A DNA stretch of 64,000 nt from an uncultured Candidatus Bathyarchaeia archaeon. GTDB lineage: Archaea > Thermoproteota > Bathyarchaeia > Bathyarchaeales > DTEX01. Every line of letters starts with the position of its first letter. Position 1 is the stretch's first letter. The stretch lies in NCBI GenBank assembly GCA_964508155.1, contig CAZDRE010000001.1, positions 197,174 to 261,173 of the forward strand. Reading direction: 5' to 3'. The position numbers were made by a program, and so were the translations under genes. Below the pieces are notes generated by a model that worked only from the letters and a program-made list of their open reading frames with translations, searched no databases and was not told the origin of the DNA. This document shows, one piece after another, positions 1 through 64,000 of the stretch.

Positions 1-2
1 CC

Positions 3-725
3 ATGGTTAAGCTCGTTGAGATGATAGGTGAGCGGAGAGGACTTGGGGATTTACTCGCCGAGGGAACGAAGAGGGCGGCCAAAAAGATAGGTAGGGGAGC
101 TGAGAAGTACGCGGTTCATGTTAAGGGGCAGGAGGTTCCGATGCATGAGCCTAGACTGAAGAGGGCTTTAGGTCTGGGATATGCCGTTTCGCCGACGGGA
201 GCGGATCATGTCCATAATCTACATGATCTTGGACTTGATACGATGAGTAGGAGCCTTCAGGAGCTCGGCTCCTTCGGCATTTTAGAGCCCATCCCACTTG
301 AGGATCTTGGACCTAGAAAGGTTAGGGCTTTAATATACGCCGTGAACTGGCGCGTTCTGGAGAACACCCTTTTACTGTGCATCTTCGTGCCTTGGAGCTA
401 CATACAGGAGGTTGAGATAGTTAGGGCCGTCACTGGCTGGAATACGACGGCTTGGGAGCTGATGAAGGTTGGAGAGCGCGTAACGACCATGGCTAGGATC
501 TTTAATGTTAGGGAGGGCTTCAAGGTGGAGGATGATTGGCTTCCAAGTAGATTCTTCACTCCGCATACTTCAGGCGCGCTCTCGAATACCGCTGTAGATC
601 CAGATAAGCTTAGAAAGGCTAGGAGCATATACTATGAGATGATGGGCTGGGATGAGCAGGGCATACCGAAGGAGATGAAGCTAGAGGAACTCGATATTGG
701 ATGGACTGCGAAACTATTGAAGTGA
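3..725 (+). CDS. aor: Aldehyde:ferredoxin oxidoreductase (AOR) family, C-terminal ~240 aa; the 5' end is cut by the window edge
   Basis: The ORF is open to the window start. The translation shows an AOR-family C-terminal domain pattern (GLGDLLAEGTKRAA, KGQEVPMHEPR, GLGYAVSPTGADH). Confidence 0.85.
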   Translation: MVKLVEMIGERRGLGDLLAEGTKRAAKKIGRGAEKYAVHVKGQEVPMHEPRLKRALGLGYAVSPTGADHVHNLHDLGLDTMSRSLQELGSFGILEPIPLEDLGPRKVRALIYAVNWRVLENTLLLCIFVPWSYIQEVEIVRAVTGWNTTAWELMKVGERVTTMARIFNVREGFKVEDDWLPSRFFTPHTSGALSNTAVDPDKLRKARSIYYEMMGWDEQGIPKEMKLEELDIGWTAKLLK

Positions 726-768
726 TGAAGACCTACAGGAAAGATCACTTGAATCGATGGGTTTTCCT

Positions 769-1662
769 TTATTCAAAGAATCCCTGTAGGAAATCTTTCA
801 GTGATCCATGATGTACAGCCTTCGCCAAGAACTCTGTTCCCTGCTGATTACCCCAGCTATAATAGATTATCGTCTCACCTCTGAATTCGCATAGGTCGAC
901 ATCGGAGTTATTGATGTTTAAGGCTTTACGGATCCTTCTACGCTGCTCGTCGCTCAAATTTGGATTCGCGATCTTCTTATCCTCTTCGGATGGAGACATG
1001 AGGGGATTGTATGGACTGCTCTCCCAATGAGTTAGGTCTCTTGAGCGTATGATGTGAGGCTCATATCTCGGGCCGGGCTTAGCCTCGAGGTAAATCATGT
1101 AGTAATAGTCGTTAAGGAAGCGAAGGGCTGGACATGCAGTGTAGCGATCTTTAGAATAGACATGATCGAGCGGGGATAGTCTCCAATTGATGAGATCCTT
1201 GGACTCGGCAAAGTATATTGTGTAACGGACGCCTACCACCTCCTTAGGTTCGCCTATCTCGATCGCCATCACATAGCCATCCTTGCCCATGCATACGGAG
1301 TTATTGTATATGCCCCATCCCGGCAGTTTCAACGCTAGCTTAGAAGACCACTCCTTGAGATCTCTTGACCAAAAGACCCTTATTTCTGACCCTCCCCACC
1401 TCTCGACTCCATAGACAAATACAACATCATCTTCCACGTATGCGCTGCCTAAGTGATAGCCCCAAGCGAAGGCCGAGATAGGCTTATCCATCTCCACATC
1501 TATAAATCGGAAATATGAGTTTCCAGTCTTATTCTGCCAGTAGTTTGGGCGGACATACTCGAAGAGGTAAAGCCTATCCTGGAATACTATAGGCGTCGTC
1601 TCAACCATGTCACAGTCAACGGCGCCCAACTTTTTAATTGATGGCTTGGATCTTCCAGACAA
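769..1662 (-). CDS. Beta-propeller glycoside-hydrolase-like protein (GH43/GH32-clan-like); function uncertain
   Basis: Intact 297-aa ORF with repeated W/Y-rich blade-like segments. It lies divergent to a GH127-like gene. No catalytic motif could be assigned with certainty. Confidence 0.35.
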   Translation of the reverse strand: MSGRSKPSIKKLGAVDCDMVETTPIVFQDRLYLFEYVRPNYWQNKTGNSYFRFIDVEMDKPISAFAWGYHLGSAYVEDDVVFVYGVERWGGSEIRVFWSRDLKEWSSKLALKLPGWGIYNNSVCMGKDGYVMAIEIGEPKEVVGVRYTIYFAESKDLINWRLSPLDHVYSKDRYTACPALRFLNDYYYMIYLEAKPGPRYEPHIIRSRDLTHWESSPYNPLMSPSEEDKKIANPNLSDEQRRRIRKALNINNSDVDLCEFRGETIIYYSWGNQQGTEFLAKAVHHGSLKDFLQGFFE

Positions 1663-1747
1663 TCCGATAGTCCCATCCGAACTTCAATACTGAATCTGTG
1701 TGCATGTCATCTTAATTCCTAAGCAATAAAAATTTTAGTTCTTAACG

Positions 1748-3652
1748 ATGATCAACCAACGATATGAGATGAGACAATCTAATATTACGCTTAGAAAGAA
1801 AGCCCTTGAGCCATTACCGTTAGGCTCTATTCGACCTGAGGGATGGCTACTAAATCAACTACGCATACAGGCAGATGGCCTCAGCGGACATTTAGATGAG
1901 TTCTGGCCGGACATCAAGGATAGCGCATGGTTTGGAGGTAACGCCGATAATTGGGAGCGTGCCCCCTACTGGCTTGATGGAATAGTTCCCCTCGCATTCC
2001 TACTTGATGATCCGACATTAAAGGCTAAGGTCGAGAAATATATGGATCTTATCATTAAACGTCAAGATAAGAGTGGATGGATAGCGCCAAGCGATGACCC
2101 GGCAAACTATGATCTTTGGGCAGTATTTCTGGTCCTAAAACCATTGATCCAATATTATGATGCTACAGCCGATGAGCGCGTTCCAAGAGTTGTTAAGAGA
2201 TGTTTACGCTGGTTAGATGAGCATATCGGCAGCCATCCATTATTCAATTGGGGAAAATTCAGATGGTTTGAGTGTCTAATAAGCATTTACTGGCTTTATG
2301 AGAGAACTGGGGAGAAGTGGCTTCTGGATCTTGCCGTCAAATTAGAGGCTCAGGGCTTTGACTGGGAAGACTTCTTCGAACGTTGGCCACTAAAGGAGCC
2401 TACTCCAAAGGGAAAATGGAACTACATGGGGCATGTAGTTAATAATGCCATGGCTATTAAGGCCCCCGCACTGTGGTGGCGCCTAACAGGAGACGAGAGG
2501 GACAAGAGGATGACGTATGAGATGATCGAGAAGCTGGATAGATATCACGGCACGGTTACAGGCGTCATATATGGCGATGAATGCTTAGCCGGAAAGAATC
2601 CCTCACACGGCACCGAGTTATGCGCAATCGTTGAGTATATGTATTCACTTGAGATTTTACTCTCCATCCTCGGAGATCCGAAGTTTGGGGATCGCTTGGA
2701 GAAGATAGCCTATAATGCTCTTCCGGCGGCTTTCTCATCGGATATGTGGGCGCATCAGTATGATGAGCAGGTGAATCAAGTTGAGTGTAGCATTAGGGAG
2801 GGCAGGATCTGGACGACTAATTCCGCAGATGCGAATATTTATGGTTTAGAGCCGAATTATGGATGTTGCACAGCGAACTTCAGTCAGGGATGGCCGAAGT
2901 TCGCGGCTCATCTATGGATGCGAACGGCGGATGATGGGTTGGCAGCCGTTGCTTATGCGCCGTGCAGAGTAGCGACTACTATCAGGGGAGTGCCCGTTAG
3001 AGTCGACGTTACTACGGATTATCCCTTCCGAGAGGAGATCGACATAAGCATAGAAGTTGAGGAGACCGTGCAGTTTCCGCTTTATCTAAGAATTCCATCA
3101 TGGTGTGGAGATGCCATACTTGAGATTGATGGGGAAAGGATTGGTCCTCCCGAGGCTGGAGTGTTCTTCAAAGTGGAGAGGATATGGACCGGCAGATCGA
3201 ATATTAGATTGGTATTGCGGATGAAACCACGCATTTACCGTCGCTATCGGAATTCAATAGTCCTCGAACGCGGCCCTCTGGTATATGCATTAAAGATAGG
3301 AGAGAATTGGAGGAAGATACGTGAATACAAATCTTATCGTGGATTTCCAGTTGCTGATTGGGAGGTCTATCCTACAACCCCATGGAATTACGCTCTCGAC
3401 CTAGGCGAGAAGGATCTTGGCAGACTAAGGTTCATTGAGCATCCAATAGGCGAAAGGCCATTCTCACCTGAAGAAGCGCCCATCTCAGTTAAGGTTAAGG
3501 GTATAAGGATAGACTCTTGGAGGCTAGATAGAGGCTCAGCTGGGGAGATGCCAGAAAGCCCAGTCAGCGCGGAGGGAAAACTCGTCGACCTAACACTAGT
3601 TCCTTACGGCTGCACCCACCTCAGGATAGCTGAATTTCCAACAATAAAATAA
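1748..3652 (+). CDS. GH127 / DUF1680-family glycoside hydrolase (beta-L-arabinofuranosidase-like)
   Basis: 634 aa. It has a HGTELCA (E-x-C) motif and a later GCCTANFSQGWPKF motif (Cys-Cys), matching the Zn/Cys catalytic signature of GH127. Confidence 0.7.
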   Translation: MINQRYEMRQSNITLRKKALEPLPLGSIRPEGWLLNQLRIQADGLSGHLDEFWPDIKDSAWFGGNADNWERAPYWLDGIVPLAFLLDDPTLKAKVEKYMDLIIKRQDKSGWIAPSDDPANYDLWAVFLVLKPLIQYYDATADERVPRVVKRCLRWLDEHIGSHPLFNWGKFRWFECLISIYWLYERTGEKWLLDLAVKLEAQGFDWEDFFERWPLKEPTPKGKWNYMGHVVNNAMAIKAPALWWRLTGDERDKRMTYEMIEKLDRYHGTVTGVIYGDECLAGKNPSHGTELCAIVEYMYSLEILLSILGDPKFGDRLEKIAYNALPAAFSSDMWAHQYDEQVNQVECSIREGRIWTTNSADANIYGLEPNYGCCTANFSQGWPKFAAHLWMRTADDGLAAVAYAPCRVATTIRGVPVRVDVTTDYPFREEIDISIEVEETVQFPLYLRIPSWCGDAILEIDGERIGPPEAGVFFKVERIWTGRSNIRLVLRMKPRIYRRYRNSIVLERGPLVYALKIGENWRKIREYKSYRGFPVADWEVYPTTPWNYALDLGEKDLGRLRFIEHPIGERPFSPEEAPISVKVKGIRIDSWRLDRGSAGEMPESPVSAEGKLVDLTLVPYGCTHLRIAEFPTIK

Positions 3653-3755
3653 GGGTGGATATCTCTTCTCCTATGCAAGTGATCTTTATGAGCAGAATCG
3701 AATATCTCAAAGGCTTATAGAACGCTCATACGCATCTGAAACAGGAGATCATTAA

Positions 3756-4176
3756 ATGCCACGAGATAGCGAAGAAAACCATCCTATAAAAATTGCTGAT
3801 GGAATGAAGGTTGAAGATAAAGCCAGAGGCAAGATAGTTCTTGGAACGATCATAGGAGACCTACATGACATCGGGAAGGAGATCATAAAGTCACTGCTCA
3901 TCTCCGCTGAATTTGAAGTCTACGACTTAGGAGTAGATGTGCTTCCTGAAAGATTTGTTGAAAAAGGCAAAAGAAACAGGAGCGAAGATCATAGGCATCT
4001 CAGCACTACTCTCAAAATCAATTGCTAACACAGCGAGGGTCGTTGAAGCGTTGAGGGAAGCGGGGATCCGCGATGAGGTTAAGGTTATAGTTGGAGGCGC
4101 GGCTGCTAGGCCATGGATGGTCAAGAAATATGGCGTAGACGCTGTCGTAAACGACGGATCAGTGGGCTTGAGATAA
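3756..4176 (+). pseudogene. Stand-alone cobalamin (B12)-binding domain protein (corrinoid-protein-like), split by a 1-nt frameshift
   Basis: Two overlapping ORFs (3756-4028 and 3937-4176) together rebuild one ~140-aa B12-binding domain with DxHxxG (GDLHDIG), SxL (ISALLS) and GG (VIVGGAA) motifs. The frames join at the homopolymer gaaaaagg (3961-3967). Confidence 0.7.
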
Positions 4177-4178
4177 TA

Positions 4179-5030
4179 ATGAAGTGGGCGGAAGAGGATT
4201 GAGCGGCGTGAGAGATTCCTCGGGCTCCTCTAGCATGAGAAGCCCATTTGATCCCGCTGGATGTATGGTGCTCCCCAGCATTCGAGGTTAAGTTACGCGG
4301 GCGATTGGACGGTAAGAGGCTAGAAGGGTTATCTCAGGATTTATGGCTTGGCATAAGGTCTGTCGGTCCTGGAGTCTCGGAGGAATTCGTGCGTAGAGGC
4401 GTAGTTCATGAGCCCTTTATTCACTATGGAACAGAAGTGTGGGTCGATGAGGATACTATGGAGGATGAGCGGGGAATAAGACGGCGATTAACGGCTACGA
4501 GAACCGAGAGTTGAGTTGTATACTCACCATTGAAAAATGTCAGTGTAGATTCGCTCGATGATTATCCGTTTCCGGATTCGAATGCTCCAGGTAGGTTCAG
4601 GGTGACGAAGGATGATGCTGAGGAGTATAAGGAGAAGGGATGCTGGGTTGTAGGTCACTTCGGAATCGATACATTCTGGTGTTAGGCTTGGCATCTCAGG
4701 GGCTACAGGCAATTAGCGGTTGACCTTATATGAATCCGAGATTCGTTGAGAAGCTATTGGATTAACTGCTCGAATATTATTTGGGGATAGGAGGGAGATT
4801 GGCGGATCTCGGAGTGGATCAAGTGAATATGATGATGTTGCATGCCAAACTGGTATGATAATCTCTCTTAGATTATGGCGCAGATACATTAAGCCCTATT
4901 TTAGGAGGCTGATAGATGCCTTACGTCCGAGAGTCAAATACATCTTTTATCATCCGGTGGAGACTTGAGGGCTATTAGCCATATATGATGTGGTGAGGAA
5001 ATATGGCAGGTATCCACTATGACCGTGAAT
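4179..5030 (+). pseudogene. Decayed uroporphyrinogen-decarboxylase (URO-D) family methyltransferase (MtaA/MtbA-like)
   Basis: There is no long ORF, but fragments in all three frames align in order to the intact paralog at 42126-43187: ERRERFLGLL*HEKP, IPLDVW, VDEDTMEDERGIRRR, GRFRVT..GCWVVGHFGIDTFW, SLRLWRRYIKPYFRRLIDALR..KYIFYH, and YDVVRKYGRY at the C-terminus. It carries multiple stops and frameshifts and an internal deletion of ~90 codons. Confidence 0.65.
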
Positions 5031-5063
5031 CCCCTGTAGATCATAGCCTAAATGATGTTTAGA

Positions 5064-6308
5064 TTAAACTTTGAGACTTGTCTCGTTTGGTTTAGATTTT
5101 GAGAGTGTAGAGGCTGCGAATATGAGGCATGAGCTGAGGAGTATTATGCCTAACGATAGGAAAGAATCTGTATATCCAACCGTTACGGATAGGATTAGAC
5201 CCGTTATGACTGGACCTGACATTTGACCTATATCCATTATCATCGCTAGGAAGCCCATGGCCGCTCCGTATAGGTCTTCTCTGGCCAAGTCTCCAACGAG
5301 AGCCGGAGCGGCGGAGGTGACCATCGAATAGCTCAGCCCATAAGTTATGGATATCAATAGTAGGATGGGGAAGCATGTTGTGAATGGGATTGCTGAGAGG
5401 CTGACTGCGCCGATAAGAAGCCCAAGGATTATCGGTATTCTCCTCCCGATCCTGTCTGAGAGCCTCCCCATAAATGGGTTTATTAAGGGGATGAATACGA
5501 GCTGCGAGCCCGTTATCACGCCTATAAGTAGGGGATCAAGCATCACAACATTCTTTAAGTATCCGACTAGAAAAAACTCGAGGGCTCCATAGGAGTATCG
5601 AGTTGATGCCTCAACCAGTCCAGCGGCTAATATTCCGCGATTCGCCGCTACAACACTCCATCCATCCATCAGCCTAGGAGATCTAAATGATAGGTTCATT
5701 TTCGGCTTCTCTTTAAGCTTCTCTTCTTTCAGTAAGACGAGCGTTATGAGGAATGCTGTTATCCCGGCGACTCCCACAGCGAGGTATAAAGCTCTAAAGT
5801 TCCAGACAGTCATGTAGAGAATGAAGCCGCCGAGGAACGGAGCTACAGCCCGTCCGACAAGTGTCGCCGAAGTGAATGTTGAGATCTTCTCTCCCCTGCT
5901 CGACGGGAACATCTCAGCTATCGCCGCTCTAGCCACAGGCACGAATATTGCCGTTGCGAATCCGTGGTAGAAGCGCACGAGGATCAGTTGCCACCACGAA
6001 TCTATTAGGATGTAGAGGAAAGGGGCTGAGGCGAAGATCACGGCTGAGAAAAGTAATACTCTCCTCCTACCGAGGATATCCGAGAGTGAACCTGCAGGGA
6101 GACTTATAAGGACTCCCGGCACAGTTGAGGCAGCTGCAACGGTGCCCATAAGCGCCTCAGGCGTATTCAAGCTTTCAGCGAATGGATTGAGAACAGGATT
6201 CTTCGACATAGTTGAGCTTAATATTGCTACTGCCCCGATTATGCATAGAATAGCGAAGAATGAACCTTTAACAGCGGCTTCTCGCGCCAATCTAACCGTC
6301 AGCTCCAC
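5064..6308 (-). CDS. Major facilitator superfamily (MFS) transporter
   Basis: 414 aa with about 12 hydrophobic segments and the MFS loop motif GSLSDILGRRRVLL between TM2 and TM3. Confidence 0.8.
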   Translation of the reverse strand: MELTVRLAREAAVKGSFFAILCIIGAVAILSSTMSKNPVLNPFAESLNTPEALMGTVAAASTVPGVLISLPAGSLSDILGRRRVLLFSAVIFASAPFLYILIDSWWQLILVRFYHGFATAIFVPVARAAIAEMFPSSRGEKISTFTSATLVGRAVAPFLGGFILYMTVWNFRALYLAVGVAGITAFLITLVLLKEEKLKEKPKMNLSFRSPRLMDGWSVVAANRGILAAGLVEASTRYSYGALEFFLVGYLKNVVMLDPLLIGVITGSQLVFIPLINPFMGRLSDRIGRRIPIILGLLIGAVSLSAIPFTTCFPILLLISITYGLSYSMVTSAAPALVGDLAREDLYGAAMGFLAMIMDIGQMSGPVITGLILSVTVGYTDSFLSLGIILLSSCLIFAASTLSKSKPNETSLKV

Positions 6309-6783
6309 CTAGCATTCTATAGCTTCTCTCGCCTATATGCTTTGGGAGACCGATGTCTTCTCGAATGAATATCATTCCGCCACGCATGGAGTATCCAACT
6401 ATATCTCCGTCACGCTCATAAACTACTATCTTATCCTTATTTATGGTATTTCCAACGCCATCCTGAGCATCGCCGTGAATATAAATTGTAGGTCTATTCA
6501 TGAACGCTCCAAATCATTACCACGAGTCGGTTAAATGCGCAGTTCAGTTTAGCCTATAAGCCCGGTTCCAATGTATCTTTGACCCCTTCAGGTTGTATAG
6601 ATTGATCCTTTCATATTTGCCGCTGTAGGATTTTAGGAGAATATTGAGAATCCACCGGAGTCTTATCATCTCGGATGCCGGGCAATATGCATGTCCCGTA
6701 TAGACTCTCCCAAAATCTTTACTTTGGAGAAGGCGGCTTCGGCTGATGCGCGATTTACGGCGATCAGCATTCATATTCTGCAC
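6292..6783 (-). pseudogene. Disrupted GXGXG-motif protein (glutamate synthase domain-3 / FwdC-like)
   Basis: ORF 6292-6501 encodes IYIHGDAQDGVGNTINKDKIVVYERDGDIVGYSMRGGMIFI, which is GXGXG repeat pattern. ORF 6544-6783 resembles the N-terminal part (ERINLYNLKGSKIH). The two pieces are separated by stop codons. The C-terminus is missing and overlaps the MFS gene start. Confidence 0.45.
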
Positions 6784-6879
6784 TATTACCCCTAATCCGG
6801 TAAGATCCGGAATTAATGGAATATATTAGTAAAAAGGCATATATGGATTGATAAAGGATATAAATAAAAAATATATGGA

Positions 6880-7971
6880 ATGTTGGAGATGATGAAGAAG
6901 AAACTAGAGTATAGGAAGATACAGCGGGTTGGGAAGGGATCCTTTATTTTAACTCTCCCTAGAGAATGGGTTAAGGAGGCGGGTTTGGATAAGGGAGATC
7001 ACGTCGCGGTTATAATGCAGGATGATCAATCTCTTCTTCTTATTCCAAGGAAGATTCTTGATGAAAGGGAGAAGGAGGAAAGGGCTCAAAGGGAATTTAG
7101 GATTCACGTTGGGGCGGAGAGTGATATTGAGTCTGTATGCCGCATGATCAGATCATTGTATGTTGTCAGTGCAGATCTAATACATATCTGCTTTAAGAGT
7201 AAGGTTCCTCCGGAGTATAAAACTGCAATAAGGCATCTGAGCAAAAACCTCATGCTTGGATCCGAGATAATCCGCGAAACCGACAATGAGATCACCCTGC
7301 AGATCCTTATTGATCACCCGGATTTTCCCGTTGATCAGGCCATCAGAAGAATGGCCGTACTCGCGCTTTCAGCGAATCAAGAGGCCATTTCGGCTCTTCA
7401 AAAATGTGATAGGCACACGATCGAGATAATCTCTGAGACATGTAATGACGTTGAGAGACTTAATCTCTATGTGATACGTCAGCTAAAATATTATTTGGAG
7501 CGGAAGGATCCTGAAGCTTTGGGATTTAAGAGCCCAAAGGAATTCTTGGGTTATAGGATAATCGCGAATGAGATTAAGGAGATAGCCGATAACGCATTGA
7601 ACATCGCGAACAACATAGAGACGGTGCAGAATATGATAAAGGATCAGATGCTCCTGCTGAATCGTTCTTTAGATGAGGAGCTATATACGCAGATTTTGGA
7701 ATTTAACTCAAAGGCGCATCGGTTCTTTGAGGAGGCTCTGAACGTCCTCTTCAGAAGAGACTATGAGGGAGCTGACAGGCTGATCTCCGAGTATCAGGCG
7801 ACTACCAGATTGGAGAATGACATAGTCATCATGCTATCATCTAAGAAGCTCGACCCGAACATATCAGCGATCCTAAGGCTTATCATGAATAACTCAAGAA
7901 AGATCATTGAAGGCGGGAGAAACATAGCTGAGATCACGCTTAACCGAACTGTAGAGGAAAAAGTAGATTAG
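6880..7971 (+). CDS. AbrB/SpoVT-type DNA-binding domain fused to PhoU-like repeats (archaeal phosphate-uptake-regulator-like)
   Basis: The N-terminus RKIQRVGKGSFILTLPREWVKEAGLDKGDHV is a SpoVT/AbrB swapped-hairpin pattern. It is followed by two helical PhoU-like repeats. An AT-rich TATA-like box (gatataaataaaaa) lies ~20 nt upstream. Confidence 0.7.
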   Translation: MLEMMKKKLEYRKIQRVGKGSFILTLPREWVKEAGLDKGDHVAVIMQDDQSLLLIPRKILDEREKEERAQREFRIHVGAESDIESVCRMIRSLYVVSADLIHICFKSKVPPEYKTAIRHLSKNLMLGSEIIRETDNEITLQILIDHPDFPVDQAIRRMAVLALSANQEAISALQKCDRHTIEIISETCNDVERLNLYVIRQLKYYLERKDPEALGFKSPKEFLGYRIIANEIKEIADNALNIANNIETVQNMIKDQMLLLNRSLDEELYTQILEFNSKAHRFFEEALNVLFRRDYEGADRLISEYQATTRLENDIVIMLSSKKLDPNISAILRLIMNNSRKIIEGGRNIAEITLNRTVEEKVD

Positions 7972-7982
7972 ACGATCCTCTC

Positions 7983-10100
7983 CTAAGACTCATTTTCGCC
8001 TTTTCTACTCCTAATCTTGATCGAAACTAAGACTACAAGCAAAAAAGCCAAGATCAAGCCGGTCAAGAAGCCCCTGAGATACTCATATGCTCCTATCACT
8101 TTCACCTCCGGTATCTCCACGGCCTTAAATGTTAAATATCCAATCGAGACCCTTCCGCTCTTTTGAAGTTTAATCTTCGAGCCATTTACTATCAGAGATG
8201 ACCCGCCCACCAGACATATCCTAGCATTGTTATCCCATAATCTCGATAGATTCAGAAGTATATCAGCATCCTTTAATTCGGCTGATAGGATCCTGCATGT
8301 AGTCAGATGGATTACATGTGGAGATGAGGGCTTGCCGAATTTAATTTTGAACTCGTATCTTCCATGCTCCAGCTCGGGGAGGATCACGTAATCATCCGAG
8401 AATAGAGGGTAGGATCTATTCATGAATTCGACATTACGTATCGTCTTTCCATCTACCCTCAGGCACATGCATGACAGATATCGTAGGTATTCCTCCGGAA
8501 CATCATGTGTGTCCAGCCGAACTATTATCAAATCGGGCATATATGTGATCCTAATCTTAACTTTCTCCCATGCTTTAAATCTACGGAGAAATTCCGTGGC
8601 AGTCATCGAGGAGACATCCACTCTATTGGCATACTCGTACCTTAGAACTTTAAGGAAGACTGCTCTTCTGGTCTTATTGATTAGGCTATAGTCATGCCAT
8701 AGTAGCAGGTAGGGAGCTGAATGGCCTAAAGCATAGAAACCATCGAAGTTTTCCTTCTCGATCCTAAAGGCTTCTTTGGGCGAATACTTCATGAGGTCAA
8801 AATAGTAATAGTCTGATTTTGTGCTCCTCCAGAATATGAAGATAGAGTCGTTCTGTAAAGGCTGAATCCCAACCATGCGCAGAAATGGGTAGGCGAATGT
8901 TTGGATGGCATATTCATACCCAGCCTTCCTCATGAGCGGATAATACTCGATCGGGAACATTCCATCTGGAACCTGCAGACCGCTGATCCTAGTTAGATTT
9001 CCAGCGATATCCCTATAGCTCTGGGCGAGTTCAAACATAACTCTCTCTTTACTCGTAACGTATCTCCAAACTGGATGATGAACTGTGTGACTTGCAAATT
9101 CGACGCCCGCCTCTAACGAGGCATTAAATAGATCCCTTAGTGAGAGCCAATCGATTGTCTTCTCCAATCCACTATAATTTCCGGTTATAATGGCCCAAGA
9201 GAAAGTGAAACAATTCTTTTCGGATCTCCTTAGAAGCCATGATAGGGCATCTCCAGTTGCATCTCTATCGGCGGACCAGTCGGCGTCGATATTGAGCATC
9301 CAGATGACCCTTCCACAGGCCAAGTTCAGGCCTACTGGAGTGTGATCTCCGAAGATACACCATTGAATCGACCTAAGCATGATGCTTGTCCTCTGGAAGA
9401 GGCTGTCTGACGCTGAGAGGGTGAATAGAACCGCCCGGCCACCTCCATACCTCGATGCCACGGCCAGGATGTCTCCTACATTCGTCCGTAAGAGAACAGA
9501 TGCATTCGGCGATGAACTTAAGATTATGTAATCGTAGCTTATATCTTCCAATGGGATCCTATCTCCCACGTGATCCAATGTTATTCTATGCCTCTCCGCC
9601 AAGACAACGAAATCCTTTCCGGATCTAAAGAAGACCCTCTGCAAACCGAAAATTCTCCCGTAAAATCTTATCCAATCATCCATGTAGAACGAAAGGTTTC
9701 CTCTCCGATATGCTGGTATTCCAAAGCAAATAAATGAACCTCCGGACTTGAGCCATTCATCAAGCGCATCTAAAAAGGGCGTAGAGACATTTCTGCTGAG
9801 ATAGCGGGCATACGGGAAGATTAGGCATGAATACTTTGACAGGTCTATGTGTAAAAGATTCTGCTCATCGATTATCTCATACGGGATTCCGGCGAGTAAA
9901 AGGCAGTATTGAACCGCAAGCAAGGCATAATGGGATTCTGCAACATTAATCTGGGCATACCTTAGCGAGTAGACTATTGCAACCGGCTTAACCATGAACT
10001 CGATTGGATATGTATGAGCGGCTGACGATTCCACGTGGACGAGGCTTGAGAGTATAAGTAGGAGCATCAGAACATTCAGGAATCTTCGGGGCAGAAGCAT
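7983..10100 (-). CDS. Secreted, C-terminally membrane-anchored protein with a polysaccharide-deacetylase (NodB-like) core
   Basis: 705 aa. It has an N-terminal signal-like segment (LLPRRFLNVLMLLLILSSLV) and a C-terminal TM helix with a basic tail (LILAFLLVVLVSIKIRSRK). An internal DADWSAD ... ASHTVHHP segment resembles NodB motifs. Many N-x-S/T sequons are present. Confidence 0.5.
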   Translation of the reverse strand: MLLPRRFLNVLMLLLILSSLVHVESSAAHTYPIEFMVKPVAIVYSLRYAQINVAESHYALLAVQYCLLLAGIPYEIIDEQNLLHIDLSKYSCLIFPYARYLSRNVSTPFLDALDEWLKSGGSFICFGIPAYRRGNLSFYMDDWIRFYGRIFGLQRVFFRSGKDFVVLAERHRITLDHVGDRIPLEDISYDYIILSSSPNASVLLRTNVGDILAVASRYGGGRAVLFTLSASDSLFQRTSIMLRSIQWCIFGDHTPVGLNLACGRVIWMLNIDADWSADRDATGDALSWLLRRSEKNCFTFSWAIITGNYSGLEKTIDWLSLRDLFNASLEAGVEFASHTVHHPVWRYVTSKERVMFELAQSYRDIAGNLTRISGLQVPDGMFPIEYYPLMRKAGYEYAIQTFAYPFLRMVGIQPLQNDSIFIFWRSTKSDYYYFDLMKYSPKEAFRIEKENFDGFYALGHSAPYLLLWHDYSLINKTRRAVFLKVLRYEYANRVDVSSMTATEFLRRFKAWEKVKIRITYMPDLIIVRLDTHDVPEEYLRYLSCMCLRVDGKTIRNVEFMNRSYPLFSDDYVILPELEHGRYEFKIKFGKPSSPHVIHLTTCRILSAELKDADILLNLSRLWDNNARICLVGGSSLIVNGSKIKLQKSGRVSIGYLTFKAVEIPEVKVIGAYEYLRGFLTGLILAFLLVVLVSIKIRSRKGENES

Positions 10101-10148
10101 CTCCCAGAGGCGACCTAAGCTATGTTATGCTTTATGGCCAATCGGCTA

Positions 10149-11693
10149 TTATCCTCTCATAGGCCATCTCAAAACATGCATGATATCGGTCTTCGTTATT
10201 ATTCCAAGCAGCTTCTTAGGGTTTCTTTTGTCGACAACCAGTATCCTCCCGATTTTATGCTCGCTCATCTTTTCATAGACGTTCATTGCGGACTCGGTTG
10301 GGTACGCCGTTATCAGCCTTTTATGGGCTATCTCTTTAACTAGGGTCTCCTTGCGTCTTGAGGCTGGAACCCTAGATACATCATCGAAAGTCACTATCCC
10401 AACGAGCTCATCCCTTTCATTTAGAACTGGATAGCCCATGTGATGATGCTTGGTCATTATCGTCAGAACATCCTCAACGGTATATTCAGGCCTAACAGTT
10501 ATTATCTCCCTCGTCATTATCTGCTCAGCCCTAAGACTTGAGAGCAGACTTATCTCACGGGGCAGGAGCTCAAGCATGCGAATATATACTGGAGGAACAG
10601 GCTCTCTCCATCTCTTTCTCCTCTCTATTTCTTTAGCGGCGTATCTCTTCTTTAGGAGACCCATCTCTACGAAGTGAGCGTAGACATCCGGTCTCTCCTC
10701 TATCTTCCTAACGCGAATGACATTCGCTTTTACAGCGTCCTCAAATATTTCCTCGCCTATTTCGGTTCTTATGATGACTATCGACCAGTCCTTCAGTGGG
10801 TGGGCTCCTCCAACTGAGATGTCGGCGAGCTCGGATGTGAAGTCCTCACACATCTTACAGACGCTTAGCGTGTGCGCTTCAATTTCTGGTATGGATATTG
10901 ATATAACCCTTCCATCCTTCATAGAAACCTCATACTTCTTGTCAAGGTCGATCCTTAGGATATCACTGGCATTTACATTATATGCCTCCTTCAGGAATTT
11001 TGTGAGTTCAGGAAAGGAGAAACTCCAGAGGCATATTAGGCCTATAACTATCTTTAGGCTATTCATGATCTTATGCTCCCAGGCCTCAAGCTTTCGGATC
11101 GCCCTGACATGGCACGGCGTTCCAACAAAGGCTATCTTCGTCTTGCCGTATTCGTGAACTGCCCTTCCGAAGGCCTTAGCGACTGATGATGGAAAGTATT
11201 CGAAGTCAACTGCTGATAATAGATCGTCTGGAACGAGACTAAGTAATGGCTTAACCTTTATTGGAGTCTCCTTCTCGCTCTCTGATGTTATTGCGCCATC
11301 TATAAATCCAGTCTTGATTGCATGCATAAGTAGTGCGGTGATAACCCCTCCGCTATGACTTATCTCCCTCAATCTCTCATCGACGGCCTGTGCCAGGATT
11401 ATCTTCCGATAGTATCCTATGCTCTCAGTTATGTTCGGAGCTCCAGCGACGAATCCTAAAGTCTCTAGTAGAAGCGCTTCAGTGAATGGACATATGTCAT
11501 AGCATATTGGACAGAACTCCATGAAGTTTGTGCAGTCATGCGTATATTTGAGGCTTCTACCCTCGATCTTCAAGGCATGCACGGGACAAGCAGCTTCACA
11601 TGCACCGCAGAGATTACAAAAACCCGGCTCAATTATCATCTTCTTTAGGTCATTATATGCGATTAGATCCCTAGAAGTCTTCATGATCTCCAC
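10149..11693 (-). CDS. FrhB/FdhB-family flavo-iron-sulfur protein with an N-terminal 2x[4Fe-4S] domain and a C-terminal CBS pair
   Basis: Motifs CNLCGACEAACP and CPICYDICP, then an FrhB-like core (HSGGVITALL, KIAFVGTPCHVRAIRKLE). The last ~125 aa (10152-10526) form two CBS repeats. It starts 6 nt downstream of the hydrogenase ferredoxin gene. Confidence 0.8.
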   Translation of the reverse strand: MEIMKTSRDLIAYNDLKKMIIEPGFCNLCGACEAACPVHALKIEGRSLKYTHDCTNFMEFCPICYDICPFTEALLLETLGFVAGAPNITESIGYYRKIILAQAVDERLREISHSGGVITALLMHAIKTGFIDGAITSESEKETPIKVKPLLSLVPDDLLSAVDFEYFPSSVAKAFGRAVHEYGKTKIAFVGTPCHVRAIRKLEAWEHKIMNSLKIVIGLICLWSFSFPELTKFLKEAYNVNASDILRIDLDKKYEVSMKDGRVISISIPEIEAHTLSVCKMCEDFTSELADISVGGAHPLKDWSIVIIRTEIGEEIFEDAVKANVIRVRKIEERPDVYAHFVEMGLLKKRYAAKEIERRKRWREPVPPVYIRMLELLPREISLLSSLRAEQIMTREIITVRPEYTVEDVLTIMTKHHHMGYPVLNERDELVGIVTFDDVSRVPASRRKETLVKEIAHKRLITAYPTESAMNVYEKMSEHKIGRILVVDKRNPKKLLGIITKTDIMHVLRWPMRG

Positions 11694-11699
11694 TCAGAC

Positions 11700-12044
11700 T
11701 TAACTTTCTCTCCTATACTCATAAATCATTTTCTCACGGTCATCACCGGCATGCTCAAATTCGTCAGTCATGGTTATTGCGTTTCTTGGGCAACTCTCAG
11801 AGCATTGCCCACAGAATATGCATCTGTCAACGTAATGTTTTATCTCGGCTTTTAGGCCCTTCCCTATCATCTCGATCGCGCCGGAGGGGCATATGCGGCT
11901 ACATAGTCCGCATCCAACGCACTTTTGCATGTCCCAAACTGGACGTCCCCTGAAATCCTTGGGCACGGCTGCCTTCTCGAACGGATATTTGAGAGTGATC
12001 GGAGACTTGAAGATCTGCCTTATCGCCTCTAGTATTATGGACAA
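11700..12044 (-). CDS. 2x[4Fe-4S] ferredoxin subunit (NuoI/EchF/MbhN-like) of hydrogenase 1
   Basis: Motifs CVGCGLCSRICP and CIFCGQCSESCP. It overlaps the large-subunit gene by 10 nt. Confidence 0.85.
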   Translation of the reverse strand: MSIILEAIRQIFKSPITLKYPFEKAAVPKDFRGRPVWDMQKCVGCGLCSRICPSGAIEMIGKGLKAEIKHYVDRCIFCGQCSESCPRNAITMTDEFEHAGDDREKMIYEYRRES

Positions 12045-13204
12045 TGCTTTCTCATCCTCCGTACATTCTCTCTTAGGGTGTCGAAGTCTAGGATCTTCTT
12101 TCTTCCCGTGTTTACATCGATGAGGGCAAGCCTATCCATGCATGCGAAGCATGGGTCTATTCCAGCTAGGACTATCGGTATGTCGGCTACATGCTGTCCC
12201 ATCAGCATCTTGCATAGGGCTGGAATATTCGCTAGTGTTGGGCTTCTAACCTTATAGCGTTCAGGCCTAGCCGTTCCATTAGACCTTGCATAATGGATGA
12301 GCTCGCCTCTTGGAGCTTCAACCCTAGATACCGCCTCGTTTGGTTCTACAGCCATTGGAACCCTAACGCGTAGCATGCCTGCAGGCATGTGATCAAGGGC
12401 GTAGCGTATCATATTTATGCTCTCAAGCATCTCCTCGCACCTCACGATTATCCTAGCGAATACGTCGCATCCATCATGGATTACTACATTGAATGGTATC
12501 TCGTCGTAGGCTGCATACGGATCGTCCCTACGCACATCATTCTTTATTCCGCTTGCGCGTAGGGTTGGGCCTACAGCGCAGAGTTCAATCGCGTCTTTAG
12601 GCTTCAGAACCCCAACATCCACAGTTCTTTTTTGGATCGTCCTATCTGAACTTATGATCTTCATGTAATATTTGATCCTCTTCTCTAGAAAGTCTAGGCC
12701 ATCCTTTATCTTTGGAATCATCTCCGATGGTATGTCCCTTCTAACCCCTCCTATTGTATTCATTGCGTAGTGAACTCGATTCCCAGATATGAACTCAAGC
12801 ATGTCCATCACCGTCTCTCTGTCACGCCACAGATACATGAAGAGCGTATCGAAGCCTATCTCATGAGCGGCTATTCCAAGCCATAATGAATGGCTGTGTA
12901 TCCTTTCGAGCTCGGCTATTATCACACGTATATACTTCGCCCTTAGCGGGGCCTCGATGCCTAGAAGATCCTCTATTGCCTGCGTGTAGCATGTTGTATG
13001 GGCATCTGAGCATATTCCGCAGATACGTTCAGCCAAATAAATATTCTGAATGTATGTTCTTCTCTCGAATGCCTTCTCTATCCCCCTATGATTGTAGCCT
13101 ATTCTAGGCTTGACGTTAACGATTATGTCCCCATCAACCTCGAATGTAAAATGCTCCGGCTCCTTTAAGGCCGGATGCTGAGGGCCGAATGGAACCTTAA
13201 CTAT
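12035..13204 (-). CDS. [NiFe]-hydrogenase large subunit, group-4 type (EchE/MbhL/NuoD-like), hydrogenase 1
   Basis: L1 motif ERICGICSDAH and L2 motif DPCFACMDR, followed by a ~30-aa C-terminal extension. The conserved N-terminus (VKVPFGPQHPALKEPEHF...IGYNHRGIEK) is in frame upstream of the first canonical start (TTG at 13036). The only start-like codon there is ATA at 13204. Confidence 0.85.
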   Translation of the reverse strand: MVKVPFGPQHPALKEPEHFTFEVDGDIIVNVKPRIGYNHRGIEKAFERRTYIQNIYLAERICGICSDAHTTCYTQAIEDLLGIEAPLRAKYIRVIIAELERIHSHSLWLGIAAHEIGFDTLFMYLWRDRETVMDMLEFISGNRVHYAMNTIGGVRRDIPSEMIPKIKDGLDFLEKRIKYYMKIISSDRTIQKRTVDVGVLKPKDAIELCAVGPTLRASGIKNDVRRDDPYAAYDEIPFNVVIHDGCDVFARIIVRCEEMLESINMIRYALDHMPAGMLRVRVPMAVEPNEAVSRVEAPRGELIHYARSNGTARPERYKVRSPTLANIPALCKMLMGQHVADIPIVLAGIDPCFACMDRLALIDVNTGRKKILDFDTLRENVRRMRKHCP

Positions 13205-13710
13205 TGATCCGTAACCCGCCTTTCATCCCTCCCCGACTTGAGTATTGAGCCGCGAAGATCTTCTAGGCGGTATTCCTTTCTGAGCGGATAGATGCCCCTC
13301 GGCCAATTCTCGGGTAGAACCAGCGGGATCAAGTCTGGATGCCCAACGAAGTCTATCCCGAATAGATCATGAACTTCGCGCTCATACAATATCGCTCCTG
13401 GAATAACATCTGTTATCGTGGGGACTCTGGGATTCTCCTTTGGAACGTTGAATCTTAGGGATAATTCTATGGAGCCCTTATATGCGAAGTGATAGATAAC
13501 CTCAAAGTTCTCTTTGAGGTCTACTGCCGTTATCGTGGATAAATGCGTGAACCCCATGTCTTTCAGGTGTCTAATCGCATCCTTAAAGGCTTCGCTTCTT
13601 ACCCAAACAAAGATCCTACGTTTCCTCGGAACCTTCACATCTATTATGCCTTCTCTAAGCTGTCTCCTCAACTCAGATACTATCTCATCCTCTTCCATTA
13701 GCATCGCCAC
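13201..13710 (-). CDS. NuoC/EchD/MbhK-like (30-kDa family) subunit of hydrogenase 1
   Basis: Contains HLSTITAVD, ILYEREVHDLFGIDFVGHPD and LRKEY, the NuoC-family pattern. Confidence 0.85.
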   Translation of the reverse strand: MAMLMEEDEIVSELRRQLREGIIDVKVPRKRRIFVWVRSEAFKDAIRHLKDMGFTHLSTITAVDLKENFEVIYHFAYKGSIELSLRFNVPKENPRVPTITDVIPGAILYEREVHDLFGIDFVGHPDLIPLVLPENWPRGIYPLRKEYRLEDLRGSILKSGRDERRVTDQ

Positions 13711-14125
13711 GCTTGATCTTTTGAATGAGCTTTACCACGCCGTCGATTATAGCTTCAGGCTTAGGCGGACATCCCGGAACATAAACATCCACTGGGAGAA
13801 CCTCATCGACCCCTCCCAGGACATTATAGCAATCCTTGAATGGCGCTCCGCTGCATGCGCATGCCCCTATAGCCAGAACGTATTTTGGCTCAGGCATCTG
13901 ATCATATATCCTTACAAGCCTATCCCTAACCTGAAGTGTTACGGGACCTGTAACTGCGAGGATGTCAGCATGCCTCGGGCTTCCCTTAAGGAGGATGCCG
14001 AAACGTTCAACATCGAATCTTGGAGTGAAGGCAGCTACAACTTCTATGTCGCATCCGTTACATCCGCCGGCGTTAAAATGTATGATCCAAGGCGATCTCG
14101 TTTGAGCCCACCTAAGCAACCCCAT
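13685..14125 (-). CDS. [NiFe]-hydrogenase small subunit, group-4 type (NuoB/EchC/MbhJ-like), hydrogenase 1
   Basis: The four Cys of the proximal cluster are present (GGCNGC, GACACSG, PGCPP). Size is 146 aa. Confidence 0.9.
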   Translation of the reverse strand: MGLLRWAQTRSPWIIHFNAGGCNGCDIEVVAAFTPRFDVERFGILLKGSPRHADILAVTGPVTLQVRDRLVRIYDQMPEPKYVLAIGACACSGAPFKDCYNVLGGVDEVLPVDVYVPGCPPKPEAIIDGVVKLIQKIKRGDANGRG

Positions 14126-14209
14126 GACTATTCCTTCTTAGGAGGTATTCCTCAATCCTTTCTTCTATAAAGAGGAGAGTATGGTTTAAAGGTTTCTAGG
14201 CTCAAGGAC

Positions 14210-14956
14210 TCAGAAGCCCTTAAAATAATCGTACATCTCCAGGATCTCCCTGATCTTTTCAGAGAATACGGTCTTGGAGAATCTATTTGGGTCTCCGATG
14301 GCTTCTTCGAGCACATGATCGAATGGTATCTCCCCGAGATATTTCAGGCCGATCTCTCTTATTCGCTCTCGTATAAACGTGGATTCTCCCATCTTCATGT
14401 TCTCGATCACTCCTACTATCGGAACATTCAATTCGAGGAGTAGATCAATCAGCTTTTTAACGGTCTCAAATGCCAGCCTAGATGGCGTCACCACCAAGAG
14501 GAACCTAACCCTCTTCATGAGCTTGATTACGTCTAGGGTTGCATCGCCAATCCCCGGAGGCATATCGACTATTAAGTAGTCAAGTTGACCCCACCGAGTT
14601 ATTGCTAACAATTCTATCAGGGCATTTGATGCTTCCAATCCCCTTAGTGGCAGGGCTCTGTTGTCGGAAAAGTAGATTATGGACATGTATTTTATGCTGT
14701 GTATCTCAGGCGGGATTATGCCCTTCCACTCGGTCGGATGGGCCTCTCCCGCATTTAAGATGACATGTGTTGATGGGCTTGTGAAGTCCAGGTCTAAGAG
14801 TCCAACTTTATACTTTTTCTTCGCTAGGGCTAGGGCTATTGCGGATGCTATTAGGCTTTTGCCGACTCCTCCCTTCCCGCTTGAAACGGCGATTATATCG
14901 CTTATGTCCTTTAGTCTCTCATCTATGATGGATAATCTTGGATCCGACATCTTCAC
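14210..14956 (-). CDS. Mrp/MinD-family P-loop ATPase; probable ATPase-type HypB (Ni insertion partner of HypA)
   Basis: Deviant Walker A SGKGGVGKS. It overlaps hypA by 4 nt and precedes the hydrogenase 1 genes. No GTPase-type HypB is present in the window. Confidence 0.6.
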   Translation of the reverse strand: MKMSDPRLSIIDERLKDISDIIAVSSGKGGVGKSLIASAIALALAKKKYKVGLLDLDFTSPSTHVILNAGEAHPTEWKGIIPPEIHSIKYMSIIYFSDNRALPLRGLEASNALIELLAITRWGQLDYLIVDMPPGIGDATLDVIKLMKRVRFLLVVTPSRLAFETVKKLIDLLLELNVPIVGVIENMKMGESTFIRERIREIGLKYLGEIPFDHVLEEAIGDPNRFSKTVFSEKIREILEMYDYFKGF

Positions 14957-15354
14957 TTTACGCCCTTCAAGTCCTCAATCCAAACTCCACGTCCACCTAT
15001 AACCTCAAAGTCCGGACTGCCACATTTGGGGCATCTAATAAATGCGTGGATGACCTCCGGGATGAAGTGTATTGCCTCGGCTACATTCCCATCTATCTTC
15101 TCCTTTTCAAGGGACCATTTGAACCCGCAGTTTCTACATTTAATCTCGGCGTTAACGACCTCTATGTTGAACTTGGCATTCTTGAGGAGGCTTGAGTCTC
15201 TAAGTTGAGTTAAGGCGAACTTGAATACTTCGAGCTCTATTTGCTGGAGCTCCCCGATCTTCAATTTTACCTCCCTAATCTCCCTAAGTCCTTCACTCTC
15301 AGCTAGTCTAGAAATAGTTGAGATGACTGCTTCGGCTAAGGCCCATTCATGCAT
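14953..15354 (-). CDS. hypA: Hydrogenase nickel incorporation protein HypA
   Basis: N-terminal MHEWALAEA motif and zinc motifs CRNCG...CPKCG. The start is placed at the internal ATG at 15354 rather than at the ORF-track start at 15429. Confidence 0.9.
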   Translation of the reverse strand: MHEWALAEAVISTISRLAESEGLREIREVKLKIGELQQIELEVFKFALTQLRDSSLLKNAKFNIEVVNAEIKCRNCGFKWSLEKEKIDGNVAEAIHFIPEVIHAFIRCPKCGSPDFEVIGGRGVWIEDLKGVK

Positions 15355-15374
15355 GGGAAAGCCTAGACTACAAC

Positions 15375-15386
15375 AATATTTAAAGG
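15375..15386. promoter_or_regulatory. TATA-like box (aatatttaaagg) in the hypA / hypE divergent spacer
   Basis: It is centred ~26 nt upstream of the hypA ATG (15354), consistent with a leaderless mRNA, and ~55 nt upstream of the hypE ATG (15435). Confidence 0.4.
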
Positions 15387-15434
15387 TAATGCTGAGTGGA
15401 GATCCGTGGTGAGCTACAGCGTGGTGCATAATGG

Positions 15435-16502
15435 ATGAGGAGTAGAGATGGACATATTACTATGCTTCACGGCGCTGGCGGAACCGCCATGCACAGCCTA
15501 ATCAAGGATTATATTCTGAAGTATTTTGGGGAGGATCTCGAAGTTGATGTTCCGCTTGAGGCCTTGGATGACGCCGCGGTTATTGGCGATATTGTATTGA
15601 AGAGCGACTCGCACGCCGTTAAGCCCATATTCTTTCCGGGAGGAGATATCGGCTGCATAGCGGTTGCTGGCACCGTAAATGATATTGCGGTTTTAGGCGC
15701 TGAACCCCACGCCTTAGCGTGCGGCTTCATCCTAGAGGAGGGATTATCCCTAAGCGACTTCGAAAGGATCTTAATGAGTATGCGGCGGATGTGCCGCATG
15801 GCAGGAGTGAATATCGTTACTGGAGATACGAAGGTTGTTGAAAAGGGAAGTTTAGGGGGCTGTGTCATAAACACTTCTGGGATAGGCAGAAGGACTGATG
15901 CCCTAGAGAGAAACCTTAAGGTTGTGAGAGAGTTTAGGGGCGACTTCAAGGCGCGGTGGATTTTAGATTCGAATCTGAGGAAGGGCGATAAGATAATATT
16001 GTCAGGCACAATTGGGGATCACGGCGTAGCCGTTCTATCAGCGCAGGAAGGATTAGATTTTGGAGGAGATATAAAATCTGATGTTAAGCCTCTAAACCGG
16101 ATGATACAGGGCCTTTTAGGCGAGGTTGGCGGCGTAGTCGCAATGAAGGATCCAACTCGCGGGGGATTGGCTGATGCATTAAACGAGATCAGCGAGAAGT
16201 CCAATGTCGGCATACTTATCTATGAGGATAAGATTCCGATTAGAGATTCCGTGCGGGCTGCATGTGAGATGCTGGGCCTTGATCCCCTTGAGATAGGGAA
16301 TGAGGGTAAGGTGGTTATAGGCGTCGTTAGGGAGGCAGCGGAGGACGCCCTGGAATTTTTAAGGTCTACTGAGGAGGGGAGGGATGCTGAGATAATTGGA
16401 GAGGCAACCGATGAGTTTTCAGGCGTGGCCATGCAGACCATGATAGGCGGAAAGAGGATAATTAATAGGCCGGTTGGGGATCCAGTTCCGAGGATATGCT
16501 AA
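15435..16502 (+). CDS. hypE: Hydrogenase maturation protein HypE
   Basis: AIR-synthase-like fold pattern, N-terminal LHGAGG and the terminal PRIC motif. Confidence 0.9.
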   Translation: MRSRDGHITMLHGAGGTAMHSLIKDYILKYFGEDLEVDVPLEALDDAAVIGDIVLKSDSHAVKPIFFPGGDIGCIAVAGTVNDIAVLGAEPHALACGFILEEGLSLSDFERILMSMRRMCRMAGVNIVTGDTKVVEKGSLGGCVINTSGIGRRTDALERNLKVVREFRGDFKARWILDSNLRKGDKIILSGTIGDHGVAVLSAQEGLDFGGDIKSDVKPLNRMIQGLLGEVGGVVAMKDPTRGGLADALNEISEKSNVGILIYEDKIPIRDSVRAACEMLGLDPLEIGNEGKVVIGVVREAAEDALEFLRSTEEGRDAEIIGEATDEFSGVAMQTMIGGKRIINRPVGDPVPRIC

Positions 16503-17590
16503 TCCCCTCTGAAGCTCATGTTCTTCGCCCATATCCTGCATGTGCCCTCCATGCTCACCATGCATGGCCCCACTGGATTCTGCGGAGTGCACGCCTTCAT
16601 GAATAGTGGACATTCAGTCGGCCTTATCCTCCCAACTATTATGAGGTGACATTTGCATCCAGCCGGAATATCAACTCCACGTTCAACCCTTACGTTATAC
16701 TTCAGCCTTGAATCGTAGTTTTCATATTTGCCGCGGATCCTTAGTGCTGAATCCCTGATCATGCCGAGGCCTCTCCATCCGCCATCTACAACCTCAAAGG
16801 CGGCGCTCATCATCTTCTGAGCACGCACATTCCCCTCAGGCAGAACAGCCCGCACATACTCATTCTCCAAACGGGGCTTTCCCATTCTCAGTTGCCTGAG
16901 AATCATGTATATAGCGAATAAAACGTCTAGTGGCTCAAATCCCGCGATGACTGTTGGGATGCGATAATATTTCGGGAAGATCCTGTATGGTTTGAGCCCA
17001 ATAATAGTGCTGACGTGACCTGGCGCGATGAATCCATTCAAGTTTAGTTCTTCCATCTCGGCTAGGAGCTTCATTGCAGGCGGGATTAGCCGATGTGAGA
17101 TGAGGAAACTCATGTTTCTTGGAGGACCCTTTATGATCTCTACGGCTGTTGATGGAGCCGTAGTCTCGAATCCTATGGCGAAGAATGCGAATTGCCTGTC
17201 CGGTTCCCTCTCCGCCATCTTCACGGCGTCTGAGACGCTATAGACTACGCGTACATCCGCTCCTTCAGCCTTCGCATCTAGAAGGGACATGCTTGATCCT
17301 GGAACTCGCAGGACATCCCCGAAACATGCGATTACGACGCCATTTAATGCTAGTTGGATCGCTTCATCAATCTCTGATGCTGGGGTGATGCAGACTGGAC
17401 ATCCAGGCCCGGCGATGACCTCAACGTTAGATGGTAGTAGACTGCGTATTCCACAGTGCGTTATTGTCCACTCGTGTGTTCCGCAGACATGGCATATCTT
17501 TATCATGTCCTGATCTGATGCGAGCCTATGGATCCTCTCTACTATTCGCCTCGCTAAATCGGCATCTCTAAACTTTAAGTTTCCGATCAT
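16499..17590 (-). CDS. hypD: Hydrogenase maturation protein HypD
   Basis: Motifs CHVCGTHEW, GPGCPVCITP and GFETTAPS. Confidence 0.9.
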   Translation of the reverse strand: MIGNLKFRDADLARRIVERIHRLASDQDMIKICHVCGTHEWTITHCGIRSLLPSNVEVIAGPGCPVCITPASEIDEAIQLALNGVVIACFGDVLRVPGSSMSLLDAKAEGADVRVVYSVSDAVKMAEREPDRQFAFFAIGFETTAPSTAVEIIKGPPRNMSFLISHRLIPPAMKLLAEMEELNLNGFIAPGHVSTIIGLKPYRIFPKYYRIPTVIAGFEPLDVLFAIYMILRQLRMGKPRLENEYVRAVLPEGNVRAQKMMSAAFEVVDGGWRGLGMIRDSALRIRGKYENYDSRLKYNVRVERGVDIPAGCKCHLIIVGRIRPTECPLFMKACTPQNPVGPCMVSMEGTCRIWAKNMSFRGD

Positions 17591-17829
17591 TAGGCATCAG
17601 CACGCTGAGCCTCATCTGCCTCTAGGATCTCATTCCATAATCGAATCGTCTCCTCAGCCTGCTCTCTACTTAGGACTTGAATTGCATAGCCAGCGTGAAC
17701 CAGAACGTATTCTCCAACCTTAACGTCCACCAGCGTTACGTCTATCTCCTTTATGATTCCCCCTCCGAAGTCCACTTTAGCCCTATTCTCATGGATGCAT
17801 AGGACCTTAGCCGGAACAGCCAGACACAT
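17590..17829 (-). CDS. hypC: Hydrogenase maturation chaperone HypC
   Basis: N-terminal MCLAVPAKV. The start is set at the ATG giving Met-Cys. The stop overlaps the hypD start. Confidence 0.9.
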   Translation of the reverse strand: MCLAVPAKVLCIHENRAKVDFGGGIIKEIDVTLVDVKVGEYVLVHAGYAIQVLSREQAEETIRLWNEILEADEAQRADA

Positions 17830-17867
17830 GATCATCCAAGCATAAATGAATTGGAGAAATAAATCAG

Positions 17868-20156
17868 TTATGTTTGGTTTGAGTAAGCCGCTATGGCTGC
17901 CTGGCCGAGGGATAATCCGCCATCACCCGGTGGGATCGAGTTATGAACTAGGAATTTTAATCCTGAGTCTTCGATGATCCTCCGCATGATCGTGGTTAGG
18001 ATCTGGTTGCATGCCACTCCGCCTGAAAATCCTACTGTCTTAACGTTCTCTTCCATGGCTTTCTCTATGGCTAATTCTGCGAGTCCCCTAGCGAGATATG
18101 AATGCAGCGAGTATGCGAGATCAGCCTTTGAGTATCTGCTTCTATTCTCGAAGATCTCAATTAGGGGTTCGGTTGTATCTAGGATGTCATTTGCTATATT
18201 GGGTTTAAGTTTGAGGATGTCTCTGCCGCTGATCGCTAGGGACTCCAGCTTCATGGCCGGCTCCCCCTCATAGGTGCGTTCGTAGCATACATCTAGAATC
18301 GCCGCTGCGGCGTCTAGGATCCTCCCGCAGCTCGTCGTCCTTATGCCTCTTCCCCGCTTAATCTGTTTGAGGATAACCTCTATTTCCCTCTCGCCGTGTG
18401 GGAATGACTTCCTATGCTGTAGGAGCCATTCTTCAACGTCAACCCTTCCATGTAATATTCCGGCTGCCATTCTCAGCGGGTAGCGTGCGGCTAGATCCCC
18501 GCCTGTCAGCGGCTGCCGTTCTAGATGTGCTAGACGCTTGAAATCTACGCTCTCCCGCGTGCAGAGGAGTATCTCGCCTCCCCAAGCTTCACCGTCCAGT
18601 CCATATCCGTATCCGTCGCATGCTATGCCTATGATCTCGTCTGTGCCATGCTCAGCCATTAAAGCCGCGATGTGCGCGTGGTGATGCTGAATTTGGATCA
18701 TCTGCCAATCATTCTCCTCTGAGAGCTCCTCTGCAAGGCTTGTCGTTACGAATTTCGGATGGAGATCACATGCTATAACCTTGACCTTCCCATTCGTCAA
18801 GTGGATTAGATGCCTTATGGAGCTCTTGAGGAAGGCTCTAGTCTCAACGTTCTCTACATCGCCTATATGCTGGGTCAGAAAGGCCTTCCTCCCAATTAGG
18901 ATGCAGCCAGTATTATTTAGCTCTCCGCCTAAGCCAACAGCGCAGCGTTTAGCTGCATGCCGCAACATTATCGGAGCCGGCGCATAGCCGCGTGAACGCC
19001 TCAGAAAGACTGTGCTTTCACCGTGGACGCGTATGACTGAATCGTCACATCTCTGGGCGATCCGTCTATTATGGAAGAGTATGTAGTCGGCTACGTCACC
19101 GAGCCTCTTCAGGGCTTCCTCATCATCCTTCACTATAGGCTGATTCGGGGGGTTAGCGCTCGTCATCACGAATGCGGGATCATCGGTCTTATCGAAGAGC
19201 ATGTAATGCAGGCCTGTATATGGGAGCATAACCCCAACATTGTGTAGGCTAGGCGCAATCAGATCTGAAAGGTAATAATTCTCGGATTTTTTCAGGAGGA
19301 CTATGGGGCGTGCATGGGATGTTAGAAGTTCACGCTCCCACCGGTTTATTTCAGCGAATGACCTAACTGCATCTAGACTTCGAGCCATGATCGCGAATGG
19401 CTTCTGCCTCCTATGCTTTGCCCTCCTAAGCCTGAGAAGCGGCTCATCCATCAGTGTTGAGGCGGCTAGGTGGAAGCCTCCGTAACCCTTAATCGCGACG
19501 ATATAACCCTCAGATACGAGCTGGCCAGCCATACGGATTGGGTCATTACACTCTATCCGCTCGCCTCTATTATCCGTGAGATAAACTTTTGGACCGCACT
19601 TTGGGCATGCGATGGTCTGAGCGTGGAATCGCCTATTTAATGGGTCAGCATACTCATTCATGCAGAATTGGCACATGGGGAAGTCCCGCATTGTAGTGTT
19701 CTCTCTATCGTAGGGTAGGCTCTCAATCACCGTGTATCTTGGGCCGCAGTTCGTGCATGTAATGAAGAAGTAATCGTATCTTGGATCCTTGGGATCTCTC
19801 AGTTCCCTTAGGCAATCATCGCAGATCGCAATGTCTGGAGGTATTATTGAGCCTGAAAGCTCAGCTTCCCTCGAACTCTTTTGGATAGTGAATTCCTTGA
19901 ATCTATATTTTCCCTTTAGATGTGAAGTTTTTATCTCGTGGATTACGGCGAGCGGAGGCTTCTTCGCTCTTAATTCCCTTAGGAAATCATCGATCTTCTC
20001 CTTGTCTCCTTCAAGCAGTATCTCTACTCCAGCGTCCCCCCTATTTCTGACGTAGCCATTCAAGCCCTTCCCGACTGCTAGGCGGTATATGAATGGACGG
20101 AAGCCTACCCCCTGAACTATTCCCGTAACTCTAACCTTCAAGCGTGCCATTACCAT
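17868..20156 (-). CDS. hypF: Carbamoyltransferase HypF
   Basis: Acylphosphatase domain (VTGIVQGVGFRPFIYRLA), two CxxC-X18-CxxC zinc fingers, and YrdC-like and Kae1-like domains. Size is 762 aa. Confidence 0.95.
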   Translation of the reverse strand: MVMARLKVRVTGIVQGVGFRPFIYRLAVGKGLNGYVRNRGDAGVEILLEGDKEKIDDFLRELRAKKPPLAVIHEIKTSHLKGKYRFKEFTIQKSSREAELSGSIIPPDIAICDDCLRELRDPKDPRYDYFFITCTNCGPRYTVIESLPYDRENTTMRDFPMCQFCMNEYADPLNRRFHAQTIACPKCGPKVYLTDNRGERIECNDPIRMAGQLVSEGYIVAIKGYGGFHLAASTLMDEPLLRLRRAKHRRQKPFAIMARSLDAVRSFAEINRWERELLTSHARPIVLLKKSENYYLSDLIAPSLHNVGVMLPYTGLHYMLFDKTDDPAFVMTSANPPNQPIVKDDEEALKRLGDVADYILFHNRRIAQRCDDSVIRVHGESTVFLRRSRGYAPAPIMLRHAAKRCAVGLGGELNNTGCILIGRKAFLTQHIGDVENVETRAFLKSSIRHLIHLTNGKVKVIACDLHPKFVTTSLAEELSEENDWQMIQIQHHHAHIAALMAEHGTDEIIGIACDGYGYGLDGEAWGGEILLCTRESVDFKRLAHLERQPLTGGDLAARYPLRMAAGILHGRVDVEEWLLQHRKSFPHGEREIEVILKQIKRGRGIRTTSCGRILDAAAAILDVCYERTYEGEPAMKLESLAISGRDILKLKPNIANDILDTTEPLIEIFENRSRYSKADLAYSLHSYLARGLAELAIEKAMEENVKTVGFSGGVACNQILTTIMRRIIEDSGLKFLVHNSIPPGDGGLSLGQAAIAAYSNQT

Positions 20157-20294
20157 TCCCTATCGGCATCATTAAACTATGGGATCGTATTAAGCCGCGA
20201 TTAGTTAGGTGTATTCATCTACATAAAAGATCCTCAGTTTTAACGGCGTTAAAGATATATCCTCCGCATCAAACCAAGATCTGAGGGGAAGAGT

Positions 20295-20714
20295 ATGAAG
20301 CCTCCCTGCATAGTAGTCGTGAATTATCTCCTACCTGCAATTAGGATTCTTATCGCTAAGGAGCTGATTGAGAAGCATGGCTTAAACAGGATTGAAGCGG
20401 CTAAGAGGATGGGATTAACTCCAGCCGCTATCACACAATACTTTAAGAGAGCCAGGGGAGAGCCGGCACTTAAAATAATCAAGATACCAGATGAGGCGAC
20501 GAAGATGATATCTGAGATGGCGGAGGAGATCGCGGAGGATAGGGCATCAGCATATGATATAATAAAGAGGATATGTAAGATCTGCTGGATGATGAGATCT
20601 AAGGGTCTCCTCTGCGAGGCTCATAGGGAGATACTTCCAGCCCTAAGGGAGGACGAGATATGCGAGAGGGAGTTTCGCCTTCCACTCAAATACTGCTTAG
20701 AGAGAACCAGCTAG
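20295..20714 (+). CDS. HTH transcriptional regulator (XRE/COG2522-like) with a C-terminal Cys/His cluster
   Basis: LPAIRILIAKELIEKHGLNRIEAAKRMGLTPAAITQYFKRARG is an HTH pattern. The C-terminus carries CKICW...CEAH. It lies divergent to hypF. Confidence 0.55.
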   Translation: MKPPCIVVVNYLLPAIRILIAKELIEKHGLNRIEAAKRMGLTPAAITQYFKRARGEPALKIIKIPDEATKMISEMAEEIAEDRASAYDIIKRICKICWMMRSKGLLCEAHREILPALREDEICEREFRLPLKYCLERTS

Positions 20715-20752
20715 AATAATTAATCCCTAAAAGTTCGGGAGGTGGTAACATA

Positions 20753-20908
20753 TGGCTCAAAAGAGATTCCTGACATGTCCTAGATGCAACTTCAATTTTG
20801 AGGTGAGCTATGCTAGAGTATTCGCTTGCTCAGGATGTCCATCATCTGTATTCTGCAAATACGTGAAGTGTCCGAAGTGCGGCTATGAATTCCAGATTCG
20901 AAGATGAC
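20753..20908 (+). CDS. Small zinc-ribbon protein (51 aa), absent from the ORF track
   Basis: The ATG is preceded by gggaggtgg 5 nt upstream. Translation: MAQKRFLTCPRCNFNFEVSYARVFACSGCPSSVFCKYVKCPKCGYEFQIRR, with three CxxC pairs. Confidence 0.45.
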
Positions 20909-20919
20909 AACGTTAGATA

Positions 20920-21150
20920 TTACTCCTTAACTTTGAGGTTTTCGTTCAGCTCCTTCAGCAGCTCATCTAAATCAGCATTGTATGCTCTTGCAACCTCGCC
21001 TATCCTCAGCCTGCTCAATTCAAGCCTGGCAAATGGGCATACTGGGCAGTAGATACCATGCTTAACTAATATCCTACCCGCCCCTGGATCCCTCAGTATC
21101 TCCTTTAATGTCGTGTTCTCCGTGATCTTTCTTTTCGACAATGTATTCAC
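20920..21150 (-). CDS. DUF1858-like small redox/disulfide domain protein
   Basis: 76 aa. TLKEILRDPGAGRILVKHGIYCPVCPFARLE...ARAYNADLDELLKELN matches the ScdA N-terminal / DUF1858 pattern. Confidence 0.45.
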   Translation of the reverse strand: MNTLSKRKITENTTLKEILRDPGAGRILVKHGIYCPVCPFARLELSRLRIGEVARAYNADLDELLKELNENLKVKE

Positions 21151-21191
21151 GTGCTAAATCTATAATTGCCGCACTTAAATATTTAACGCTG

Positions 21192-21677
21192 TTAAATGTC
21201 CTCATCTGAGAGTATCTCAAGAAGCATCCTCGCGATCCTCCTTGCTGATCTTTGAACCTCAAAGCTCATCTCCTCCCCAAATCCGATCCTCCGCGGCTGT
21301 ATAGCCAGGAGCATGACCCTCGCGCCCAAAGTCTTCTCGATGACCTCCGCTAAAACTGAGAGTGGAACGTTATGGGTTGATAGAGGGATGCCCGAAATCA
21401 TTTCTGGCTTTATAAGCCTAGCCTCGCCTGGGTAGCCTCCGAAGTGCGCAGCGTCCATCATCAAGACGTGGGATGGACTGAACTTTCTTATCTCGCCTAT
21501 GAAGTTCTCCGGAACTGACTGGCAATCTATTATCTTAACTTTGTCTGGGACTTTACCCTTGAGCAACCTGACTATCTCTACTCCTACTCCATCGTCTCCC
21601 CTCATGGGGTTTCCTATGCCGAGTATTACCAGTCTCCCATAGTTCTTCAGCCAATCTGAAAGGCATCTCATTAACAT
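21192..21677 (-). CDS. Hydrogenase maturation endopeptidase (HycI/HybD family)
   Basis: LVILGIGNPMRGDDGVGVEIV motif, with an HNV/His near the C-terminal third. Both large subunits carry cleavable C-terminal extensions. Confidence 0.85.
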   Translation of the reverse strand: MLMRCLSDWLKNYGRLVILGIGNPMRGDDGVGVEIVRLLKGKVPDKVKIIDCQSVPENFIGEIRKFSPSHVLMMDAAHFGGYPGEARLIKPEMISGIPLSTHNVPLSVLAEVIEKTLGARVMLLAIQPRRIGFGEEMSFEVQRSARRIARMLLEILSDEDI

Positions 21678-21701
21678 AAGAGCCGCTTCCGAACTGAAGT
21701 T

Positions 21702-22298
21702 TTAGAGGAATCTTCCCTTATAGAATGTTGTGGCTGGGCATCCTATACATTTCCCAGATGGGTAGCATAATTCTTCGCTGCATATCTTTCCGCAGGGGGA
21801 TCTACTTCCCCTCTTATACCACATTTTTATTGGAACAACGAGATCCTTCGCCGTTGCTATGACCACATTGAACTCAACATCCGTGACGTTTGGATTCTTC
21901 CTTATGTGGTAGTTTATGCAGGACTCAATCGCTGAGAGCCTCTCACCTATGAAGAATAGACATAAATTGTGCCTGCCAGAGGTGACCAGTCCGTTAATAA
22001 ACATTGGGCAGTTCTCAAAGAAGCCCAAAACCTTCCATGGATCCCTCGCTGTCATATCTATCTTCGCTATGTATAAATCCGTCTCCTTCAGGTTCATTCC
22101 GACAACATGCTCTATGACCCCGGCGTCCTCTAATCTCTTTATCCTAGCATAAACCGCCGGCTGGGATATTCCAAGCCTCCGAGCGATCTCGCTCTGAGAG
22201 ATCCTCGGTTCCTCCATCAGATATGATATTATTCTCTTATCAATCTCATCTATCTCGGCGCCTCTCAATGCCTTCACCAGCCTACACTTAAGTGCCAA
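21702..22298 (-). CDS. Lrp/AsnC-family transcriptional regulator with a Cys-rich C-terminal extension
   Basis: HTH segment DKRIISYLMEEPRISQSEIARRLGISQPAVYARIKRLEDAGVI, then a RAM-like domain, then the tail CGKICSEELCYPSGKCIGCP. It lies divergent to the hydrogenase 2 operon. Confidence 0.75.
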   Translation of the reverse strand: MALKCRLVKALRGAEIDEIDKRIISYLMEEPRISQSEIARRLGISQPAVYARIKRLEDAGVIEHVVGMNLKETDLYIAKIDMTARDPWKVLGFFENCPMFINGLVTSGRHNLCLFFIGERLSAIESCINYHIRKNPNVTDVEFNVVIATAKDLVVPIKMWYKRGSRSPCGKICSEELCYPSGKCIGCPATTFYKGRFL

Positions 22299-22339
22299 GC
22301 CGCTTATGCACTATCAGATCATACATTATCATCCATAAA

Positions 22340-22430
22340 AATTTTTCCACAAAAAACTATTAATTATAGATAATTTTTCCGAAAGCACAAAAGATATATA
22401 GGAAAAAATGCGTTTCTTTTTTATAATTCT
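22340..22430. promoter_or_regulatory. Divergent promoter region with three copies of an AATTTTTCC motif and TATA-like boxes
   Basis: AATTTTTCC occurs at 22340-22348 and 22372-22380 (direct) and inverted as GGAAAAAAT at 22401-22409. The second and third copies flank aaagatatata. The box ttttttataa at 22417-22426 lies ~29 nt upstream of the ATG at 22451. Confidence 0.35.
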
Positions 22431-22450
22431 CAAGTGGAGTTAGGCAGATC

Positions 22451-22924
22451 ATGCTGACGAGAACAAAGAGCAACCAAAGGGTTCTACTATTTGATCCTGC
22501 AAGGTGCACTGGATGCAGGTACTGCGAGATCGCATGTTCATTCTATCATTTTGGGACGTTAGGCTTTGAAGGGGCAAATCTGCATGTGATATTTGATGAG
22601 GAGAGAGACGAGTTTGAGGCTATATATTGTCAGCACTGCGATGAGCCCATATGCATGGCTGCATGCCCAAACAGTGCTATAACAAAGGATGAGGAGACGG
22701 GATGGGTTAGGATAAACCCAACCATATGCATAGGATGTAAAACTTGCAGTATAGTCTGCCCTCTCTCCGCTCCATGGTTCAACGAGAAATTCCATGTTTC
22801 AATGAAATGCGACTTCTGCGGTGGAGATCCACAATGCGCCAAGTTCTGCTCTCCGCAGGCAATAAGGGTGACGACGCGTGAGGAGGCCTTAAGACTCAAT
22901 AAGAGGAGATATTTGGAGGTTTAG
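22451..22924 (+). CDS. Multi-cluster [4Fe-4S] ferredoxin subunit (HycB/DmsB-like) of hydrogenase 2
   Basis: Motifs CTGCRYCEIAC, CQHCDEPICMAACP, CIGCKTCSIVCP and CDFCGG..CAKFC. Confidence 0.85.
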   Translation: MLTRTKSNQRVLLFDPARCTGCRYCEIACSFYHFGTLGFEGANLHVIFDEERDEFEAIYCQHCDEPICMAACPNSAITKDEETGWVRINPTICIGCKTCSIVCPLSAPWFNEKFHVSMKCDFCGGDPQCAKFCSPQAIRVTTREEALRLNKRRYLEV

Positions 22925-22928
22925 GTTC

Positions 22929-23597
22929 ATGCGCATTGAGGAGGAGATCGCCGATTATATGCGTAAGGAGCTGAATAACGCTCTTATAGGCGTAGATATA
23001 CCACGTGAAAGGAGAGTCCTACTGATTATTAAGCCAGAAGCCCTAAGGAGAGCCGTTAATGCCCTAAAGAATAATTATTCAAACCTCAGATTCATAACTA
23101 TCACGGTTGTGGATAATGGATTAGACTTCGAGTTCCTACACCACTTTAATATAGGCGGCGTAATCGCAACTCTGAAAAGTTTAAGGGCGAAGGAGGAGAA
23201 TATTCTCGAGTCTATCGCTGATCTAATTCCAGCGGCGACCTTCATAGAGCGGGAGATCGCGGATCTATTCGGCATAAAGATACTTGATCATGAAGCTAAG
23301 AATCTGATATTGACGAGAGACTGGCCGGAAGATAAGCGTCCACTGAGGAAGCCGCTTATGGGGCCTCTTCCAAAGCAGGCTAGGCCCGTAGCCGAGGCTT
23401 TGATATCAACTGGCTGCGTCGCTCCAATCTCGAGGATGATGGAGAGAAAACGGGAGTCGGCTGGGCTTTCTAAAACGCCTGCCTTCACTTTCACGGAAGA
23501 TGAGGATCTACGTGAATTTCACGAAATATTGAGGGACACCAGCCTATCAGAGAGTGTAGGCTTCGATTGGAAGAGAAAAAAGTTGAGATATAGGTGA
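22929..23597 (+). CDS. NuoC/EchD-like subunit of hydrogenase 2 with a ~80-aa C-terminal extension
   Basis: FITITVVD, ATFIEREIADLFGIKILDHE and LRKPL match the NuoC-family pattern. The tail has no recognisable motif. Confidence 0.8.
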   Translation: MRIEEEIADYMRKELNNALIGVDIPRERRVLLIIKPEALRRAVNALKNNYSNLRFITITVVDNGLDFEFLHHFNIGGVIATLKSLRAKEENILESIADLIPAATFIEREIADLFGIKILDHEAKNLILTRDWPEDKRPLRKPLMGPLPKQARPVAEALISTGCVAPISRMMERKRESAGLSKTPAFTFTEDEDLREFHEILRDTSLSESVGFDWKRKKLRYR

Positions 23598-23603
23598 AGT
23601 TGC

Positions 23604-24479
23604 ATGGGCAGATATGCTCTTTTTCTCGGATGTCAAATTCCGATGCGCATTCCAAGCGTTGAGATCGCATCGAGAAACATATTTGAAAAGTTAGGCCTGG
23701 AAATATCTGATCTTAAGGGTTACTCATGCTGCCCCGAGCCCGTTATATCCCGGCTATTAGATGAGAAGGCTTGGCTTACAGTCTCAGCGCGAAACATTAC
23801 GCTGGCGGAGGAGTTAGGTCTCGACATAGCAACGCTATGTAATGGATGTTATGAAACTCTACTCGAGGCGAATGTCATTCTCAAGCGTGACCGAGAAATG
23901 AGGGAGCAGGTGAATAGCATCCTTAGGAGATATGGAAGGGAGTATAGAGGAGTAGTCGACGTTAAGCACATAGTCGAGGTTCTATATGAGGATGCCGGGT
24001 TAGAGAAGATTAGGGAGCATGTTGTTAAGCCTCTGAAGATCCGCGTTGCTCTACATTACGGTTGCCATTTATATCGGGAGCCGAATGGCGGGGATATTAT
24101 GCGTAAGCCAGATATGATGAGGAGGCTGGCGGAGGCCGCTGGTGCCACAGTAGTGAATTATGGGCTTGAACGTTTATGCTGCGGATATCCAAGCATGCAG
24201 GTAGATGAGGAATTCTCACTCAATCAGAGGCTGCTTCCGAAGTTGAGGAGGATAAAGGATGCTGGAGCAGACGCTGTAATCCTAACATGCCCAGCATGTA
24301 ACATACAATTTGAGACTGGGCAGGTGCTTCTTAGAGCACGTGGCATACGCTTTGATATTCCATGCCTGAACCTAATGGAGCTCCTAGCATTATCTTTTGG
24401 AGTTCCATACGAGAAGCTGCATCTCGAAGTTCATAGGAGCCCCGTTCTACAGTTCGCTAAAAGATTGGAGGGGAATTAA
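23604..24479 (+). CDS. HdrB-like protein with two complete CCG domains
   Basis: First motif C-X31-CC-X35-CNGC and second motif C-X37-CC-X35-CPAC, counted directly in the translation. The gene sits between the NuoC-like and large-subunit genes, with gaps of 6 and 3 nt. Confidence 0.85.
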   Translation: MGRYALFLGCQIPMRIPSVEIASRNIFEKLGLEISDLKGYSCCPEPVISRLLDEKAWLTVSARNITLAEELGLDIATLCNGCYETLLEANVILKRDREMREQVNSILRRYGREYRGVVDVKHIVEVLYEDAGLEKIREHVVKPLKIRVALHYGCHLYREPNGGDIMRKPDMMRRLAEAAGATVVNYGLERLCCGYPSMQVDEEFSLNQRLLPKLRRIKDAGADAVILTCPACNIQFETGQVLLRARGIRFDIPCLNLMELLALSFGVPYEKLHLEVHRSPVLQFAKRLEGN

Positions 24480-24482
24480 GCC

Positions 24483-25610
24483 TTGCCCGAAACCGTTCAT
24501 ATTGGACCATACCGTCCGCAGATGGTAGAGCCTGAAAGATTCGAGCTTCTAGTAGAGAATGGCCGGATAACCGATGTTAATATCGAGTTGGGTTATGTTC
24601 ACAGGGGGATAGAACGGCTCTTCACTCAGAAGACCTACATGCAGAACTTGGCGCTTGCCGAGCGAATCTGCGGGATATGCTCCGGGGTGCATACGCTCTG
24701 TTACGCGCAGACTGTTGAGGCGATAATGAACGTGGATGTCCCGGAGAGAGCCGAGTATCTGCGTTGCATATACATGGAGCTTGAGCGGCTGCACAGTCAC
24801 TATTTATGGTTTGGAGTATTGGCTCACAGCCTACATGAGCATGAAGCCTTCCTGAAGATAATGACTGAGAGGGAGCAGATTCAGGACCTACTTGAATACC
24901 TAACTGGGAATAGGATAAACTATTTGATTAATACGATAGGCGGCGTCAGGAGAGATATAACTTCGAGGAAGGCTGAGAAGATTCGTAAGGTCCTAAGAAG
25001 CCTTAGGAAGCTCTCAGATTATCTGCTCTCACTTCTAGATGAGGATGGAGCATTCACAGAGAAGATTAAGGGCATAGGGGTCTTGCCGAGGGAGAAGGCG
25101 TTAAGTCTGGGAGCAGTCGGCCCTACACTGCGTGGATCCGGAGTGGAAAGCGATGTGCGTAGGGATGATCCATACGCTGCCTATGACAGGTTAGACTTCA
25201 ATGTGATAACTGAGGATGAGGGTGATGTGTGGGCTAGAACCTCTGTTAGAGCGAAGGAGACATTGGAGAGCATAAGCATAATTGAGCAGGCCCTTGATGA
25301 ACTTCCTGGGGGCGAAATAGCGGTTAAGCCCGGTGAGCCTCTGGAGAGGGAGGAGATTGGGAGGGCTGAAGCTCCACGCGGAGAACTCGTCTATTACATT
25401 AGATCGGATGGGACGAATATACCTGCGAGGGTGAAGGTGAGAACCCCATCCTTCGCTAATAACTTTGCATTAACAGAGATGCTTCGCGGCGATAGACTTC
25501 AGGATGCAAGGGTGATAATTGAGAGTATAGATCCATGCTTCGCATGCACGGATCGCGTTACAGTTGTAGATGCGAAGACTGGTAGGAGACGGTTGGTGGA
25601 GTTGATCTAG
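24483..25610 (+). CDS. [NiFe]-hydrogenase large subunit, group-4 type, hydrogenase 2
   Basis: L1 motif ERICGICSGVH and L2 motif DPCFACTDR, plus a 20-aa C-terminal extension. TTG start. It shares blocks with the hydrogenase 1 large subunit (DVRRDDPYAAYD, EAPRGEL). Confidence 0.9.
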   Translation: MPETVHIGPYRPQMVEPERFELLVENGRITDVNIELGYVHRGIERLFTQKTYMQNLALAERICGICSGVHTLCYAQTVEAIMNVDVPERAEYLRCIYMELERLHSHYLWFGVLAHSLHEHEAFLKIMTEREQIQDLLEYLTGNRINYLINTIGGVRRDITSRKAEKIRKVLRSLRKLSDYLLSLLDEDGAFTEKIKGIGVLPREKALSLGAVGPTLRGSGVESDVRRDDPYAAYDRLDFNVITEDEGDVWARTSVRAKETLESISIIEQALDELPGGEIAVKPGEPLEREEIGRAEAPRGELVYYIRSDGTNIPARVKVRTPSFANNFALTEMLRGDRLQDARVIIESIDPCFACTDRVTVVDAKTGRRRLVELI

Positions 25611-26543
25611 ATGGGTGATGGGAAGATCTCAATTTATAGGTTCATGTCCGCTGGCTGTAACGGCTGCGACGTGCAGATACTCGAGTGTCTAGTTCCAAGA
25701 TACGGGCTTGAGGATCTTGGAGTGGAGATTGTATCAACGCCTGATAAGGCAAATGTCCTCGCGGTAACCGGGGGAATAAATGTTAAGGGATTAGAGGAGC
25801 TGAAAAACGCCTATGAAAGGCTTAGGCCGCCTAAGATCGTCATTGCAGTCGGAAACTGCGCCGTAACTAAGGGGATATTCAGCGACGGCTACCCAATGGT
25901 AGGCCCACCCGACCGGATAATCCCGGTGAACCTTTATATTCCTGGATGCCCGCCCAGGCCTCAGGCCATAGTCTCAGCCATAGCGAAGATTTTAGGCACT
26001 AGCATCGAGAGGAGGGAGGATTATTGGTGTACGCCTGAGGGTTTCAGGGGGAAGCATGAGTTTGACGGGGATAAGTGTATTGGATGCGGTGCATGCGCTC
26101 AGATATGCAGCTCCCAGGCCATAGAGGTGCATGATGAGGATGGAAGGCGAATGATAAGAGTTAACTATGGGAGATGCACCTTCTGCGCCTTCTGCCAGGA
26201 TGAATGCCCAACAGAGGCGATAAGGCTTACAGGGGAATATCACTTATCAACTGTGGATCGGGAGGATGCATATGTCGAGAATGAGGTTGAGATGCTTAGG
26301 TGCCGCATATGCGGATCATATTATGCGCCTGTAAGGCAGGTTGACTGGGCAATAAAGAGGGCAGTTACGGAATCGGATATAAGGGATGAGCTAGTCGGAG
26401 AATTAAGGAGGGCCACTGAAGTATGCCCAGACTGCAGAATGAAGATAGATAATATTAGGAGGGCAAAGAGGATACTGGTGCAGCTCTCTTTGAGGGGGTC
26501 GGGAATAGCCGCAGGCTGTGACGCTTCCAAGCTAGAGGGTTAG
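25611..26543 (+). CDS. Fusion of the group-4 small subunit (NuoB-like) with a 2x[4Fe-4S] (NuoI-like) domain and a C-terminal CxxC...CxxC tail
   Basis: Residues 1-130 carry GCNGC, GNC and PGCPP. Residues 150-205 carry CIGCGACAQIC and CTFCAFCQDECP. Residues 231-275 carry CRICG-X37-CPDC. Confidence 0.85.
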   Translation: MGDGKISIYRFMSAGCNGCDVQILECLVPRYGLEDLGVEIVSTPDKANVLAVTGGINVKGLEELKNAYERLRPPKIVIAVGNCAVTKGIFSDGYPMVGPPDRIIPVNLYIPGCPPRPQAIVSAIAKILGTSIERREDYWCTPEGFRGKHEFDGDKCIGCGACAQICSSQAIEVHDEDGRRMIRVNYGRCTFCAFCQDECPTEAIRLTGEYHLSTVDREDAYVENEVEMLRCRICGSYYAPVRQVDWAIKRAVTESDIRDELVGELRRATEVCPDCRMKIDNIRRAKRILVQLSLRGSGIAAGCDASKLEG

Positions 26544-26548
26544 TCATC

Positions 26549-27706
26549 TCAGATGTAATTCAGCCCATGTATTGGCGTCGGCAATGGTAAAGCAACCGAT
26601 ATGAATTCTGGATGTGGCTCCATCCTAACCACTGGCTGCGGCGGCCCTCTGAGTTTCTCCGGCGATCCAAAGAATAGGAGGGTAAGGGCTCTTGGGTCCA
26701 GAGGGCTTACCATCTCGCCGTTTAGGTATAATCTTATCCTTCCATCTGTTAGGCTTGAGATTAATTCTTCTGATCTCTCTTTTCCGATCCTCTCCTCTAG
26801 GTATGGCTTTACCTTCCTGAGGAAGCTTTGTGGATTTATGATTGAGAATACCGCTTGAGCCTTTGAGGGCGGCCTCTCCAGGCCGATTCTCTCTAGGAGA
26901 TGTAGCATATTTATGTCCTGATGTGGAACAGCCAGCCTAATCACGTTTACATTTAATATCTCATAAAGGATTCTTAGCGCATGTAAAATTGCGTTTCTGG
27001 ATCCTGCATACTCGTATATCTCAAGTGTGCTTGGATCCCTTATCGACTTGACGGCCACGTATGCTATCGGCTCATCACCGGCCAAGACAATGTAGGTCTT
27101 TATCTTAACTCGTCCCACCGATATTTCGCGTCCTGCTAGGAGGCTGAAATCTTCTAGGCTACGCTTGTATCTGACGGGTTCCAGATGGTAGATTCTGACC
27201 AGATCCTTTAGTAGGCTCTTATCGTAACCTATTAGGTCTATGTCCTCCGAGTCTAAGTTTAGTTCTCCACGCCTCAGATCGTATATGTAGATTCTGCCCG
27301 CCTCTACGCATCCAAGCCTTTTATATAGGCCTCTTGAACCCGAAATGAGGACGAAGTCGACATTGTCCCTCCGCATCTTTGAGAGCGCATCCTTGACTAG
27401 GGCTGAGGCATATCCTCTATTCCTGTAGTCTGGATGTGTGCAGACGCTTCCCAACATTCCAACCTTAAACCAGCAGCCGCAGATGAGCAGATTTCCCTCC
27501 CATATACCAGCGTGGGAGACGGGCTTCCCGTCGCATATGATCACCCGGAGATTCTCAAGGTTGTCCTCGTTGAAGATATGTGGAAATCTGTTCTTCATCA
27601 GCGGGGGCAGATTATGCCTTAGCATGAAGACCGAGTTTACCAGATGGACTATATCGTCCAGCTCTTCAGGTTTAGCTGCCCTAGGACCCTCTAACATAAA
27701 CCTCAC
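26549..27706 (-). CDS. GNAT-family N-acetyltransferase (Eis-like, with a C-terminal SCP2-like region)
   Basis: Acetyl-CoA binding pattern VCTHPDYRNRGYASALV. Size is 385 aa. Confidence 0.65.
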   Translation of the reverse strand: MRFMLEGPRAAKPEELDDIVHLVNSVFMLRHNLPPLMKNRFPHIFNEDNLENLRVIICDGKPVSHAGIWEGNLLICGCWFKVGMLGSVCTHPDYRNRGYASALVKDALSKMRRDNVDFVLISGSRGLYKRLGCVEAGRIYIYDLRRGELNLDSEDIDLIGYDKSLLKDLVRIYHLEPVRYKRSLEDFSLLAGREISVGRVKIKTYIVLAGDEPIAYVAVKSIRDPSTLEIYEYAGSRNAILHALRILYEILNVNVIRLAVPHQDINMLHLLERIGLERPPSKAQAVFSIINPQSFLRKVKPYLEERIGKERSEELISSLTDGRIRLYLNGEMVSPLDPRALTLLFFGSPEKLRGPPQPVVRMEPHPEFISVALPLPTPIHGLNYI

Positions 27707-27838
27707 GTCAAAGGGGGATTTAGGTTATTGAGAGCATAAAATTATTGATCAAGAGGGCTGCTCTGCCTTTTTGATCAAGGAGCATGCTCCCACGCGAAAA
27801 ATCTTTTCTTTTATGGCCGAGTTAGTAGTTTTGGTGGT

Positions 27839-28054
27839 TTGATGATTCGGTGCGGCTCAATAGCGAGGAAGGCGACCCTTGCGATAGTAGAGGCTGGAAA
27901 CTTGAGGCTCGTGGCTGTTATGAGCCACAGCATCGACAAAGCTAGAAGCCTCGCTGAGAATTATGGCGCCTCCAGATATTATAATGATCGGAATCTAATT
28001 CCTCAAGAGAAGGATGTTAATGCAGTCTTTATTGATGGAAGTGAAGTTAAGTGA
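27839..28054 (+). pseudogene. N-terminal fragment (~70 aa) of a Gfo/Idh/MocA-family oxidoreductase
   Basis: CGSIARKATLAIVEAGNLRLVAVMSHSIDKARSLAENYGASRYYND...VNAVFI is the Rossmann N-terminal pattern. The ORF stops after 71 aa where the PiT gene begins. Confidence 0.4.
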
Positions 28055-28986
28055 TCTTTGAGATCCTTCTCTTGGCTCTTGGCTTTGTGATCTGCATGAT
28101 CCTCGGGGCGAATAATGCCTCTGCATGCTTCGGAGCTAATGTAGGCGCAAGGTTCTTCAGGTACTCCGTGATCGCTGGCTCCGCCGTTTTAGGGGTGTTC
28201 TTGGGAGTGCTTCTTGAGGGTGCGAAGCTATCAAGGGCGATACATCATGGAGTGCTGGCTGAAGGCAATATTGGGGTCGTATGGATAATCATAGTTGTCG
28301 CCTTAGCTGTGATGGTTATAGCCACCGTATTCCATGTGCCCCTATCATTATCGGAGAGTATGATCGGCTCCGCCATTGGCGCTGGATTAGGGTTTGGGGC
28401 TATCATAAACTGGAGATTCACATTGACGGTGTTTGCTTCTTGGGTGATAAATCCGTTCTTTGCGGCTTTTCTCGCGATCGCCGTATATAGGCTGATAATG
28501 CATCTATCCTCATCCGTTAAGAATGTTATGATGCTCAGCAACCTTTACGGTAGAATCTCGCTTCTCCTATCCTTCTATGTGGCTTATGTTTTAGGCGCGA
28601 ACACTGTGGGCCTCCTAAATGGTATGTATGCGCCCATCATCGGAGCAGAGCAGATCACTCCATTAATCTTTGGTTCTGGAACTGCAATCGGCATATACTT
28701 CTTGAGCCGCGGGATAACCGAGTCTGTGGGTAGGAGGATAGTTGGCTTAAGCCCCACGGCGGCCTTCGTTGCGCAGCTAAGCGGAGCATTAACGGTGCAT
28801 CTCTTCACGCAGTTCGGGCTTCCCGTATCGATCACACAAGCCCTGATAGGCGGGATTTTTGGGGCAGGCCTCTCAAAGAGGATACGCCTGATAAATAAGC
28901 GCATGATAAGGAGGATCATCGCTGGATGGTGCCTTGCGCCGGCGATCGGAGCACTAATATCCTACACAATCACGCTCCTAATATAA
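28051..28986 (+). CDS. Inorganic phosphate transporter, PiT (PHO4) family
   Basis: GANNASACFGANVG signature repeated as GANTVGLLNG. The protein is polytopic, 311 aa. Confidence 0.8.
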   Translation: MIFEILLLALGFVICMILGANNASACFGANVGARFFRYSVIAGSAVLGVFLGVLLEGAKLSRAIHHGVLAEGNIGVVWIIIVVALAVMVIATVFHVPLSLSESMIGSAIGAGLGFGAIINWRFTLTVFASWVINPFFAAFLAIAVYRLIMHLSSSVKNVMMLSNLYGRISLLLSFYVAYVLGANTVGLLNGMYAPIIGAEQITPLIFGSGTAIGIYFLSRGITESVGRRIVGLSPTAAFVAQLSGALTVHLFTQFGLPVSITQALIGGIFGAGLSKRIRLINKRMIRRIIAGWCLAPAIGALISYTITLLI

Positions 28987-29105
28987 CGCCTAAAACATAT
29001 TCCCACGCTGGCGCATATCAAAATTCCTGTTGCTCATAACCCTGAATTATTTATTTATGCGTATGCTAATAGAAGAGTTCAAGCACTGCCCAAGGTAGAT
29101 CTCGG

Positions 29106-30356
29106 ATGGCTTTGATCTCTGATGTTAAGAGCGAGTTCCCCATGCTCAGAACTCCAATCTCGCTTATAATAGACGATTGGACATTTGGGTATCTAGGCAC
29201 CGAAAGGGATATTCCCCTCGACTTAGAGTTCAAAAGGGCGTCTGACTTCCTTCTTGACATGATAGGAATGGGGAGGGATGGCGTTAGGGGAAAATTAAGC
29301 CTTGTGCCATACTTGACCAAGCCCAGAGGAAATGGGAAGTATGAGATCTTGGGATGCATAAGCAGGGGCTTAAAGGGAATACCGAGAGAGAAGATCCAAT
29401 GGATGCTCAGGCTCATCAGGGATGAAGCCTCAAGATACTTTGACATAACACCTGAGATTCTAACACATCAATTAGTATTGGACATTGAGACTGGAAGGCT
29501 GATGGATGAGACTGAGTGGGAGTGGTCTCAAAGACAGAGCCTCGAAAGCCTAACGAGGTATATCGCCCATGCCCTAAGCGTCCTACGTGAGGCTGGAATA
29601 ATAGCAAATGGGGTTACGTCGCCATGCAACTTCGGAGTTGAGGTTGAAGGATTATATGCGAAAGCCGTTCTTGAAGCTGAGAAGACCATAAACAATATTG
29701 GATTAACATGGTATTTCCTCCACGTAGAGCCAAATAAGAGGGTTCCATTCGTGAATCCAAGGCTCATGTATCTAGACGAGGATGCTGGGGAGGCGGTTGT
29801 AAGCGTTGTGAGCTGCTCGGGGGATTGCCTTGCACGCTCTAGGGTCGAGGAGGCAGACGGGGACATCCATAAGATAGCGGATTCCTGGATAAGCAGTGAT
29901 GGAAAGAGTGGGAGGCTCATAGACCTCTACAATGATGGGGCATACCTCATCTTTCATACACACTGGCATAACACCCACAGGATAGATGATGATACGGGAT
30001 TTAGAGCCTTGAAGGAGACGATACATAGGATAAAGAGGAATCTCGGCGATAATGTTGTATGGATGAGATGCAGCGAGATAGCCAGATACTTCGCCGCTTC
30101 AAAGACCTTCAAGCCTGAATTGCATGAAAGCCCAGAAGGAGCTGAGCTGAGGCTCAACTCTCCATTCAACTGCTCAAACTTCACATTCAGCATGAAAACC
30201 TCAAAGGAGATAAGACGCATAAAAATCAACGATATTCCAATAAAGAGAACAACGGAAAGACTAAAACCAAACTCCTGGATGATAAGGAAGGACAGAATCT
30301 ACGTATGCACAAACATAAAGAGGCAGACAAAAATCAAGATAACACCCTCCAACTAA
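29106..30356 (+). CDS. Hypothetical protein (416 aa)
   Basis: Long intact ORF with no motif that I can assign. Confidence 0.5.
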   Translation: MALISDVKSEFPMLRTPISLIIDDWTFGYLGTERDIPLDLEFKRASDFLLDMIGMGRDGVRGKLSLVPYLTKPRGNGKYEILGCISRGLKGIPREKIQWMLRLIRDEASRYFDITPEILTHQLVLDIETGRLMDETEWEWSQRQSLESLTRYIAHALSVLREAGIIANGVTSPCNFGVEVEGLYAKAVLEAEKTINNIGLTWYFLHVEPNKRVPFVNPRLMYLDEDAGEAVVSVVSCSGDCLARSRVEEADGDIHKIADSWISSDGKSGRLIDLYNDGAYLIFHTHWHNTHRIDDDTGFRALKETIHRIKRNLGDNVVWMRCSEIARYFAASKTFKPELHESPEGAELRLNSPFNCSNFTFSMKTSKEIRRIKINDIPIKRTTERLKPNSWMIRKDRIYVCTNIKRQTKIKITPSN

Positions 30357-30436
30357 AATGATAAATGAGCAAAATGCACATTCACGTCAAAAAAATGCTC
30401 ATCGACGAACAAAAACTAACATCACTTACATACCAA

Positions 30437-30442
30437 TTTTTT
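30437..30442 (+). terminator. Oligo-T tract (T6) downstream of the 29106-30356 gene; matching A-runs give T5-T7 tracts on the minus strand
   Basis: The tracts sit in a 147-nt spacer between convergent genes. Plus-strand tttttt is at 30437-30442. Plus-strand A-runs at 30455-30459 and 30389-30395 read as T-runs for the minus-strand gene. Archaeal termination commonly uses oligo-T. Confidence 0.3.
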
Positions 30443-30503
30443 ACACGCAGCGACAAAAACGGATTTAATAGGAGCCTTAAATTTGAAGATGCTCAGCACT
30501 CAT

Positions 30504-30890
30504 TTATTTTAGATGCTTCTCGAGATCCCTGATATCCCTTATGATGACATCTGAGTGAGCTATTATCCAAGGGCTTGGATCCTTAATCTTGCAGATCGTA
30601 ATGGTCTTTTTGCCCTTAAGCTTCGCATAGAAGAGCTCCATGCATGTCCCGGCTGATAGTCGGGGCATATACGCGACCAGAATATCACAACGCTCTATAT
30701 CCTCAAGATCCCTCTTAATGAAATCGAAGGATGAAACCTCAGTTTTGCCCTTCCTATAAATGACTCTCTCACGAAGCCATGGATCAATGGGCTCAAATCC
30801 ACAGCGCAAACAGATACTCCTAATAGCCTCCCTATATGACTGATTAGACTCCATCCCCTGTATAGGCCCGGAAATAAACACCCTCTTCAA
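30504..30890 (-). CDS. Nucleoside 2-deoxyribosyltransferase-like fold protein
   Basis: N-terminal VFISGPI, D-x-x-x-x-CD and a GTCMELFYA pattern typical of the family. Confidence 0.45.
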   Translation of the reverse strand: MKRVFISGPIQGMESNQSYREAIRSICLRCGFEPIDPWLRERVIYRKGKTEVSSFDFIKRDLEDIERCDILVAYMPRLSAGTCMELFYAKLKGKKTITICKIKDPSPWIIAHSDVIIRDIRDLEKHLK

Positions 30891-30935
30891 TCAAATCAGC
30901 CCAGAAAGTGAGGGGGTGAATAATTCAGTCATCGA

Positions 30936-32831
30936 TCAGCCCAGAAGCCCCTCAGACTTCAGCCTCTTAAGGGCTCTATGCACCTGGGCGGCGCCGATTA
31001 TGAAGCTGGCATTATTGCGCACCCAATACTCATTCGTGAGGTATGCGTATGTCCAGCCCCAAACATCCATGTCTATCAGCGGATAATCAACTGGCAGCCT
31101 ATCCGAAACAATGAAGTTCGCCGTCCTTAAGTCGCCTATATCGAATCTCTCACCATTCCCGCCGACGATTCCATTGAGGATTCCTCCAGGCACAACTCCA
31201 TCCTCATGTCCCTCAATGAAGCAGTATCTGTGATGATAGCAGCCTGGACCCCTACCGACACCAGCCATTAAGGATACATCCCTAGGATTGAAGCCCAGAA
31301 GCCACTGGATCTGATGCTCAGCCATCCTCAGGAACCTCGGCTCATTGAATAGCATGCTTGCAGTGGCCAGGCCCCAAGCGTATGACCCAAAGAACTTACT
31401 TGTGGGATACCTGCCCAGATTCCTCGGATTTCCCTTCTCATCCAACGTTCCAACCTGACCGAAGGGCGATAGATCCGTCAATGAAGCAACAAAATCTATC
31501 CACCGCCTAAACGCATTTAGAGCCCTTCTCTTAAGATCAGCGTTTACATCGAGATCCGCGAACTCATAGAGGCCGATTACATGATAGTCGCAGAACAGAT
31601 ACTTGGATGAGCGGTTTCTGTCAATGTAGAAGTATCCCCTCTCATCCTGAAGGGGCAATAGTTCCTCCACGCATTTCTCAGCCGTTCTCAAGTATTCCCT
31701 ATCCTCCAACGCCCTGTAGAGTTCAATGCTCAGCATTAATAGCGAGGATTGAAAGTTGAGGTATCTCTTGAGATCAGACTCTGAAGGCTTAGAGTTCATT
31801 ATGTAATCATAAACTTCCCTTGCTATACCGATGTATCTATCTGAGACTTGCCTATCATACTTGGAGATGTTCCTTCCAAGCTTAGCAAGTGACATTGCCA
31901 CTCCAGCCCTAAAGGTGTGGCTTGGAGGATAATAATCCAGCGACTGCTCTAGGGTGACTATCCTTGGAGGATCCTTCTCAGGCGAGCCGAGCCACACGCA
32001 TACATTCTCAAGTGGCGGAAACTCATCTGAGAGAGTGAAGTTCCTCGTTGATGTGAATACTTGAAGGAAAGTCCCCAGCCTCTTATAGTATACTTTGCTG
32101 AAGTATTCGCCCTCCCACAGAGCCTCCTCTAAGACCTCATGCGCCTCCCTCTCACGCCCAAACTCCAATAGAACCTCAGCGAGGACATTTAAGGCCCAGA
32201 CTCCATAGGCTCCTGTTCCAATCCACTTTCCATAATCCCCAGCGTCATGCCATCCTCCAGTAGCATCCAGCCTAGTCCCATCATCGAGTATAATCGCATC
32301 CTCCGTATGGCAGGCCTTATGCCAACCGGGAACTTCAGTTCCACACCGCTGATAATAGAACCACTTGGCTGCCTTCAAGGCCAGATCCAAATATAGATCC
32401 TTCTTTATCCTGAAGACGTAGGATACAGCAACCTCATAGGACTTGGGAACCTTAACCTCTATCCAGTAGAGGCCTTCCTTCCTGAAGTCTGTGAAGTCAA
32501 GCTTATAGTTGTTTCCGCCCCAAATGTGGAATCCCCACTTCTTGAAGTTTCCCCTGTAAACTACGGATGGAACTGCAGGCGGCTGCTTATTCGTAGTCAC
32601 ATCGATTATCTCGAAGTGACCAGAAAGATCCACATTGTTAGCCCACAAAACAGCCTCCTTTATACCGTCAACATCATATCCGGCATGGCAGACTATTGGC
32701 TTAATGAACTTCTGGGCTATTATCTGCCCCTCAGCCGGCGGAGACCAGCTCTCAAGCTCCTGCCTAACCCTTCTAATCGTCCTAGCCTGAGAAAGATCAA
32801 AGAAGAGCTCCTTCCTCAAATCGATCACCAA
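30936..32831 (-). CDS. Glycoside hydrolase family 9 (endoglucanase-like) with an N-terminal Ig-like domain
   Basis: DATGGWHDAGDYGKW (the GH9 DAGD motif) and a C-terminal TNEYWVRNNA (catalytic Glu region). Confidence 0.8.
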   Translation of the reverse strand: MVIDLRKELFFDLSQARTIRRVRQELESWSPPAEGQIIAQKFIKPIVCHAGYDVDGIKEAVLWANNVDLSGHFEIIDVTTNKQPPAVPSVVYRGNFKKWGFHIWGGNNYKLDFTDFRKEGLYWIEVKVPKSYEVAVSYVFRIKKDLYLDLALKAAKWFYYQRCGTEVPGWHKACHTEDAIILDDGTRLDATGGWHDAGDYGKWIGTGAYGVWALNVLAEVLLEFGREREAHEVLEEALWEGEYFSKVYYKRLGTFLQVFTSTRNFTLSDEFPPLENVCVWLGSPEKDPPRIVTLEQSLDYYPPSHTFRAGVAMSLAKLGRNISKYDRQVSDRYIGIAREVYDYIMNSKPSESDLKRYLNFQSSLLMLSIELYRALEDREYLRTAEKCVEELLPLQDERGYFYIDRNRSSKYLFCDYHVIGLYEFADLDVNADLKRRALNAFRRWIDFVASLTDLSPFGQVGTLDEKGNPRNLGRYPTSKFFGSYAWGLATASMLFNEPRFLRMAEHQIQWLLGFNPRDVSLMAGVGRGPGCYHHRYCFIEGHEDGVVPGGILNGIVGGNGERFDIGDLRTANFIVSDRLPVDYPLIDMDVWGWTYAYLTNEYWVRNNASFIIGAAQVHRALKRLKSEGLLG

Positions 32832-32904
32832 CGATAAACTATGTGGAACAGCATCCTTTTAACATTTTGAGAGATACTCGCTGCTTGGCTGCGGCTCTTA
32901 TCCA

Positions 32905-33561
32905 TCAATTCTGCTGCGAGATCTTCCTCCTGAGGATCTTAGTCACAACGGTTCCGCTTGGTATGAGTATCTCCTCTCCACCAGCATCCAAGACGAGATG
33001 CATAAGTCTAATCTCCTTGACAACCCCGGTTTGACCAGCAACAGTTATAGTATCGCCATAGGAGAATGGCCTTGTAATCAGCAGGAAGACTCCCGCTATC
33101 ACGTGGGTCATGGTGGTTTGAAAGGCGAAGCCAACTATCATTCCGCCGAAGGAGCCAATGGTTAATGCAGCGGCTGGACTCACATTAAATACTGATCCAA
33201 CAAGCCCAAGCAGCACCGCTATTCCTGAGATCCTCGCTAAACTCTTTATCGTAGCCGCTGCGTTCCTATCCGCCACTCTAAGGGCGTAAATGTATATGAC
33301 CGTGCATATCGAGTTGAGGGCTAGATATCCAAAGATGAAGATCAAGGCTGCACGGACATATATGAGAAGAGGCCTCATAAGCACGATCGATCCTTTGTAT
33401 GGCTGTAGGAAACTCGGAATCTCAGTGAATGGAGCTTCGCCGAAAATGTAATTCACGATGGAAAGTGAGAGTATAAGGGTTGTCAAGTAGAGGATAATCT
33501 TGTAGCCTCCACGGCGGATACTCCTTAATCTCTCTTTAACCTCAGCTATGTCTGGATGCAT
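32905..33561 (-). CDS. Small-conductance mechanosensitive channel (MscS family)
   Basis: Three N-terminal TM helices, then FSYGDTITVAGQTGVVKEIRLMHLVL, the beta-domain pattern. Confidence 0.75.
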   Translation of the reverse strand: MHPDIAEVKERLRSIRRGGYKIILYLTTLILSLSIVNYIFGEAPFTEIPSFLQPYKGSIVLMRPLLIYVRAALIFIFGYLALNSICTVIYIYALRVADRNAAATIKSLARISGIAVLLGLVGSVFNVSPAAALTIGSFGGMIVGFAFQTTMTHVIAGVFLLITRPFSYGDTITVAGQTGVVKEIRLMHLVLDAGGEEILIPSGTVVTKILRRKISQQN

Positions 33562-33644
33562 ACATTACACCGACAAGTAGGTTAAATACGCAGTAAATAA
33601 CGTTTATGATTCAGTAGTGCACTGCAACGTGCAAACTTAACATT

Positions 33645-34076
33645 CTAAGCCATGAAGAATGCGTATCTGAGGATCTTTCGAACCTCACTCTCAACGTATC
33701 CCTCGAGGTTCCGAGCGATATCCAAGGCTGAGATGACGCCGTATAGGATGCCCTTTCTAACAACGGCAAGCCTTCTGATCTTATGCTCATCCATTATCTT
33801 AGCCGCGGCTATGAGATCGGCGTCTGGATCAACCTCTATCAGCGGAGTTGACATTATCTCCTTAGCCCTCACCTTCTTCGGATTCAGACCCTCAGCCGCA
33901 ACCTTATATGTTATATCCCTTTCAGTCACCATGCCGACCGGCCTACACTCACGAAGAACTATCGCGCATCCCTTACCCTTCTCCCTCATCTTAGCCGCTG
34001 CCTCAGCAACCGAGACATTCTCGTCTACAGTAACTATCTCCTCATCCATAGCCTCTGATACCTTCAAAATTCCCAC
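33645..34076 (-). CDS. CBS-pair domain protein
   Basis: Two CBS repeats (VGMVTERDI, RLAVV..GILYGVISALDI). Confidence 0.85.
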   Translation of the reverse strand: MGILKVSEAMDEEIVTVDENVSVAEAAAKMREKGKGCAIVLRECRPVGMVTERDITYKVAAEGLNPKKVRAKEIMSTPLIEVDPDADLIAAAKIMDEHKIRRLAVVRKGILYGVISALDIARNLEGYVESEVRKILRYAFFMA

Positions 34077-34144
34077 CGCAACAGATAATATCTAAATATT
34101 CTTGTAGGCGAAAGGATATTTAAATGGCTTTATACATTCCGATA

Positions 34145-34849
34145 CTACTCATCCAGAGACTTCAGAACATCGAATATCTCCGTGAGGGAGTCTATCACAT
34201 AATCCGCTACGCTTCCGGCTTCCCTTGGCCTCTCGGCGAACGAGTCTCCTCTCCTAATCCTAACGGTTATGAATCCAGCCTTGTTGGCGTATAATATGCC
34301 CCTATTGGGTTTACTACTCACATAAATTGCCTCTTCAGCCTTAACATTCAATCTTCTAGCTGCCTCGATGAACTGCTCAACCGTGAACTCCTCTGATCCC
34401 AGATCCTCCGATATCAGAACTGAATGGAAGATGTGATCAACGCCCAACTGTATGAGCTTCTGCCATTCCTTAACTGATCTGCCTTCAGCGATCACACCAA
34501 TCTTATATCCCAAGTCACGCAGCTTAATGAGCGTCGGAATGGTATCGGCGTATGGCTTCAGATAGGCCTCGCTTGTCTCACGGTAAGCCACAACCCCAGC
34601 AGCTATCACCCTTGGATTCCATCTCAGGCCTAATCGCTCAAGCAACCTATCGAAGTGCTTAGTGTAGTGGACGCCGTAATCCCTAACGATCTCCTCCAGC
34701 ACCTTATATCCAGCCTCAAGATCTATCGGAAGCCCAGCCTCATTCATAGCCCTAATCGCATTCAAACGCGCCATCCTCATCTGCAGGGAAGCATCGTAGA
34801 GCGTATCCTCAATATCGAATGTTACAGCCCTCACCTTACCCATCCTCAC
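34145..34849 (-). CDS. HAD-superfamily hydrolase
   Basis: Motif I is present as VTFDIEDTL. It overlaps the upstream SIS gene by 4 nt. Confidence 0.7.
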   Translation of the reverse strand: MRMGKVRAVTFDIEDTLYDASLQMRMARLNAIRAMNEAGLPIDLEAGYKVLEEIVRDYGVHYTKHFDRLLERLGLRWNPRVIAAGVVAYRETSEAYLKPYADTIPTLIKLRDLGYKIGVIAEGRSVKEWQKLIQLGVDHIFHSVLISEDLGSEEFTVEQFIEAARRLNVKAEEAIYVSSKPNRGILYANKAGFITVRIRRGDSFAERPREAGSVADYVIDSLTEIFDVLKSLDE

Positions 34850-35928
34850 CTCACCACCTTCCTGAGCTTCTCAGGTCTATCAGGATTAAAGCCCCTAAAT
34901 ACAGAGGAGTAATAGGCGAATACCTGAAGCGGGAGGACATAGAGTAGCGGAGAGAATATCCACGGCATGCCAGATGAAACGGTGAAAATCTCATCCACTT
35001 CACTGGATAATCGCGTAACTCTAGGCGTCTCCTCGGATATAAGCATCGTAAACGCACCAAAACCCTTCAAGCTCCTATTCAACTCAACTATCGACTCAAT
35101 CTCATTTGGAGTCGCCATCATTATCACGAGGGTATCCTCATTTACGAGCCTCAACGGCCCGTGCAGAAACTCCCTCGTAGCGAATCCCTCAGAGAAAACA
35201 TTACAAGTCTCCTTCAGCTTTAATGCCCCCTCCAACGCCGTTGCGAAATTCGATCCGCTTCCAAGCAGGAAGATAACATTTAAATCCTTAAATCTCCCAG
35301 AAGCCTCCTTAACCTTAGAGATTAAAGATTTCAATGTGTATTCCGCCGCTTGAGGAGCCATATAAAGGCGCTCCCTAAAATCTGAAAGTTCATCATTCCC
35401 CGCTCTTCTCATGGCGAGCTCCAACGAGAACATGAATAGGCTCATTAACTGCGTAACATAAGTCTTCGTCGCCGGAACGGCATTCTCCCTTCCAGATCTC
35501 GGGAAGATCCTGAAGTCAGCCTTCTCCGCTAAGCTGCTGCCCGGAGTATTAGTAACCGCAAGTATAGGGATATCCCTCTTAGAAGCCGCGTCAGCAGCCT
35601 CTAAAATATCTGAGCTCTCACCGGACTGGGATATCGCGATCAATAATGTCCGCCTCGAGACCCTCCTTGGAACCCAACGGTCAAACTCCGAAGCGGGCAA
35701 TGCCGACGCCATGAGACCCGACAGATTAGATAATGCATACTGGCTTGCAAGCCCAGCGTGATAGCTCGTTCCGCTCCCCGTTATATAAATCATCTCATAA
35801 TTCTCGGCGACTACCTCATTTGCCACGCTCCTTATTCTATCTTGCTCTAGATCTATCGTCCTCCTTAACGCCTCAGGCTCCTCAAGGATCTCCCTGAGCA
35901 TGTAATGCTCATAAATGTTCGATGACAT
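34846..35928 (-). CDS. Double-SIS-domain sugar-phosphate isomerase/deaminase (GlmS isomerase-domain-like; GlmD-type candidate)
   Basis: YITGSGTSYHAG and LISQSGESSD in the first SIS domain, GSGSNFATALEGALKLKE in the second. No glutaminase domain is present. Confidence 0.7.
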   Translation of the reverse strand: MSSNIYEHYMLREILEEPEALRRTIDLEQDRIRSVANEVVAENYEMIYITGSGTSYHAGLASQYALSNLSGLMASALPASEFDRWVPRRVSRRTLLIAISQSGESSDILEAADAASKRDIPILAVTNTPGSSLAEKADFRIFPRSGRENAVPATKTYVTQLMSLFMFSLELAMRRAGNDELSDFRERLYMAPQAAEYTLKSLISKVKEASGRFKDLNVIFLLGSGSNFATALEGALKLKETCNVFSEGFATREFLHGPLRLVNEDTLVIMMATPNEIESIVELNRSLKGFGAFTMLISEETPRVTRLSSEVDEIFTVSSGMPWIFSPLLYVLPLQVFAYYSSVFRGFNPDRPEKLRKVVR

Positions 35929-35943
35929 TCCTACAATTGATAT

Positions 35944-36504
35944 TCACTCATAGTAGATAAGGCCTTCCTCTTCGAGTCTTCTATGTAGCTTCTCAACGGC
36001 GACGTAGACGTCCTCCTCCCTTTTAGCACCTGTGCATACGAGTTTTCCACTTGCAAACAGGAGAATAACGACTTTCGGGTCGTCCATGCGGTATATTAAG
36101 CCGGGAAACTGTTCAGGCTCATACATCGTCTTTCCAAGAGTGAATGCTGCCTGCTCAAGATCGATTATTCCGGATAGATTTGCAGAGGCAACTATATTCT
36201 GAATCTTAAGATCCGGCTTACCGACTATAACTATTCCACTCCTCTTTAGTTCATCGATGACCTTCATTACCGCCCCGCGAGCCTCCCTCTCAGACTTGGC
36301 ACCCGTGCAAACCATCTTCCCAGAATTGAAGATCAACGTTGCGGTCTTAGGCTTCTTCAGCCTGAAGACCAAGCCGGGAAACTGCTCCGGACGATACTCA
36401 ACCCCAGGGTAGCTCTTAACTACAGCCTTCAGATCTATCCTTTGATTTAGGGAAGCTGACGCAACTACATTCTCTATTCTAATCTGCGCTTTAACCTTTG
36501 GCAT
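35944..36504 (-). CDS. tbp: TATA-box binding protein
   Basis: Two direct repeats: ENVVASASL...YRPEQFPGLVFRL...LIFNSGKMVCTGAKS and QNIVASANL...YEPEQFPGLIYRM...LLFASGKLVCTGAK. Confidence 0.95.
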   Translation of the reverse strand: MPKVKAQIRIENVVASASLNQRIDLKAVVKSYPGVEYRPEQFPGLVFRLKKPKTATLIFNSGKMVCTGAKSEREARGAVMKVIDELKRSGIVIVGKPDLKIQNIVASANLSGIIDLEQAAFTLGKTMYEPEQFPGLIYRMDDPKVVILLFASGKLVCTGAKREEDVYVAVEKLHRRLEEEGLIYYE

Positions 36505-36602
36505 TCGATTCGCCTCTTAACAGAATTGGACAGCAGGACTTTACCTTCCTTATAAAGGATTGAAGCGGCACAATTTATATTTAATGGTCAAATACAAATT
36601 CG

Positions 36603-37199
36603 TCATTCATCTTCGCTTCGATAATCCATCAGCTGCAGATATAATAGTGCCGCAATATCCACTGCAATTAGTATCATCCTTAGGGTGACTGCGAACCCTC
36701 CGATCTGCAGTTTTATCTCATCAAGCCCCCTGAAGACATATCCGAGCTTGGGAATAACGAAGATCACTTTCCCGATTATGTAATCCTCTGGAATTACCCA
36801 ACCGAAGAGCCTGTAATCATTGTAGTAATTGTTGTCTCCCTTCGTTATGAAATACCACTTCCCATCCCTCTGGAACTTCTCTATGGCCCTGTGAACAATT
36901 GGCATGCCCTCAGGGTTATCCGGATTCTTAAAGACTATTATGTCTCCATCTTTGGGGCTGGCATGGATATCCTCGGCTTTCAGTCCTCCGCATATTATGA
37001 GTAGATCTCCCACCTTCAACGTCGGCTCCATACTTCCAGATATGGGCGTATGGAGAGGGACATTCGTATGAAGGACGAGGGAGAGGACCCATTGGAGAGC
37101 TAAGCTTCCAATGAGTGCAAGCAGAATTAGCATGACGAATATGAATAATCCACTCTCTAAGGCCTTCTCCCTTCCCGAGCTTATCTCCTTATTAGACAA
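36603..37199 (-). CDS. Signal peptidase I, archaeal/eukaryal type (S26B)
   Basis: N-terminal TM helix, then PISGSMEPTLKVGDLL (catalytic Ser box) and a HRAI (His box). Confidence 0.8.
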   Translation of the reverse strand: MSNKEISSGREKALESGLFIFVMLILLALIGSLALQWVLSLVLHTNVPLHTPISGSMEPTLKVGDLLIICGGLKAEDIHASPKDGDIIVFKNPDNPEGMPIVHRAIEKFQRDGKWYFITKGDNNYYNDYRLFGWVIPEDYIIGKVIFVIPKLGYVFRGLDEIKLQIGGFAVTLRMILIAVDIAALLYLQLMDYRSEDE

Positions 37200-37275
37200 A
37201 GCCCGTGTTCTCCGCTTTTTCAGAAGATCACACCATCATCAAACATATATTTTACTTTTCCAGAATCCCATGCGC

Positions 37276-38049
37276 TTACTTCAACGCTTTCCTCGCAACA
37301 GTTATATATCCCGTATGGCCCGTCATCAATGTCTCAGGTCGAGTTCTGCCCCTCTCTATCTGCATGCCCCTAAACATGGACTCGAAGGTTTCTATGCCCG
37401 CAAATCCATTCTGCCTCAGAGCCTCAACGGTCTTTACGGCTTGGTCCACAGTTGGACTGAATGATATGAAGGTTCCGCTTCCCCTAAGGGCCTCGTAGGC
37501 ATGCGGAACTACAAGCCAGGGAGTCGCCATGTCTAGGATGACGGCGTCGACATCCCTCTCCTCTATCCCCTCCGTTAAATCTCTATTCTTTAATTCGACA
37601 TAATCGATCACGCCTATTCTCCTAAGGTTTTCAGCTGCCAACTCCAAGAATTTCCTTCTGATCTCATAGCTATAAACCTTTCCTGACGGCCTCACATAAT
37701 TCGCCAAGGCCGCCGTCAAAGCTCCAGCGCCTGTTCCTCCCTCTACAACTCGGCTTCCAGGCCCGATCCCGCTGAAGAATACTATTAGGGATATATCCTT
37801 TGGGTATATTATCTGCGTTCTCCTTGAGATCTTAAATATGTAATCCCTTATTGTGGGCTTGAACGCTACGAATTCGACTCCCTTGTTGCTGAGTATTCGA
37901 GCGCCAAATTCTCTGCCTATCAGCCCAGTCAGGTCTATGAAGCCCTTATGCGTGTGAACCCTCTTTTCTCTTTCTATCCTAACGAGGTAGCTTCTCCTTT
38001 TATCGAGATATAAAAGCACATCATCCCCTTCTCGGATGATATTTCCCAA
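37276..38049 (-). CDS. trmI: tRNA (adenine-N1)-methyltransferase TrmI/Gcd14 family
   Basis: RRTQIIYPKDISLI and the SAM motif VVEGGTGAGALT. Confidence 0.8.
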   Translation of the reverse strand: MGNIIREGDDVLLYLDKRRSYLVRIEREKRVHTHKGFIDLTGLIGREFGARILSNKGVEFVAFKPTIRDYIFKISRRTQIIYPKDISLIVFFSGIGPGSRVVEGGTGAGALTAALANYVRPSGKVYSYEIRRKFLELAAENLRRIGVIDYVELKNRDLTEGIEERDVDAVILDMATPWLVVPHAYEALRGSGTFISFSPTVDQAVKTVEALRQNGFAGIETFESMFRGMQIERGRTRPETLMTGHTGYITVARKALK

Positions 38050-38079
38050 GATTGATCACTGACCTCTTTTAGTGTATTA

Positions 38080-39393
38080 TTAAATCCGATATCTTTTATC
38101 CTTTTCAGGCGTTATTATTTCGCCTCTTATATCCCTCATGAATCTGCGGAAGAGCTCTGAATGAACTCCGTGAATCGGGAATACAACCTTCGGATCGATC
38201 GTCATGATCGATTCTCTAAGATGCAAAGGCGTGATATGCCCAGAGACGTGAATGTGAAATTGTGGAAGGCCGTAGTGCTCAAGCCAGTTTATCAGCCTAT
38301 TATAGTCCATCTCCATCTCCTCATTGAATGGCTCAGAAGCGGATAATATATAGCAGCTTCCGGCATCGGGTCTTATCTCCGTGAGTTCGGTCAGATCATA
38401 AAAGGAGCAGACAAGGATGATCTCGCTTTGCCTTCCCGATATCTCATGGGAGTCTATCGTCTCGGCCGAATCCATAATCTCCTTCTCCCAATCATAATAT
38501 CTCTTCTTCTCCCTCCTGAAGATTAGGAGCTCATCGACCTTCGGAACATTCAAGTGCGGATCTCCGCTTAGCTGATTCAGAAGATGAGCTTGCTTAGGCG
38601 TGACGACGAGGCTTCTCTCATTCTTCTCGGCGGCCTCATAGAAAGATCTGAGCCTGTCAATGTCAGCCCATGAGAAGTTTGCCATCACAAGTCCAGATGC
38701 TCTACTGACCACATTGTTGATCTTCTCCATAACCTCCCGCTCAGATGATATCTCAACTGAAGCCATATTCGTGCTCTCGCAGATGAGAGCTTCCGGATGG
38801 CTCTCTGAGGATCTGCTTATGAAGTCCTCCGTTAAATCAGGCCTTGAACCGTGCCTCCTGAAGTCTCCCGTGTAGATGATCGTCCCGGAGGTTGTGTGGA
38901 TTATAAAGCCATAGGATCCTGGAACCGAATGGTCCACGTGAATCGGCTCAACCTCGATGCTTCCAATCCTCACCTTATCTCCAGTTCTGAAGGTATTGAA
39001 TCTTAACCCTTCAATATTGAATTCTAGGCTAGGGAGGTGAACTTCGCTGTAGGTCCTTAATATGGTTGCCGTTGTCTCGCCGCAGTAGATCGGTATCTCC
39101 CTTTTGAGGAAGGATATGTATGCCGAGTGGTCGAGATGCGAGTGTGAAAGGAAGACAGCATCAATTGCTGGTTCATCACGCTCGAACTTGTATGCTCCCT
39201 TAATTCTGGGTAAGATCCCAAATTCTAAGAGATCATTCTCATCTTTGGGTGAGAGGAATGGAATCGAGTAATACTGGTATCTCAGAGTAAATGACATGCC
39301 GAAGTCGAGGAGTATCCTTGAATCCTCATCTTCTATGAGGATCTTATTTCCACCTACCTCATCGACTCCTCCGTAGAAGGTTATGCTCGTCAT
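38080..39393 (-). CDS. Metallo-beta-lactamase / beta-CASP ribonuclease (archaeal RNase J-like)
   Basis: MTSITFYGGVDEVGGNKILIED and HSHLDHSAY (HxHxDH). The start is set at the ATG at 39393. The ORF-track start at 39474 would overlap the upstream gene by 34 nt. Confidence 0.65.
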   Translation of the reverse strand: MTSITFYGGVDEVGGNKILIEDEDSRILLDFGMSFTLRYQYYSIPFLSPKDENDLLEFGILPRIKGAYKFERDEPAIDAVFLSHSHLDHSAYISFLKREIPIYCGETTATILRTYSEVHLPSLEFNIEGLRFNTFRTGDKVRIGSIEVEPIHVDHSVPGSYGFIIHTTSGTIIYTGDFRRHGSRPDLTEDFISRSSESHPEALICESTNMASVEISSEREVMEKINNVVSRASGLVMANFSWADIDRLRSFYEAAEKNERSLVVTPKQAHLLNQLSGDPHLNVPKVDELLIFRREKKRYYDWEKEIMDSAETIDSHEISGRQSEIILVCSFYDLTELTEIRPDAGSCYILSASEPFNEEMEMDYNRLINWLEHYGLPQFHIHVSGHITPLHLRESIMTIDPKVVFPIHGVHSELFRRFMRDIRGEIITPEKDKRYRI

Positions 39394-39440
39394 CTCATAC
39401 CAAGAATGATTAAGGTTCATTATGGATAAAAATGGATTGC

Positions 39441-41144
39441 TCAGCCCAATTCCGCCTTGATCTTCCTGACGCATGTATTCGCTATTACGTAGATTATGTG
39501 GGGCGGAGTGAAGAAGCTAAAGGCCCTAATGTATCTTGGCGATCTAACACGCTTAACATTCTCGACTCTCCCCCCGCCCCTTAAGTATCCATCTATGAAG
39601 CTCTCGGTGATCCTTCTTGGAACTTTAAGTGGAGATAGGGAGGCGTAGTGCCCTGAATAGTAGAGGAACTCTGCTATGTCCCATGCTTGATCACCGCCTC
39701 TCTCAGCCTGCTCTAGATCGAGAAAGAATATCCTTCCGTCCTCGGCTAACTTGATATTTTCGGGCTTGCAGTCTCCAAGCGAGACGTTTAAACCGTGGAT
39801 CTTGGCTATCTCTTCTCCAACCATGCTGATTATGGAGTAAAGCTGATCCTCATCGCCACCTGACGAGCATATCTTCTTTATTATCCGCGTTAAACTCTCA
39901 CCCTCAATATATTCCTGAATCAGTATACCCTCAGATGGGCTTATATGCAGAATTCTCGGTACGGCTATCCCATTGCTTGAGAGGAGCTTATTTATGGAGT
40001 ATTCTCTCTCAAGCCTAGTCTTCCCCAAAACCGCGAACTCCTTTGACCCGAGGGTCCATAATGCTATTGGAAGCCACTTTAGATTATACCAGCTCTTAAA
40101 GACTTTTGCGACTTTCCGTTTAGGCTTTCCCTCCTTCATAACCGTTATGAGATAAACGGAGTTTAACACTCCTCCCAGCCTCTCAATTCTAACAGTTGAA
40201 CTCTTCCCTGCGAATAGGGAATCCATAAAGCTGCTGATTCTCCTCTTTTCCGATAGGGATACCAGCCCCGAGGACGTCGGAATGAAGAGGAAACTCTTTG
40301 TATCTTCAATTTCGGATAGAAATCTTCCCTCAGTAATTGATTGACTTGCAAATGCAATATAATCTTCTAGGAGGGAACTCATCATCTTAGGGAAGAACTC
40401 AATTCCATGCCTAAGTATGGCGTCTCTGACATTTCTGAGGAGACTTGGGATTCGTATCCTCCAGCCCTTGAGAGACTCAATATAGCGTTCACTTATCTTG
40501 ACGTATCCATTCGAGATGGAGATCACATGATCCCTCTCTAGTCTCTTAAGGGCCTTTAGGAACCCAGGCATGATCAATTCTTGAATTTTCCTGCTGATTA
40601 ATCCGCGTTTAGGATCTAAGAGCCTGCATATGTTAGGCGGATACAGCGAGAGCTTCCGGGCTATAGTTTCCCACATGAAGTATTCGGGCTTGATCAGTAT
40701 CTCCCTGGAGAGCTCCGGATACTCGAGGATAAGATTATCTATGATCTCGCTTATCATCCTCATTTTAAGCTTGATCTCGTAGTGTCTGATTAGAGCCTCA
40801 TTGATCAATGGCTCATACGGAAAGAGCAGGCTCTCGGTTAGTAATCCTCCAAGCCAGTCGCTCTCGACATCCATCTCAAACGTCCTATGGTCGGCTACTA
40901 GAATGGAGACTATTCCATCATTGAGAGGTTCCCGTCCATAAGACAACTTACGGGACGTAGACTTGAGTATTACAGTTACGTCTATCCTGCCCTTTGTTCC
41001 ATTCATCCCTACGAATACTGGCTGGGCGAAGGCCGCCAGTATCTCGTCAGAGAATCTCCGCACACACAGATTCTGAATTGATGCCTTCAAGTTTTGCTCT
41101 ATGAGGTTGCGGCTCATACGCTCATATTTCCCGAAGCCCCTCAC
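39441..41144 (-). CDS. Protein-kinase-like (Bud32/RIO/LPS-kinase-type) domain fused to a ~330-aa uncharacterised N-terminal domain
   Basis: The C-terminal part has LIQEYIEGESL, HGLNVSLGDCKPENIKL (catalytic loop) and FFLDLEQA. The N-terminal two thirds have no recognisable motif. Confidence 0.5.
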   Translation of the reverse strand: MRGFGKYERMSRNLIEQNLKASIQNLCVRRFSDEILAAFAQPVFVGMNGTKGRIDVTVILKSTSRKLSYGREPLNDGIVSILVADHRTFEMDVESDWLGGLLTESLLFPYEPLINEALIRHYEIKLKMRMISEIIDNLILEYPELSREILIKPEYFMWETIARKLSLYPPNICRLLDPKRGLISRKIQELIMPGFLKALKRLERDHVISISNGYVKISERYIESLKGWRIRIPSLLRNVRDAILRHGIEFFPKMMSSLLEDYIAFASQSITEGRFLSEIEDTKSFLFIPTSSGLVSLSEKRRISSFMDSLFAGKSSTVRIERLGGVLNSVYLITVMKEGKPKRKVAKVFKSWYNLKWLPIALWTLGSKEFAVLGKTRLEREYSINKLLSSNGIAVPRILHISPSEGILIQEYIEGESLTRIIKKICSSGGDEDQLYSIISMVGEEIAKIHGLNVSLGDCKPENIKLAEDGRIFFLDLEQAERGGDQAWDIAEFLYYSGHYASLSPLKVPRRITESFIDGYLRGGGRVENVKRVRSPRYIRAFSFFTPPHIIYVIANTCVRKIKAELG

Positions 41145-41204
41145 TAATCATTAAAAGGGCAGCTTCCCCTATATTTCGTTTAGTTCTACAGTTTCATTTT
41201 GGAA

Positions 41205-42053
41205 ATGCCGAGGATGAAGGAATACTTCATTAGTGCGATCAGAACGGAGTATTGGATGCCCAATTCGAATTACTTGGATATTATAGTCTCGGCTCTCAGG
41301 GGCAAATTGAACGATGGAGACATAATCGTAATCTCTGAGAAGGCGTTGTCTATCGCTAAGGGGCTGATAGTTGATGAGAAAAGCGTGAAGGCTGGATTCT
41401 TGGCTATGTTCTTAGCACGCTTCTGGACGAGGATAATATGGGGATGCTTCTTGGGGAGATTATGCCGCCTGAGGGAGAAGAACATTCAGAGATTAAGAAG
41501 GTATCCATGTGAGGAAGGAAGCAGACATAAGCAGGTGGCATTGAGATACGCGGGATTCTTGGAGGCTCTACTTTGGGGTTCTGAGGGCGGAATTGACGGT
41601 AGCAACTTGCCATACGCCTATGTATGTCTCCCACTGGATGACCCGCAGAGAGATGCTGATAAGATTAGGCTTTATATACGGAGCAGGCTCGGAAAGAGAG
41701 TTGCGGTTATGATCGTGGATACCGACAAGACATACTCATTCAGAAACTTTCACTTTACACATCGCCCAGTCTCCTTTGATGGAATACATAGGCTTCCAGC
41801 GGCGGCGTATATCCTTGGGAGGGCGCTGAGACTGAAGCATAGATCAACCCCCATTGCCATCTCTGGGATAAGATTAGATGTTGAGTCAGCCTTGAACATA
41901 GCTGATGCGGCGAATAGGGCTAGGGGCTTTGGGGCGGGACGGACGGTTTGGGACATGGCTGATAGGTTCGGCGTTGACGTAACGGGTGTTACATGGGAGA
42001 TGTTGAGAAAAATCAACCATAAACCAATCGTGATCGTTAGGGTTCGACGTTGA
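41205..42053 (+). CDS. CofE-like (F420-0:gamma-glutamyl ligase family) protein
   Basis: GDIIVISEKALSIAKG, GGIDGSNLP and VAVMIVDTDKTY resemble the CofE family pattern. An alternative TTG start lies at 41199. Confidence 0.5.
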   Translation: MPRMKEYFISAIRTEYWMPNSNYLDIIVSALRGKLNDGDIIVISEKALSIAKGLIVDEKSVKAGFLAMFLARFWTRIIWGCFLGRLCRLREKNIQRLRRYPCEEGSRHKQVALRYAGFLEALLWGSEGGIDGSNLPYAYVCLPLDDPQRDADKIRLYIRSRLGKRVAVMIVDTDKTYSFRNFHFTHRPVSFDGIHRLPAAAYILGRALRLKHRSTPIAISGIRLDVESALNIADAANRARGFGAGRTVWDMADRFGVDVTGVTWEMLRKINHKPIVIVRVRR

Positions 42054-42125
42054 AGCCTTATGTCAGCCCGATAAAGATATAACATTTTCCGGATGCATTA
42101 ATGAGTGAGGCTCGGAGTGATCTGC

Positions 42126-43187
42126 ATGGAGCCTCGTGAGAGAGTTAAGATGGCCCTTGAGCACCGTGAGGCGGATAGGATCCCAATACATGATAGTCCG
42201 TGGCAGGCGACCGTTGATAGGTGGAGGGCTGAGGGACTTCCATCTGGGGTTTCACCGGCGGATTATTTCGGCTATGAAATATGCGGATTCGGAGCTGATA
42301 CTTCCCCTCAGTTTCCAGTTGAGATCATATCAGAAGACGAGGAATACATCGTGGAGAGGACGAGCTTCGGCGGCATTAGAAAGAATCATCGCGATTACTC
42401 CACGACTCCAATGATAATTGATTATCCATGTAAGAGTAGGGAGGACTGGGAGAGGATAAAGCCGAGGTTAAAGCCCAGCGATTATAGAGTTGATTGGGTC
42501 ACAGGCCTCAGGGAGTTTCATAGACAATACAGTCGGGGACGATTCGTAACTTACTGGGCTGCTGTTGGATTCGATAAGATTCAATCCTACGTTGCCACTC
42601 CCCGCCTCTTGAAGGCTATTATAGCCGAGCCGGATTGGGTCATAGACATGTATTGGACCGATGCAAAGCTCGTGATGGAGATGTGCGATAGGATGATCAG
42701 GGCGGGATTCAAATTTGACGGCGCCTTTCTTGCGTGTGATCTTGGATATAGGAAGGGCCTATTCTTCTCTCCGAGGCACTTTGAGGAGCAGCTACATCCA
42801 GTCTTTAAGGAGCTATGCAGGTTCTTCCATAGTAGAGGCATGTATGTGATCCTTCATAGCTGCGGGAGAGTTAAGGATCTGATTCCATACTTCATTGAGG
42901 AGGGAATAGATTGTCTACAGCCATTAGAGGTTAAGGCTGGAATGGACCTGATAGAATTAAAGGAGGAGTATGGCGATAAAATAGCCTTAATGGGCGGAAT
43001 AGACGTTAGGCTAATGGCGCTGGATGATCCAAAGCCGATAGAGGAGGAGATTAAGAGGAAGATAACTGCCGCTAAGGAGGGAGGCGGATACATATACCAT
43101 TCGGATCACTCTGTTCCCAAGAACGTCAGCTTCAAGCAATACAAGAGGGTTATAGAGCTCGTCAAGAAGTATGGTAGATACGATTAG
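42126..43187 (+). CDS. URO-D family protein (methylcobamide methyltransferase MtaA/MtbA-like)
   Basis: MEPRERVKMALEHREADRIPI at the N-terminus and VILHSCGRV..GIDCLQPLE in the core. This is the intact paralog of the pseudogene at 4179-5030. An alternative GTG start lies at 42105. Confidence 0.7.
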   Translation: MEPRERVKMALEHREADRIPIHDSPWQATVDRWRAEGLPSGVSPADYFGYEICGFGADTSPQFPVEIISEDEEYIVERTSFGGIRKNHRDYSTTPMIIDYPCKSREDWERIKPRLKPSDYRVDWVTGLREFHRQYSRGRFVTYWAAVGFDKIQSYVATPRLLKAIIAEPDWVIDMYWTDAKLVMEMCDRMIRAGFKFDGAFLACDLGYRKGLFFSPRHFEEQLHPVFKELCRFFHSRGMYVILHSCGRVKDLIPYFIEEGIDCLQPLEVKAGMDLIELKEEYGDKIALMGGIDVRLMALDDPKPIEEEIKRKITAAKEGGGYIYHSDHSVPKNVSFKQYKRVIELVKKYGRYD

Positions 43188-43272
43188 TACGCGATTATTA
43201 CTTGGCTTTACGGCTGATCACTTAGGGAACCCTTAATTTCACGAATGCAATTTAGATCTGTGGGGATGTATC

Positions 43273-44478
43273 TTGAGTGGACAAGACGAGCCGTTCACCC
43301 TGAAGACCTTCCTAGTGATCTCTTTGATCATTTATCTCAGCTCGATCTCCATACTGGCATTTAACCTTAGGGAGTTGCAGGATACCATACAAAAGGAGAG
43401 CATACGGATTAGGGAGTTAAGCGATCAAATATCGCAGATCCGTAGTGAAATCTCAAATTTGAAGATGCAAAACATCTCTGTTCAGCCAACCTACTCATTC
43501 AGCGAAGTATATGATATGGTTAAGGACTCGATCGTTGTTATCCGCGGGAAAGTCTTGAGGCAGACTATCTTCGGAAGCGAATATGAGGAGGTTCAAGGTT
43601 CAGGCTTCATATACTCTTACGATGGAAATCTAATAGTCATAACTAATAATCACGTCGTCGAGAGGGCCTCGGATATAACTATCTCGCTTCTAAGCGGAGA
43701 GACATACCCAGCCCATGTCATCGGAAGAGACCCATACAGCGACCTAGCCATACTATCAACGGATGCACCGGCATCTAAGCTTAAACCGCTTAGAATAGCC
43801 AGCTCATCCACCCTTAAGATCGGTCAGCCCGTAATAGCGATTGGAAGCCCCTTTGGACTTGCAGGCTCAATAACGACCGGTGTTATAAGTCAGCTCGGCA
43901 GATCCATAAGTGAGTCTGCAACTGGAGGATACCCGATCGCAGATGTGATCCAGATAAGCACGCCCATAAATCCAGGAAACTCCGGAGGACCTCTACTTAA
44001 TCTACGCGGTGAAGTCGTCGGCGTCACGACGGCCATAATTGCGGGGGCTCAAGGAGTTGGATTTGCGATCCCCTCAGATACCATCCTTAGGGAGCTGCCC
44101 TATCTGATTAGGGGGGAGAGCTATCCGCATCCATGGCTTGGGATAAGAGGAGTCGACATGAACTATGACATTGCAAAGATAATGAATGTGAATGTCACGT
44201 ACGGATTGCTTATTGTTGAGGTCATACCTGAAAGCCCAGCTGAGAAAGCGGGGTTGAGAGGCGGAAATAGAACAGTAATCGTTGATAACCTACGTATAAA
44301 GGTTGGCGGTGACATAATAGTTATGATCAATGGAACTAGGATTAGGAATGGAGATGACCTGTCAACGTATCTCGAGAGGAATACCAGGCCTGGAGATAAG
44401 ATCCAGATTGCTGTTATAAGGGCTGGGAGGCTGGTGAATGCGACTTTGGAGCTTGGAGTCCGCCCGCCTCCAGGCTAA
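43273..44478 (+). CDS. HtrA/DegP-family serine protease with an N-terminal membrane anchor and a PDZ domain
   Basis: Catalytic triad context TNNHVV, DLAIL and GNSGGPLLN. The C-terminal PDZ-like region includes GLLIVEVIPESPAEKAGL. Confidence 0.85.
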   Translation: MSGQDEPFTLKTFLVISLIIYLSSISILAFNLRELQDTIQKESIRIRELSDQISQIRSEISNLKMQNISVQPTYSFSEVYDMVKDSIVVIRGKVLRQTIFGSEYEEVQGSGFIYSYDGNLIVITNNHVVERASDITISLLSGETYPAHVIGRDPYSDLAILSTDAPASKLKPLRIASSSTLKIGQPVIAIGSPFGLAGSITTGVISQLGRSISESATGGYPIADVIQISTPINPGNSGGPLLNLRGEVVGVTTAIIAGAQGVGFAIPSDTILRELPYLIRGESYPHPWLGIRGVDMNYDIAKIMNVNVTYGLLIVEVIPESPAEKAGLRGGNRTVIVDNLRIKVGGDIIVMINGTRIRNGDDLSTYLERNTRPGDKIQIAVIRAGRLVNATLELGVRPPPG

Positions 44479-45503
44479 TCGATACTCTTTAGGCATTCAT
44501 TCAATTCCCTAAGGAACTCCATGAACTTTTCTTTTGGGACCCTCGCCCCGGCTGCCATTGGATGTCCGCCTCCGCTTCCGCCGAGAGGCGGAGTTATCCT
44601 CCTCAATATTCTGTTTAGGTCTATCTTTTGGCTGCTTGCTCTTAGGCTCATATCTATCATGTCCCTTCTCTCCTCCCCAGCCAATCCAACCATTGCGCCC
44701 GTTAATCCCCTAATGTAGGTTGCGGTCTTCCCATGTGAGAAGGGAAAGTTGAGTATGTATGCTATATTCCCGAATAGTTTCGCCCTGTCACGTAGCTCCC
44801 TAATCGCTATCTCCTCCAGATGCGTATTCTGAATTGCTAGCTCCACGAGCATCCTATCGAAGCTCGGAGGGATTTTATTCGCCAAATTATATACTATGCT
44901 ACGTTTAAGATCATAGTTTCTCTTCTGGCCCTCGATCCCCTGAACCAGCAGACCGCTCTCGAAGTATAATGTCCTCTTATCCCATCTCTCCAGTAACCGT
45001 TTGATCAACGGTGTATCATCAAGATAGTCTCCAATAGCGCCCATGATCGCCGTCCGGGCGTGAAGCGGGTCTATCCGGGACTGAAAGAACCTGTAGGTCA
45101 GCTCTGAGGCTGAGGAATCAAGGCTGTGAACGACAACTCCGGGTATCTCATCTTCAGATAGGCCTTCTGGTAGTGGATGATGATCGATGTATATTAGTTC
45201 GCTCGTCTCAGCTATCTTGCAGAATGCCTTTAAGAGCCCGTTCAGATGACTCTCTGAGAGAGCAATATCGCATATTATGATTCTGTCAGCATCTTCAGCC
45301 TCATGTAGATCTCCCTCTAAGCCGTATGGATGCGTGAAGAATACATTGGCATCTGGGTATGCCGCTAAGGCTATGGCTCCAGCACATAAGCCATCAACAT
45401 CGCCGTGAGTGAAGATCCATGAACCCAAAACTTGAACCTCCACTTTAACGCCATAATATAGTAGCGATAGAAGATTAACATTTTTCATTATGGAGTGTCT
45501 CAA
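44475..45503 (-). CDS. DHH-family phosphoesterase (NrnA/RecJ-like)
   Basis: HGDVDGLCAG, IDHHP and GGGHPMAAGA motifs. Confidence 0.8.
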   Translation of the reverse strand: MRHSIMKNVNLLSLLYYGVKVEVQVLGSWIFTHGDVDGLCAGAIALAAYPDANVFFTHPYGLEGDLHEAEDADRIIICDIALSESHLNGLLKAFCKIAETSELIYIDHHPLPEGLSEDEIPGVVVHSLDSSASELTYRFFQSRIDPLHARTAIMGAIGDYLDDTPLIKRLLERWDKRTLYFESGLLVQGIEGQKRNYDLKRSIVYNLANKIPPSFDRMLVELAIQNTHLEEIAIRELRDRAKLFGNIAYILNFPFSHGKTATYIRGLTGAMVGLAGEERRDMIDMSLRASSQKIDLNRILRRITPPLGGSGGGHPMAAGARVPKEKFMEFLRELNECLKSID

Positions 45504-45612
45504 ATGGAATTGGATGCAGCCGCTAACTATTCGGCCCTAAACGATTGAAGAAGAATATTCGCGGCGTTTATTATGCTGTTGGGATAACAGCCACGTTTAA
45601 TCCTCGCCTTGG

Positions 45613-46464
45613 CTACTCCCTGGGAAATAGAGGTTTAAGGTTATCCGCTGATCTGAGTAGCTCCTCTATCTCATCCCTGGAGAGTTCACGGTACCTCTCG
45701 GCGGCGTCTATCACCATCGGGATAAGCCGCGTATCCGCCGGTGTCGTCACAGTCGTCACTCCCTCTGAGAGTGCGAACCAGAGGCAAAGATCTATCTCCC
45801 TCTGAGTATCAAAGGGTTCATACCACGTCTTGTATGGTCGCTTCTCAGTCAGCCATGGCTGCTTAGCGAAGACCTTCATGGCTATGGTTCCGACATCCCT
45901 CTCCTTGGCAAGCCTCAATACCTGTTCATAATCGTTCTCTGGGCATCTATGCCTCTTCAGAACAAAATTCAGCGGGAAGAGAACAGTCTCAAAGTCGAAT
46001 CTACTTAGAGCCTCAATTATTGCTGGAGGTCTGTGACTTGTAATCCCTATATGCCCTATAAGCCCCTCATCCCTAGCCTCAAGCATAGCTTCAAGAGCCC
46101 CGCCAGGCCCAAAGGCCACCTCAATGTCCTCGGGCTTATCTAAGGCGTGAAATTGGTATAGGTCTATGTAGTCTACTCCAAGCCTATCTAGGGAGCGGCG
46201 GAGCTCCTCAGCGACCTCCTCCCTTCTCCTCTTTAGGGTCTTACATGCAAGGAAGATCTCATCCCTATACTCCTTAAGTATCGGTTTAAGCCTAAGCTCA
46301 GCATCCCCATATGAGGGGGCTACATCAAAGTGGTTCACGCCATGCTCAAGAACGAACCTAACGACTCTATCGGCATCCCTCTGAGAAACACCAATAAGAG
46401 CGGCACAACCAAAAGTAACTATACTACTCATGTGCCCCGTCTTACCTAATCTCCTCCTCTCCAT
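45613..46464 (-). CDS. Aldo/keto reductase
   Basis: MERRRLGKTG at the N-terminus, FDVAPSYGD and HIGITSH. A TATA-like aataaataaata lies just upstream of the alternative ATG at 46488, which favours the 46464 start. Confidence 0.85.
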   Translation of the reverse strand: MERRRLGKTGHMSSIVTFGCAALIGVSQRDADRVVRFVLEHGVNHFDVAPSYGDAELRLKPILKEYRDEIFLACKTLKRRREEVAEELRRSLDRLGVDYIDLYQFHALDKPEDIEVAFGPGGALEAMLEARDEGLIGHIGITSHRPPAIIEALSRFDFETVLFPLNFVLKRHRCPENDYEQVLRLAKERDVGTIAMKVFAKQPWLTEKRPYKTWYEPFDTQREIDLCLWFALSEGVTTVTTPADTRLIPMVIDAAERYRELSRDEIEELLRSADNLKPLFPRE

Positions 46465-46632
46465 ACCCGGAAATATAGTAGGGCTCATTATTTATTTATT
46501 CCAGCCTTCGAAGCTGTAAGAAAAATCGCTAAAGGATCAGATATAGCCAAAACGCTAAGACCAATACCAACCAGAAACCCGCCAATAGGGTGTTGATGTC
46601 AGCATCCCAACATGCAGAAAAATCTTTAAAAA

Positions 46633-46718
46633 CCCTCAATCCTCCCTACGAGACCACAATATACTCGCACCAGTTCTTCCACAAGCTTTTAAGGTACTTT
46701 CAATTCTCTTTATGAGAC
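46633..46718 (-). repeat. Two CRISPR-like 22-nt repeats separated by 42 nt (possible relic mini-array)
   Basis: ccctcaatcctccctacgagac (46633-46654) and ctttcaattctctttatgagac (46697-46718) match at 16 of 22 positions, and all 6 differences are C/T. The reverse complement of the second copy ends in ATTGAAAG. Confidence 0.35.
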
Positions 46719-46780
46719 TCCCGAGCTCTTTCCTCGTTTCTTACATACTGAATAGGCCCAATTTATGCTTATTAAATGCT

Positions 46781-46817
46781 CAAGCACATCCGTTTACCAT
46801 AACCTCGGACGTGCTTG
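46781..46817 (-). terminator. Stem-loop (12-bp stem with 1 mismatch, 13-nt loop) 39 nt downstream of the 74-aa gene / cdc48 unit
   Basis: caagcacatccg ... cggacgtgcttg. Its function (terminator, RNA element or leader structure) is not established. Confidence 0.25.
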
Positions 46818-46855
46818 ATCAGCTTGGGAATATTTAAGGATCTCAGAAGTATTTG

Positions 46856-47080
46856 TTATTTTTCTTTTAGTTCAATTAGTCTTTTTCCCCTTGTTAATGA
46901 TGAGACATGGATTAATCCTGATATCTCCATGGCCATTAGGTTCTTGTTTAGGTCGTCCATTCCTATATCCTTATAGAAGACCCTTAGGGTTTCTAGTAGC
47001 TCCGTATCCGTCATTGATCCCTTCTCTCTGAGGATCTCTATTATCGTCAGATAGACAGGATGGACCTTCCAAGTGCTCAT
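46856..47080 (-). CDS. Small winged-helix-like protein (74 aa), function unknown
   Basis: Intact ORF 16 nt downstream of cdc48. It has the helical LTIIEILREKGSMTDTELLETL pattern. Confidence 0.4.
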   Translation of the reverse strand: MSTWKVHPVYLTIIEILREKGSMTDTELLETLRVFYKDIGMDDLNKNLMAMEISGLIHVSSLTRGKRLIELKEK

Positions 47081-47096
47081 TCCGCTTCGTACCCTT

Positions 47097-49277
47097 CTAT
47101 GCTATTAAAGGAGTTGGCTTCTGAGCCTTTCTAGCCTGCTTCATGAAGTTCCTATACCACTTGTCCATATCTGGCGTTATACTCGGCCCGATCTTCTCGA
47201 GTGCCTCCTCGAAATCTGCGAGCGTAACGGTCTTTGAGTTTATGTCCCTTCTCAGCGCTATTAATGCTGCTTCACGACAGACAGACTCTATATCGGCTCC
47301 AGAATATCCCTTAGTTAGGCCTGCGAGCTTCCTTAGATCGACATCCTCATCCAAGGGCATGTTCTTCGTGTGTATCTTGAAGATCTGATATCTGGCTTCC
47401 TCATCGGGCTCTGAAACATAGATCATCCTATCGATCCTGCCCGGCCTGAGGATCGCTGGATCCAATATGTCAGGCCTATTTGTAGCCGCCAATATCACAA
47501 CCTCCTGTAGGGTCTCTATTCCGTCTATTTCGGTTAGGAGCTGACTGATAACCCTCTCGGTCACCCCGCTATCCGCGTATCCTGCTCCTCTCCTCGGAAC
47601 CAACGCGTCGATCTCGTCGAAGAAGATTATCGCTGGGGCAGACATCCTAGCCTTTCTGAAGACCTCCCTGATGGCCCTCTCGGACTCTCCAACCCACTTT
47701 GAGAAGACCTCTGGACCCTTAATTGATATGAAGTTTGCCTCGCTCTCAGTTGCGACTGCCCTTGCAAGAAGAGTCTTACCACAGCCTGGAGGGCCGAAGA
47801 GTAAAACTCCCTTAGGAGGCTTTATTCCCATCCTCTTAAAGACCTCTGGATGCTTAAGAGGCCACTCAACGCATTCCCTAAGCTCCTGCTTAACCTCCTC
47901 TAGATCTCCAATATCACTCCAGTGGACTGTGGGAACCTCAACTGCAACCTCCCTCATTGCCGTGGGAGTTATCTCCCTATATGCATTCAGGAAGTCCTCC
48001 ATCTTGACCTCCATTTTCTCCAAGACGCTGGGTGGGATCCTCTCCTGTTCAAGATCGATCTCGGGCAGATATCTTCTCAGGGCCTTCATGGCCGTTTCGC
48101 GGCATAGAGCGGCCAAGTCGGCCCCTGTATATCCATGGGTTATCTCGGCTAGCTTCTTTAAGTCAACGTCCTTCGCCAGTGGCATTCCCCTCGTATGGAT
48201 CTGCAGGATCTCATATCGACCCTGCTTATCCGGAATTCCAATCTCGATCTCACGGTCGAATCTTCCAGGCCTTCTAAGGGCAGGGTCAAGGGCGTTCGGT
48301 CTGTTAGTGGCTCCTATAACGATCACATTTCCCCTACTCGTCAATCCGTCAAGCAACGCTAAGAGCTGAGCTACAACTCTCCTCTCAACCTCTCCTGTTA
48401 CCTCCTCGCGTTTAGGCGCTATCGCATCCAACTCGTCGATGAAGATTATCGCCGGGGCATTCTTCTCAGCCTGCTGGAAGATCTCACGTAGCCTAGCTTC
48501 AGACTCGCCGTAAAATTTGCTCATTATCTCAGGCCCATTTATCGAGAAGAAGTTCGCATCTGACTCGTTAGCGACTGCCCTTGCAAGAAGAGTCTTACCA
48601 CAGCCTGGAGGGCCGTGTAGGAGAACGCCCTTAGGCGGGTCTATCCCAAGCCTCTGGAAGATCTCGGGATGCCTCATTGGGAGCTCTACCATCTCTCTGA
48701 GTCTCTGTATCTCCTCCTTCAAGCCGCCTATATCCTCATAGGTCGTTCTTGGAACGCCCCTCGCCTCAGGAGCAGGCTCAGAGAGTATCTGAAGCTTCGT
48801 ATCGTATGTTAATCTGACTACGCCCCGAGGCCTAGTCTTCATCACCGTAAACTGAACTGGATGCCCAAGCATCATGACTAGGGTTGTATCTCCCTCAACG
48901 AACGTCCTCTCCATTAGCCTATTCTTAACGAAGTTCGTGAAGTCCTCATCTACATTTAGACGCATATCTATTGGAGCCAATACTATGCTTATCGCATCCC
49001 TAACCTCAGCCCGACGAACAGTTACATACTCATTTATTGAGACGCCAGCATTCTTACGTGTGAAGCCGTCAATCCTAATTATTCCCTTACCCTGATCCTC
49101 CGAGTATGCTGGCCACGCAATCGCAGATGTCCTCTTCTTCCCAATTATCTCAATTACATCCCCAGCTGAGACTTGAAGTCTCTCCATAGTCTGCTGATCT
49201 ATCCTCGCTATTCCTCTGGCTACATCCCTTTGTTTTGCGTCACCTACTCTAAGCTGAACCTCAGTCAATTGTATCAC
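47097..49277 (-). CDS. cdc48: CDC48/VCP-type AAA+ ATPase (two AAA domains)
   Basis: N-domain ([18 protein letters not shown]) and two Walker A sites [15 protein letters not shown]. Size is 726 aa. Confidence 0.95.
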
Positions 49278-49347
49278 CGCATATTAATGGCTTATCCGAT
49301 TATCAAACAATGAAAGGAGCAAAAAACTATATAAACGTAGTGAACGG

Positions 49348-49617
49348 CTATAACCGTCTAACTGTTAAGGTTTGTATGTTACTTATCTCCTCAATCCCGT
49401 TTAGGGCTTCTTCAACCTCATCTACTCCTCCAGCCCTATCCTCGGGAACCAAGATGTGGGCTATTATTGCTACCAATCCGAAGGCAACGGGCTCCTCCTC
49501 AAATTTATATACTGATGCATAGTCTGGAAGGGCTTTCTGGATCTTACCTTTTAAGCCTTCCAGGTCGATGTTGATATCTGAAGGAAATATCTTCAATGAG
49601 ATTAGAACCTTAGCCAA
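49348..49617 (-). CDS. Translation elongation factor aEF-1beta
   Basis: KVLISLKIFPSD..EEPVAFGLVAI pattern. The start is set at the TTG at 49617, which is preceded by ggaggaagaggc. The ORF-track GTG at 49647 would add 10 aa. Confidence 0.8.
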   Translation of the reverse strand: MAKVLISLKIFPSDINIDLEGLKGKIQKALPDYASVYKFEEEPVAFGLVAIIAHILVPEDRAGGVDEVEEALNGIEEISNIQTLTVRRL

Positions 49618-49739
49618 GCCTCTTCCTCCATCCGCTTTATGTTGCACTAATGAAGAATTAGGAATATTTTAAGGTTATGTTCATCCAACCAAGATAGTTT
49701 TTAATATGTGGAGAAGAAATAAATCTGGAGGTGACCCAG

Positions 49740-50627
49740 ATGGAGATTAAAGGCGTTATACCTCCGCTAATTACGCCATTTGATAAGAACGGAGAAGTAT
49801 ACGAGGAGGGGTTGAGGAGACTTCTGGACTTTCAGGTGGAAAAGGGCTCTCATGGAGTCTTCCTATGCGGCACTTATGGTTTAGGCCCAATAATGACGAT
49901 TGAGCAGCGTAAAAGGGTATTGGAGATCGCAGTTGATCAGGTTGGGGGTAAGATGGCCATCATAGCGCATGTCGGGGCGACCAGCACAAATGAGGTTATT
50001 GAGCTTGCAAAGCACGCTGAGGATAATGGAGCTGACGCGGTAGCCGCTGTTCCCCCATACTATTACAGGCATGATGATGAAACGGTCGTTGAGCATTATA
50101 GGCAGCTTGTTAACTCCGTGAACTTGCCAGTCTATGCATACAATAATCCGAAGACCTCGGGATTCACGATAACCCCATCAGTGCTGGTTAAATTGGCCGA
50201 TGTTGGAGTTAAGGGCTTGAAGGACAGCGGATTCAACCTGGTCGAGTTCTCCCACTTCGTATTGGAGGTAGGCTCAAGGGACTTCAACTTGATAATAGGA
50301 ACAGAGGCTCTTCTACTTCCGGCTGTCATGTTGGGGGCAAACGGATGCGTCTCAGGACTTGCAAATGCATTCCCAGAGGTCGTGGTTGACCTCTATAATG
50401 CAGCGGTGAACAAGAATTATGATGAGGCCGTAAAGTTGCAGCTTAAGGTCAATGAGGCCAGAAGGATACTTCACATAGCGAAGTCCACGGCCGCTGCATG
50501 CTATGCGATGCTTCAGGAGCGCGGAGTAGAAGTTGGAGTTCCAAGGCGGCCTGTGCTTCCAGTTACAGAGGAAGAAAAGAAGAGAATGAAGGATGAGTTT
50601 GTTAGGTTGGGGTTACTCAGCGAGTAG
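49740..50627 (+). CDS. DapA/KDG(P)-aldolase family class I aldolase
   Basis: GVIPPLITPF, GVFLCGTYG and YNNP motifs. GGAGGTGA lies 7 nt upstream of the ATG at 49740. A KDG-kinase-like gene follows. Confidence 0.7.
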   Translation: MEIKGVIPPLITPFDKNGEVYEEGLRRLLDFQVEKGSHGVFLCGTYGLGPIMTIEQRKRVLEIAVDQVGGKMAIIAHVGATSTNEVIELAKHAEDNGADAVAAVPPYYYRHDDETVVEHYRQLVNSVNLPVYAYNNPKTSGFTITPSVLVKLADVGVKGLKDSGFNLVEFSHFVLEVGSRDFNLIIGTEALLLPAVMLGANGCVSGLANAFPEVVVDLYNAAVNKNYDEAVKLQLKVNEARRILHIAKSTAAACYAMLQERGVEVGVPRRPVLPVTEEEKKRMKDEFVRLGLLSE

Positions 50628-50639
50628 GGTTTAGCGGAT

Positions 50640-51626
50640 ATGCAGGGGAAAGCCAAACTCAACTCAGAGAGAAGAAGGGTGGAGGCCGTAACTATAGGCG
50701 AGACCATGATCATGTTCGCACCTCCACCCTTCCAGCTAATAGAGAACTCAAATACATTCATCGCTATGCTCGGAGGCGCTGAAACTAACGTCTCGATTGG
50801 GCTTGAGAGACTTGGGATGCATTCAGGATGGATCAGCAAGCTAGTCGATAATGCTCTTGGAAGGAAGATCCTAAACGCGATGCGGAGCTACGGCGTGGAC
50901 GTTTCCCGCGTAATCCTAACTGATAAGGGACGTGTCGGATTATTCTTTGTAGAGTTCGGGGCTGATCCAAGACCGTTAAAGACAATTTATGACAGAGCTG
51001 GATCAGCATTCACGACGCTTAGGTCTGAGGAGATCGATTGGGAGTATATCGGCCAAGCTGAGATATTGCATCAAACAGGGATCACGCCTGCGCTGAGTGA
51101 ATGCTGCAGGGAACTCACGATCAAGGCTGCTGAAAAGGCGAGGGAGATGGGAGTTAAGACCTCATTCGACGTTAATTACCGCTCTTTACTTTGGAGCCCG
51201 GATGAGGCGAGGAGGTGCCTAGACAAGATCCTACCTAACATCGATATTCTAATATCGACCTGGAGAGACGCGAATATCCTCTTAAATGATGATCTACCTC
51301 CAGAGGAGGCAGCATTGAGACTTAAGAAGGAGTATGGAAGCGAGGTTGTTGTCATCACGCTTGGAGATAAGGGCAGCATAGCGAGGACAACTAGGATATT
51401 CCGTGGGAGGCCACATCCAGTTAGGGAGGTGAATCCTCTCGGAGCTGGAGATGCATTCGCAGCCGGATTCATATATGGCTATTTAAGGAGAGACGTTCAG
51501 ACGGGATTGGAGTATGGAAGCGCGATGGCCGCGCTTAAGATTACATTACCAGTGAATATTCCGGTTATAGAGAGGCAGGATGTAGAGAGGTTAATTCGCG
51601 GCGAAAAGATAAAGATTAACAGGTAA
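50640..51626 (+). CDS. PfkB-family sugar kinase (2-keto-3-deoxygluconate kinase-like)
   Basis: GGAETNVSIGL near the N-terminus and PLGAGDAFAAGF near the C-terminus. Confidence 0.7.
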   Translation: MQGKAKLNSERRRVEAVTIGETMIMFAPPPFQLIENSNTFIAMLGGAETNVSIGLERLGMHSGWISKLVDNALGRKILNAMRSYGVDVSRVILTDKGRVGLFFVEFGADPRPLKTIYDRAGSAFTTLRSEEIDWEYIGQAEILHQTGITPALSECCRELTIKAAEKAREMGVKTSFDVNYRSLLWSPDEARRCLDKILPNIDILISTWRDANILLNDDLPPEEAALRLKKEYGSEVVVITLGDKGSIARTTRIFRGRPHPVREVNPLGAGDAFAAGFIYGYLRRDVQTGLEYGSAMAALKITLPVNIPVIERQDVERLIRGEKIKINR

Positions 51627-51673
51627 GCACTCACCTGTATTATGTGAGGAATTTTTGAGTTATCAATTTCAAG

Positions 51674-52885
51674 ATGGGAGCAGTATTCTTGAGTTTGGAG
51701 AATCAACAGGTCATAGTTGTTGGGGCAGGGCCTTCTGGGCTTCTCTCAGCGAGGGAAGCCTCCAAGAGCGGAGCGGAAGTTCTAGTCCTAGAGGAGCACC
51801 CTGAGGTGGGGATTCCCTGTCACTGCGCTGGCCTACTAAGCCTAAATGGGCTGGAAAGATTGAAGATTCCAATCGATTATTCTTATGTGCAGAATATGGT
51901 TAGAGGCGCGATCTTCTATTCTCCATCCGGCTTATCCCTAAAGGTAGAGAGGGATAGGCCTGTGGCATGCGTCGTTGATCGATCTCTATTCGATAAATTC
52001 TTAGCCTCTCAGGCAGAGAAGGCCGGAGCCGAGATAAGACTCAACTGTAAAGTTTATGGTATAAGCGTGGATAGGCTTGGGGTCCATGTATGTTCCAAGC
52101 CAGACAGGCTCGTGGCTGAGATCCTTATCGATGCGGAGGGCATACCATCTAGACTAGTTAAGGCCGCTGGTTTAGAGCCTCCAAACGGCGCATGTCTTCT
52201 TCCAGCATTACAGTTTGATCTCAGCGGGGTAAGCGTTGACCCGGAATATGTTGAGGTGCATCTCGGAAGGCAGGTTGCCCCGGGATTCTTTGCATGGCTA
52301 ATCCCTCTCAGCAGTGACTCCGTGAGGGTTGGATTGGGCTGTAAGGGGGCGAATCCGAGAATGCTACTCAACCGCTTCATTCAGAGGCGATTTAAAGATG
52401 GGGAGTACGAGGTTCTTGCTGTTCGCTCTGGAACGATAGTGACTTCAGGTCCGATAAGAAGGACATTCGCGGATCGTCTGCTTATAGTTGGGGATGCCGC
52501 TGGGCAGGTTAAGCCTACAACCGGCGGAGGAGTTATTCTCGGAGGGATCTGCGGAGTGACCGCTGGTAGGGTCGCTGCTGAAGCCGTTAGGCTCGGCAGA
52601 TTCAACAGCGGATTCCTAGCCTCATACGAGAGGATCTGGAGGGGCATGCTTGGCAGGGAATTCAGGTATATGCTCTGGGCTAGAAGGATACTGAATGCAT
52701 TATCCGACAGGATGATCGACAAATTATTCGAGTTCATAAAGAGGGAGGACCTCTGCAGAGTCATATCCGATCTTGGAGACATGGATTTTCAGAGCCGCGT
52801 GCTCTCAGAGCTCATACATCACGGGGGGATATTCAAGATGCTACTGCACCTCTTAGGCTTAAGGGAGCCGCAGATTAATGGATAA
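51674..52885 (+). CDS. Geranylgeranyl reductase family FAD-dependent oxidoreductase
   Basis: [12 protein letters not shown] dinucleotide motif, CHCAG, and [17 protein letters not shown]. Confidence 0.8.
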
Positions 52886-52962
52886 GCATAAATATGCGAC
52901 CCTCACTATTTTCTGGAGATCATCTCCGGGTGAGCGGGTTGAGTGAAGCCAGACGGGTCAGC

Positions 52963-53124
52963 ATGCCGAAATGCACATCATGCAATAGGATAATCCCGCC
53001 CGGAACCGATGCAACGAAGTTTCCATGCCCAAACTGCGGGCAGATAATAATTTGGCGATGCGAAAAATGCAGGCAGTTCGGCAGGCAATATAAATGTCCA
53101 AACTGCGGATTTGAAGGTCCATAA
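52963..53124 (+). CDS. Zinc-ribbon protein (DUF1610-like)
   Basis: MPKCTSCN...CPNCG...CEKC...CPNCG gives four CxxC pairs. The start is set at the internal ATG. Confidence 0.55.
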
Positions 53125-53172
53125 GCTTTTCGCTTTTAGATTATTGCGATCAAATGGAGAAGGAGTATTGGT

Positions 53173-53835
53173 ATGGATTTAATTGGCTTAATAATCACTA
53201 CTATTGCTGTCTCAGTCTCGGGAGTGATGTCGCCGGGTCCCTTAACGGCCTCGGCGGTTATGATTGGGGCTAGGGGATCCGGGAGGGGAGGCCTTATTAT
53301 AGCTCTTGGCCATACAATATTTGAGTTTCCCTACATTCTGGTTATTGCTATGCTTTACTCATCAATCACAGTCTTGCTTAGTAGCGTGATTGTAAACTTC
53401 GCCTTGACCGCCGCTATTTCAGCCTTCATCTTCTTCTTTTCATATCTAACGATAAGGGACGGGATTAGTGTGCTGAGATTGAAGACAGAATTTAAGGGCG
53501 GGAGAGGAGACTATGCATACAATCCATTACTGATAGGATTACTCCTAACGGGGCTCAATCCATACTTCCTGCTCTGGTGGCTCTCCGTTGGGATGCCTCT
53601 GATCAGGATGTCAATGAGCATGGGCCTTCAAGTCCTGCTGATCATGTATGTAGCGCATGTGTGGATGGATTATTTCTGGCTTGCCCTAATGAGCTTAGCC
53701 GGCGAAGGCAGTGTGAGGATACTGAGATCCAGGGGATATGGGGCGCTACTAGTAGCGCTTGGCATAATATTGATACTCTTCGGATTGGATATATGCCTCA
53801 AAACATTCCTGAATCTTAGGCTTCTACCAATATAG
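53173..53835 (+). CDS. LysE/RhtB-type exporter family membrane protein
   Basis: N-terminal SPGPLTA motif and about 6 TM segments. Confidence 0.6.
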   Translation: MDLIGLIITTIAVSVSGVMSPGPLTASAVMIGARGSGRGGLIIALGHTIFEFPYILVIAMLYSSITVLLSSVIVNFALTAAISAFIFFFSYLTIRDGISVLRLKTEFKGGRGDYAYNPLLIGLLLTGLNPYFLLWWLSVGMPLIRMSMSMGLQVLLIMYVAHVWMDYFWLALMSLAGEGSVRILRSRGYGALLVALGIILILFGLDICLKTFLNLRLLPI

Positions 53836-53908
53836 ACTTGAGGATAACTCCTCAGCGTTGAGGCGGAAAATAGATAAGTTGAGAATTAAATTATTCTTTT
53901 GGGGATGA

Positions 53909-54556
53909 TTGATGGGCATTATCGTGAAGTGGCTTGGGCATGCGAGTTTTCAGATAAGAGCTGACGGAAGGAACATTTACATTGATCCCTACGAGGGCGA
54001 GTATGCCGAGAAGGCAGACCTAATACTAGTTACGCATTCACACTATGACCACTTCGACACTTCGAAGATAAAGAGGATAAGCATGGGGGACACAGTGATC
54101 ATCTGCCCGCCTGAATGCGCCTCAAAGATCAGTGGAAACGTGAGAGCCTTAAGGCCGGGCGAGAAGACCGAGGTTAACGGCATAACCGTTGAGGCAGTTC
54201 ACGCATATAATTATAAGCGGTTTAGATCTCCAGGCGTTCCATTCCATCCTAAGGGCTTCGGAAATGGATATGTCATCACGATAGGCGATAAGAGGATCTA
54301 TCATGCCGGCGATACAGACTTCATTCCTGAAATGAGGGAACTGAAGGATATCTCGTTGGCTCTTCTCCCAAGCGGGGGGACATACACGATGGATAATGAG
54401 GAGGCGGCTGAGGCGGCCATAGCGATAAATCCTGAGGTTGCAATTCCAATGCACAGATGGGACACTGACCCAGAGGAGTTCAGGAGGAAGGTTGAGGGAT
54501 CCTCCAATGTGAAGGTAGTTATTCTAGAGCCGAATGAGGAATACGTCTTAGAGTAG
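53909..54556 (+). CDS. Metallo-beta-lactamase fold hydrolase (UPF0173-like)
   Basis: KWLGHASFQI and LVTHSHYDH motifs. Confidence 0.75.
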   Translation: MMGIIVKWLGHASFQIRADGRNIYIDPYEGEYAEKADLILVTHSHYDHFDTSKIKRISMGDTVIICPPECASKISGNVRALRPGEKTEVNGITVEAVHAYNYKRFRSPGVPFHPKGFGNGYVITIGDKRIYHAGDTDFIPEMRELKDISLALLPSGGTYTMDNEEAAEAAIAINPEVAIPMHRWDTDPEEFRRKVEGSSNVKVVILEPNEEYVLE

Positions 54557-54569
54557 GCAGGTCTGAATG

Positions 54570-55109
54570 CTACTCTATTGAGCCGCCGCATAACTCCATT
54601 ATTTCCCTATGCAGATCCATTATCCGTTTTATTGACGGATGATCCTCTCCGAGCTTTCTCTTGAACTCCTCTATCGTCTTCTCGATTGGAACAACTTTAT
54701 CTCCATCTATCAGCTTATCGGCGTATGTCACGATCTTCTCCTCTAATGTCTCTGGAAGATAATTCTCAACTGGCCATCCTAGCTCAGCTGCCTCCTCCGC
54801 TGTTAAGCCTCCTCCAATATGCCTCTTAATTATCCTTATGACAGCTTCTGGAAGTCCAAGCTCTTCCGCTATTTTAGCCCCGACTATAGGATGGTGAACG
54901 CTGTGGGTTTTTGAGCGGCCCAAATCATGGAGAAGAGCGCCTATCCGTATGAGTTCAATATCTATTGGAACTCCCCTCTCTCGGCACTTCAACGCTATTT
55001 TCACAGCGATCTCGGCTACTGCCCTGCAGTGCCTTATGACGTTAGGTGAACATCCGCTTTCACGGAGGATCCTTATGGCCTCCTCCGGCGTTGGGATCCC
55101 TCCCTTCAC
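54570..55109 (-). CDS. HD/HDIG-domain phosphohydrolase
   Basis: LLHDLGR and HPIVGAKIAEELG motifs. It overlaps tfe by 4 nt. Confidence 0.75.
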   Translation of the reverse strand: MKGGIPTPEEAIRILRESGCSPNVIRHCRAVAEIAVKIALKCRERGVPIDIELIRIGALLHDLGRSKTHSVHHPIVGAKIAEELGLPEAVIRIIKRHIGGGLTAEEAAELGWPVENYLPETLEEKIVTYADKLIDGDKVVPIEKTIEEFKRKLGEDHPSIKRIMDLHREIMELCGGSIE

Positions 55110-55612
55110 TGCAACTCAGCCCTTAACTGTTCGATCTTCCTCGACAGAAACTCGATTATCTTGCTATTATCATAATACATGAGCGGCTTATCACATTCGG
55201 GACATCTAAATATATACTCGGTTGCCTCCTCGAAGGGTATGCGTCTATGCCCCGGAGTTCCACAATAGTAGAATTCATGGGACTTTTCGTATCTCAATCT
55301 CTCCTCGAGTTTCTCAAGGATCTTCTTCTTTTGATTTATTAGGAAGCCCTCGATCTGATCTGGCTGAAGCCTCCAGTGGAAGATGAACCATCCTGTCTTC
55401 TCATCCCTCGTCCTTCTAAGCCCAACAATGGAATGATTATAAAGCCTATACAGGATCTTTCGGACAGTATTCAATTTTATCTTCGTCTTTGCAACGATCT
55501 CCTCGTCTGTTATCTCATCAACGTTCTCTAGGATCTTGACGATGCTAACCGCTTCCTCCCCGCCGAGTATCCTCGCAACCTTATATAGAACTTCACGGTT
55601 CGATAGGGCCAT
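55106..55612 (-). CDS. tfe: Transcription factor E (TFIIE-alpha homolog)
   Basis: Winged-helix N-terminus (TDEEIVAKTKIKLNTVRKILYRLYNHSIV) and a zinc ribbon (YYCG...FRCPEC). Confidence 0.85.
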   Translation of the reverse strand: MALSNREVLYKVARILGGEEAVSIVKILENVDEITDEEIVAKTKIKLNTVRKILYRLYNHSIVGLRRTRDEKTGWFIFHWRLQPDQIEGFLINQKKKILEKLEERLRYEKSHEFYYCGTPGHRRIPFEEATEYIFRCPECDKPLMYYDNSKIIEFLSRKIEQLRAELQ

Positions 55613-55681
55613 TAAATCACCATCTACATCACAGCATACTAATTTAATAGCATCTGCAAACTTAAATTGTTCGTTATAATT

Positions 55682-56227
55682 TTACTTATCGTTTAGCCTC
55701 AAAACCTTCTTTCCCCTCTCCTGAGGAACTATTCGAAGCTTCGCATCGTCGAAGGAGATTGAAAGCTCCTCCCCTTCAAATAATTCATGTAGAAAGAGTG
55801 CTAGGGCGCTTATCTCGGAGTGGGGTTGAGACGTTACCGAGACGTTATAGTCAGCCATCTCATAGACTCTGCCGGGAACCTTAGCTCCGCCGACGACTAT
55901 TAGGAGAGGCTCCTTTAGGCTTCTTATCTGATCAATCACCTGCATTAATGGAAGCCCATACATCGTTAGGTGAATCACCTTCCCTCCCGTCCTCTTCCAC
56001 TCCGTTATCTTTTTCGCCCAGTTCTGAACATAGGAGACCTTGAAGCCTCCGCCCCATGACCTACTGACCTTCTCTATGCTCATTTGAACCTTCTCGTCCT
56101 CCTCGCCAGAGTAGAAGCCTCCCGCGGCGCCTAATGCCCTAGCGGCGAGGAAGAGGTGGGTTGTTACCCTCTTATCCCTTTTAGGCCTATGATTCAATCT
56201 GAGGATATAGACCTTCCGCGGCTTCAT
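55682..56227 (-). CDS. tRNA (cytidine56-2'-O)-methyltransferase aTrm56 (SPOUT)
   Basis: ILRLNHRPKRDKRVTTHLFLAARALGA at the N-terminus and a HLTMYG motif. Confidence 0.8.
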   Translation of the reverse strand: MKPRKVYILRLNHRPKRDKRVTTHLFLAARALGAAGGFYSGEEDEKVQMSIEKVSRSWGGGFKVSYVQNWAKKITEWKRTGGKVIHLTMYGLPLMQVIDQIRSLKEPLLIVVGGAKVPGRVYEMADYNVSVTSQPHSEISALALFLHELFEGEELSISFDDAKLRIVPQERGKKVLRLNDK

Positions 56228-57431
56228 ACTTGAATGCCCCGCCTAACTCTTCAACTCTATGCTTTACCTTCTCGGCGACCGTCGGCTCAGCGTAAAATGA
56301 GACTTTAATATCCGAGTTTCCATACGAGACCTCGAGCACCTTTGCATGATTGTATATCCATGATAGGAGCGAGAGTGAATCTCCATTTATGGGTATTACT
56401 GCAAGGGACTTCACATGCCTTAACATGCGACTTGCAATCTTAACCTTCAATTCGTCAATGTTCATTCTATGTAGGGCTGAGACTGGAACTAGATCGAAAG
56501 AGTAACCTCCTAGACAGGCGATCTTAGACTGTAATTCCTCATCCGAGAGGAGATCGATCTTGTTCAGGACGGCTATGATCGGCATTCCAGAAGCACCTAT
56601 CTCCCTCAATGTATTTAGGCAGCACTCAAGCTTCCTCCTTATCTCATCTTCAGGCTCGCTTATATCCACGACGAGGAGGATGAGATCTGCGAATATCGTC
56701 TCCTCCAGCGTCGAGCGGAAGGCCTCTACAAGTGTTATGGGAAGCCTATCGATGAAGCCGACCGTATCCGTGAGCAGAACTGGAACGCCGAGTAGGTTCA
56801 TCATCCTTGTAGTCGTGGAGAGAGTTGTGAATAGCCCCTCGTCTATCGGCACATCTTCTCCTGTAAGCGTCTTGAAGAGCGTGCTCTTACCGGAATTCGT
56901 GTATCCAGCAAGGGAGATCGTTGGAAAGCCGAGCTTTCTCCTCCTATGTCTATGCAGCTCCCTAGTTCTTCTAACCCTCCTAAGCTTTTCTTGGATGCTG
57001 TGAACATGCCTCTTAACGGTCTCATAGTATACGTCAACCTCGTATTTTCCGAGTCCGAGGAAGCCGGGCTGCTCGCCCATCTTCGCGAGTCTAACCTTCT
57101 CCCTTGCATGCGCAAGTTCATAGCGCCAGCGAGCCAGCTCTATCTGGAGCTTAGCCTCCCTCGTCGAGGCCCTCCTATCGAATATCTCCAAGATGAGCTG
57201 GAATCTATCTATCACCTCAACTCCAGTCAGCCTTGCGAGATTGTAGATCTGCGTAACATTAAGTTCCTCCCCGAAGATTATCTTCTCGGCTCCAAGCTCA
57301 GACACCATCCTTGCCAGTTCCTCAGCCTTCCCCCTGCCTATGCGATAGCGTGAATGGGGATGAGTAGCCTGCTCCAGAAACCCTACAACCTCATATCCCG
57401 CTGCCTCAGCTAGGCTTCTAAGCTCCTCCAA
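56187..57431 (-). CDS. hflX: GTPase HflX
   Basis: HflX N-domain, then G1 GYTNSGKST and G3 DTVGF. The open frame continues upstream to 57503 and encodes a family-like AIIVER segment with no canonical start codon. Confidence 0.9.
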   Translation of the reverse strand: MEELRSLAEAAGYEVVGFLEQATHPHSRYRIGRGKAEELARMVSELGAEKIIFGEELNVTQIYNLARLTGVEVIDRFQLILEIFDRRASTREAKLQIELARWRYELAHAREKVRLAKMGEQPGFLGLGKYEVDVYYETVKRHVHSIQEKLRRVRRTRELHRHRRRKLGFPTISLAGYTNSGKSTLFKTLTGEDVPIDEGLFTTLSTTTRMMNLLGVPVLLTDTVGFIDRLPITLVEAFRSTLEETIFADLILLVVDISEPEDEIRRKLECCLNTLREIGASGMPIIAVLNKIDLLSDEELQSKIACLGGYSFDLVPVSALHRMNIDELKVKIASRMLRHVKSLAVIPINGDSLSLLSWIYNHAKVLEVSYGNSDIKVSFYAEPTVAEKVKHRVEELGGAFKYEAAEGLYPQIES

Positions 57432-57459
57432 TCTGGATTTCTCGAAGCGTCCGCGCCTC

Positions 57460-57987
57460 TCAACTATTATTGCCTTCGTTCCGAAGCTTCCTCCTAGAAT
57501 CCTTCAGATGAACTATTTCCCCAAGAGTTACCTCCCTGCGCACCCTAGAAAGGTTTGATGGAACCTCAGGCACCGTGAAGGGGACGAGCAGTTTGATCCC
57601 GAGTGCATGCTCGATCTTCCTTGCAAGCCTCTCATCCGGCATTATCTTCTCCCCCTCAAGCTTCTTAATGACCGAGGCCTTCTCGTTGATCCGTCTGCCC
57701 AAGTCCTCCTGGCTTAAACCCAGACTTTGCCTCGCCCTTCTAATGATCGACCCGTAATTCTCGATCACGGTGATCTCCTCTGGAATCACATCCTTCCATT
57801 TCATGCCTGTTCTTCTAGGTCTGATTTGACGTGTAAGTTTAGGAGTAAACCTCATAGTCTCCTCTTCAGGCTTCCATTCGGCTGAGCCGAGCCTTGCACA
57901 CTTAGCGCAGACCGTGAGCTTCGCTCCCTCAATTATCACGTGGTATGGCTTGCCCTTTATATCGCAGCCGCAGACATCACATTGCAA
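57460..57987 (-). CDS. Archaeal multiprotein bridging factor 1 (MBF1)
   Basis: N-terminal zinc ribbon (CDVCG...CAKC) and a C-terminal cro/C1 HTH (LGLSQEDLGRRINEKASVIKKLE). Confidence 0.85.
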   Translation of the reverse strand: MQCDVCGCDIKGKPYHVIIEGAKLTVCAKCARLGSAEWKPEEETMRFTPKLTRQIRPRRTGMKWKDVIPEEITVIENYGSIIRRARQSLGLSQEDLGRRINEKASVIKKLEGEKIMPDERLARKIEHALGIKLLVPFTVPEVPSNLSRVRREVTLGEIVHLKDSRRKLRNEGNNS

Positions 57988-58112
57988 CTTTACAGCACCA
58001 TCAAAGTATAATATGGTTTCTCCATGAAATTAAGTGTGACTGTTTCCGTTTGAATGAAGCATATTTAAATGCTCAGGAGCATCAAGGCTTAAGAATCTAT
58101 GGTGACTTCAAA

Positions 58113-58625
58113 TTGTCCGTGGATCAGGCGAGAAAGAGGAGGCTCCTTGAGATCATCAGAAAGACTGCCGATTACCAGTTTGGATTGGGAGCTGGCGAGA
58201 TCCTTTTTCCGGAAGATGTGGATCTCGTGATCTCTAAGAAGACCGGGCGCGTCAGGCAGATACTGCTGAATGGAATTCTCATAGCGACATTAAATCCCAG
58301 ATCTGGACTTCTAAATTTAACGATTGAGGGCGCTGAGAGGCTATGCTCAAATGGAGAGGTTAGGGTAAGATGGGTTAAGGTTAGGGATGATGCTGCACAT
58401 TTCATCGAGGAGGGGAAAGATGTATTTGCGAGGCATGTAATCGACGCTGACAGGACTATCCGCCCATTCGAGGAGGTAGTCATTCTGAATTCGCACGGCG
58501 AGATCATAGCCGTTGGAAGAGCTCTGCTTTCGGGATCCGAGATGCTCGAGTTCAAGAGGGGAGTTGCCGTTAGGGTTCGTAGGGGAAGGATGGAGAAGAC
58601 TAAAAAAGGGAAAAGTAAAGAATAG
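58113..58625 (+). CDS. PUA-domain protein (tRNA/rRNA-modification associated)
   Basis: The C-terminal region VVILNSHGEIIAVGRALLSGSEM..KRGVAVRVRRG is a PUA pattern. The start is set at the TTG at 58113 (GTG at 58119 is also possible), downstream of the TATA-like atatttaaat at 58063-58072. Confidence 0.55.
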   Translation: MSVDQARKRRLLEIIRKTADYQFGLGAGEILFPEDVDLVISKKTGRVRQILLNGILIATLNPRSGLLNLTIEGAERLCSNGEVRVRWVKVRDDAAHFIEEGKDVFARHVIDADRTIRPFEEVVILNSHGEIIAVGRALLSGSEMLEFKRGVAVRVRRGRMEKTKKGKSKE

Positions 58626-58678
58626 CTCCATGGAGGTGGATTCTTCTGAGGAGGATAAGCCCGAGAGAAGCTAGGAGG

Positions 58679-58990
58679 ATGATGAGGCGTTTAGGCCTAA
58701 ACATGAATCCACTTGATGTTGACGAAGTCATATTGAAGACTAAAGATAAAGAGATAATCATTCAGAATCCTGAGGTTGCCGTTCTTGAGGTTCAGGGACA
58801 AAGGATATTCCAGATTGTAGGTGGGGAAGTCTCTGAGAGGAAGAAGTTAGTCATCCCGGATGAGGATGTTCATTTGGTCGCCCAACAGGCTGGCGTAAGC
58901 CTTGATCGTGCAAGAGCCGCTCTAGAGCAGACGAACGGTGATCTCGCGCAGGCGATATTGCTCCTCAGCCAGGAAGGCTCAGCCCGCTAA
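58679..58990 (+). CDS. nac: Nascent polypeptide-associated complex protein (archaeal NAC, with UBA domain)
   Basis: NAC beta-barrel pattern (VILKTKDKEIIIQNPEVAVLEVQGQRIFQIVG) and a C-terminal UBA domain (VSLDRARAALEQTNGDLAQAILLL). Confidence 0.85.
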   Translation: MMRRLGLNMNPLDVDEVILKTKDKEIIIQNPEVAVLEVQGQRIFQIVGGEVSERKKLVIPDEDVHLVAQQAGVSLDRARAALEQTNGDLAQAILLLSQEGSAR

Positions 58991-59262
58991 GACCCGATCA
59001 TCCCACTTTCATCCTTCGGCATTTCAGCCCTAACAAGCCTAACAGTGCAGTATTCATCATTTTCGCTCTGATATATACAGAGTATCCATGAGCCTCTCTT
59101 TACGCACTTACCCATAAAGAACAGAATTTATACACCCCGCAATCATAGTCGATCTGGCGGAGATCGTTGCTGTTTAAAATCTCTTGTGAACCCTCAGTCC
59201 ATCAGCATGAAAGAACATTGGAGGCTGAGGCAAAATTTTTGAGGAAAGAGGGGTGGCGGGGT

Positions 59263-59865
59263 CTATAGCAGTATTGGCTCTCCCTCAGGCTCCTTTTTCT
59301 TCTTCAAAGTAACCTCTAGAACTCCATTCTTGTATGATGCCTTAGCGCTCTTATTGTCAACCCTACATGGCAACTCAACCTTCTTGTAGTATTTCCTCTC
59401 CGGAGTATCAACTGAAATCGTCAATGTATCCTCTGTCCCATAGAGCTTAATATCCTTCTTCTCGACTCCCGGAAGCTCGGCGATAACCTTAACCTCATTA
59501 TTTGTCTCCATCACATCAACGAGCGGCTCCCTCTCCTCTCTGATATTTATCCTTGGACCCCCGAGTTTCATCTCAGGTTTTACGTTGCCGAACTCTCTGA
59601 TCTCAGGCTTCCCATCCGGGCCTATTGTAACGCTGTATCCGTAGATGAATGGGCCCCACTCACGTATCTTTGAGCCGTCAGGCAATGTCCTCTCACGTAT
59701 GAGATTCTTTGGTGTGATCCTTGCGAACTCCTCGAACTCCCTCCGCATCATCTCCTCCATCTCCCTGAATATTCTATCGATATCATCGAATATTCCCCCT
59801 CTAAAGAATGGGAATCTCCTCCTAAACCATCTGTCCCACTCATCCGTCAATTTACTCACCTCCAC
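59263..59865 (-). CDS. Small heat-shock protein (Hsp20/alpha-crystallin) with a long N-terminal arm
   Basis: The alpha-crystallin domain is VDVMETNNEVKVIAELPGVEKKDIKL...ASYKNGVLEVTLKK. Confidence 0.9.
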   Translation of the reverse strand: MEVSKLTDEWDRWFRRRFPFFRGGIFDDIDRIFREMEEMMRREFEEFARITPKNLIRERTLPDGSKIREWGPFIYGYSVTIGPDGKPEIREFGNVKPEMKLGGPRINIREEREPLVDVMETNNEVKVIAELPGVEKKDIKLYGTEDTLTISVDTPERKYYKKVELPCRVDNKSAKASYKNGVLEVTLKKKKEPEGEPILL

Positions 59866-60281
59866 TAAATTTCTTCAATCGCATCGAGTATTTGCCTCAT
59901 GGCGAGACCCATCAGCATGAAGGCTCTTCGTCCGAACTCTGAGCACCTATACTTTCCCCTCCCGATCTTCTCCAAGAAACCGCATTCACTAAGTCTCCCA
60001 AGATTCTCCCATACTATCTTCGGATTTAGGTTGAGGCTCTGCATCAGCTCGGCGAACCTCAGCGAGGAATCCTCCTTCATCATGAACCTCCACATCATCT
60101 TCATGCATGTCTCATTGGATAGGGCGTTGAAGATCCTCGAGAACTTCTGGAATTCCTCCTCGATCATGTTCATCTCGCTCTTCAGGTTCTCCCTTGACCA
60201 TTCGGCTACTGATATTGGAATCTCAAGGAGCACCTCCTCGTCCTTTATGAGCCTTATCTTTAATCCCATGGGTCTCGCCAC
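59865..60281 (-). CDS. Winged-HTH (ArsR-like) regulator co-transcribed with hsp20
   Basis: LRFAELMQSLNLNPKIVWENLGRLSECGFLEKIGRGKY. The last base of its stop codon is the first base of the hsp20 start codon (59865). It has a GTG start at 60281, with an ATG at 60269. Confidence 0.65.
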   Translation of the reverse strand: MARPMGLKIRLIKDEEVLLEIPISVAEWSRENLKSEMNMIEEEFQKFSRIFNALSNETCMKMMWRFMMKEDSSLRFAELMQSLNLNPKIVWENLGRLSECGFLEKIGRGKYRCSEFGRRAFMLMGLAMRQILDAIEEI

Positions 60282-60284
60282 ATT

Positions 60285-60330
60285 TTTATTACTGATTGGT
60301 AATATTTAAATATTACCAATCAGTAATAAA
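60285..60330. promoter_or_regulatory. Perfect 46-bp palindrome centred on a TATA-like core, immediately upstream of the wHTH-hsp20 operon
   Basis: tttattactgattggtaatattt | aaatattaccaatcagtaataaa was verified base by base. Each arm contains ATTAC-N6-GTAAT. The centre aatatttaaatatt lies 26 nt from the GTG at 60281. Confidence 0.6.
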
Positions 60331-60364
60331 TGATCCGAAAAAATAAGCCTGGAGGCGAATGCCC

Positions 60365-60859
60365 TTAACGGAATTCTATCTTTTCGGGCAGATTTTCATA
60401 TCTGGCCTTTCTATATCTCTCCAGTAGCCTGACGATCTTAAGGTTGTATTCAAGGAACTTCTGGAAGTTTAAATGTCCAGTTACGGGATCGATCACTCCA
60501 TGCCTGACGGCAACGACTCTTCTGTACGTATTCATCTCGCTCTTATCCGGTGGGATCAGGTATATGAAGATGCTTCTCTGCTTTGCGGGATCAGATTCCC
60601 CGCCGACCCGGGCTATGATTGTGCCATTATATGTTATTCTCGGGGTGAAAATGCCGCTTTCAACGCGGTATCCTTCCCTTATAGCCTCAGCTCGTAGAAT
60701 GCCATAGTCCACGTCATCCGCGAACTGGATTCTAATGATGTCTGAGCTGATCCTCTCAACCCGCTCCACGCCGGGTGGAAGCCTAGTTGAGGATCTCTTA
60801 TCGGAGAGAACTTCTGAGATCGCATCGAGCATCGTGTATCTTCTTCGGTCCATCATCAA
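60365..60859 (-). CDS. Hypothetical protein (164 aa), tightly coupled to the LigD-PE gene
   Basis: Intact ORF that starts 1 nt after the upstream stop. I recognise no motif in it. Confidence 0.5.
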   Translation of the reverse strand: MMMDRRRYTMLDAISEVLSDKRSSTRLPPGVERVERISSDIIRIQFADDVDYGILRAEAIREGYRVESGIFTPRITYNGTIIARVGGESDPAKQRSIFIYLIPPDKSEMNTYRRVVAVRHGVIDPVTGHLNFQKFLEYNLKIVRLLERYRKARYENLPEKIEFR

Positions 60860-60860
60860 T

Positions 60861-61244
60861 TCACTGTTTCGTCTTGAAGAAAAGCCAGTTCTTCTCCCCT
60901 TTAAACCTTATTAGGCAGTATTTACCTTTTAACCGTTTCCCATGAATCTCAATGACTATCTTTTCTGGGGTTCGCTCTATCAGCCTGTATGTTCCCTTAT
61001 CCCAGATCTCAACTACGCCCGCTCCATACTGCCCCTCCGGGATTACACCCTCAAAATTCGCATATTCTATCGGGTGATCCTCAACTTGAACTGCAAGTCT
61101 TCTTATACCGCTCTTTGTAGGGGGCTCCTTTGGGACGGCCCAGCTCTTCAAAACCCCATCCATCTCTAAGCGTAGATCCCAATGCAGATGGGATGCTTGA
61201 TGCCTCTGGATCACATAGATTCTCTCTTCATCCTCACTCATCAC
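60861..61244 (-). CDS. Stand-alone DNA ligase D 3'-phosphoesterase (PE) domain protein
   Basis: YVIQRHQASHLHWDLRLE, LKSWAVPK, VEDHPIEYANFEGVIPEGQYGAG and KGKY..IRF are PE-domain signature blocks. Confidence 0.85.
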   Translation of the reverse strand: MMSEDEERIYVIQRHQASHLHWDLRLEMDGVLKSWAVPKEPPTKSGIRRLAVQVEDHPIEYANFEGVIPEGQYGAGVVEIWDKGTYRLIERTPEKIVIEIHGKRLKGKYCLIRFKGEKNWLFFKTKQ

Positions 61245-61370
61245 TAGCCCCTCAAAGATGATTTTAGCAGATTCTCTCCAATAAGTTTTTCAGATCCGCA
61301 TCTATACCTGACGCTTATTAAGGAAAAGATAAAGATTAATCGTTTAGGATCTGCTGGGAGCCGTGATCAT

Positions 61371-62543
61371 TTGAGGTTTGAGGTTGCCGAGAGAGTTAAG
61401 AATCTTCCACCATACATATTCGCCGAACTCGAGAAGATCATAAATGAGAAGAAACGCCAAGGGGTAGATCTAATCTCCCTGAGCATAGGAGACCCAGACC
61501 TGCCGCCGCCGAAATTCGTTTTAGAAGCGTTGGCCGAAGAGAGTTTAAACCCGAATAATCACAATTACTCCTTCAGCCAGGGAGAGCCGGAATTCAAGGA
61601 GGCCATTGCAGAATGGTATAGGGGCAGATTCAACGTTGACCTAGACCCGAAGAGTGAGATTATAGCATTGATAGGATCGAAGGAGGGACTCGCTAATATT
61701 GCGAGAGCATTCGTCAATCCTGGAGATAAAGTTTTGGTTCCAAACCCCGCATATCCAGTATATGCTAATGGGGCTACGATACTGAGCGGGGGCATACCAG
61801 TAGATATGCCCCTGCTGGAGGAGAATGACTTTAAGCCTGACATCGAATCCCTCGAGAGGATGGATCTTAAAGGCGTAAAGATGATGTTTCTGAATTATCC
61901 GAATAATCCAACTGGAAGCGTGATGGATAGGGATTATCTCGAGGAGATCGTCGAGTTCGCACATAGGCATAACATAATAGTATGCTATGACAATGCATAC
62001 TCGGAGATCACATTTGATGGTTATAAGGCTCCGAGCATACTTGAGGTTGAAGGCGGAAAGGACGTATCAGTTGAGTTCCACTCATGCTCAAAGACCTTCA
62101 GTATGACTGGTGATAGGATAGGATTCGCCGTTGGAAACGAGAAGATAATAAGTGGACTCTTGAGGATTAAGACCCAAATCGATTCTGGACCTCCACGTTA
62201 CACTCAGATGGTAGCCGCTAAGGCATTGAGGAGCTACGTGAATGGAGAACCACCAGAATACGTTAAGAGGATAACGGAGATATACAGGGAGAGAAGGGAC
62301 GAGCTAATCCGGGGACTAGAGCGTTTAGGACTCAAATGCAGAAAGCCGCTTGCAACGTTCTATGTGTGGGTTAAATGCGGAGGAGACTCGATGAGCTTTT
62401 GCCGGAGACTCTTGGATGTTGGGGTTGTCGCAACTCCGGGAATAGGATTCGGAGAGTATGGCGAGGGGTACGTCCGCTTCTCGGTAACCCAGCCGGTCGA
62501 GAGGATCAAGGAGGCCTGTGATAGAATGGAGAAGATCCTTTAA
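61371..62543 (+). CDS. Class I/II pyridoxal-phosphate aminotransferase (LL-diaminopimelate aminotransferase-like)
   Basis: LPPYIFAELEK, LSIGDPDLPPP, NYPNNPTG and SCSKTFSMTGDRIG (PLP lysine context). TTG start. Confidence 0.75.
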   Translation: MRFEVAERVKNLPPYIFAELEKIINEKKRQGVDLISLSIGDPDLPPPKFVLEALAEESLNPNNHNYSFSQGEPEFKEAIAEWYRGRFNVDLDPKSEIIALIGSKEGLANIARAFVNPGDKVLVPNPAYPVYANGATILSGGIPVDMPLLEENDFKPDIESLERMDLKGVKMMFLNYPNNPTGSVMDRDYLEEIVEFAHRHNIIVCYDNAYSEITFDGYKAPSILEVEGGKDVSVEFHSCSKTFSMTGDRIGFAVGNEKIISGLLRIKTQIDSGPPRYTQMVAAKALRSYVNGEPPEYVKRITEIYRERRDELIRGLERLGLKCRKPLATFYVWVKCGGDSMSFCRRLLDVGVVATPGIGFGEYGEGYVRFSVTQPVERIKEACDRMEKIL

Positions 62544-62607
62544 GCCTTCAACATCAAAAAGAATATAAGTTATTGCGGATTCGTTTCTCTCTCGGGAAGG
62601 GACGCTT

Positions 62608-63999
62608 TTGAAGTATGATGTCATAATCGTTGGAGCCGGACCTGCTGGGATATTCTCAGCCCTAGAATTGTCCAGCAAGACTGATCTCAGCATATTAATG
62701 CTTGAGAAGGGGGCGAATATTAATGAGCGTAAGTGCCCGGCCAGCAGGGGAATTGGATGTCTCAACTGCAATCCATGCAATTTACTCTCGGGTTGGGGTG
62801 GAGCCGGCGCATTCAGCGATGGGAAATTAACGCTCTCAACGCAAGTCGGCGGATGGCTTGACGAATACATTGGGGAGGAAAGGCTCTCGAAACTTCTTGA
62901 TTACGTAGATTGGATATACGTGAGATATTCCGGGCAGACGAAGGTTTATGGATATGACGAGGATGAGGTTGAGAAGATTGAGAGGGAAGCGGCATTAGCG
63001 GGGCTTAAACTGATCAGGCAGAGGATCAGGCATTTGGGCACTGAGAAATGTAGGGAGACACTGCAGAGAATGCAGAAGGACATTAACGATCACGTTGAGA
63101 TTAAGACGCGGACTGAGGTTAAGAATCTCCTAGTGAAGGATGGCAGGGCAGTTGGGGTTGAGACTGTCGATGGAGAGAGGTTCATGGGGAAATATGTGAT
63201 AGTAGCTCCTGGAAGAGTCGGGGCTGAATGGCTTAAAATGCAGGCTCAAACATTAGGCTTAAAGACGCTGAATAATCCGGTGGACGTAGGGGTTAGAGTT
63301 GAGACATTAGCATCGGTCATGGAGAGATTAACCGACGTCCTATACGAGCCTAAATTCATATATTATTCACGGGCATTTGACGATAAAGTTAGAACCTTCT
63401 GTGTAGCCCCGTACGGCGAAGTGATAACCGAATCTTACGGCGGAGTCCTAAGCGTTAATGGGCAGAGCTACGCCAACAGAAAGACCGAGAATACTAACTT
63501 CGCGATCCTCGTTAGCACTTCATTTACATACCCGTTTAGGGAGCCTATAGCCTACGGGGAATACATAGCTAGGCTCGCGAATCTCCTAAGCGGCTCAGTC
63601 ATAATTCAGAGACTTGGAGACTTGCTACTGGGCAGAAGATCAACTGAGGAGAGGATTAAGAGGAGCATTGTGAATCCGACGTTAAAGACGGCGACTCCGG
63701 GGGATCTAAGCTTCGTCCTGCCATATCGGTATTTAACGGATATCAGAGAGATGCTTCAAGCTTTGGATAAGGTTGCACCTGGCATCTACAGCAAGCATAC
63801 CCTCCTATACGGTGTTGAAGTGAAATTCTACTCTTCAAGGCTGGAGCTCAATGAGAACTTGGAGACGAAAGTGAAGAATCTGTTTACGATAGGGGATGGA
63901 GCTGGAGTAACTAGGGGCCTAATACAGGCAAGCGTGAGCGGGGTAATAGTGTCTAGGGAGATAATGAGGAGGGAGCCTCAGAGCGTATTGAAGAGTTAG
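62608..63999 (+). CDS. FAD-dependent oxidoreductase (COG2509-like NAD(FAD)-utilizing dehydrogenase)
   Basis: YDVIIVGAGPAGIFSA dinucleotide motif and a C-terminal GDGAGVTRG. Confidence 0.7.
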   Translation: MKYDVIIVGAGPAGIFSALELSSKTDLSILMLEKGANINERKCPASRGIGCLNCNPCNLLSGWGGAGAFSDGKLTLSTQVGGWLDEYIGEERLSKLLDYVDWIYVRYSGQTKVYGYDEDEVEKIEREAALAGLKLIRQRIRHLGTEKCRETLQRMQKDINDHVEIKTRTEVKNLLVKDGRAVGVETVDGERFMGKYVIVAPGRVGAEWLKMQAQTLGLKTLNNPVDVGVRVETLASVMERLTDVLYEPKFIYYSRAFDDKVRTFCVAPYGEVITESYGGVLSVNGQSYANRKTENTNFAILVSTSFTYPFREPIAYGEYIARLANLLSGSVIIQRLGDLLLGRRSTEERIKRSIVNPTLKTATPGDLSFVLPYRYLTDIREMLQALDKVAPGIYSKHTLLYGVEVKFYSSRLELNENLETKVKNLFTIGDGAGVTRGLIQASVSGVIVSREIMRREPQSVLKS

Positions 64000-64000
64000 G

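Follow-up and report, generated by a model that had tools for sequence, protein, structure and literature searches.

Gene content of the operon

The window, that is, the whole 64-kb stretch of DNA analysed, contains an operon of five packed genes on the plus strand (positions 22451-26543), which are separated, according to the list of open reading frames (ORFs), by gaps of 4, 6, 3 and 0 nt in operon order. A regulator gene diverges from its upstream end, and 5 nt past its 3' end lies the end of a convergent GNAT gene:

21702..22298, minus strand: AsnC/Lrp-type HTH regulator, 198 aa, divergent, upstream (Pfam HTH_24, HTH_AsnC-type)
22451..22924, plus strand: HycB/HydN-type polyferredoxin, 157 aa (Pfam Fer4_11, E 4.7e-15)
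22929..23597, plus strand: NuoC-like subunit, 222 aa (Pfam Complex1_30kDa, residues 33-141)
23346..23594, plus strand: region homologous to the C-terminal arm of HdrC, last ~80-83 residues of the NuoC-like protein (profile matches)
23604..24479, plus strand: HdrB homologue, 291 aa, two complete CCG motifs (Pfam CCG, two matches; TIGR03288)
24483..25610, plus strand: group-4 [NiFe] large subunit, 375 aa, TTG start (Pfam Complex1_49kDa, NiFeSe_Hases)
25611..26543, plus strand: NuoB::NuoI/HycF fusion small subunit, 310 aa (Pfam Oxidored_q6 1-126, Fer4 150-206)
26549-27706, minus strand: GNAT gene, convergent (ORF list)

The initial annotation had assigned the identities and boundaries of the five operon genes from the letters alone, and both agree with the ORF coordinates and with the Pfam and NCBIfam matches, whose E-values are all well under chance level for the operon genes. 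The AsnC/Lrp-type protein may regulate the operon; its C-terminus is rich in cysteines (C169, C173, C178, C184, C187), and a 65% identical protein occupies the equivalent divergent position in a related locus (L001).

The large subunit carries the ligand motifs RICGICSGVH (L1) and DPCFACTDR (L2), which, together with its Complex1_49kDa and NiFeSe_Hases matches, bear out its annotation as a group-4-type, Ni-Fe-competent protein. Among solved structures, its best-scoring relatives are MbhL (6cfw_L, 272 bits) and HycE (7z0s_E, 240 bits), while more than 120 Bathyarchaeia clusters contain relatives with 76-95% identity. The L2 motif is followed by a 17-aa C-terminal extension, predicted to be there for endopeptidase processing, and the genes adjoining the operon provide a complete maturation set (hypA/C/D/E/F plus hycI):

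14210-14956, minus strand: ParA/NUBPL-type ATPase (Pfam)
14953-15429, minus strand: HypA (Pfam)
15435-16502, plus strand: HypE (Pfam)
16499-17590, minus strand: HypD (Pfam)
17590-17835, minus strand: HypC (called from its MCLAVP N-terminus)
17868-20156, minus strand: HypF (Pfam)
21192..21677, minus strand: HycI-type maturation endopeptidase (Pfam HycI, E 9e-15)

The HycI-type endopeptidase, whose gene also adjoins the operon in L004-L006, would cleave the C-terminal extension. Since the complete hyp/hycI set lies next to a large subunit with a cleavable extension, an active Ni-Fe enzyme is to be expected.

The fusion subunit combines a NuoB-like domain (NCBIfam NuoB over residues 11-128), with Cys16, 19, 83 and 113 for the proximal cluster, and a NuoI/HycF-like 2x[4Fe-4S] domain (HycF-type NF009053 over residues 143-282) plus an extra CxxC...CxxC pair. 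Comparison with membrane-type NuoB and NuoI shows that it lacks the N-terminal 'ARKKSPW' motif of the former and the N-terminal segment of the latter. The polyferredoxin, which matches HybA, DmsB and HydN in NCBIfam, has 16 cysteines in four CxxCxxCxxxC-type motifs; it is predicted to hold four [4Fe-4S] clusters and presumably acts as an electron wire from the hydrogenase core to HdrB or a partner. A homologue lies upstream in nearly all loci with an embedded hdrB gene (L014 is a short contig beginning at nuoC).

The protein encoded by the third gene proved to be a genuine HdrB, matching TIGR03288 over its full length (positions 2-288 of 290). Its cysteines confirm the CCG spacings of the initial annotation exactly, with C10-X31-CC-X35-C79xxC82 as the first and C154-X37-CC-X35-C229xxC232 as the second motif, and all ten of these residues align with HdrB chains in the PDB (201-258 bits). 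Because its TIGR03288 score of 282 bits lies under the equivalog cut-off of 345 bits, its substrate may differ from those of known HdrB proteins.

An HdrC-derived tail on the NuoC-like subunit

The NuoC-like protein ends in a tail that the initial annotation had overlooked. Residues 145-219 match residues 108-182 of 184 of HdrC (5odc_C), and the tail also matches positions 80-143 of 144 of TIGR03290 (NCBIfam). A profile built from ten such tails recovers HdrC from four Hdr structures (residues 107-183 of 184, E 1.2e-12 to 7e-10). The ferredoxin domain of HdrC is absent from the tail. In tblastn searches, the HdrC-type tail was confined to loci with an embedded hdrB gene and occurred in 0 of 77 other group-4 loci. 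This restriction to loci of that kind makes it probable that the tail tethers HdrB to the hydrogenase, and the homology lends support to a physical docking of HdrB. In the 2017 structure of Wagner et al., HdrB is reportedly clamped by the C-terminal region of HdrC.

Conservation of the operon and search for membrane subunits

The five-gene operon is a real and highly conserved unit in Bathyarchaeia. An identical gene order with varying flanks is found in the Bathyarchaeia loci L001, L004, L007, L015, L016 and L019, and the order recurs in L009 (a 58% relative), in L012 (a 46% relative), in a Hadarchaeia metagenome-assembled genome (L087) and in the P0122 clade of metagenome lineages (L014, L095, L096). 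The position of the CCG gene between the nuoC-like and nuoD-like genes is strictly kept in every orthologous operon examined.

No hydrophobic 19-residue segment is present in any of the five operon proteins. The absence of a linked membrane gene, as claimed at the outset, held up across the entire window, where tblastn searches with NuoA/H/J/K/M/N and MbhD/MbhH returned only noise (E >= 0.3); the multi-TM proteins encoded there are an MFS transporter, a PHO4 protein, an MscS-like channel, a LysE-type translocator and a signal peptidase, besides a 3-TM protein at 7983-10100 with no Pfam match. Likewise, the operons of L001, L004, L007, L009, L012, L014, L015, L016, L019, L087, L095 and L096 contain no NuoH or antiporter gene of their own. 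In the P0122-clade locus L095, a complete hydrogenase operon of the Mbh/Mrp type begins right after the module, which could hint at membrane association. Two sister operons, L017 (Asgard) and L022 (Bathyarchaeia), share a core of Fer4-NuoC(tail)-HdrB-NuoD and do encode NuoH together with antiporter subunits, as in the 'Ehd-like' type of the literature. Since these operons keep NuoH within the gene cluster, between the large subunit and NuoI/NuoB, the form lacking NuoH is an architecture in its own right and does not result from a gap in the assembly.

Discussion

Taken together, we consider it reasonably probable that the operon product is a cytoplasmic, non-pumping H2:disulfide oxidoreductase that is free of a membrane arm and uses HdrB as its acceptor site. 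Assembled into one complex, the NuoB, NuoC, NuoD and NuoI homologues would form a hydrogenase built from a peripheral module of the complex-I/Mbh type. In the large subunit, the Ni-Fe site would split H2; the electrons would pass to the proximal [4Fe-4S] cluster of the NuoB domain and on to the fused NuoI/HycF domain with its two [4Fe-4S] clusters. They would then enter the HycB-type ferredoxin with its four clusters, a step modelled on formate hydrogenlyase (FHL), where HycB connects HycF with the substrate subunit. Finally, they would reach the two non-cubane clusters of HdrB, where a disulfide would be reduced to two thiols. HdrB itself would be held by a C-terminal arm that normally belongs to HdrC but is here fused to the NuoC-like subunit. 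Because a NuoH/antiporter module is absent, the reaction would be uncoupled from ion translocation and, in principle, reversible. As to the class of disulfide, CoM-S-S-CoB is probably not the substrate in most carriers, since most Bathyarchaeia are not known to have MCR. A point against this proposal is its wastefulness: electrons would pass from H2 to a disulfide at -140 mV with none of the energy conserved.

In a rival reading, the five proteins make up the peripheral arm of an Ehd-type complex that is membrane-bound and translocates ions, with NuoH/antiporter subunits that are encoded elsewhere in the genome or shared with another hydrogenase; electron transfer from H2 to the disulfide would then be energy-conserving. 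The reduction of a typical heterodisulfide with H2 is exergonic enough for ion pumping. Moreover, the closest non-identical architectures include the NuoH/antiporter operons L017 and L022, an Mbh/Mrp-type operon directly follows the module in L014 as well as in L095, and Ehd, Ehe and Ehg are described as membrane-bound in the literature. We nevertheless regard such an arrangement as unlikely, given that no membrane subunit was found in the window or within +-10 kb in 12 distinct soluble-type loci, that the Mbh operon beside L095 has a NuoB/C/D/H/I set of its own, that NuoB and NuoI are fused and both devoid of the N-terminal segments conserved in their membrane-type homologues, and that the five-gene unit occurs between freely varying neighbours.

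Alternatively, the module may serve as the hydrogenase arm of a larger cytoplasmic bifurcating or confurcating assembly, in which the polyferredoxin would link it to another oxidoreductase or to flavoproteins of the HdrA/MvhD type; it would then take over the function of MvhAGD, and HdrB would be the exit at high potential. HdrABC is common in Bathyarchaeia, whose heterodisulfide is unknown (PMC7886697). In L001, L009 and L015, HdrA- and MvhD/FlpD-type genes, often several, lie at most 10 kb away, while L004-L006, L009 and L019 have a separate HdrC-HdrB pair immediately after the operon. Moreover, the four clusters of the ferredoxin exceed what a direct contact between NuoI and HdrB would call for. 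However, the window contains no homologue of HdrA, MvhD or HdrC (apart from the NuoC tail, which lacks the HdrC ferredoxin domain), HdrA/MvhD/HdrC-type genes were not found near L007, L012, L016, L087 and L096, and HdrB is encoded within the hydrogenase operon rather than beside HdrA, rendering an assembly of this kind improbable.

It is very unlikely that the enzyme physiologically evolves H2, disposing of fermentation electrons from a reduced dithiol (for example dihydrolipoyl-GcvH of the glycine cleavage pathway, or a different thiol carrier of low potential) when the H2 pressure is low. In favour of this direction, group-4 hydrogenases typically evolve H2, and a -290 mV lipoyl couple would lie close enough to equilibrium with H2 to make an ion pump unnecessary. 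GcvT and a lipoylatable GcvH of the canonical type, with the motif ESVKA, are encoded directly downstream of the operon in L096, and GcvH also occurs in the published Ehe cluster of Culexarchaeia. However, this GcvT/H link is seen here in a single sequenced lineage, the window contains no GcvH, and the GcvH-like proteins encoded near L001, L007 and L015 are fused to a ribbon-helix-helix domain, lack the lipoyl-lysine and are probably regulators.

The H2:disulfide oxidoreductase that we favour resembles several known systems. Of the solved structures, FHL (HycB-HycE-HycF-HycG with FdhF, 7Z0S) and the Pyrococcus MBH (6CFW) contain the best-matching homologues of the large subunit and, in the HycF family, of the NuoI-like domain, and they share the operon's NuoB/C/D/I-type catalytic module. 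Common to the operon and the soluble arm of FHL are also the HycB-type four-cluster ferredoxin and the principle of hanging a substrate subunit on a ferredoxin chain. However, FHL and MBH are seated on NuoH-like and antiporter-like membrane subunits, for which the operon has no local genes. In addition, the substrate module is HdrB in the operon but FdhF in FHL, whereas MBH receives electrons from ferredoxin, and the proposed anchoring of HdrB through the NuoC tail is a feature of the operon not shared by either complex. MvhAGD-HdrABC (5ODC, 8RVU) catalyses H2-dependent disulfide reduction in the cytoplasm, at an HdrB with two non-cubane clusters, and the operon retains both this subunit (~200-258 bits) and the C-terminal region of HdrC. 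Its hydrogenase, by contrast, belongs to group 3c rather than group 4, and it relies on HdrA/FAD-based bifurcation and a complete HdrC, whereas HdrA, MvhD and the HdrC ferredoxin domain are missing from operon and window. A group-4 precedent free of membrane genes is the CooH-like EchEDFC cluster of Sulfurospirillum multivorans (PMC5357620); it is bacterial, lacks HdrB, gave transcripts that were not detected or very low in that study and, as far as compared, does not appear close to the window operon.

The initial annotation knew of no description of this subunit combination, but HdrB-linked group-4 hydrogenases are already predicted from archaeal genomes, as genome predictions only. According to PMC6046458 and PMC9723716, Drh was predicted in Methanocella (Lyu & Lu 2015, as cited there), with the proposed role of using H2 to reduce a disulfide while pumping no ions. 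Like the operon, it combines group-4-type [NiFe] genes with a co-located hdrB and no ion-antiporter subunit; its catalytic subunit is reportedly nearest the Coo type, which also stands beside the window's clade in our neighbour-joining tree. In this comparison, made by description only, Drh differs in being 'putatively membrane-associated', whereas the operon proteins have no TM segment, and in belonging to a Methanocellales methanogen with CoM-S-S-CoB instead of Bathyarchaeia. Ehd was predicted in Methanomethylicia (Borrel 2019; PMC9723716), as were Ehe, Ehg and an 'Ehd-like' clade reported to include Bathyarchaeia sequences in other archaeal genomes (Kohtz et al. 2022, PMC9723716; also PMC12700198). 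These types, too, have HdrB embedded in a group-4 gene cluster, although the large subunits of L017 and L022 are only about 49-52% identical to that of the window. For Drh and Ehd, the chemistry proposed in PMC9723716 and PMC6046458 is the one outlined here. What stands of the original interpretation is the group-4 core with its embedded HdrB and no linked membrane subunit, not the claim that it lacks a prior description. The operon adds a membrane-free Bathyarchaeia form to the HdrB-linked group-4 hydrogenases, rather than a new kind.

Results

The five-gene operon at 22451-26543 (+) encodes the catalytic core of a group-4 [NiFe] hydrogenase, comprising a NuoD/MbhL/HycE-type large subunit with NuoB-type small, NuoC-type and NuoI-type subunits, together with a HycB-type ferredoxin and a homologue of HdrB. 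The ORF list confirmed the five genes at the positions of the initial annotation, separated by gaps of 4, 6, 3 and 0 nt.

Table. Genes of the operon (window coordinates, strand, product)
22451-22924, +, gene 1: HybA/DmsB/HydN/HycB-type ferredoxin (Fer4_11; 16 Cys in four cluster motifs)
22929-23597, +, gene 2: NuoC-like protein (Complex1_30kDa over residues 33-141)
23604-24479, +, gene 3: HdrB homologue (TIGR03288 end to end, 282 bits)
24483-25610, +, gene 4: NuoD-type [NiFe] large subunit, TTG start (PF00346 and PF00374; RICGICSGVH, DPCFACTDR)
25611-26543, +, gene 5: NuoB domain fused to a HycF/NuoI-type 2x[4Fe-4S] domain (Oxidored_q6; HycF/NuoI-like match)

Both group-4 ligand motifs claimed for the large subunit are present, with all four Ni-Fe cysteines (L1 CxxC, L2 CxxC), and are followed by a 17-residue C-terminal extension. 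The best solved relatives of this protein are MbhL from the Pyrococcus MBH (272 bits) and HycE from the E. coli FHL (240 bits), with all NuoD chains of complex I scoring lower, and models of group-3 enzymes match it over the N-terminal motif region only (VhuA, E 2.6e-10; FrhA, E 1.7e-20). Since the large subunit is NuoD-like and neither HdrA nor MvhD is encoded in the window, the operon does not belong to the group 3c Mvh type (MvhA, MvhG, MvhD, HdrA). In gene 5, the NuoB domain contains Cys16, 19, 83 and 113 for the single proximal [4Fe-4S] cluster, and a further CxxC...CxxC pair lies beyond the 2x[4Fe-4S] domain.

The region upstream of the operon, on the opposite strand except for HypE (+), encodes an AsnC/Lrp-type regulator, the endopeptidase HycI, an HTH_3 protein, HypF/C/D/E/A and a ParA/NUBPL-type ATPase. 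The proximity of maturation genes (HypA, C, D, E, F and HycI) and the cleavable extension of the large subunit argue for a matured and active Ni-Fe enzyme. We also considered a mis-annotated Fpo or Nuo complex, which is ruled out by the intact Ni-Fe ligands and the adjoining maturation genes. The divergent AsnC/Lrp-type regulator (21702-22298, -) carries a five-cysteine C-terminal cluster (CGKICSEELCYPSGKCIGC), and a 65% identical protein is encoded in the matching position of L001, a contig with a related operon (7187-7756, -); it may control the operon in response to metals or redox state.

When compared with five solved HdrB chains, the product of gene 3 scores 201-258 bits and aligns at all ten CCG cysteines; both motifs are complete, with exactly the spacings noted initially. 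Its TIGR03288 score stays below the curated equivalog cut-off of 345 bits. These matches place it in the HdrB family without assuring that it is a CoM-S-S-CoB reductase. A separate HdrC, which would bring two [4Fe-4S] clusters and complete an HdrBC pair, is not encoded in the window, and the window ORFs scanned include no MCR-related gene. Elsewhere in the window lie the 3' part of an aldehyde:ferredoxin oxidoreductase gene (3-725, +) and the genes for a GH127-like (1748-3652, +) and a GH9 glycoside hydrolase (30936-32831, -).

A simple hydropathy scan revealed no TM-like segment in the five operon proteins. The multi-TM proteins of the 64-kb window comprise an MFS transporter, PHO4, an MscS-like channel, a LysE-type translocator and signal peptidase; a 705-aa secreted, C-terminally anchored protein with three TM segments and without Pfam match is encoded at 7983-10100 (-). 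Searching the whole window by tblastn for NuoA/H/J/K/M/N- and MbhD/MbhH-type proteins, with queries from related loci, gave a best E of 0.3. The initial claim that no membrane gene is linked to the operon is thus borne out within the 64-kb window, and a NuoH-like anchor or Mrp/NuoL-like antiporter is absent from the operon, the window and the 10 kb on either side of orthologous operons.

The operon is conserved as a unit. Its large subunit has more than 120 cluster representatives at 76-95% identity, and all named ones are from Bathyarchaeia/Bathyarchaeota. At 76-78% identity, the order Fer4 - NuoC-like - CCG - large subunit - NuoB/Fer4 fusion is kept in quite different neighbourhoods, with TusA/DsrE/DsrH genes upstream and an RHH-GcvH-like gene plus HdrA/MvhD genes downstream (loci L001-3), HdrC-HdrB2-HypF-HypC-HypD downstream (L004-6 and L019), or unrelated small ORFs and a PEP carboxykinase gene as flanks (L007-8); in L015 and L016, the flanks vary further. 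At 50%-identity resolution, the large-subunit family is isolated, its nearest representatives being 58%, 51% and then at most 48% identical. The five-gene unit is also kept in L009 (58%), where HdrA, MvhD and HdrBC genes and a group-3 hydrogenase surround it, in the clade of the relative P0122 (L014, L095 and L096; 51%), in L012 (46%) and in a Hadarchaeia MAG (L087; 46%). Long contigs and genomes with the operon include JGI contig Ga0315547_1000001 (1.4 Mb), GCA_018396995.1 (JZ_bin_23), GCA_038838665.1 and the Hadarchaeia MAG S4B4_HD70. In the window and in 20 of 20 related loci (about 15 distinct places), the nuoC-like gene and the large-subunit gene flank the one for HdrB, so that the position of the CCG gene passes the synteny check initially proposed for orthologous operons. 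Among the genome-contig matches listed, which are a sample rather than a census, the taxonomic spread includes at least Bathyarchaeia, Hadarchaeia and Asgard archaea. The names of the clusters listed include neither Methanocella nor Methanomethylicia, and a homologue search seeded with another relative, P0124, returned Bathyarchaeia only among the matches listed.

Two loci, L017 (Candidatus Asgardarchaeum abyssi) and L022 (a Bathyarchaeia MAG), share the core Fer4 - NuoC(tail) - HdrB - large subunit but, unlike the soluble type, continue with NuoH, NuoI, NuoB and antiporter-like genes. They fit the published description of the membrane-bound 'Ehd-like' type, and operons of this kind probably explain the 'hdrB2 inside an fpo-like operon' of hot-spring Bathyarchaeia (PMC8407382). 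The roughly 75 other group-4 loci among the matches listed are, in the same scan, mostly ordinary membrane-bound systems with NuoH beside the large subunit, and none of them has an embedded HdrB. Fused small subunits of the soluble type have 10-15 residues ahead of the first CxxC, whereas their membrane-type homologues have 20-23; they also lack the conserved '(A)RKKSPW' motif, and ~20 residues are missing from the start of their NuoI part, the PxTxxYP segment among them. These N-terminal differences are consistent with the loss of a membrane interface. Taken with the NuoB::NuoI fusion and the conservation of the stand-alone unit, they make it unlikely that the missing membrane arm is simply encoded elsewhere in the genome.

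The apparent exception L014, in which an MbhD gene after the operon was considered as a membrane arm, was rejected, as the longer contig L095 (8040-20327; JGI 3300001580) shows that MbhD opens a complete neighbouring operon. There, the five-gene HdrB module and an Mbh/Mrp-type group-4 operon (MbhD-like, NuoK-like, two antiporter subunits, NuoB, NuoC, large subunit, NuoH, NuoI, HycI) lie head to tail, ~100 nt apart. The pair may represent co-regulated H2-producing and H2-consuming enzymes or a shared assembly.

Placement in a group-4 phylogeny, as suggested by the initial annotation, succeeded for shallow clades and failed for deep nodes. In a distance-based NJ tree with bootstrap, the Bathyarchaeia core (100%), the core plus L009 (94%) and the P0122 clade (100%) are well supported, and deep nodes reach at most 55%. 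Monophyly of the NuoH-less large subunits (55%) and of all HdrB-type ones (9%) is unsupported, and given this weak deep support we claim no ancestral or derived status for either the soluble or the membrane form. Coo-type sequences, such as the Telmatospirillum 'CO-induced hydrogenase', lie near the window's clade, in agreement with what has been stated on Drh.

One feature was missed by the initial annotation. Residues 145-219 of the NuoC-like protein match HdrC (5odc_C, 108-182 of 184; E 9e-5) and TIGR03290 (80-143 of 144), and a profile built from ten NuoC-like tails alone retrieves the HdrC subunits of four solved Hdr complexes (HdrC 107-183; E 1.2e-12 to 7e-10), the match taking in the terminal GFDW-K--L motif. 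The HdrC ferredoxin domain is absent, and the C-terminal ~80 residues of HdrC, fused to NuoC, are all that is present. By tblastn, the tail was detected in HdrB-embedded loci of both the soluble and the membrane type and in 0 of 77 other group-4 loci; it went undetected in the three P0122-clade loci, where the NuoC-like protein is longer and the tail more divergent.

A second group-4-type [NiFe] hydrogenase cluster is found at 10149-14125 (-).

Table. Genes of the second cluster (window coordinates, strand, product)
13685-14125, -, NuoB-like protein
13201-13710, -, NuoC-like protein
12035 to ~13204, -, large subunit (RICGICSDAH and DPCFACMDR intact)
11700-12044, -, NuoI-like protein
10149-11693, -, FrhB/FdhB-like protein, 514 aa (N-terminal 2x[4Fe-4S], two CBS domains)

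NuoH and antiporter genes are absent from it. In its closest relatives (L048, 71%; L018, L049 and L058), NuoH directly follows the large subunit, and its NuoB retains the membrane-type 'SPW' N-terminal motif. Together with the hyp genes, the region from 10.1 to 26.5 kb is a hydrogenase island with two membrane-less modules. An F420-glutamyl ligase (41199-42053, +) fits the FrhB-like subunit of the second enzyme. Around the start of its large-subunit gene (13190-13230, -), there is no in-frame canonical start codon, the sole nearby ATG (13226-13224) being one base out of frame; the body of the ORF begins '..IVKVPFGPQHPALKEPE', and in orthologues an in-frame ATG or GTG precedes that motif by a few codons. 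The missing start reflects either a frameshift in a decaying gene, consistent with the absent NuoH, or a sequencing or assembly error.

Discussion

The most likely function of the five-gene operon would be that of a cytoplasmic H2:disulfide oxidoreductase, whose core is homologous to MBH and FHL and whose acceptor part is homologous to HdrBC. Electrons would pass from the Ni-Fe site via the NuoB cluster, the two NuoI/HycF clusters and (probably) the four HycB-type clusters to the two non-cubane clusters of HdrB and finally to the disulfide. In FHL, HycB bridges HycF and the substrate subunit, and the HycB-type protein would, by analogy, take a similar place here. In the MvhAGD-HdrABC crystal structure of Wagner et al. 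from 2017, the C-terminal part of HdrC reportedly forms an extended arm embracing HdrB. If so, the NuoC::HdrC-tail fusion would hard-wire HdrB to the hydrogenase, serving as its docking device. Since NuoH and antiporter subunits are missing, we propose that the reaction proceeds without ion translocation. It is tempting to speculate that a near-equilibrium acceptor would suit such an uncoupled enzyme.

Which heterodisulfide the Hdr enzymes of non-methanogenic Bathyarchaeia use is an acknowledged open question (PMC7886697). The neighbourhoods of the operon give hints that disagree, namely sulfur-relay genes (L001, L015), HdrA/MvhD/HdrBC genes (several loci) and GcvT with GcvH (L096), none of which occurs in this window. 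The neighbourhoods in some lineages would support a module that forms part of a larger HdrA/MvhD bifurcating assembly; the one studied here offers no such support, and we regard this arrangement as improbable. The reverse reaction, in which H2 is evolved from a dithiol such as dihydrolipoyl-GcvH, is very unlikely because the GcvH-like neighbours in Bathyarchaeia have no lipoyl-lysine, canonical GcvT/GcvH being confined to L096.

GcvH-like genes lie within 10 kb of the operon in L001, L007, L015 and L096 and in 0 of 77 other group-4 loci. Those of Bathyarchaeia, 4-9 kb downstream (L001, 14349-14942; L007, 18848-19441; L015, ~6.8 kb beyond the large subunit), encode a 197-aa protein with an N-terminal ribbon-helix-helix-like extension and ETWMF in place of the canonical ESVKA. 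Lipoyl-GcvH was discarded as a general substrate on account of this fusion, the missing lysine and the absence of GcvH from the window; the RHH-GcvH-like protein is possibly a regulator rather than a lipoyl carrier. A MazE-PhoU gene adjoins it in L001 and L007 and is also found in the window (6880-7971), there without a GcvH-like gene.

The subunit combination, initially thought to be undescribed, has published precedents. HdrB-linked group-4 hydrogenases are known as genome-based predictions (PMC9723716, PMC6046458, PMC12700198), including Ehd of Methanomethylicia, Ehe of Culexarchaeia and Ehg of Nezhaarchaeia (PMC9723716, PMC12700198), with Ehg expressed in a culture (PMC12700198) and an 'Ehd-like' clade including Bathyarchaeia sequences (PMC9723716). 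For Drh of Methanocellales, two papers describe no antiporter, propose direct H2:heterodisulfide reduction and report up-regulated transcripts in syntrophic co-culture (PMC6046458, PMC9723716). Sulfurospirillum has a group-4 cluster without membrane genes (PMC5357620). As far as the cited papers show, no HdrB-linked member has been characterised biochemically. Like Ehd, Ehe, Ehg and Drh, the window operon has hdrB beside its catalytic genes; in contrast to the Ehd, Ehe and Ehg clusters, which hold antiporter/membrane subunits, it lacks these, as does Drh. In the open-access literature searched, we found no account of the stand-alone soluble five-gene operon as the prevailing and highly conserved type among Bathyarchaeia, related to operons of Hadarchaeia, nor of the NuoB::NuoI and NuoC::HdrC-tail fusions.

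Two further loci carry other partner genes. L097 (2252-5740; Logan ERR14790953), on a contig with bacterial ribosomal protein L28, encodes a NuoC-like protein, the large subunit P0149 (42%), a small HypA-like protein, a NuoB::ferredoxin and a Pyr_redox_2 flavoprotein. With no membrane subunit on its 6.6-kb contig, it adds another group-4 module that lacks a membrane part and carries a different acceptor subunit. L013 (288-7108; ENA ERZ1742239), with the large subunit P0132 (45%), encodes Fer4_11, AOR, a Prismane-family protein (CODH or hybrid-cluster type), NuoC, the large subunit, NuoB and 2x[4Fe-4S]; NuoH, antiporter and HdrB are absent from the remaining 4 kb. As a broader and rather doubtful proposal, group-4 [NiFe] hydrogenases that are genuinely cytoplasmic (no NuoH, NuoB::NuoI fusion, membrane-facing N-terminal elements lost) could form a coherent and widespread family, whose core takes exchangeable acceptor modules: HdrB in the window's five-gene operon and in Hadarchaeia, Pyr_redox_2 in the bacterial L097, Prismane-family protein plus AOR in L013 and possibly FrhB in the window's second cluster. 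If true, these hydrogenases would be extant equivalents of the soluble enzyme that, in the postulated origin of complex I, combined with an Mrp antiporter.

Little is understood of how Bathyarchaeia, which rank among the most abundant archaea of anoxic sediments, metabolise H2 and thiols. If a conserved and soluble enzyme passes electrons from H2 straight to HdrB, it would couple H2 to a disulfide without a membrane, and the use of Hdr-type enzymes by non-methanogens would become testable. The NuoC::HdrC-tail fusion suggests a specific mode of docking that can be put to the test. In the study of hydrogenases and complex I, a group-4 enzyme that lacks the membrane arm would serve as a natural minimal system, and its soluble and membrane-bound sister operons could reveal the workings of the peripheral arm and the way in which it gained or lost its connection to an ion-pumping module. 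If the proposal of a cytoplasmic family is true, Bathyarchaeia would gain an uncoupled link between H2 and a thiol/disulfide pool.

Follow-up and report, generated by a model that had tools for sequence, protein, structure and literature searches.

The 64-kb stretch of DNA analyzed here (hereafter, the window) carries a regulator gene and a small heat-shock protein gene, hsp20, together with a 164-aa ORF, all of which are encoded on the minus strand. The regulator gene (59865–60269) codes for 134 aa when its start is taken from homologues, which begin at the MGLK position corresponding to ATG 60269, this codon being ATG or TTG in relatives. The initial annotation had started the gene at GTG 60281 and had counted 138 aa; this GTG is the mechanical start of the ORF, is not conserved in close relatives, and lies approximately at the expected transcription start. 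The next gene, hsp20 (59263–59850), encodes an archaeal small heat-shock protein (sHSP) of 195 aa with a probable TTG start at 59850. Its identity as Hsp20, claimed at the outset from the sequence, was confirmed by Pfam HSP20 (E = 4.8e-10) and by the NCBIfam archaeal Hsp20 model NF041800 (191.9 bits versus a cut-off of 140), and synteny agrees. A GGAGGTGA Shine-Dalgarno sequence for hsp20 (59856–59863, minus strand) is located in the 14-nt gap after the regulator stop codon, and in relatives a conserved TTG or ATG start follows the conserved GGAGGTGA. The overlap of the regulator stop codon with an hsp20 start codon at 59865, as first described, is therefore an ORF-calling artefact; the two genes remain tightly coupled across the 14-nt gap, and the operon organization stands.

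The 164-aa ORF (60365–60859) had been taken for a gene converging on the regulator, but it lies on the same strand and is co-directional with it. It matched no Pfam or NCBIfam family. One base separates it from an ORF for a LigD 3'-phosphoesterase-domain protein (60861–61244; Pfam LigD_N, 2.6e-40), and both genes are conserved only in the close clade (L001–L005 and L036). The stop codon of the 164-aa gene is followed by a TTATTTTTT run (60338–60346, minus strand), a likely oligo-T terminator that precedes the palindrome described below. Elsewhere in the window, an ORF for an MBF1-like zinc-ribbon/HTH protein (57460–57987, minus strand) and an ORF on the plus strand (57945–58625) overlap head-to-head by 43 nt (57945–57987), so that the start of one or the other has probably been called wrongly.

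Upstream of the regulator gene, positions 60285–60330 form a 46-bp perfect palindrome with 23-nt arms, to which no strand is assigned. It equals its own reverse complement, and complementarity ends outward at 60284/60331. The longest other perfect palindromes in the window measure 16, 16, and 14 bp; no second copy of the 23-nt arm is present there even when 3 mismatches are allowed, nor did any of 100 shuffles produce a match. The perfection of the palindrome and the improbability of a chance origin, with an expectation close to zero, are thus as the initial annotation had stated them. The ATTAC-N6-GTAAT repeat that it had noted within each arm is also there: in order of coordinates, the palindrome consists of TTT, ATTAC-TGATTG-GTAAT (60288–60303), ATTTAAAT (60304–60311), ATTAC-CAATCA-GTAAT (60312–60327), and AAA. 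From centre to centre, the 16-bp dyads are separated by 24 bp. The whole palindrome is identical in the closest relative (L001), the flanks of which differ.

Viewed in the direction of the operon, on the minus strand, these parts resemble a core promoter framed by two putative operators. In archaea, a BRE (RNWAAW) directly precedes the TATA box (TTTAWATR), and transcription starts at a pyrimidine-purine step approximately 27 bp beyond the centre of the TATA box (bioRxiv 10.64898/2026.06.17.732947). The window has TTTAAATA (60303–60310) as its TATA box, which agrees with TTTAWATR at 8/8 positions and lies within the palindromic core ATTTAAAT (60304–60311). Directly upstream of it stands dyad 1, the distal one (ATTAC-TGATTG-GTAAT on this strand; 60312–60327), whose proximal half-site GGTAAT sits at the BRE position and fits RNWAAW. 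Dyad 2, the proximal one (60288–60303, ATTAC-CAATCA-GTAAT), occupies the interval between the TATA box and the start site, which the published spacing rule predicts at a pyrimidine-purine step at 60279–60281, approximately 27 nt downstream of the TATA centre. The predicted 5' leader of the regulator mRNA would be only 10–12 nt long and includes a Shine-Dalgarno-like GGCGAG block (60274–60279), conserved as GGCGAG(G) before the start codon in relatives. As a separate observation, the symmetry at 60303–60327 places a BRE-like GGTAAT on each side of the TATA box, a layout that might in principle allow the core promoter to work bidirectionally; a plus-strand transcript would be antisense to the 164-aa gene, and there is no divergent gene.

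The initial annotation had called the regulator a winged-helix protein, a call that holds only after profile and structure work. As a single sequence, the protein stays below the Pfam threshold (HTH_5, 16.6 bits versus a gathering cut-off of 22), while across the family HTH_5 matches 18 of 32 members at E < 0.01 and DUF7347 matches 26 of 32. The best match of a family profile in the PDB was an ArsR protein (6j0e, E = 8e-4), and Phr (2p4w) matched weakly (E = 0.015). The AlphaFold (AF2) model built from an 88-sequence alignment (pLDDT 92.9) comprises an N-terminal β-hairpin (residues 4–18), helices, a winged helix-turn-helix (wHTH; residues 53–109), and a long C-terminal helix (residues 111–133). 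Foldseek searches with this model returned CadC, CzrA, and SmtB at the top (target-normalised TM 0.68–0.79, E from 1.5e-4), with Phr in 47th place (2p4w_B, E = 3.1e-3, 22% identity). According to the model, the regulator is an ArsR/SmtB-fold winged-helix protein with an extra N-terminal β-hairpin. A first AF2 model from 32 sequences (pLDDT 65) had given a MarR-like Foldseek ranking and was superseded.

Among 1.84 billion proteins, the family comprises 156 representatives at 50% identity (E ≤ 1e-3), 72 of them at E ≤ 1e-10, and the source annotations of its members are only generic (ArsR family or wHTH). The recognition helix begins with a near-invariant N-P-K-I/L-V motif (N in 88/88 sequences, K in 86/88), which parallels the invariant half-site of the dyads. 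No metal-ligand set of Cys/His is conserved in the 88-member alignment, where the only frequent Cys is C109 (50/88); with Cys present in only 50 of the 88 members, the candidate role of the RCSE cysteine in redox or metal sensing is weakened. At residue 55 (codon 60105–60107), the window protein has Cys where 85 of the 88 sequences have Arg (SNETCMKMM versus SNETRLRMM); one further aligned sequence, presumably that of the 93%-identical relative P0001, also has Cys55, and the substitution coincides with the lineage of the perfect palindrome. Residues 17–19 (60213–60221), at the end of the N-terminal β-hairpin, form a near-invariant [I/V/L/M]-P-[L/I] motif with P in 82/88 members. The C-terminal IXI anchor of sHSPs docks into the β4/β8 groove of a neighbouring α-crystallin domain. 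The regulator motif resembles this anchor, and direct feedback by Hsp20 is a possibility.

For comparison, we extracted the upstream region of each regulator homologue from 76 genome loci (427 kb). The nearest of these, a Guaymas Basin Bathyarchaeota MAG (L001, QMXE01000003.1), is approximately 96% identical to the window at the protein level. The hosts are all Bathyarchaeia, except for one labelled Methanomethylicia and one labelled only Thermoproteota, and the host lineages belong to the kingdom Thermoproteati in the NCBI taxonomy. At least one TTAC-N6-GTAA dyad was found in the regulator promoter of every evaluable genome locus (74/74), and two or three in 72 of the 74; a 75th locus was left out as non-evaluable because its promoter lies beyond the contig end. 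The dyad occurs 182 times in the 427 kb, of which 165 occurrences lie within 150 nt upstream of a regulator start, 14 at promoters of N-terminally extended paralogues, and 3 elsewhere. The regulator–hsp20 pair itself is syntenic in approximately 70 of the 76 loci.

In nearly all homologue upstream regions, (A)TTAC-N6-GTAA(T) dyads surround a TTTATATA box, the TATA site reading TTTATATA or ATTTAAAT at the equivalent position. The main architecture is dyad 1, TATA box, and dyad 2, with a fixed spacing of 23–24 bp between the dyad centres across the TATA box. A third dyad often abuts dyad 2 as GTAATTAC, with a tandem period of 14 bp. Dyad 1 is missing from some family promoters and dyad 3 from some; in the window clade (L001–L005, L036, and L154), dyad 3 has been lost and the TATA box reads ATTTAAAT. 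In long-form paralogues the order is TATA box, dyad, N7, and dyad. Every architecture in the family has a dyad joined directly to the TATA box on its downstream side, the one position common to all, and the dyads keep a fixed position relative to the regulator gene family in more than 100 distinct loci. Members with only approximately 25% identity, on contigs of 56–60% GC, also keep GTAATTAC-joined dyads directly upstream and an sHSP-like (α-crystallin-like) gene directly downstream.

Within the close clade, the half-sites, the outer TTT/AAA, and the TATA box ATTTAAAT are invariant in the alignment, while the N6 spacers and the outer flanks vary. The view that two dimer sites flank or occlude the TATA box of an autoregulated wHTH–hsp20 operon, put forward in the initial annotation, is thus strongly supported by phylogenetic footprinting: dyads and TATA box are invariant at 74/74 evaluable loci, spacers and flanks drift, and the gene pair is conserved. 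The comparison shows that the paired 16-bp dyads and the TATA box, rather than a long hairpin, are what is under selection. By the same comparison, the perfect 46-bp symmetry is a lineage-specific extra, which may stem from chance or from homogenisation between the arms.

Two groups of relatives have features of their own. The distant members L197, L198, L202, and L204 (E = 1e-14 to 4e-6; contigs of 56–60% GC) have an operator that extends up to, or to within approximately 10 nt of, the start codon, and their mRNAs look leaderless or nearly so. The gene after the regulator in L198, L202, and L204 encodes an α-crystallin-like protein of 114–125 aa that falls just below the Pfam HSP20 threshold or has no match; in L197, the ORF at this place is cut at the contig end after 55 aa. 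L197, L198, and L202 adjoin tatC, and tatA and ubiA are also near in L197 and L198. The long-form paralogues (L048, L057, L064, and L066–L070; e.g., L064:2680-3400) have an N-terminal extension of approximately 95 aa, which contains conserved Cys residues and an FFDEVICL motif and has no Pfam match, and their promoters reuse the same dyads after a TTAAATA box. The two forms coexist on chromosome CP070730, where the short module (L026) and the long one (L064) each have a separate hsp20.

Within the window, a PWM built from family sites found only the two palindrome dyads at ≥8 bits. A DNA-first scan of public metagenome contigs for two dyads 0–10 nt apart gave at least 120 loci. Among the matches listed, 57 have family spacings (a gap of 0, 9, or 10); of these, 49 adjoin a regulator homologue, 3 lie at the end of a contig and are oriented so that the promoter would read out past it, and 5 belong to unrelated contigs. 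With gaps of 1–8 nt, nearly every match listed is an unrelated element from another organism. Paired dyads were not found at any second class of promoter among the metagenome matches listed. The initial annotation had pointed to cdc48 and thermosome promoters as further places to look. The cdc48 gene of the window (47097–49277) has a plain TTTATATA promoter and no dyad, and no thermosome gene was identified among eight large ORFs checked in the window. The element thus looks like a single-operon autoregulator rather than part of a heat-shock regulon, with single-dyad targets possible outside the window and the loci scanned.

The metagenome scan also brought up other families of paired dyads. 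An unrelated pair, ATTACCTTAGGGTAAC/TTACCTTAGGGTAAT with a 1-nt gap, occurs in at least approximately 20 contigs, several of them from the human gut, and no regulator homologue is nearby (L088, L093, L097, L113, L114, L129, L130, L135, L138, L156, L164, L167, L180, L186, L190, and L193). A pair ATTACCGTACAGTAATACATTACT-N4-GGTAAT with a 4-nt gap recurs in high-GC contigs (0.53–0.65), is likewise unrelated, and looks like a conserved operator of some bacterial regulator (L080, L082, L103, L108, L117, L123, L140, L143, L147, L152, L170, L173, L175, L179, and L188). Tandem repeats of 21 bp with the same dyad shape, ATTACTTACAAGTAATAGAGC, in low-GC contigs (L099:444-543, L189:470-569, and L155:3349-3385) look iteron-like.

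Most probably, the palindrome is the promoter-operator of the regulator–hsp20 operon, occluded by the operon's own ArsR-fold autorepressor and released by stress. Each 16-bp dyad ATTAC-N6-GTAAT would bind one dimer of the winged-helix protein encoded by the operon (minus strand; regulator at 59865–60269 and hsp20 at 59263–59850). A dimer on dyad 1 would cover the BRE just upstream of the TATA box and compete with TFB, and one on dyad 2 would fill the interval from the TATA box to the start (around 60280) and block recruitment of RNA polymerase; occupancy may also hinder binding of TBP, and both genes would be repressed. With the regulator gene in first position, the operon would form a negative autoregulatory loop in which hsp20 is gated as well. 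Binding would be lost, and hsp20 released, under proteotoxic stress, for which heat is the most likely candidate.

The locus anatomy, the conservation of dyads, TATA box, and gene pair, the specificity of the dyads for the regulator promoter, and the protein fold are established here, and the adjacent protein is assigned to this DNA by co-occurrence. That this protein is the binder, and that it acts as a repressor, we infer. The modelled fold, shared with dimeric ArsR/SmtB repressors, argues for autorepression. Phr and HSR1 set precedents as archaeal wHTH repressors acting on palindromes at their own and hsp20 promoters (PMC10746257, PMC10653856, PMC2396416). Heat as the signal is suggested by the sHSP partner and by analogy with these two regulators; as a counterweight, many of the host lineages come from peat and other temperate sediments.

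Dyad 1, being upstream of the TATA box, could act positively. Archaeal activators such as Ptr2 recruit TBP/TFB from upstream sites. If the dyads are real operators of an activator or a dual-mode regulator, a dimer on dyad 1 would recruit TBP/TFB; besides the position of dyad 1, the absence of dyad 1 from some promoters and of dyad 3 from others would fit such modular use of sites. The universal dyad, however, is the one joined directly to the TATA box on its 3' side, where it covers the TATA-to-start interval, the classic position of an archaeal repressor, and dyad 1 directly adjoins the TATA box, with an overlap into the BRE, instead of standing upstream of it. We therefore regard activation as unlikely.

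The protein that binds the dyads could also be a transcription factor encoded elsewhere, in which case the adjacent wHTH protein would simply be carried along, under shared regulation, in an hsp20 stress operon. Dyads and regulator gene would co-occur in the same way if such a factor controlled the entire operon. Against this, the dyads track the regulator through short and long forms, through paralogues in the same genome, and through members of 25% identity in other neighbourhoods; the recognition helix of the family is as invariant as the half-site; and among the matches listed, dyad pairs with the family spacing are essentially absent away from the regulator. An unlinked factor is accordingly quite improbable.

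The palindrome might instead work as a structure, either as an RNA hairpin that terminates the transcript of the 164-aa gene, an idea of the initial annotation, or as a DNA cruciform. A transcribed stem would have very high stability (−40.5 kcal/mol for the region, z-score −6.0), and perfect symmetry is confined to the window lineage. Oligo-T runs serve in archaeal termination, but the co-directional 164-aa gene has such a run of its own, at 60346–60338, before the palindrome is reached. When spacer 1 was compared with the reverse complement of spacer 2 in 67 pairs, matches centred on 2–3 of 6 positions and only the window species reached 6/6; the close-clade alignment contains uncompensated changes, so that the stem lacks compensatory conservation. 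The dyads are family-wide while the 164-aa gene occurs only in the close clade, and the predicted transcription start lies downstream of the stem. A scan for sigma-70 promoters and intrinsic terminators, of a design not meant for archaea, returned nothing relevant. The terminator idea thus falls away, and a structural role in general is very improbable.

A dispersed (MITE-like) repeat, a possibility named in the initial annotation and checked here, or a chance palindrome has next to no likelihood: although unrelated bacterial elements, with different spacings, also contain an ATTACY-N4-RGTAAT dyad, the palindrome is single-copy in the window, 179 of the 182 dyads lie at regulator-family promoters, the placement beside a single gene family holds in over 100 distinct loci against a chance expectation of about zero, and the arm search, the PWM scan, and the metagenome matches listed included no unrelated copies at family spacings, apart from 5 of the 57 matches.

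The promoter-operator reading, with an autorepressor encoded in the operon, bears on how these archaea respond to stress. As of 2023, dedicated heat-shock transcription factors were described only in some Euryarchaeota (Phr and HSR1), and none had been identified in Crenarchaeota (PMC10746257, PMC10653856). A limited literature search found no earlier description of a Bathyarchaeal hsp20 regulator. The operator–regulator–hsp20 module is thus a candidate stress switch in an archaeal lineage without a described one. It would provide a precise and testable regulator–operator pair for Bathyarchaeia, an abundant uncultured lineage of sediments, defined by a compact protein family, a 16-bp dyad, fixed spacings around the TATA box, and a conserved sHSP target. 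The pair is suited to in vitro work with synthetic DNA and recombinant protein. For organisms beyond the reach of cultivation, it would offer a regulatory part and a marker of stress. A bolder and unlikely proposal is that the family is the first dedicated stress (heat-shock) transcription factor family of Thermoproteati/TACK and senses stress through its own product, Hsp20. Hsp20 would then dock on the hairpin motif of the regulator and modulate its DNA binding, and unfolded clients would draw Hsp20 away and flip the switch. If true, this would be an sHSP-based titration loop, similar to HspR–DnaK or HrcA–GroEL.

Among known systems, Phr of Pyrococcus/Thermococcus (PDB 2P4W; NCBIfam NF053602), with which the initial annotation had compared the locus, is likewise an archaeal ArsR-type wHTH protein that acts negatively on a palindrome at its own promoter and that of hsp20 (PMC10746257). 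The comparison is sound as an analogy, in that the window regulator also has an ArsR-like winged-helix domain and, in silico, a palindromic operator overlapping the core promoter of its own gene and hsp20 operon. It does not extend to family membership, which is rejected: the NCBIfam Phr model gave 13.1 bits against a cut-off of 320 (E = 0.052, residues 44–119 only), and similarity is weak and confined to the wHTH domain (2p4w profile, E = 0.015; Foldseek, E = 3e-3). Phr has 202 aa and a larger C-terminal domain, whereas the window regulator has 134 aa, an N-terminal β-hairpin, and a single C-terminal helix. Also unlike Phr are the operator, TTAC-N6-GTAA in 2–3 copies flanking the TATA box, and the predicted co-transcription with hsp20. 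The Phr regulon includes an AAA+ ATPase (cdc48/VAT) (PMC10653856), whereas cdc48 has no operator in the window. Phr hosts are Euryarchaeota, and the window host belongs to Thermoproteati.

HSR1 of Archaeoglobus fulgidus (AF1298) likewise has its gene in an operon with hsp20, and its own promoter has a repressor-bound pentamer-spacer-pentamer palindrome downstream of the BRE/TATA (PMC2396416). The operators of both Phr and HSR1 lie downstream of BRE/TATA, and the mode proposed here, competition with TFB and a block of polymerase recruitment, is the one reported for these two regulators (PMC2396416). The HSR1 motif given there, CTAAC-N5-GTTAG, differs from the (A)TTAC-N6-GTAA(T) of the window, while the position downstream of the TATA box is shared; a dyad upstream of the TATA box, present in the window, is not described for HSR1. 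The HSR1 regulon includes an AAA+ ATPase (PMC10653856), whereas the window cdc48 gene is without a dyad.

The ArsR/SmtB metalloregulators CadC, CzrA, and SmtB, dimeric repressors of inverted-repeat operators, are the best structural matches, and the modelled regulator shares their helices, recognition helix, β-wing, and C-terminal dimerisation helix. It differs from them in falling below the HTH_5 cut-off, in having no conserved metal ligands, and in its extra N-terminal β-hairpin; its partner gene encodes a chaperone, whereas those of ArsR/SmtB proteins serve metal efflux or detoxification. In bacteria, HrcA–CIRCE, HspR–HAIR, and CtsR combine an inverted-repeat operator at chaperone promoters with a repressor encoded in the regulated operon. 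The circuit logic is the same as that in the window, but these repressors belong to unrelated protein families, act at sigma-factor promoters, and are tuned in activity by chaperone titration, a link that is only hypothetical in the window system. Overall, the logic is that of Phr and HSR1, and what is new is the protein family, the operator, the layout of its sites, and the phylogenetic setting.
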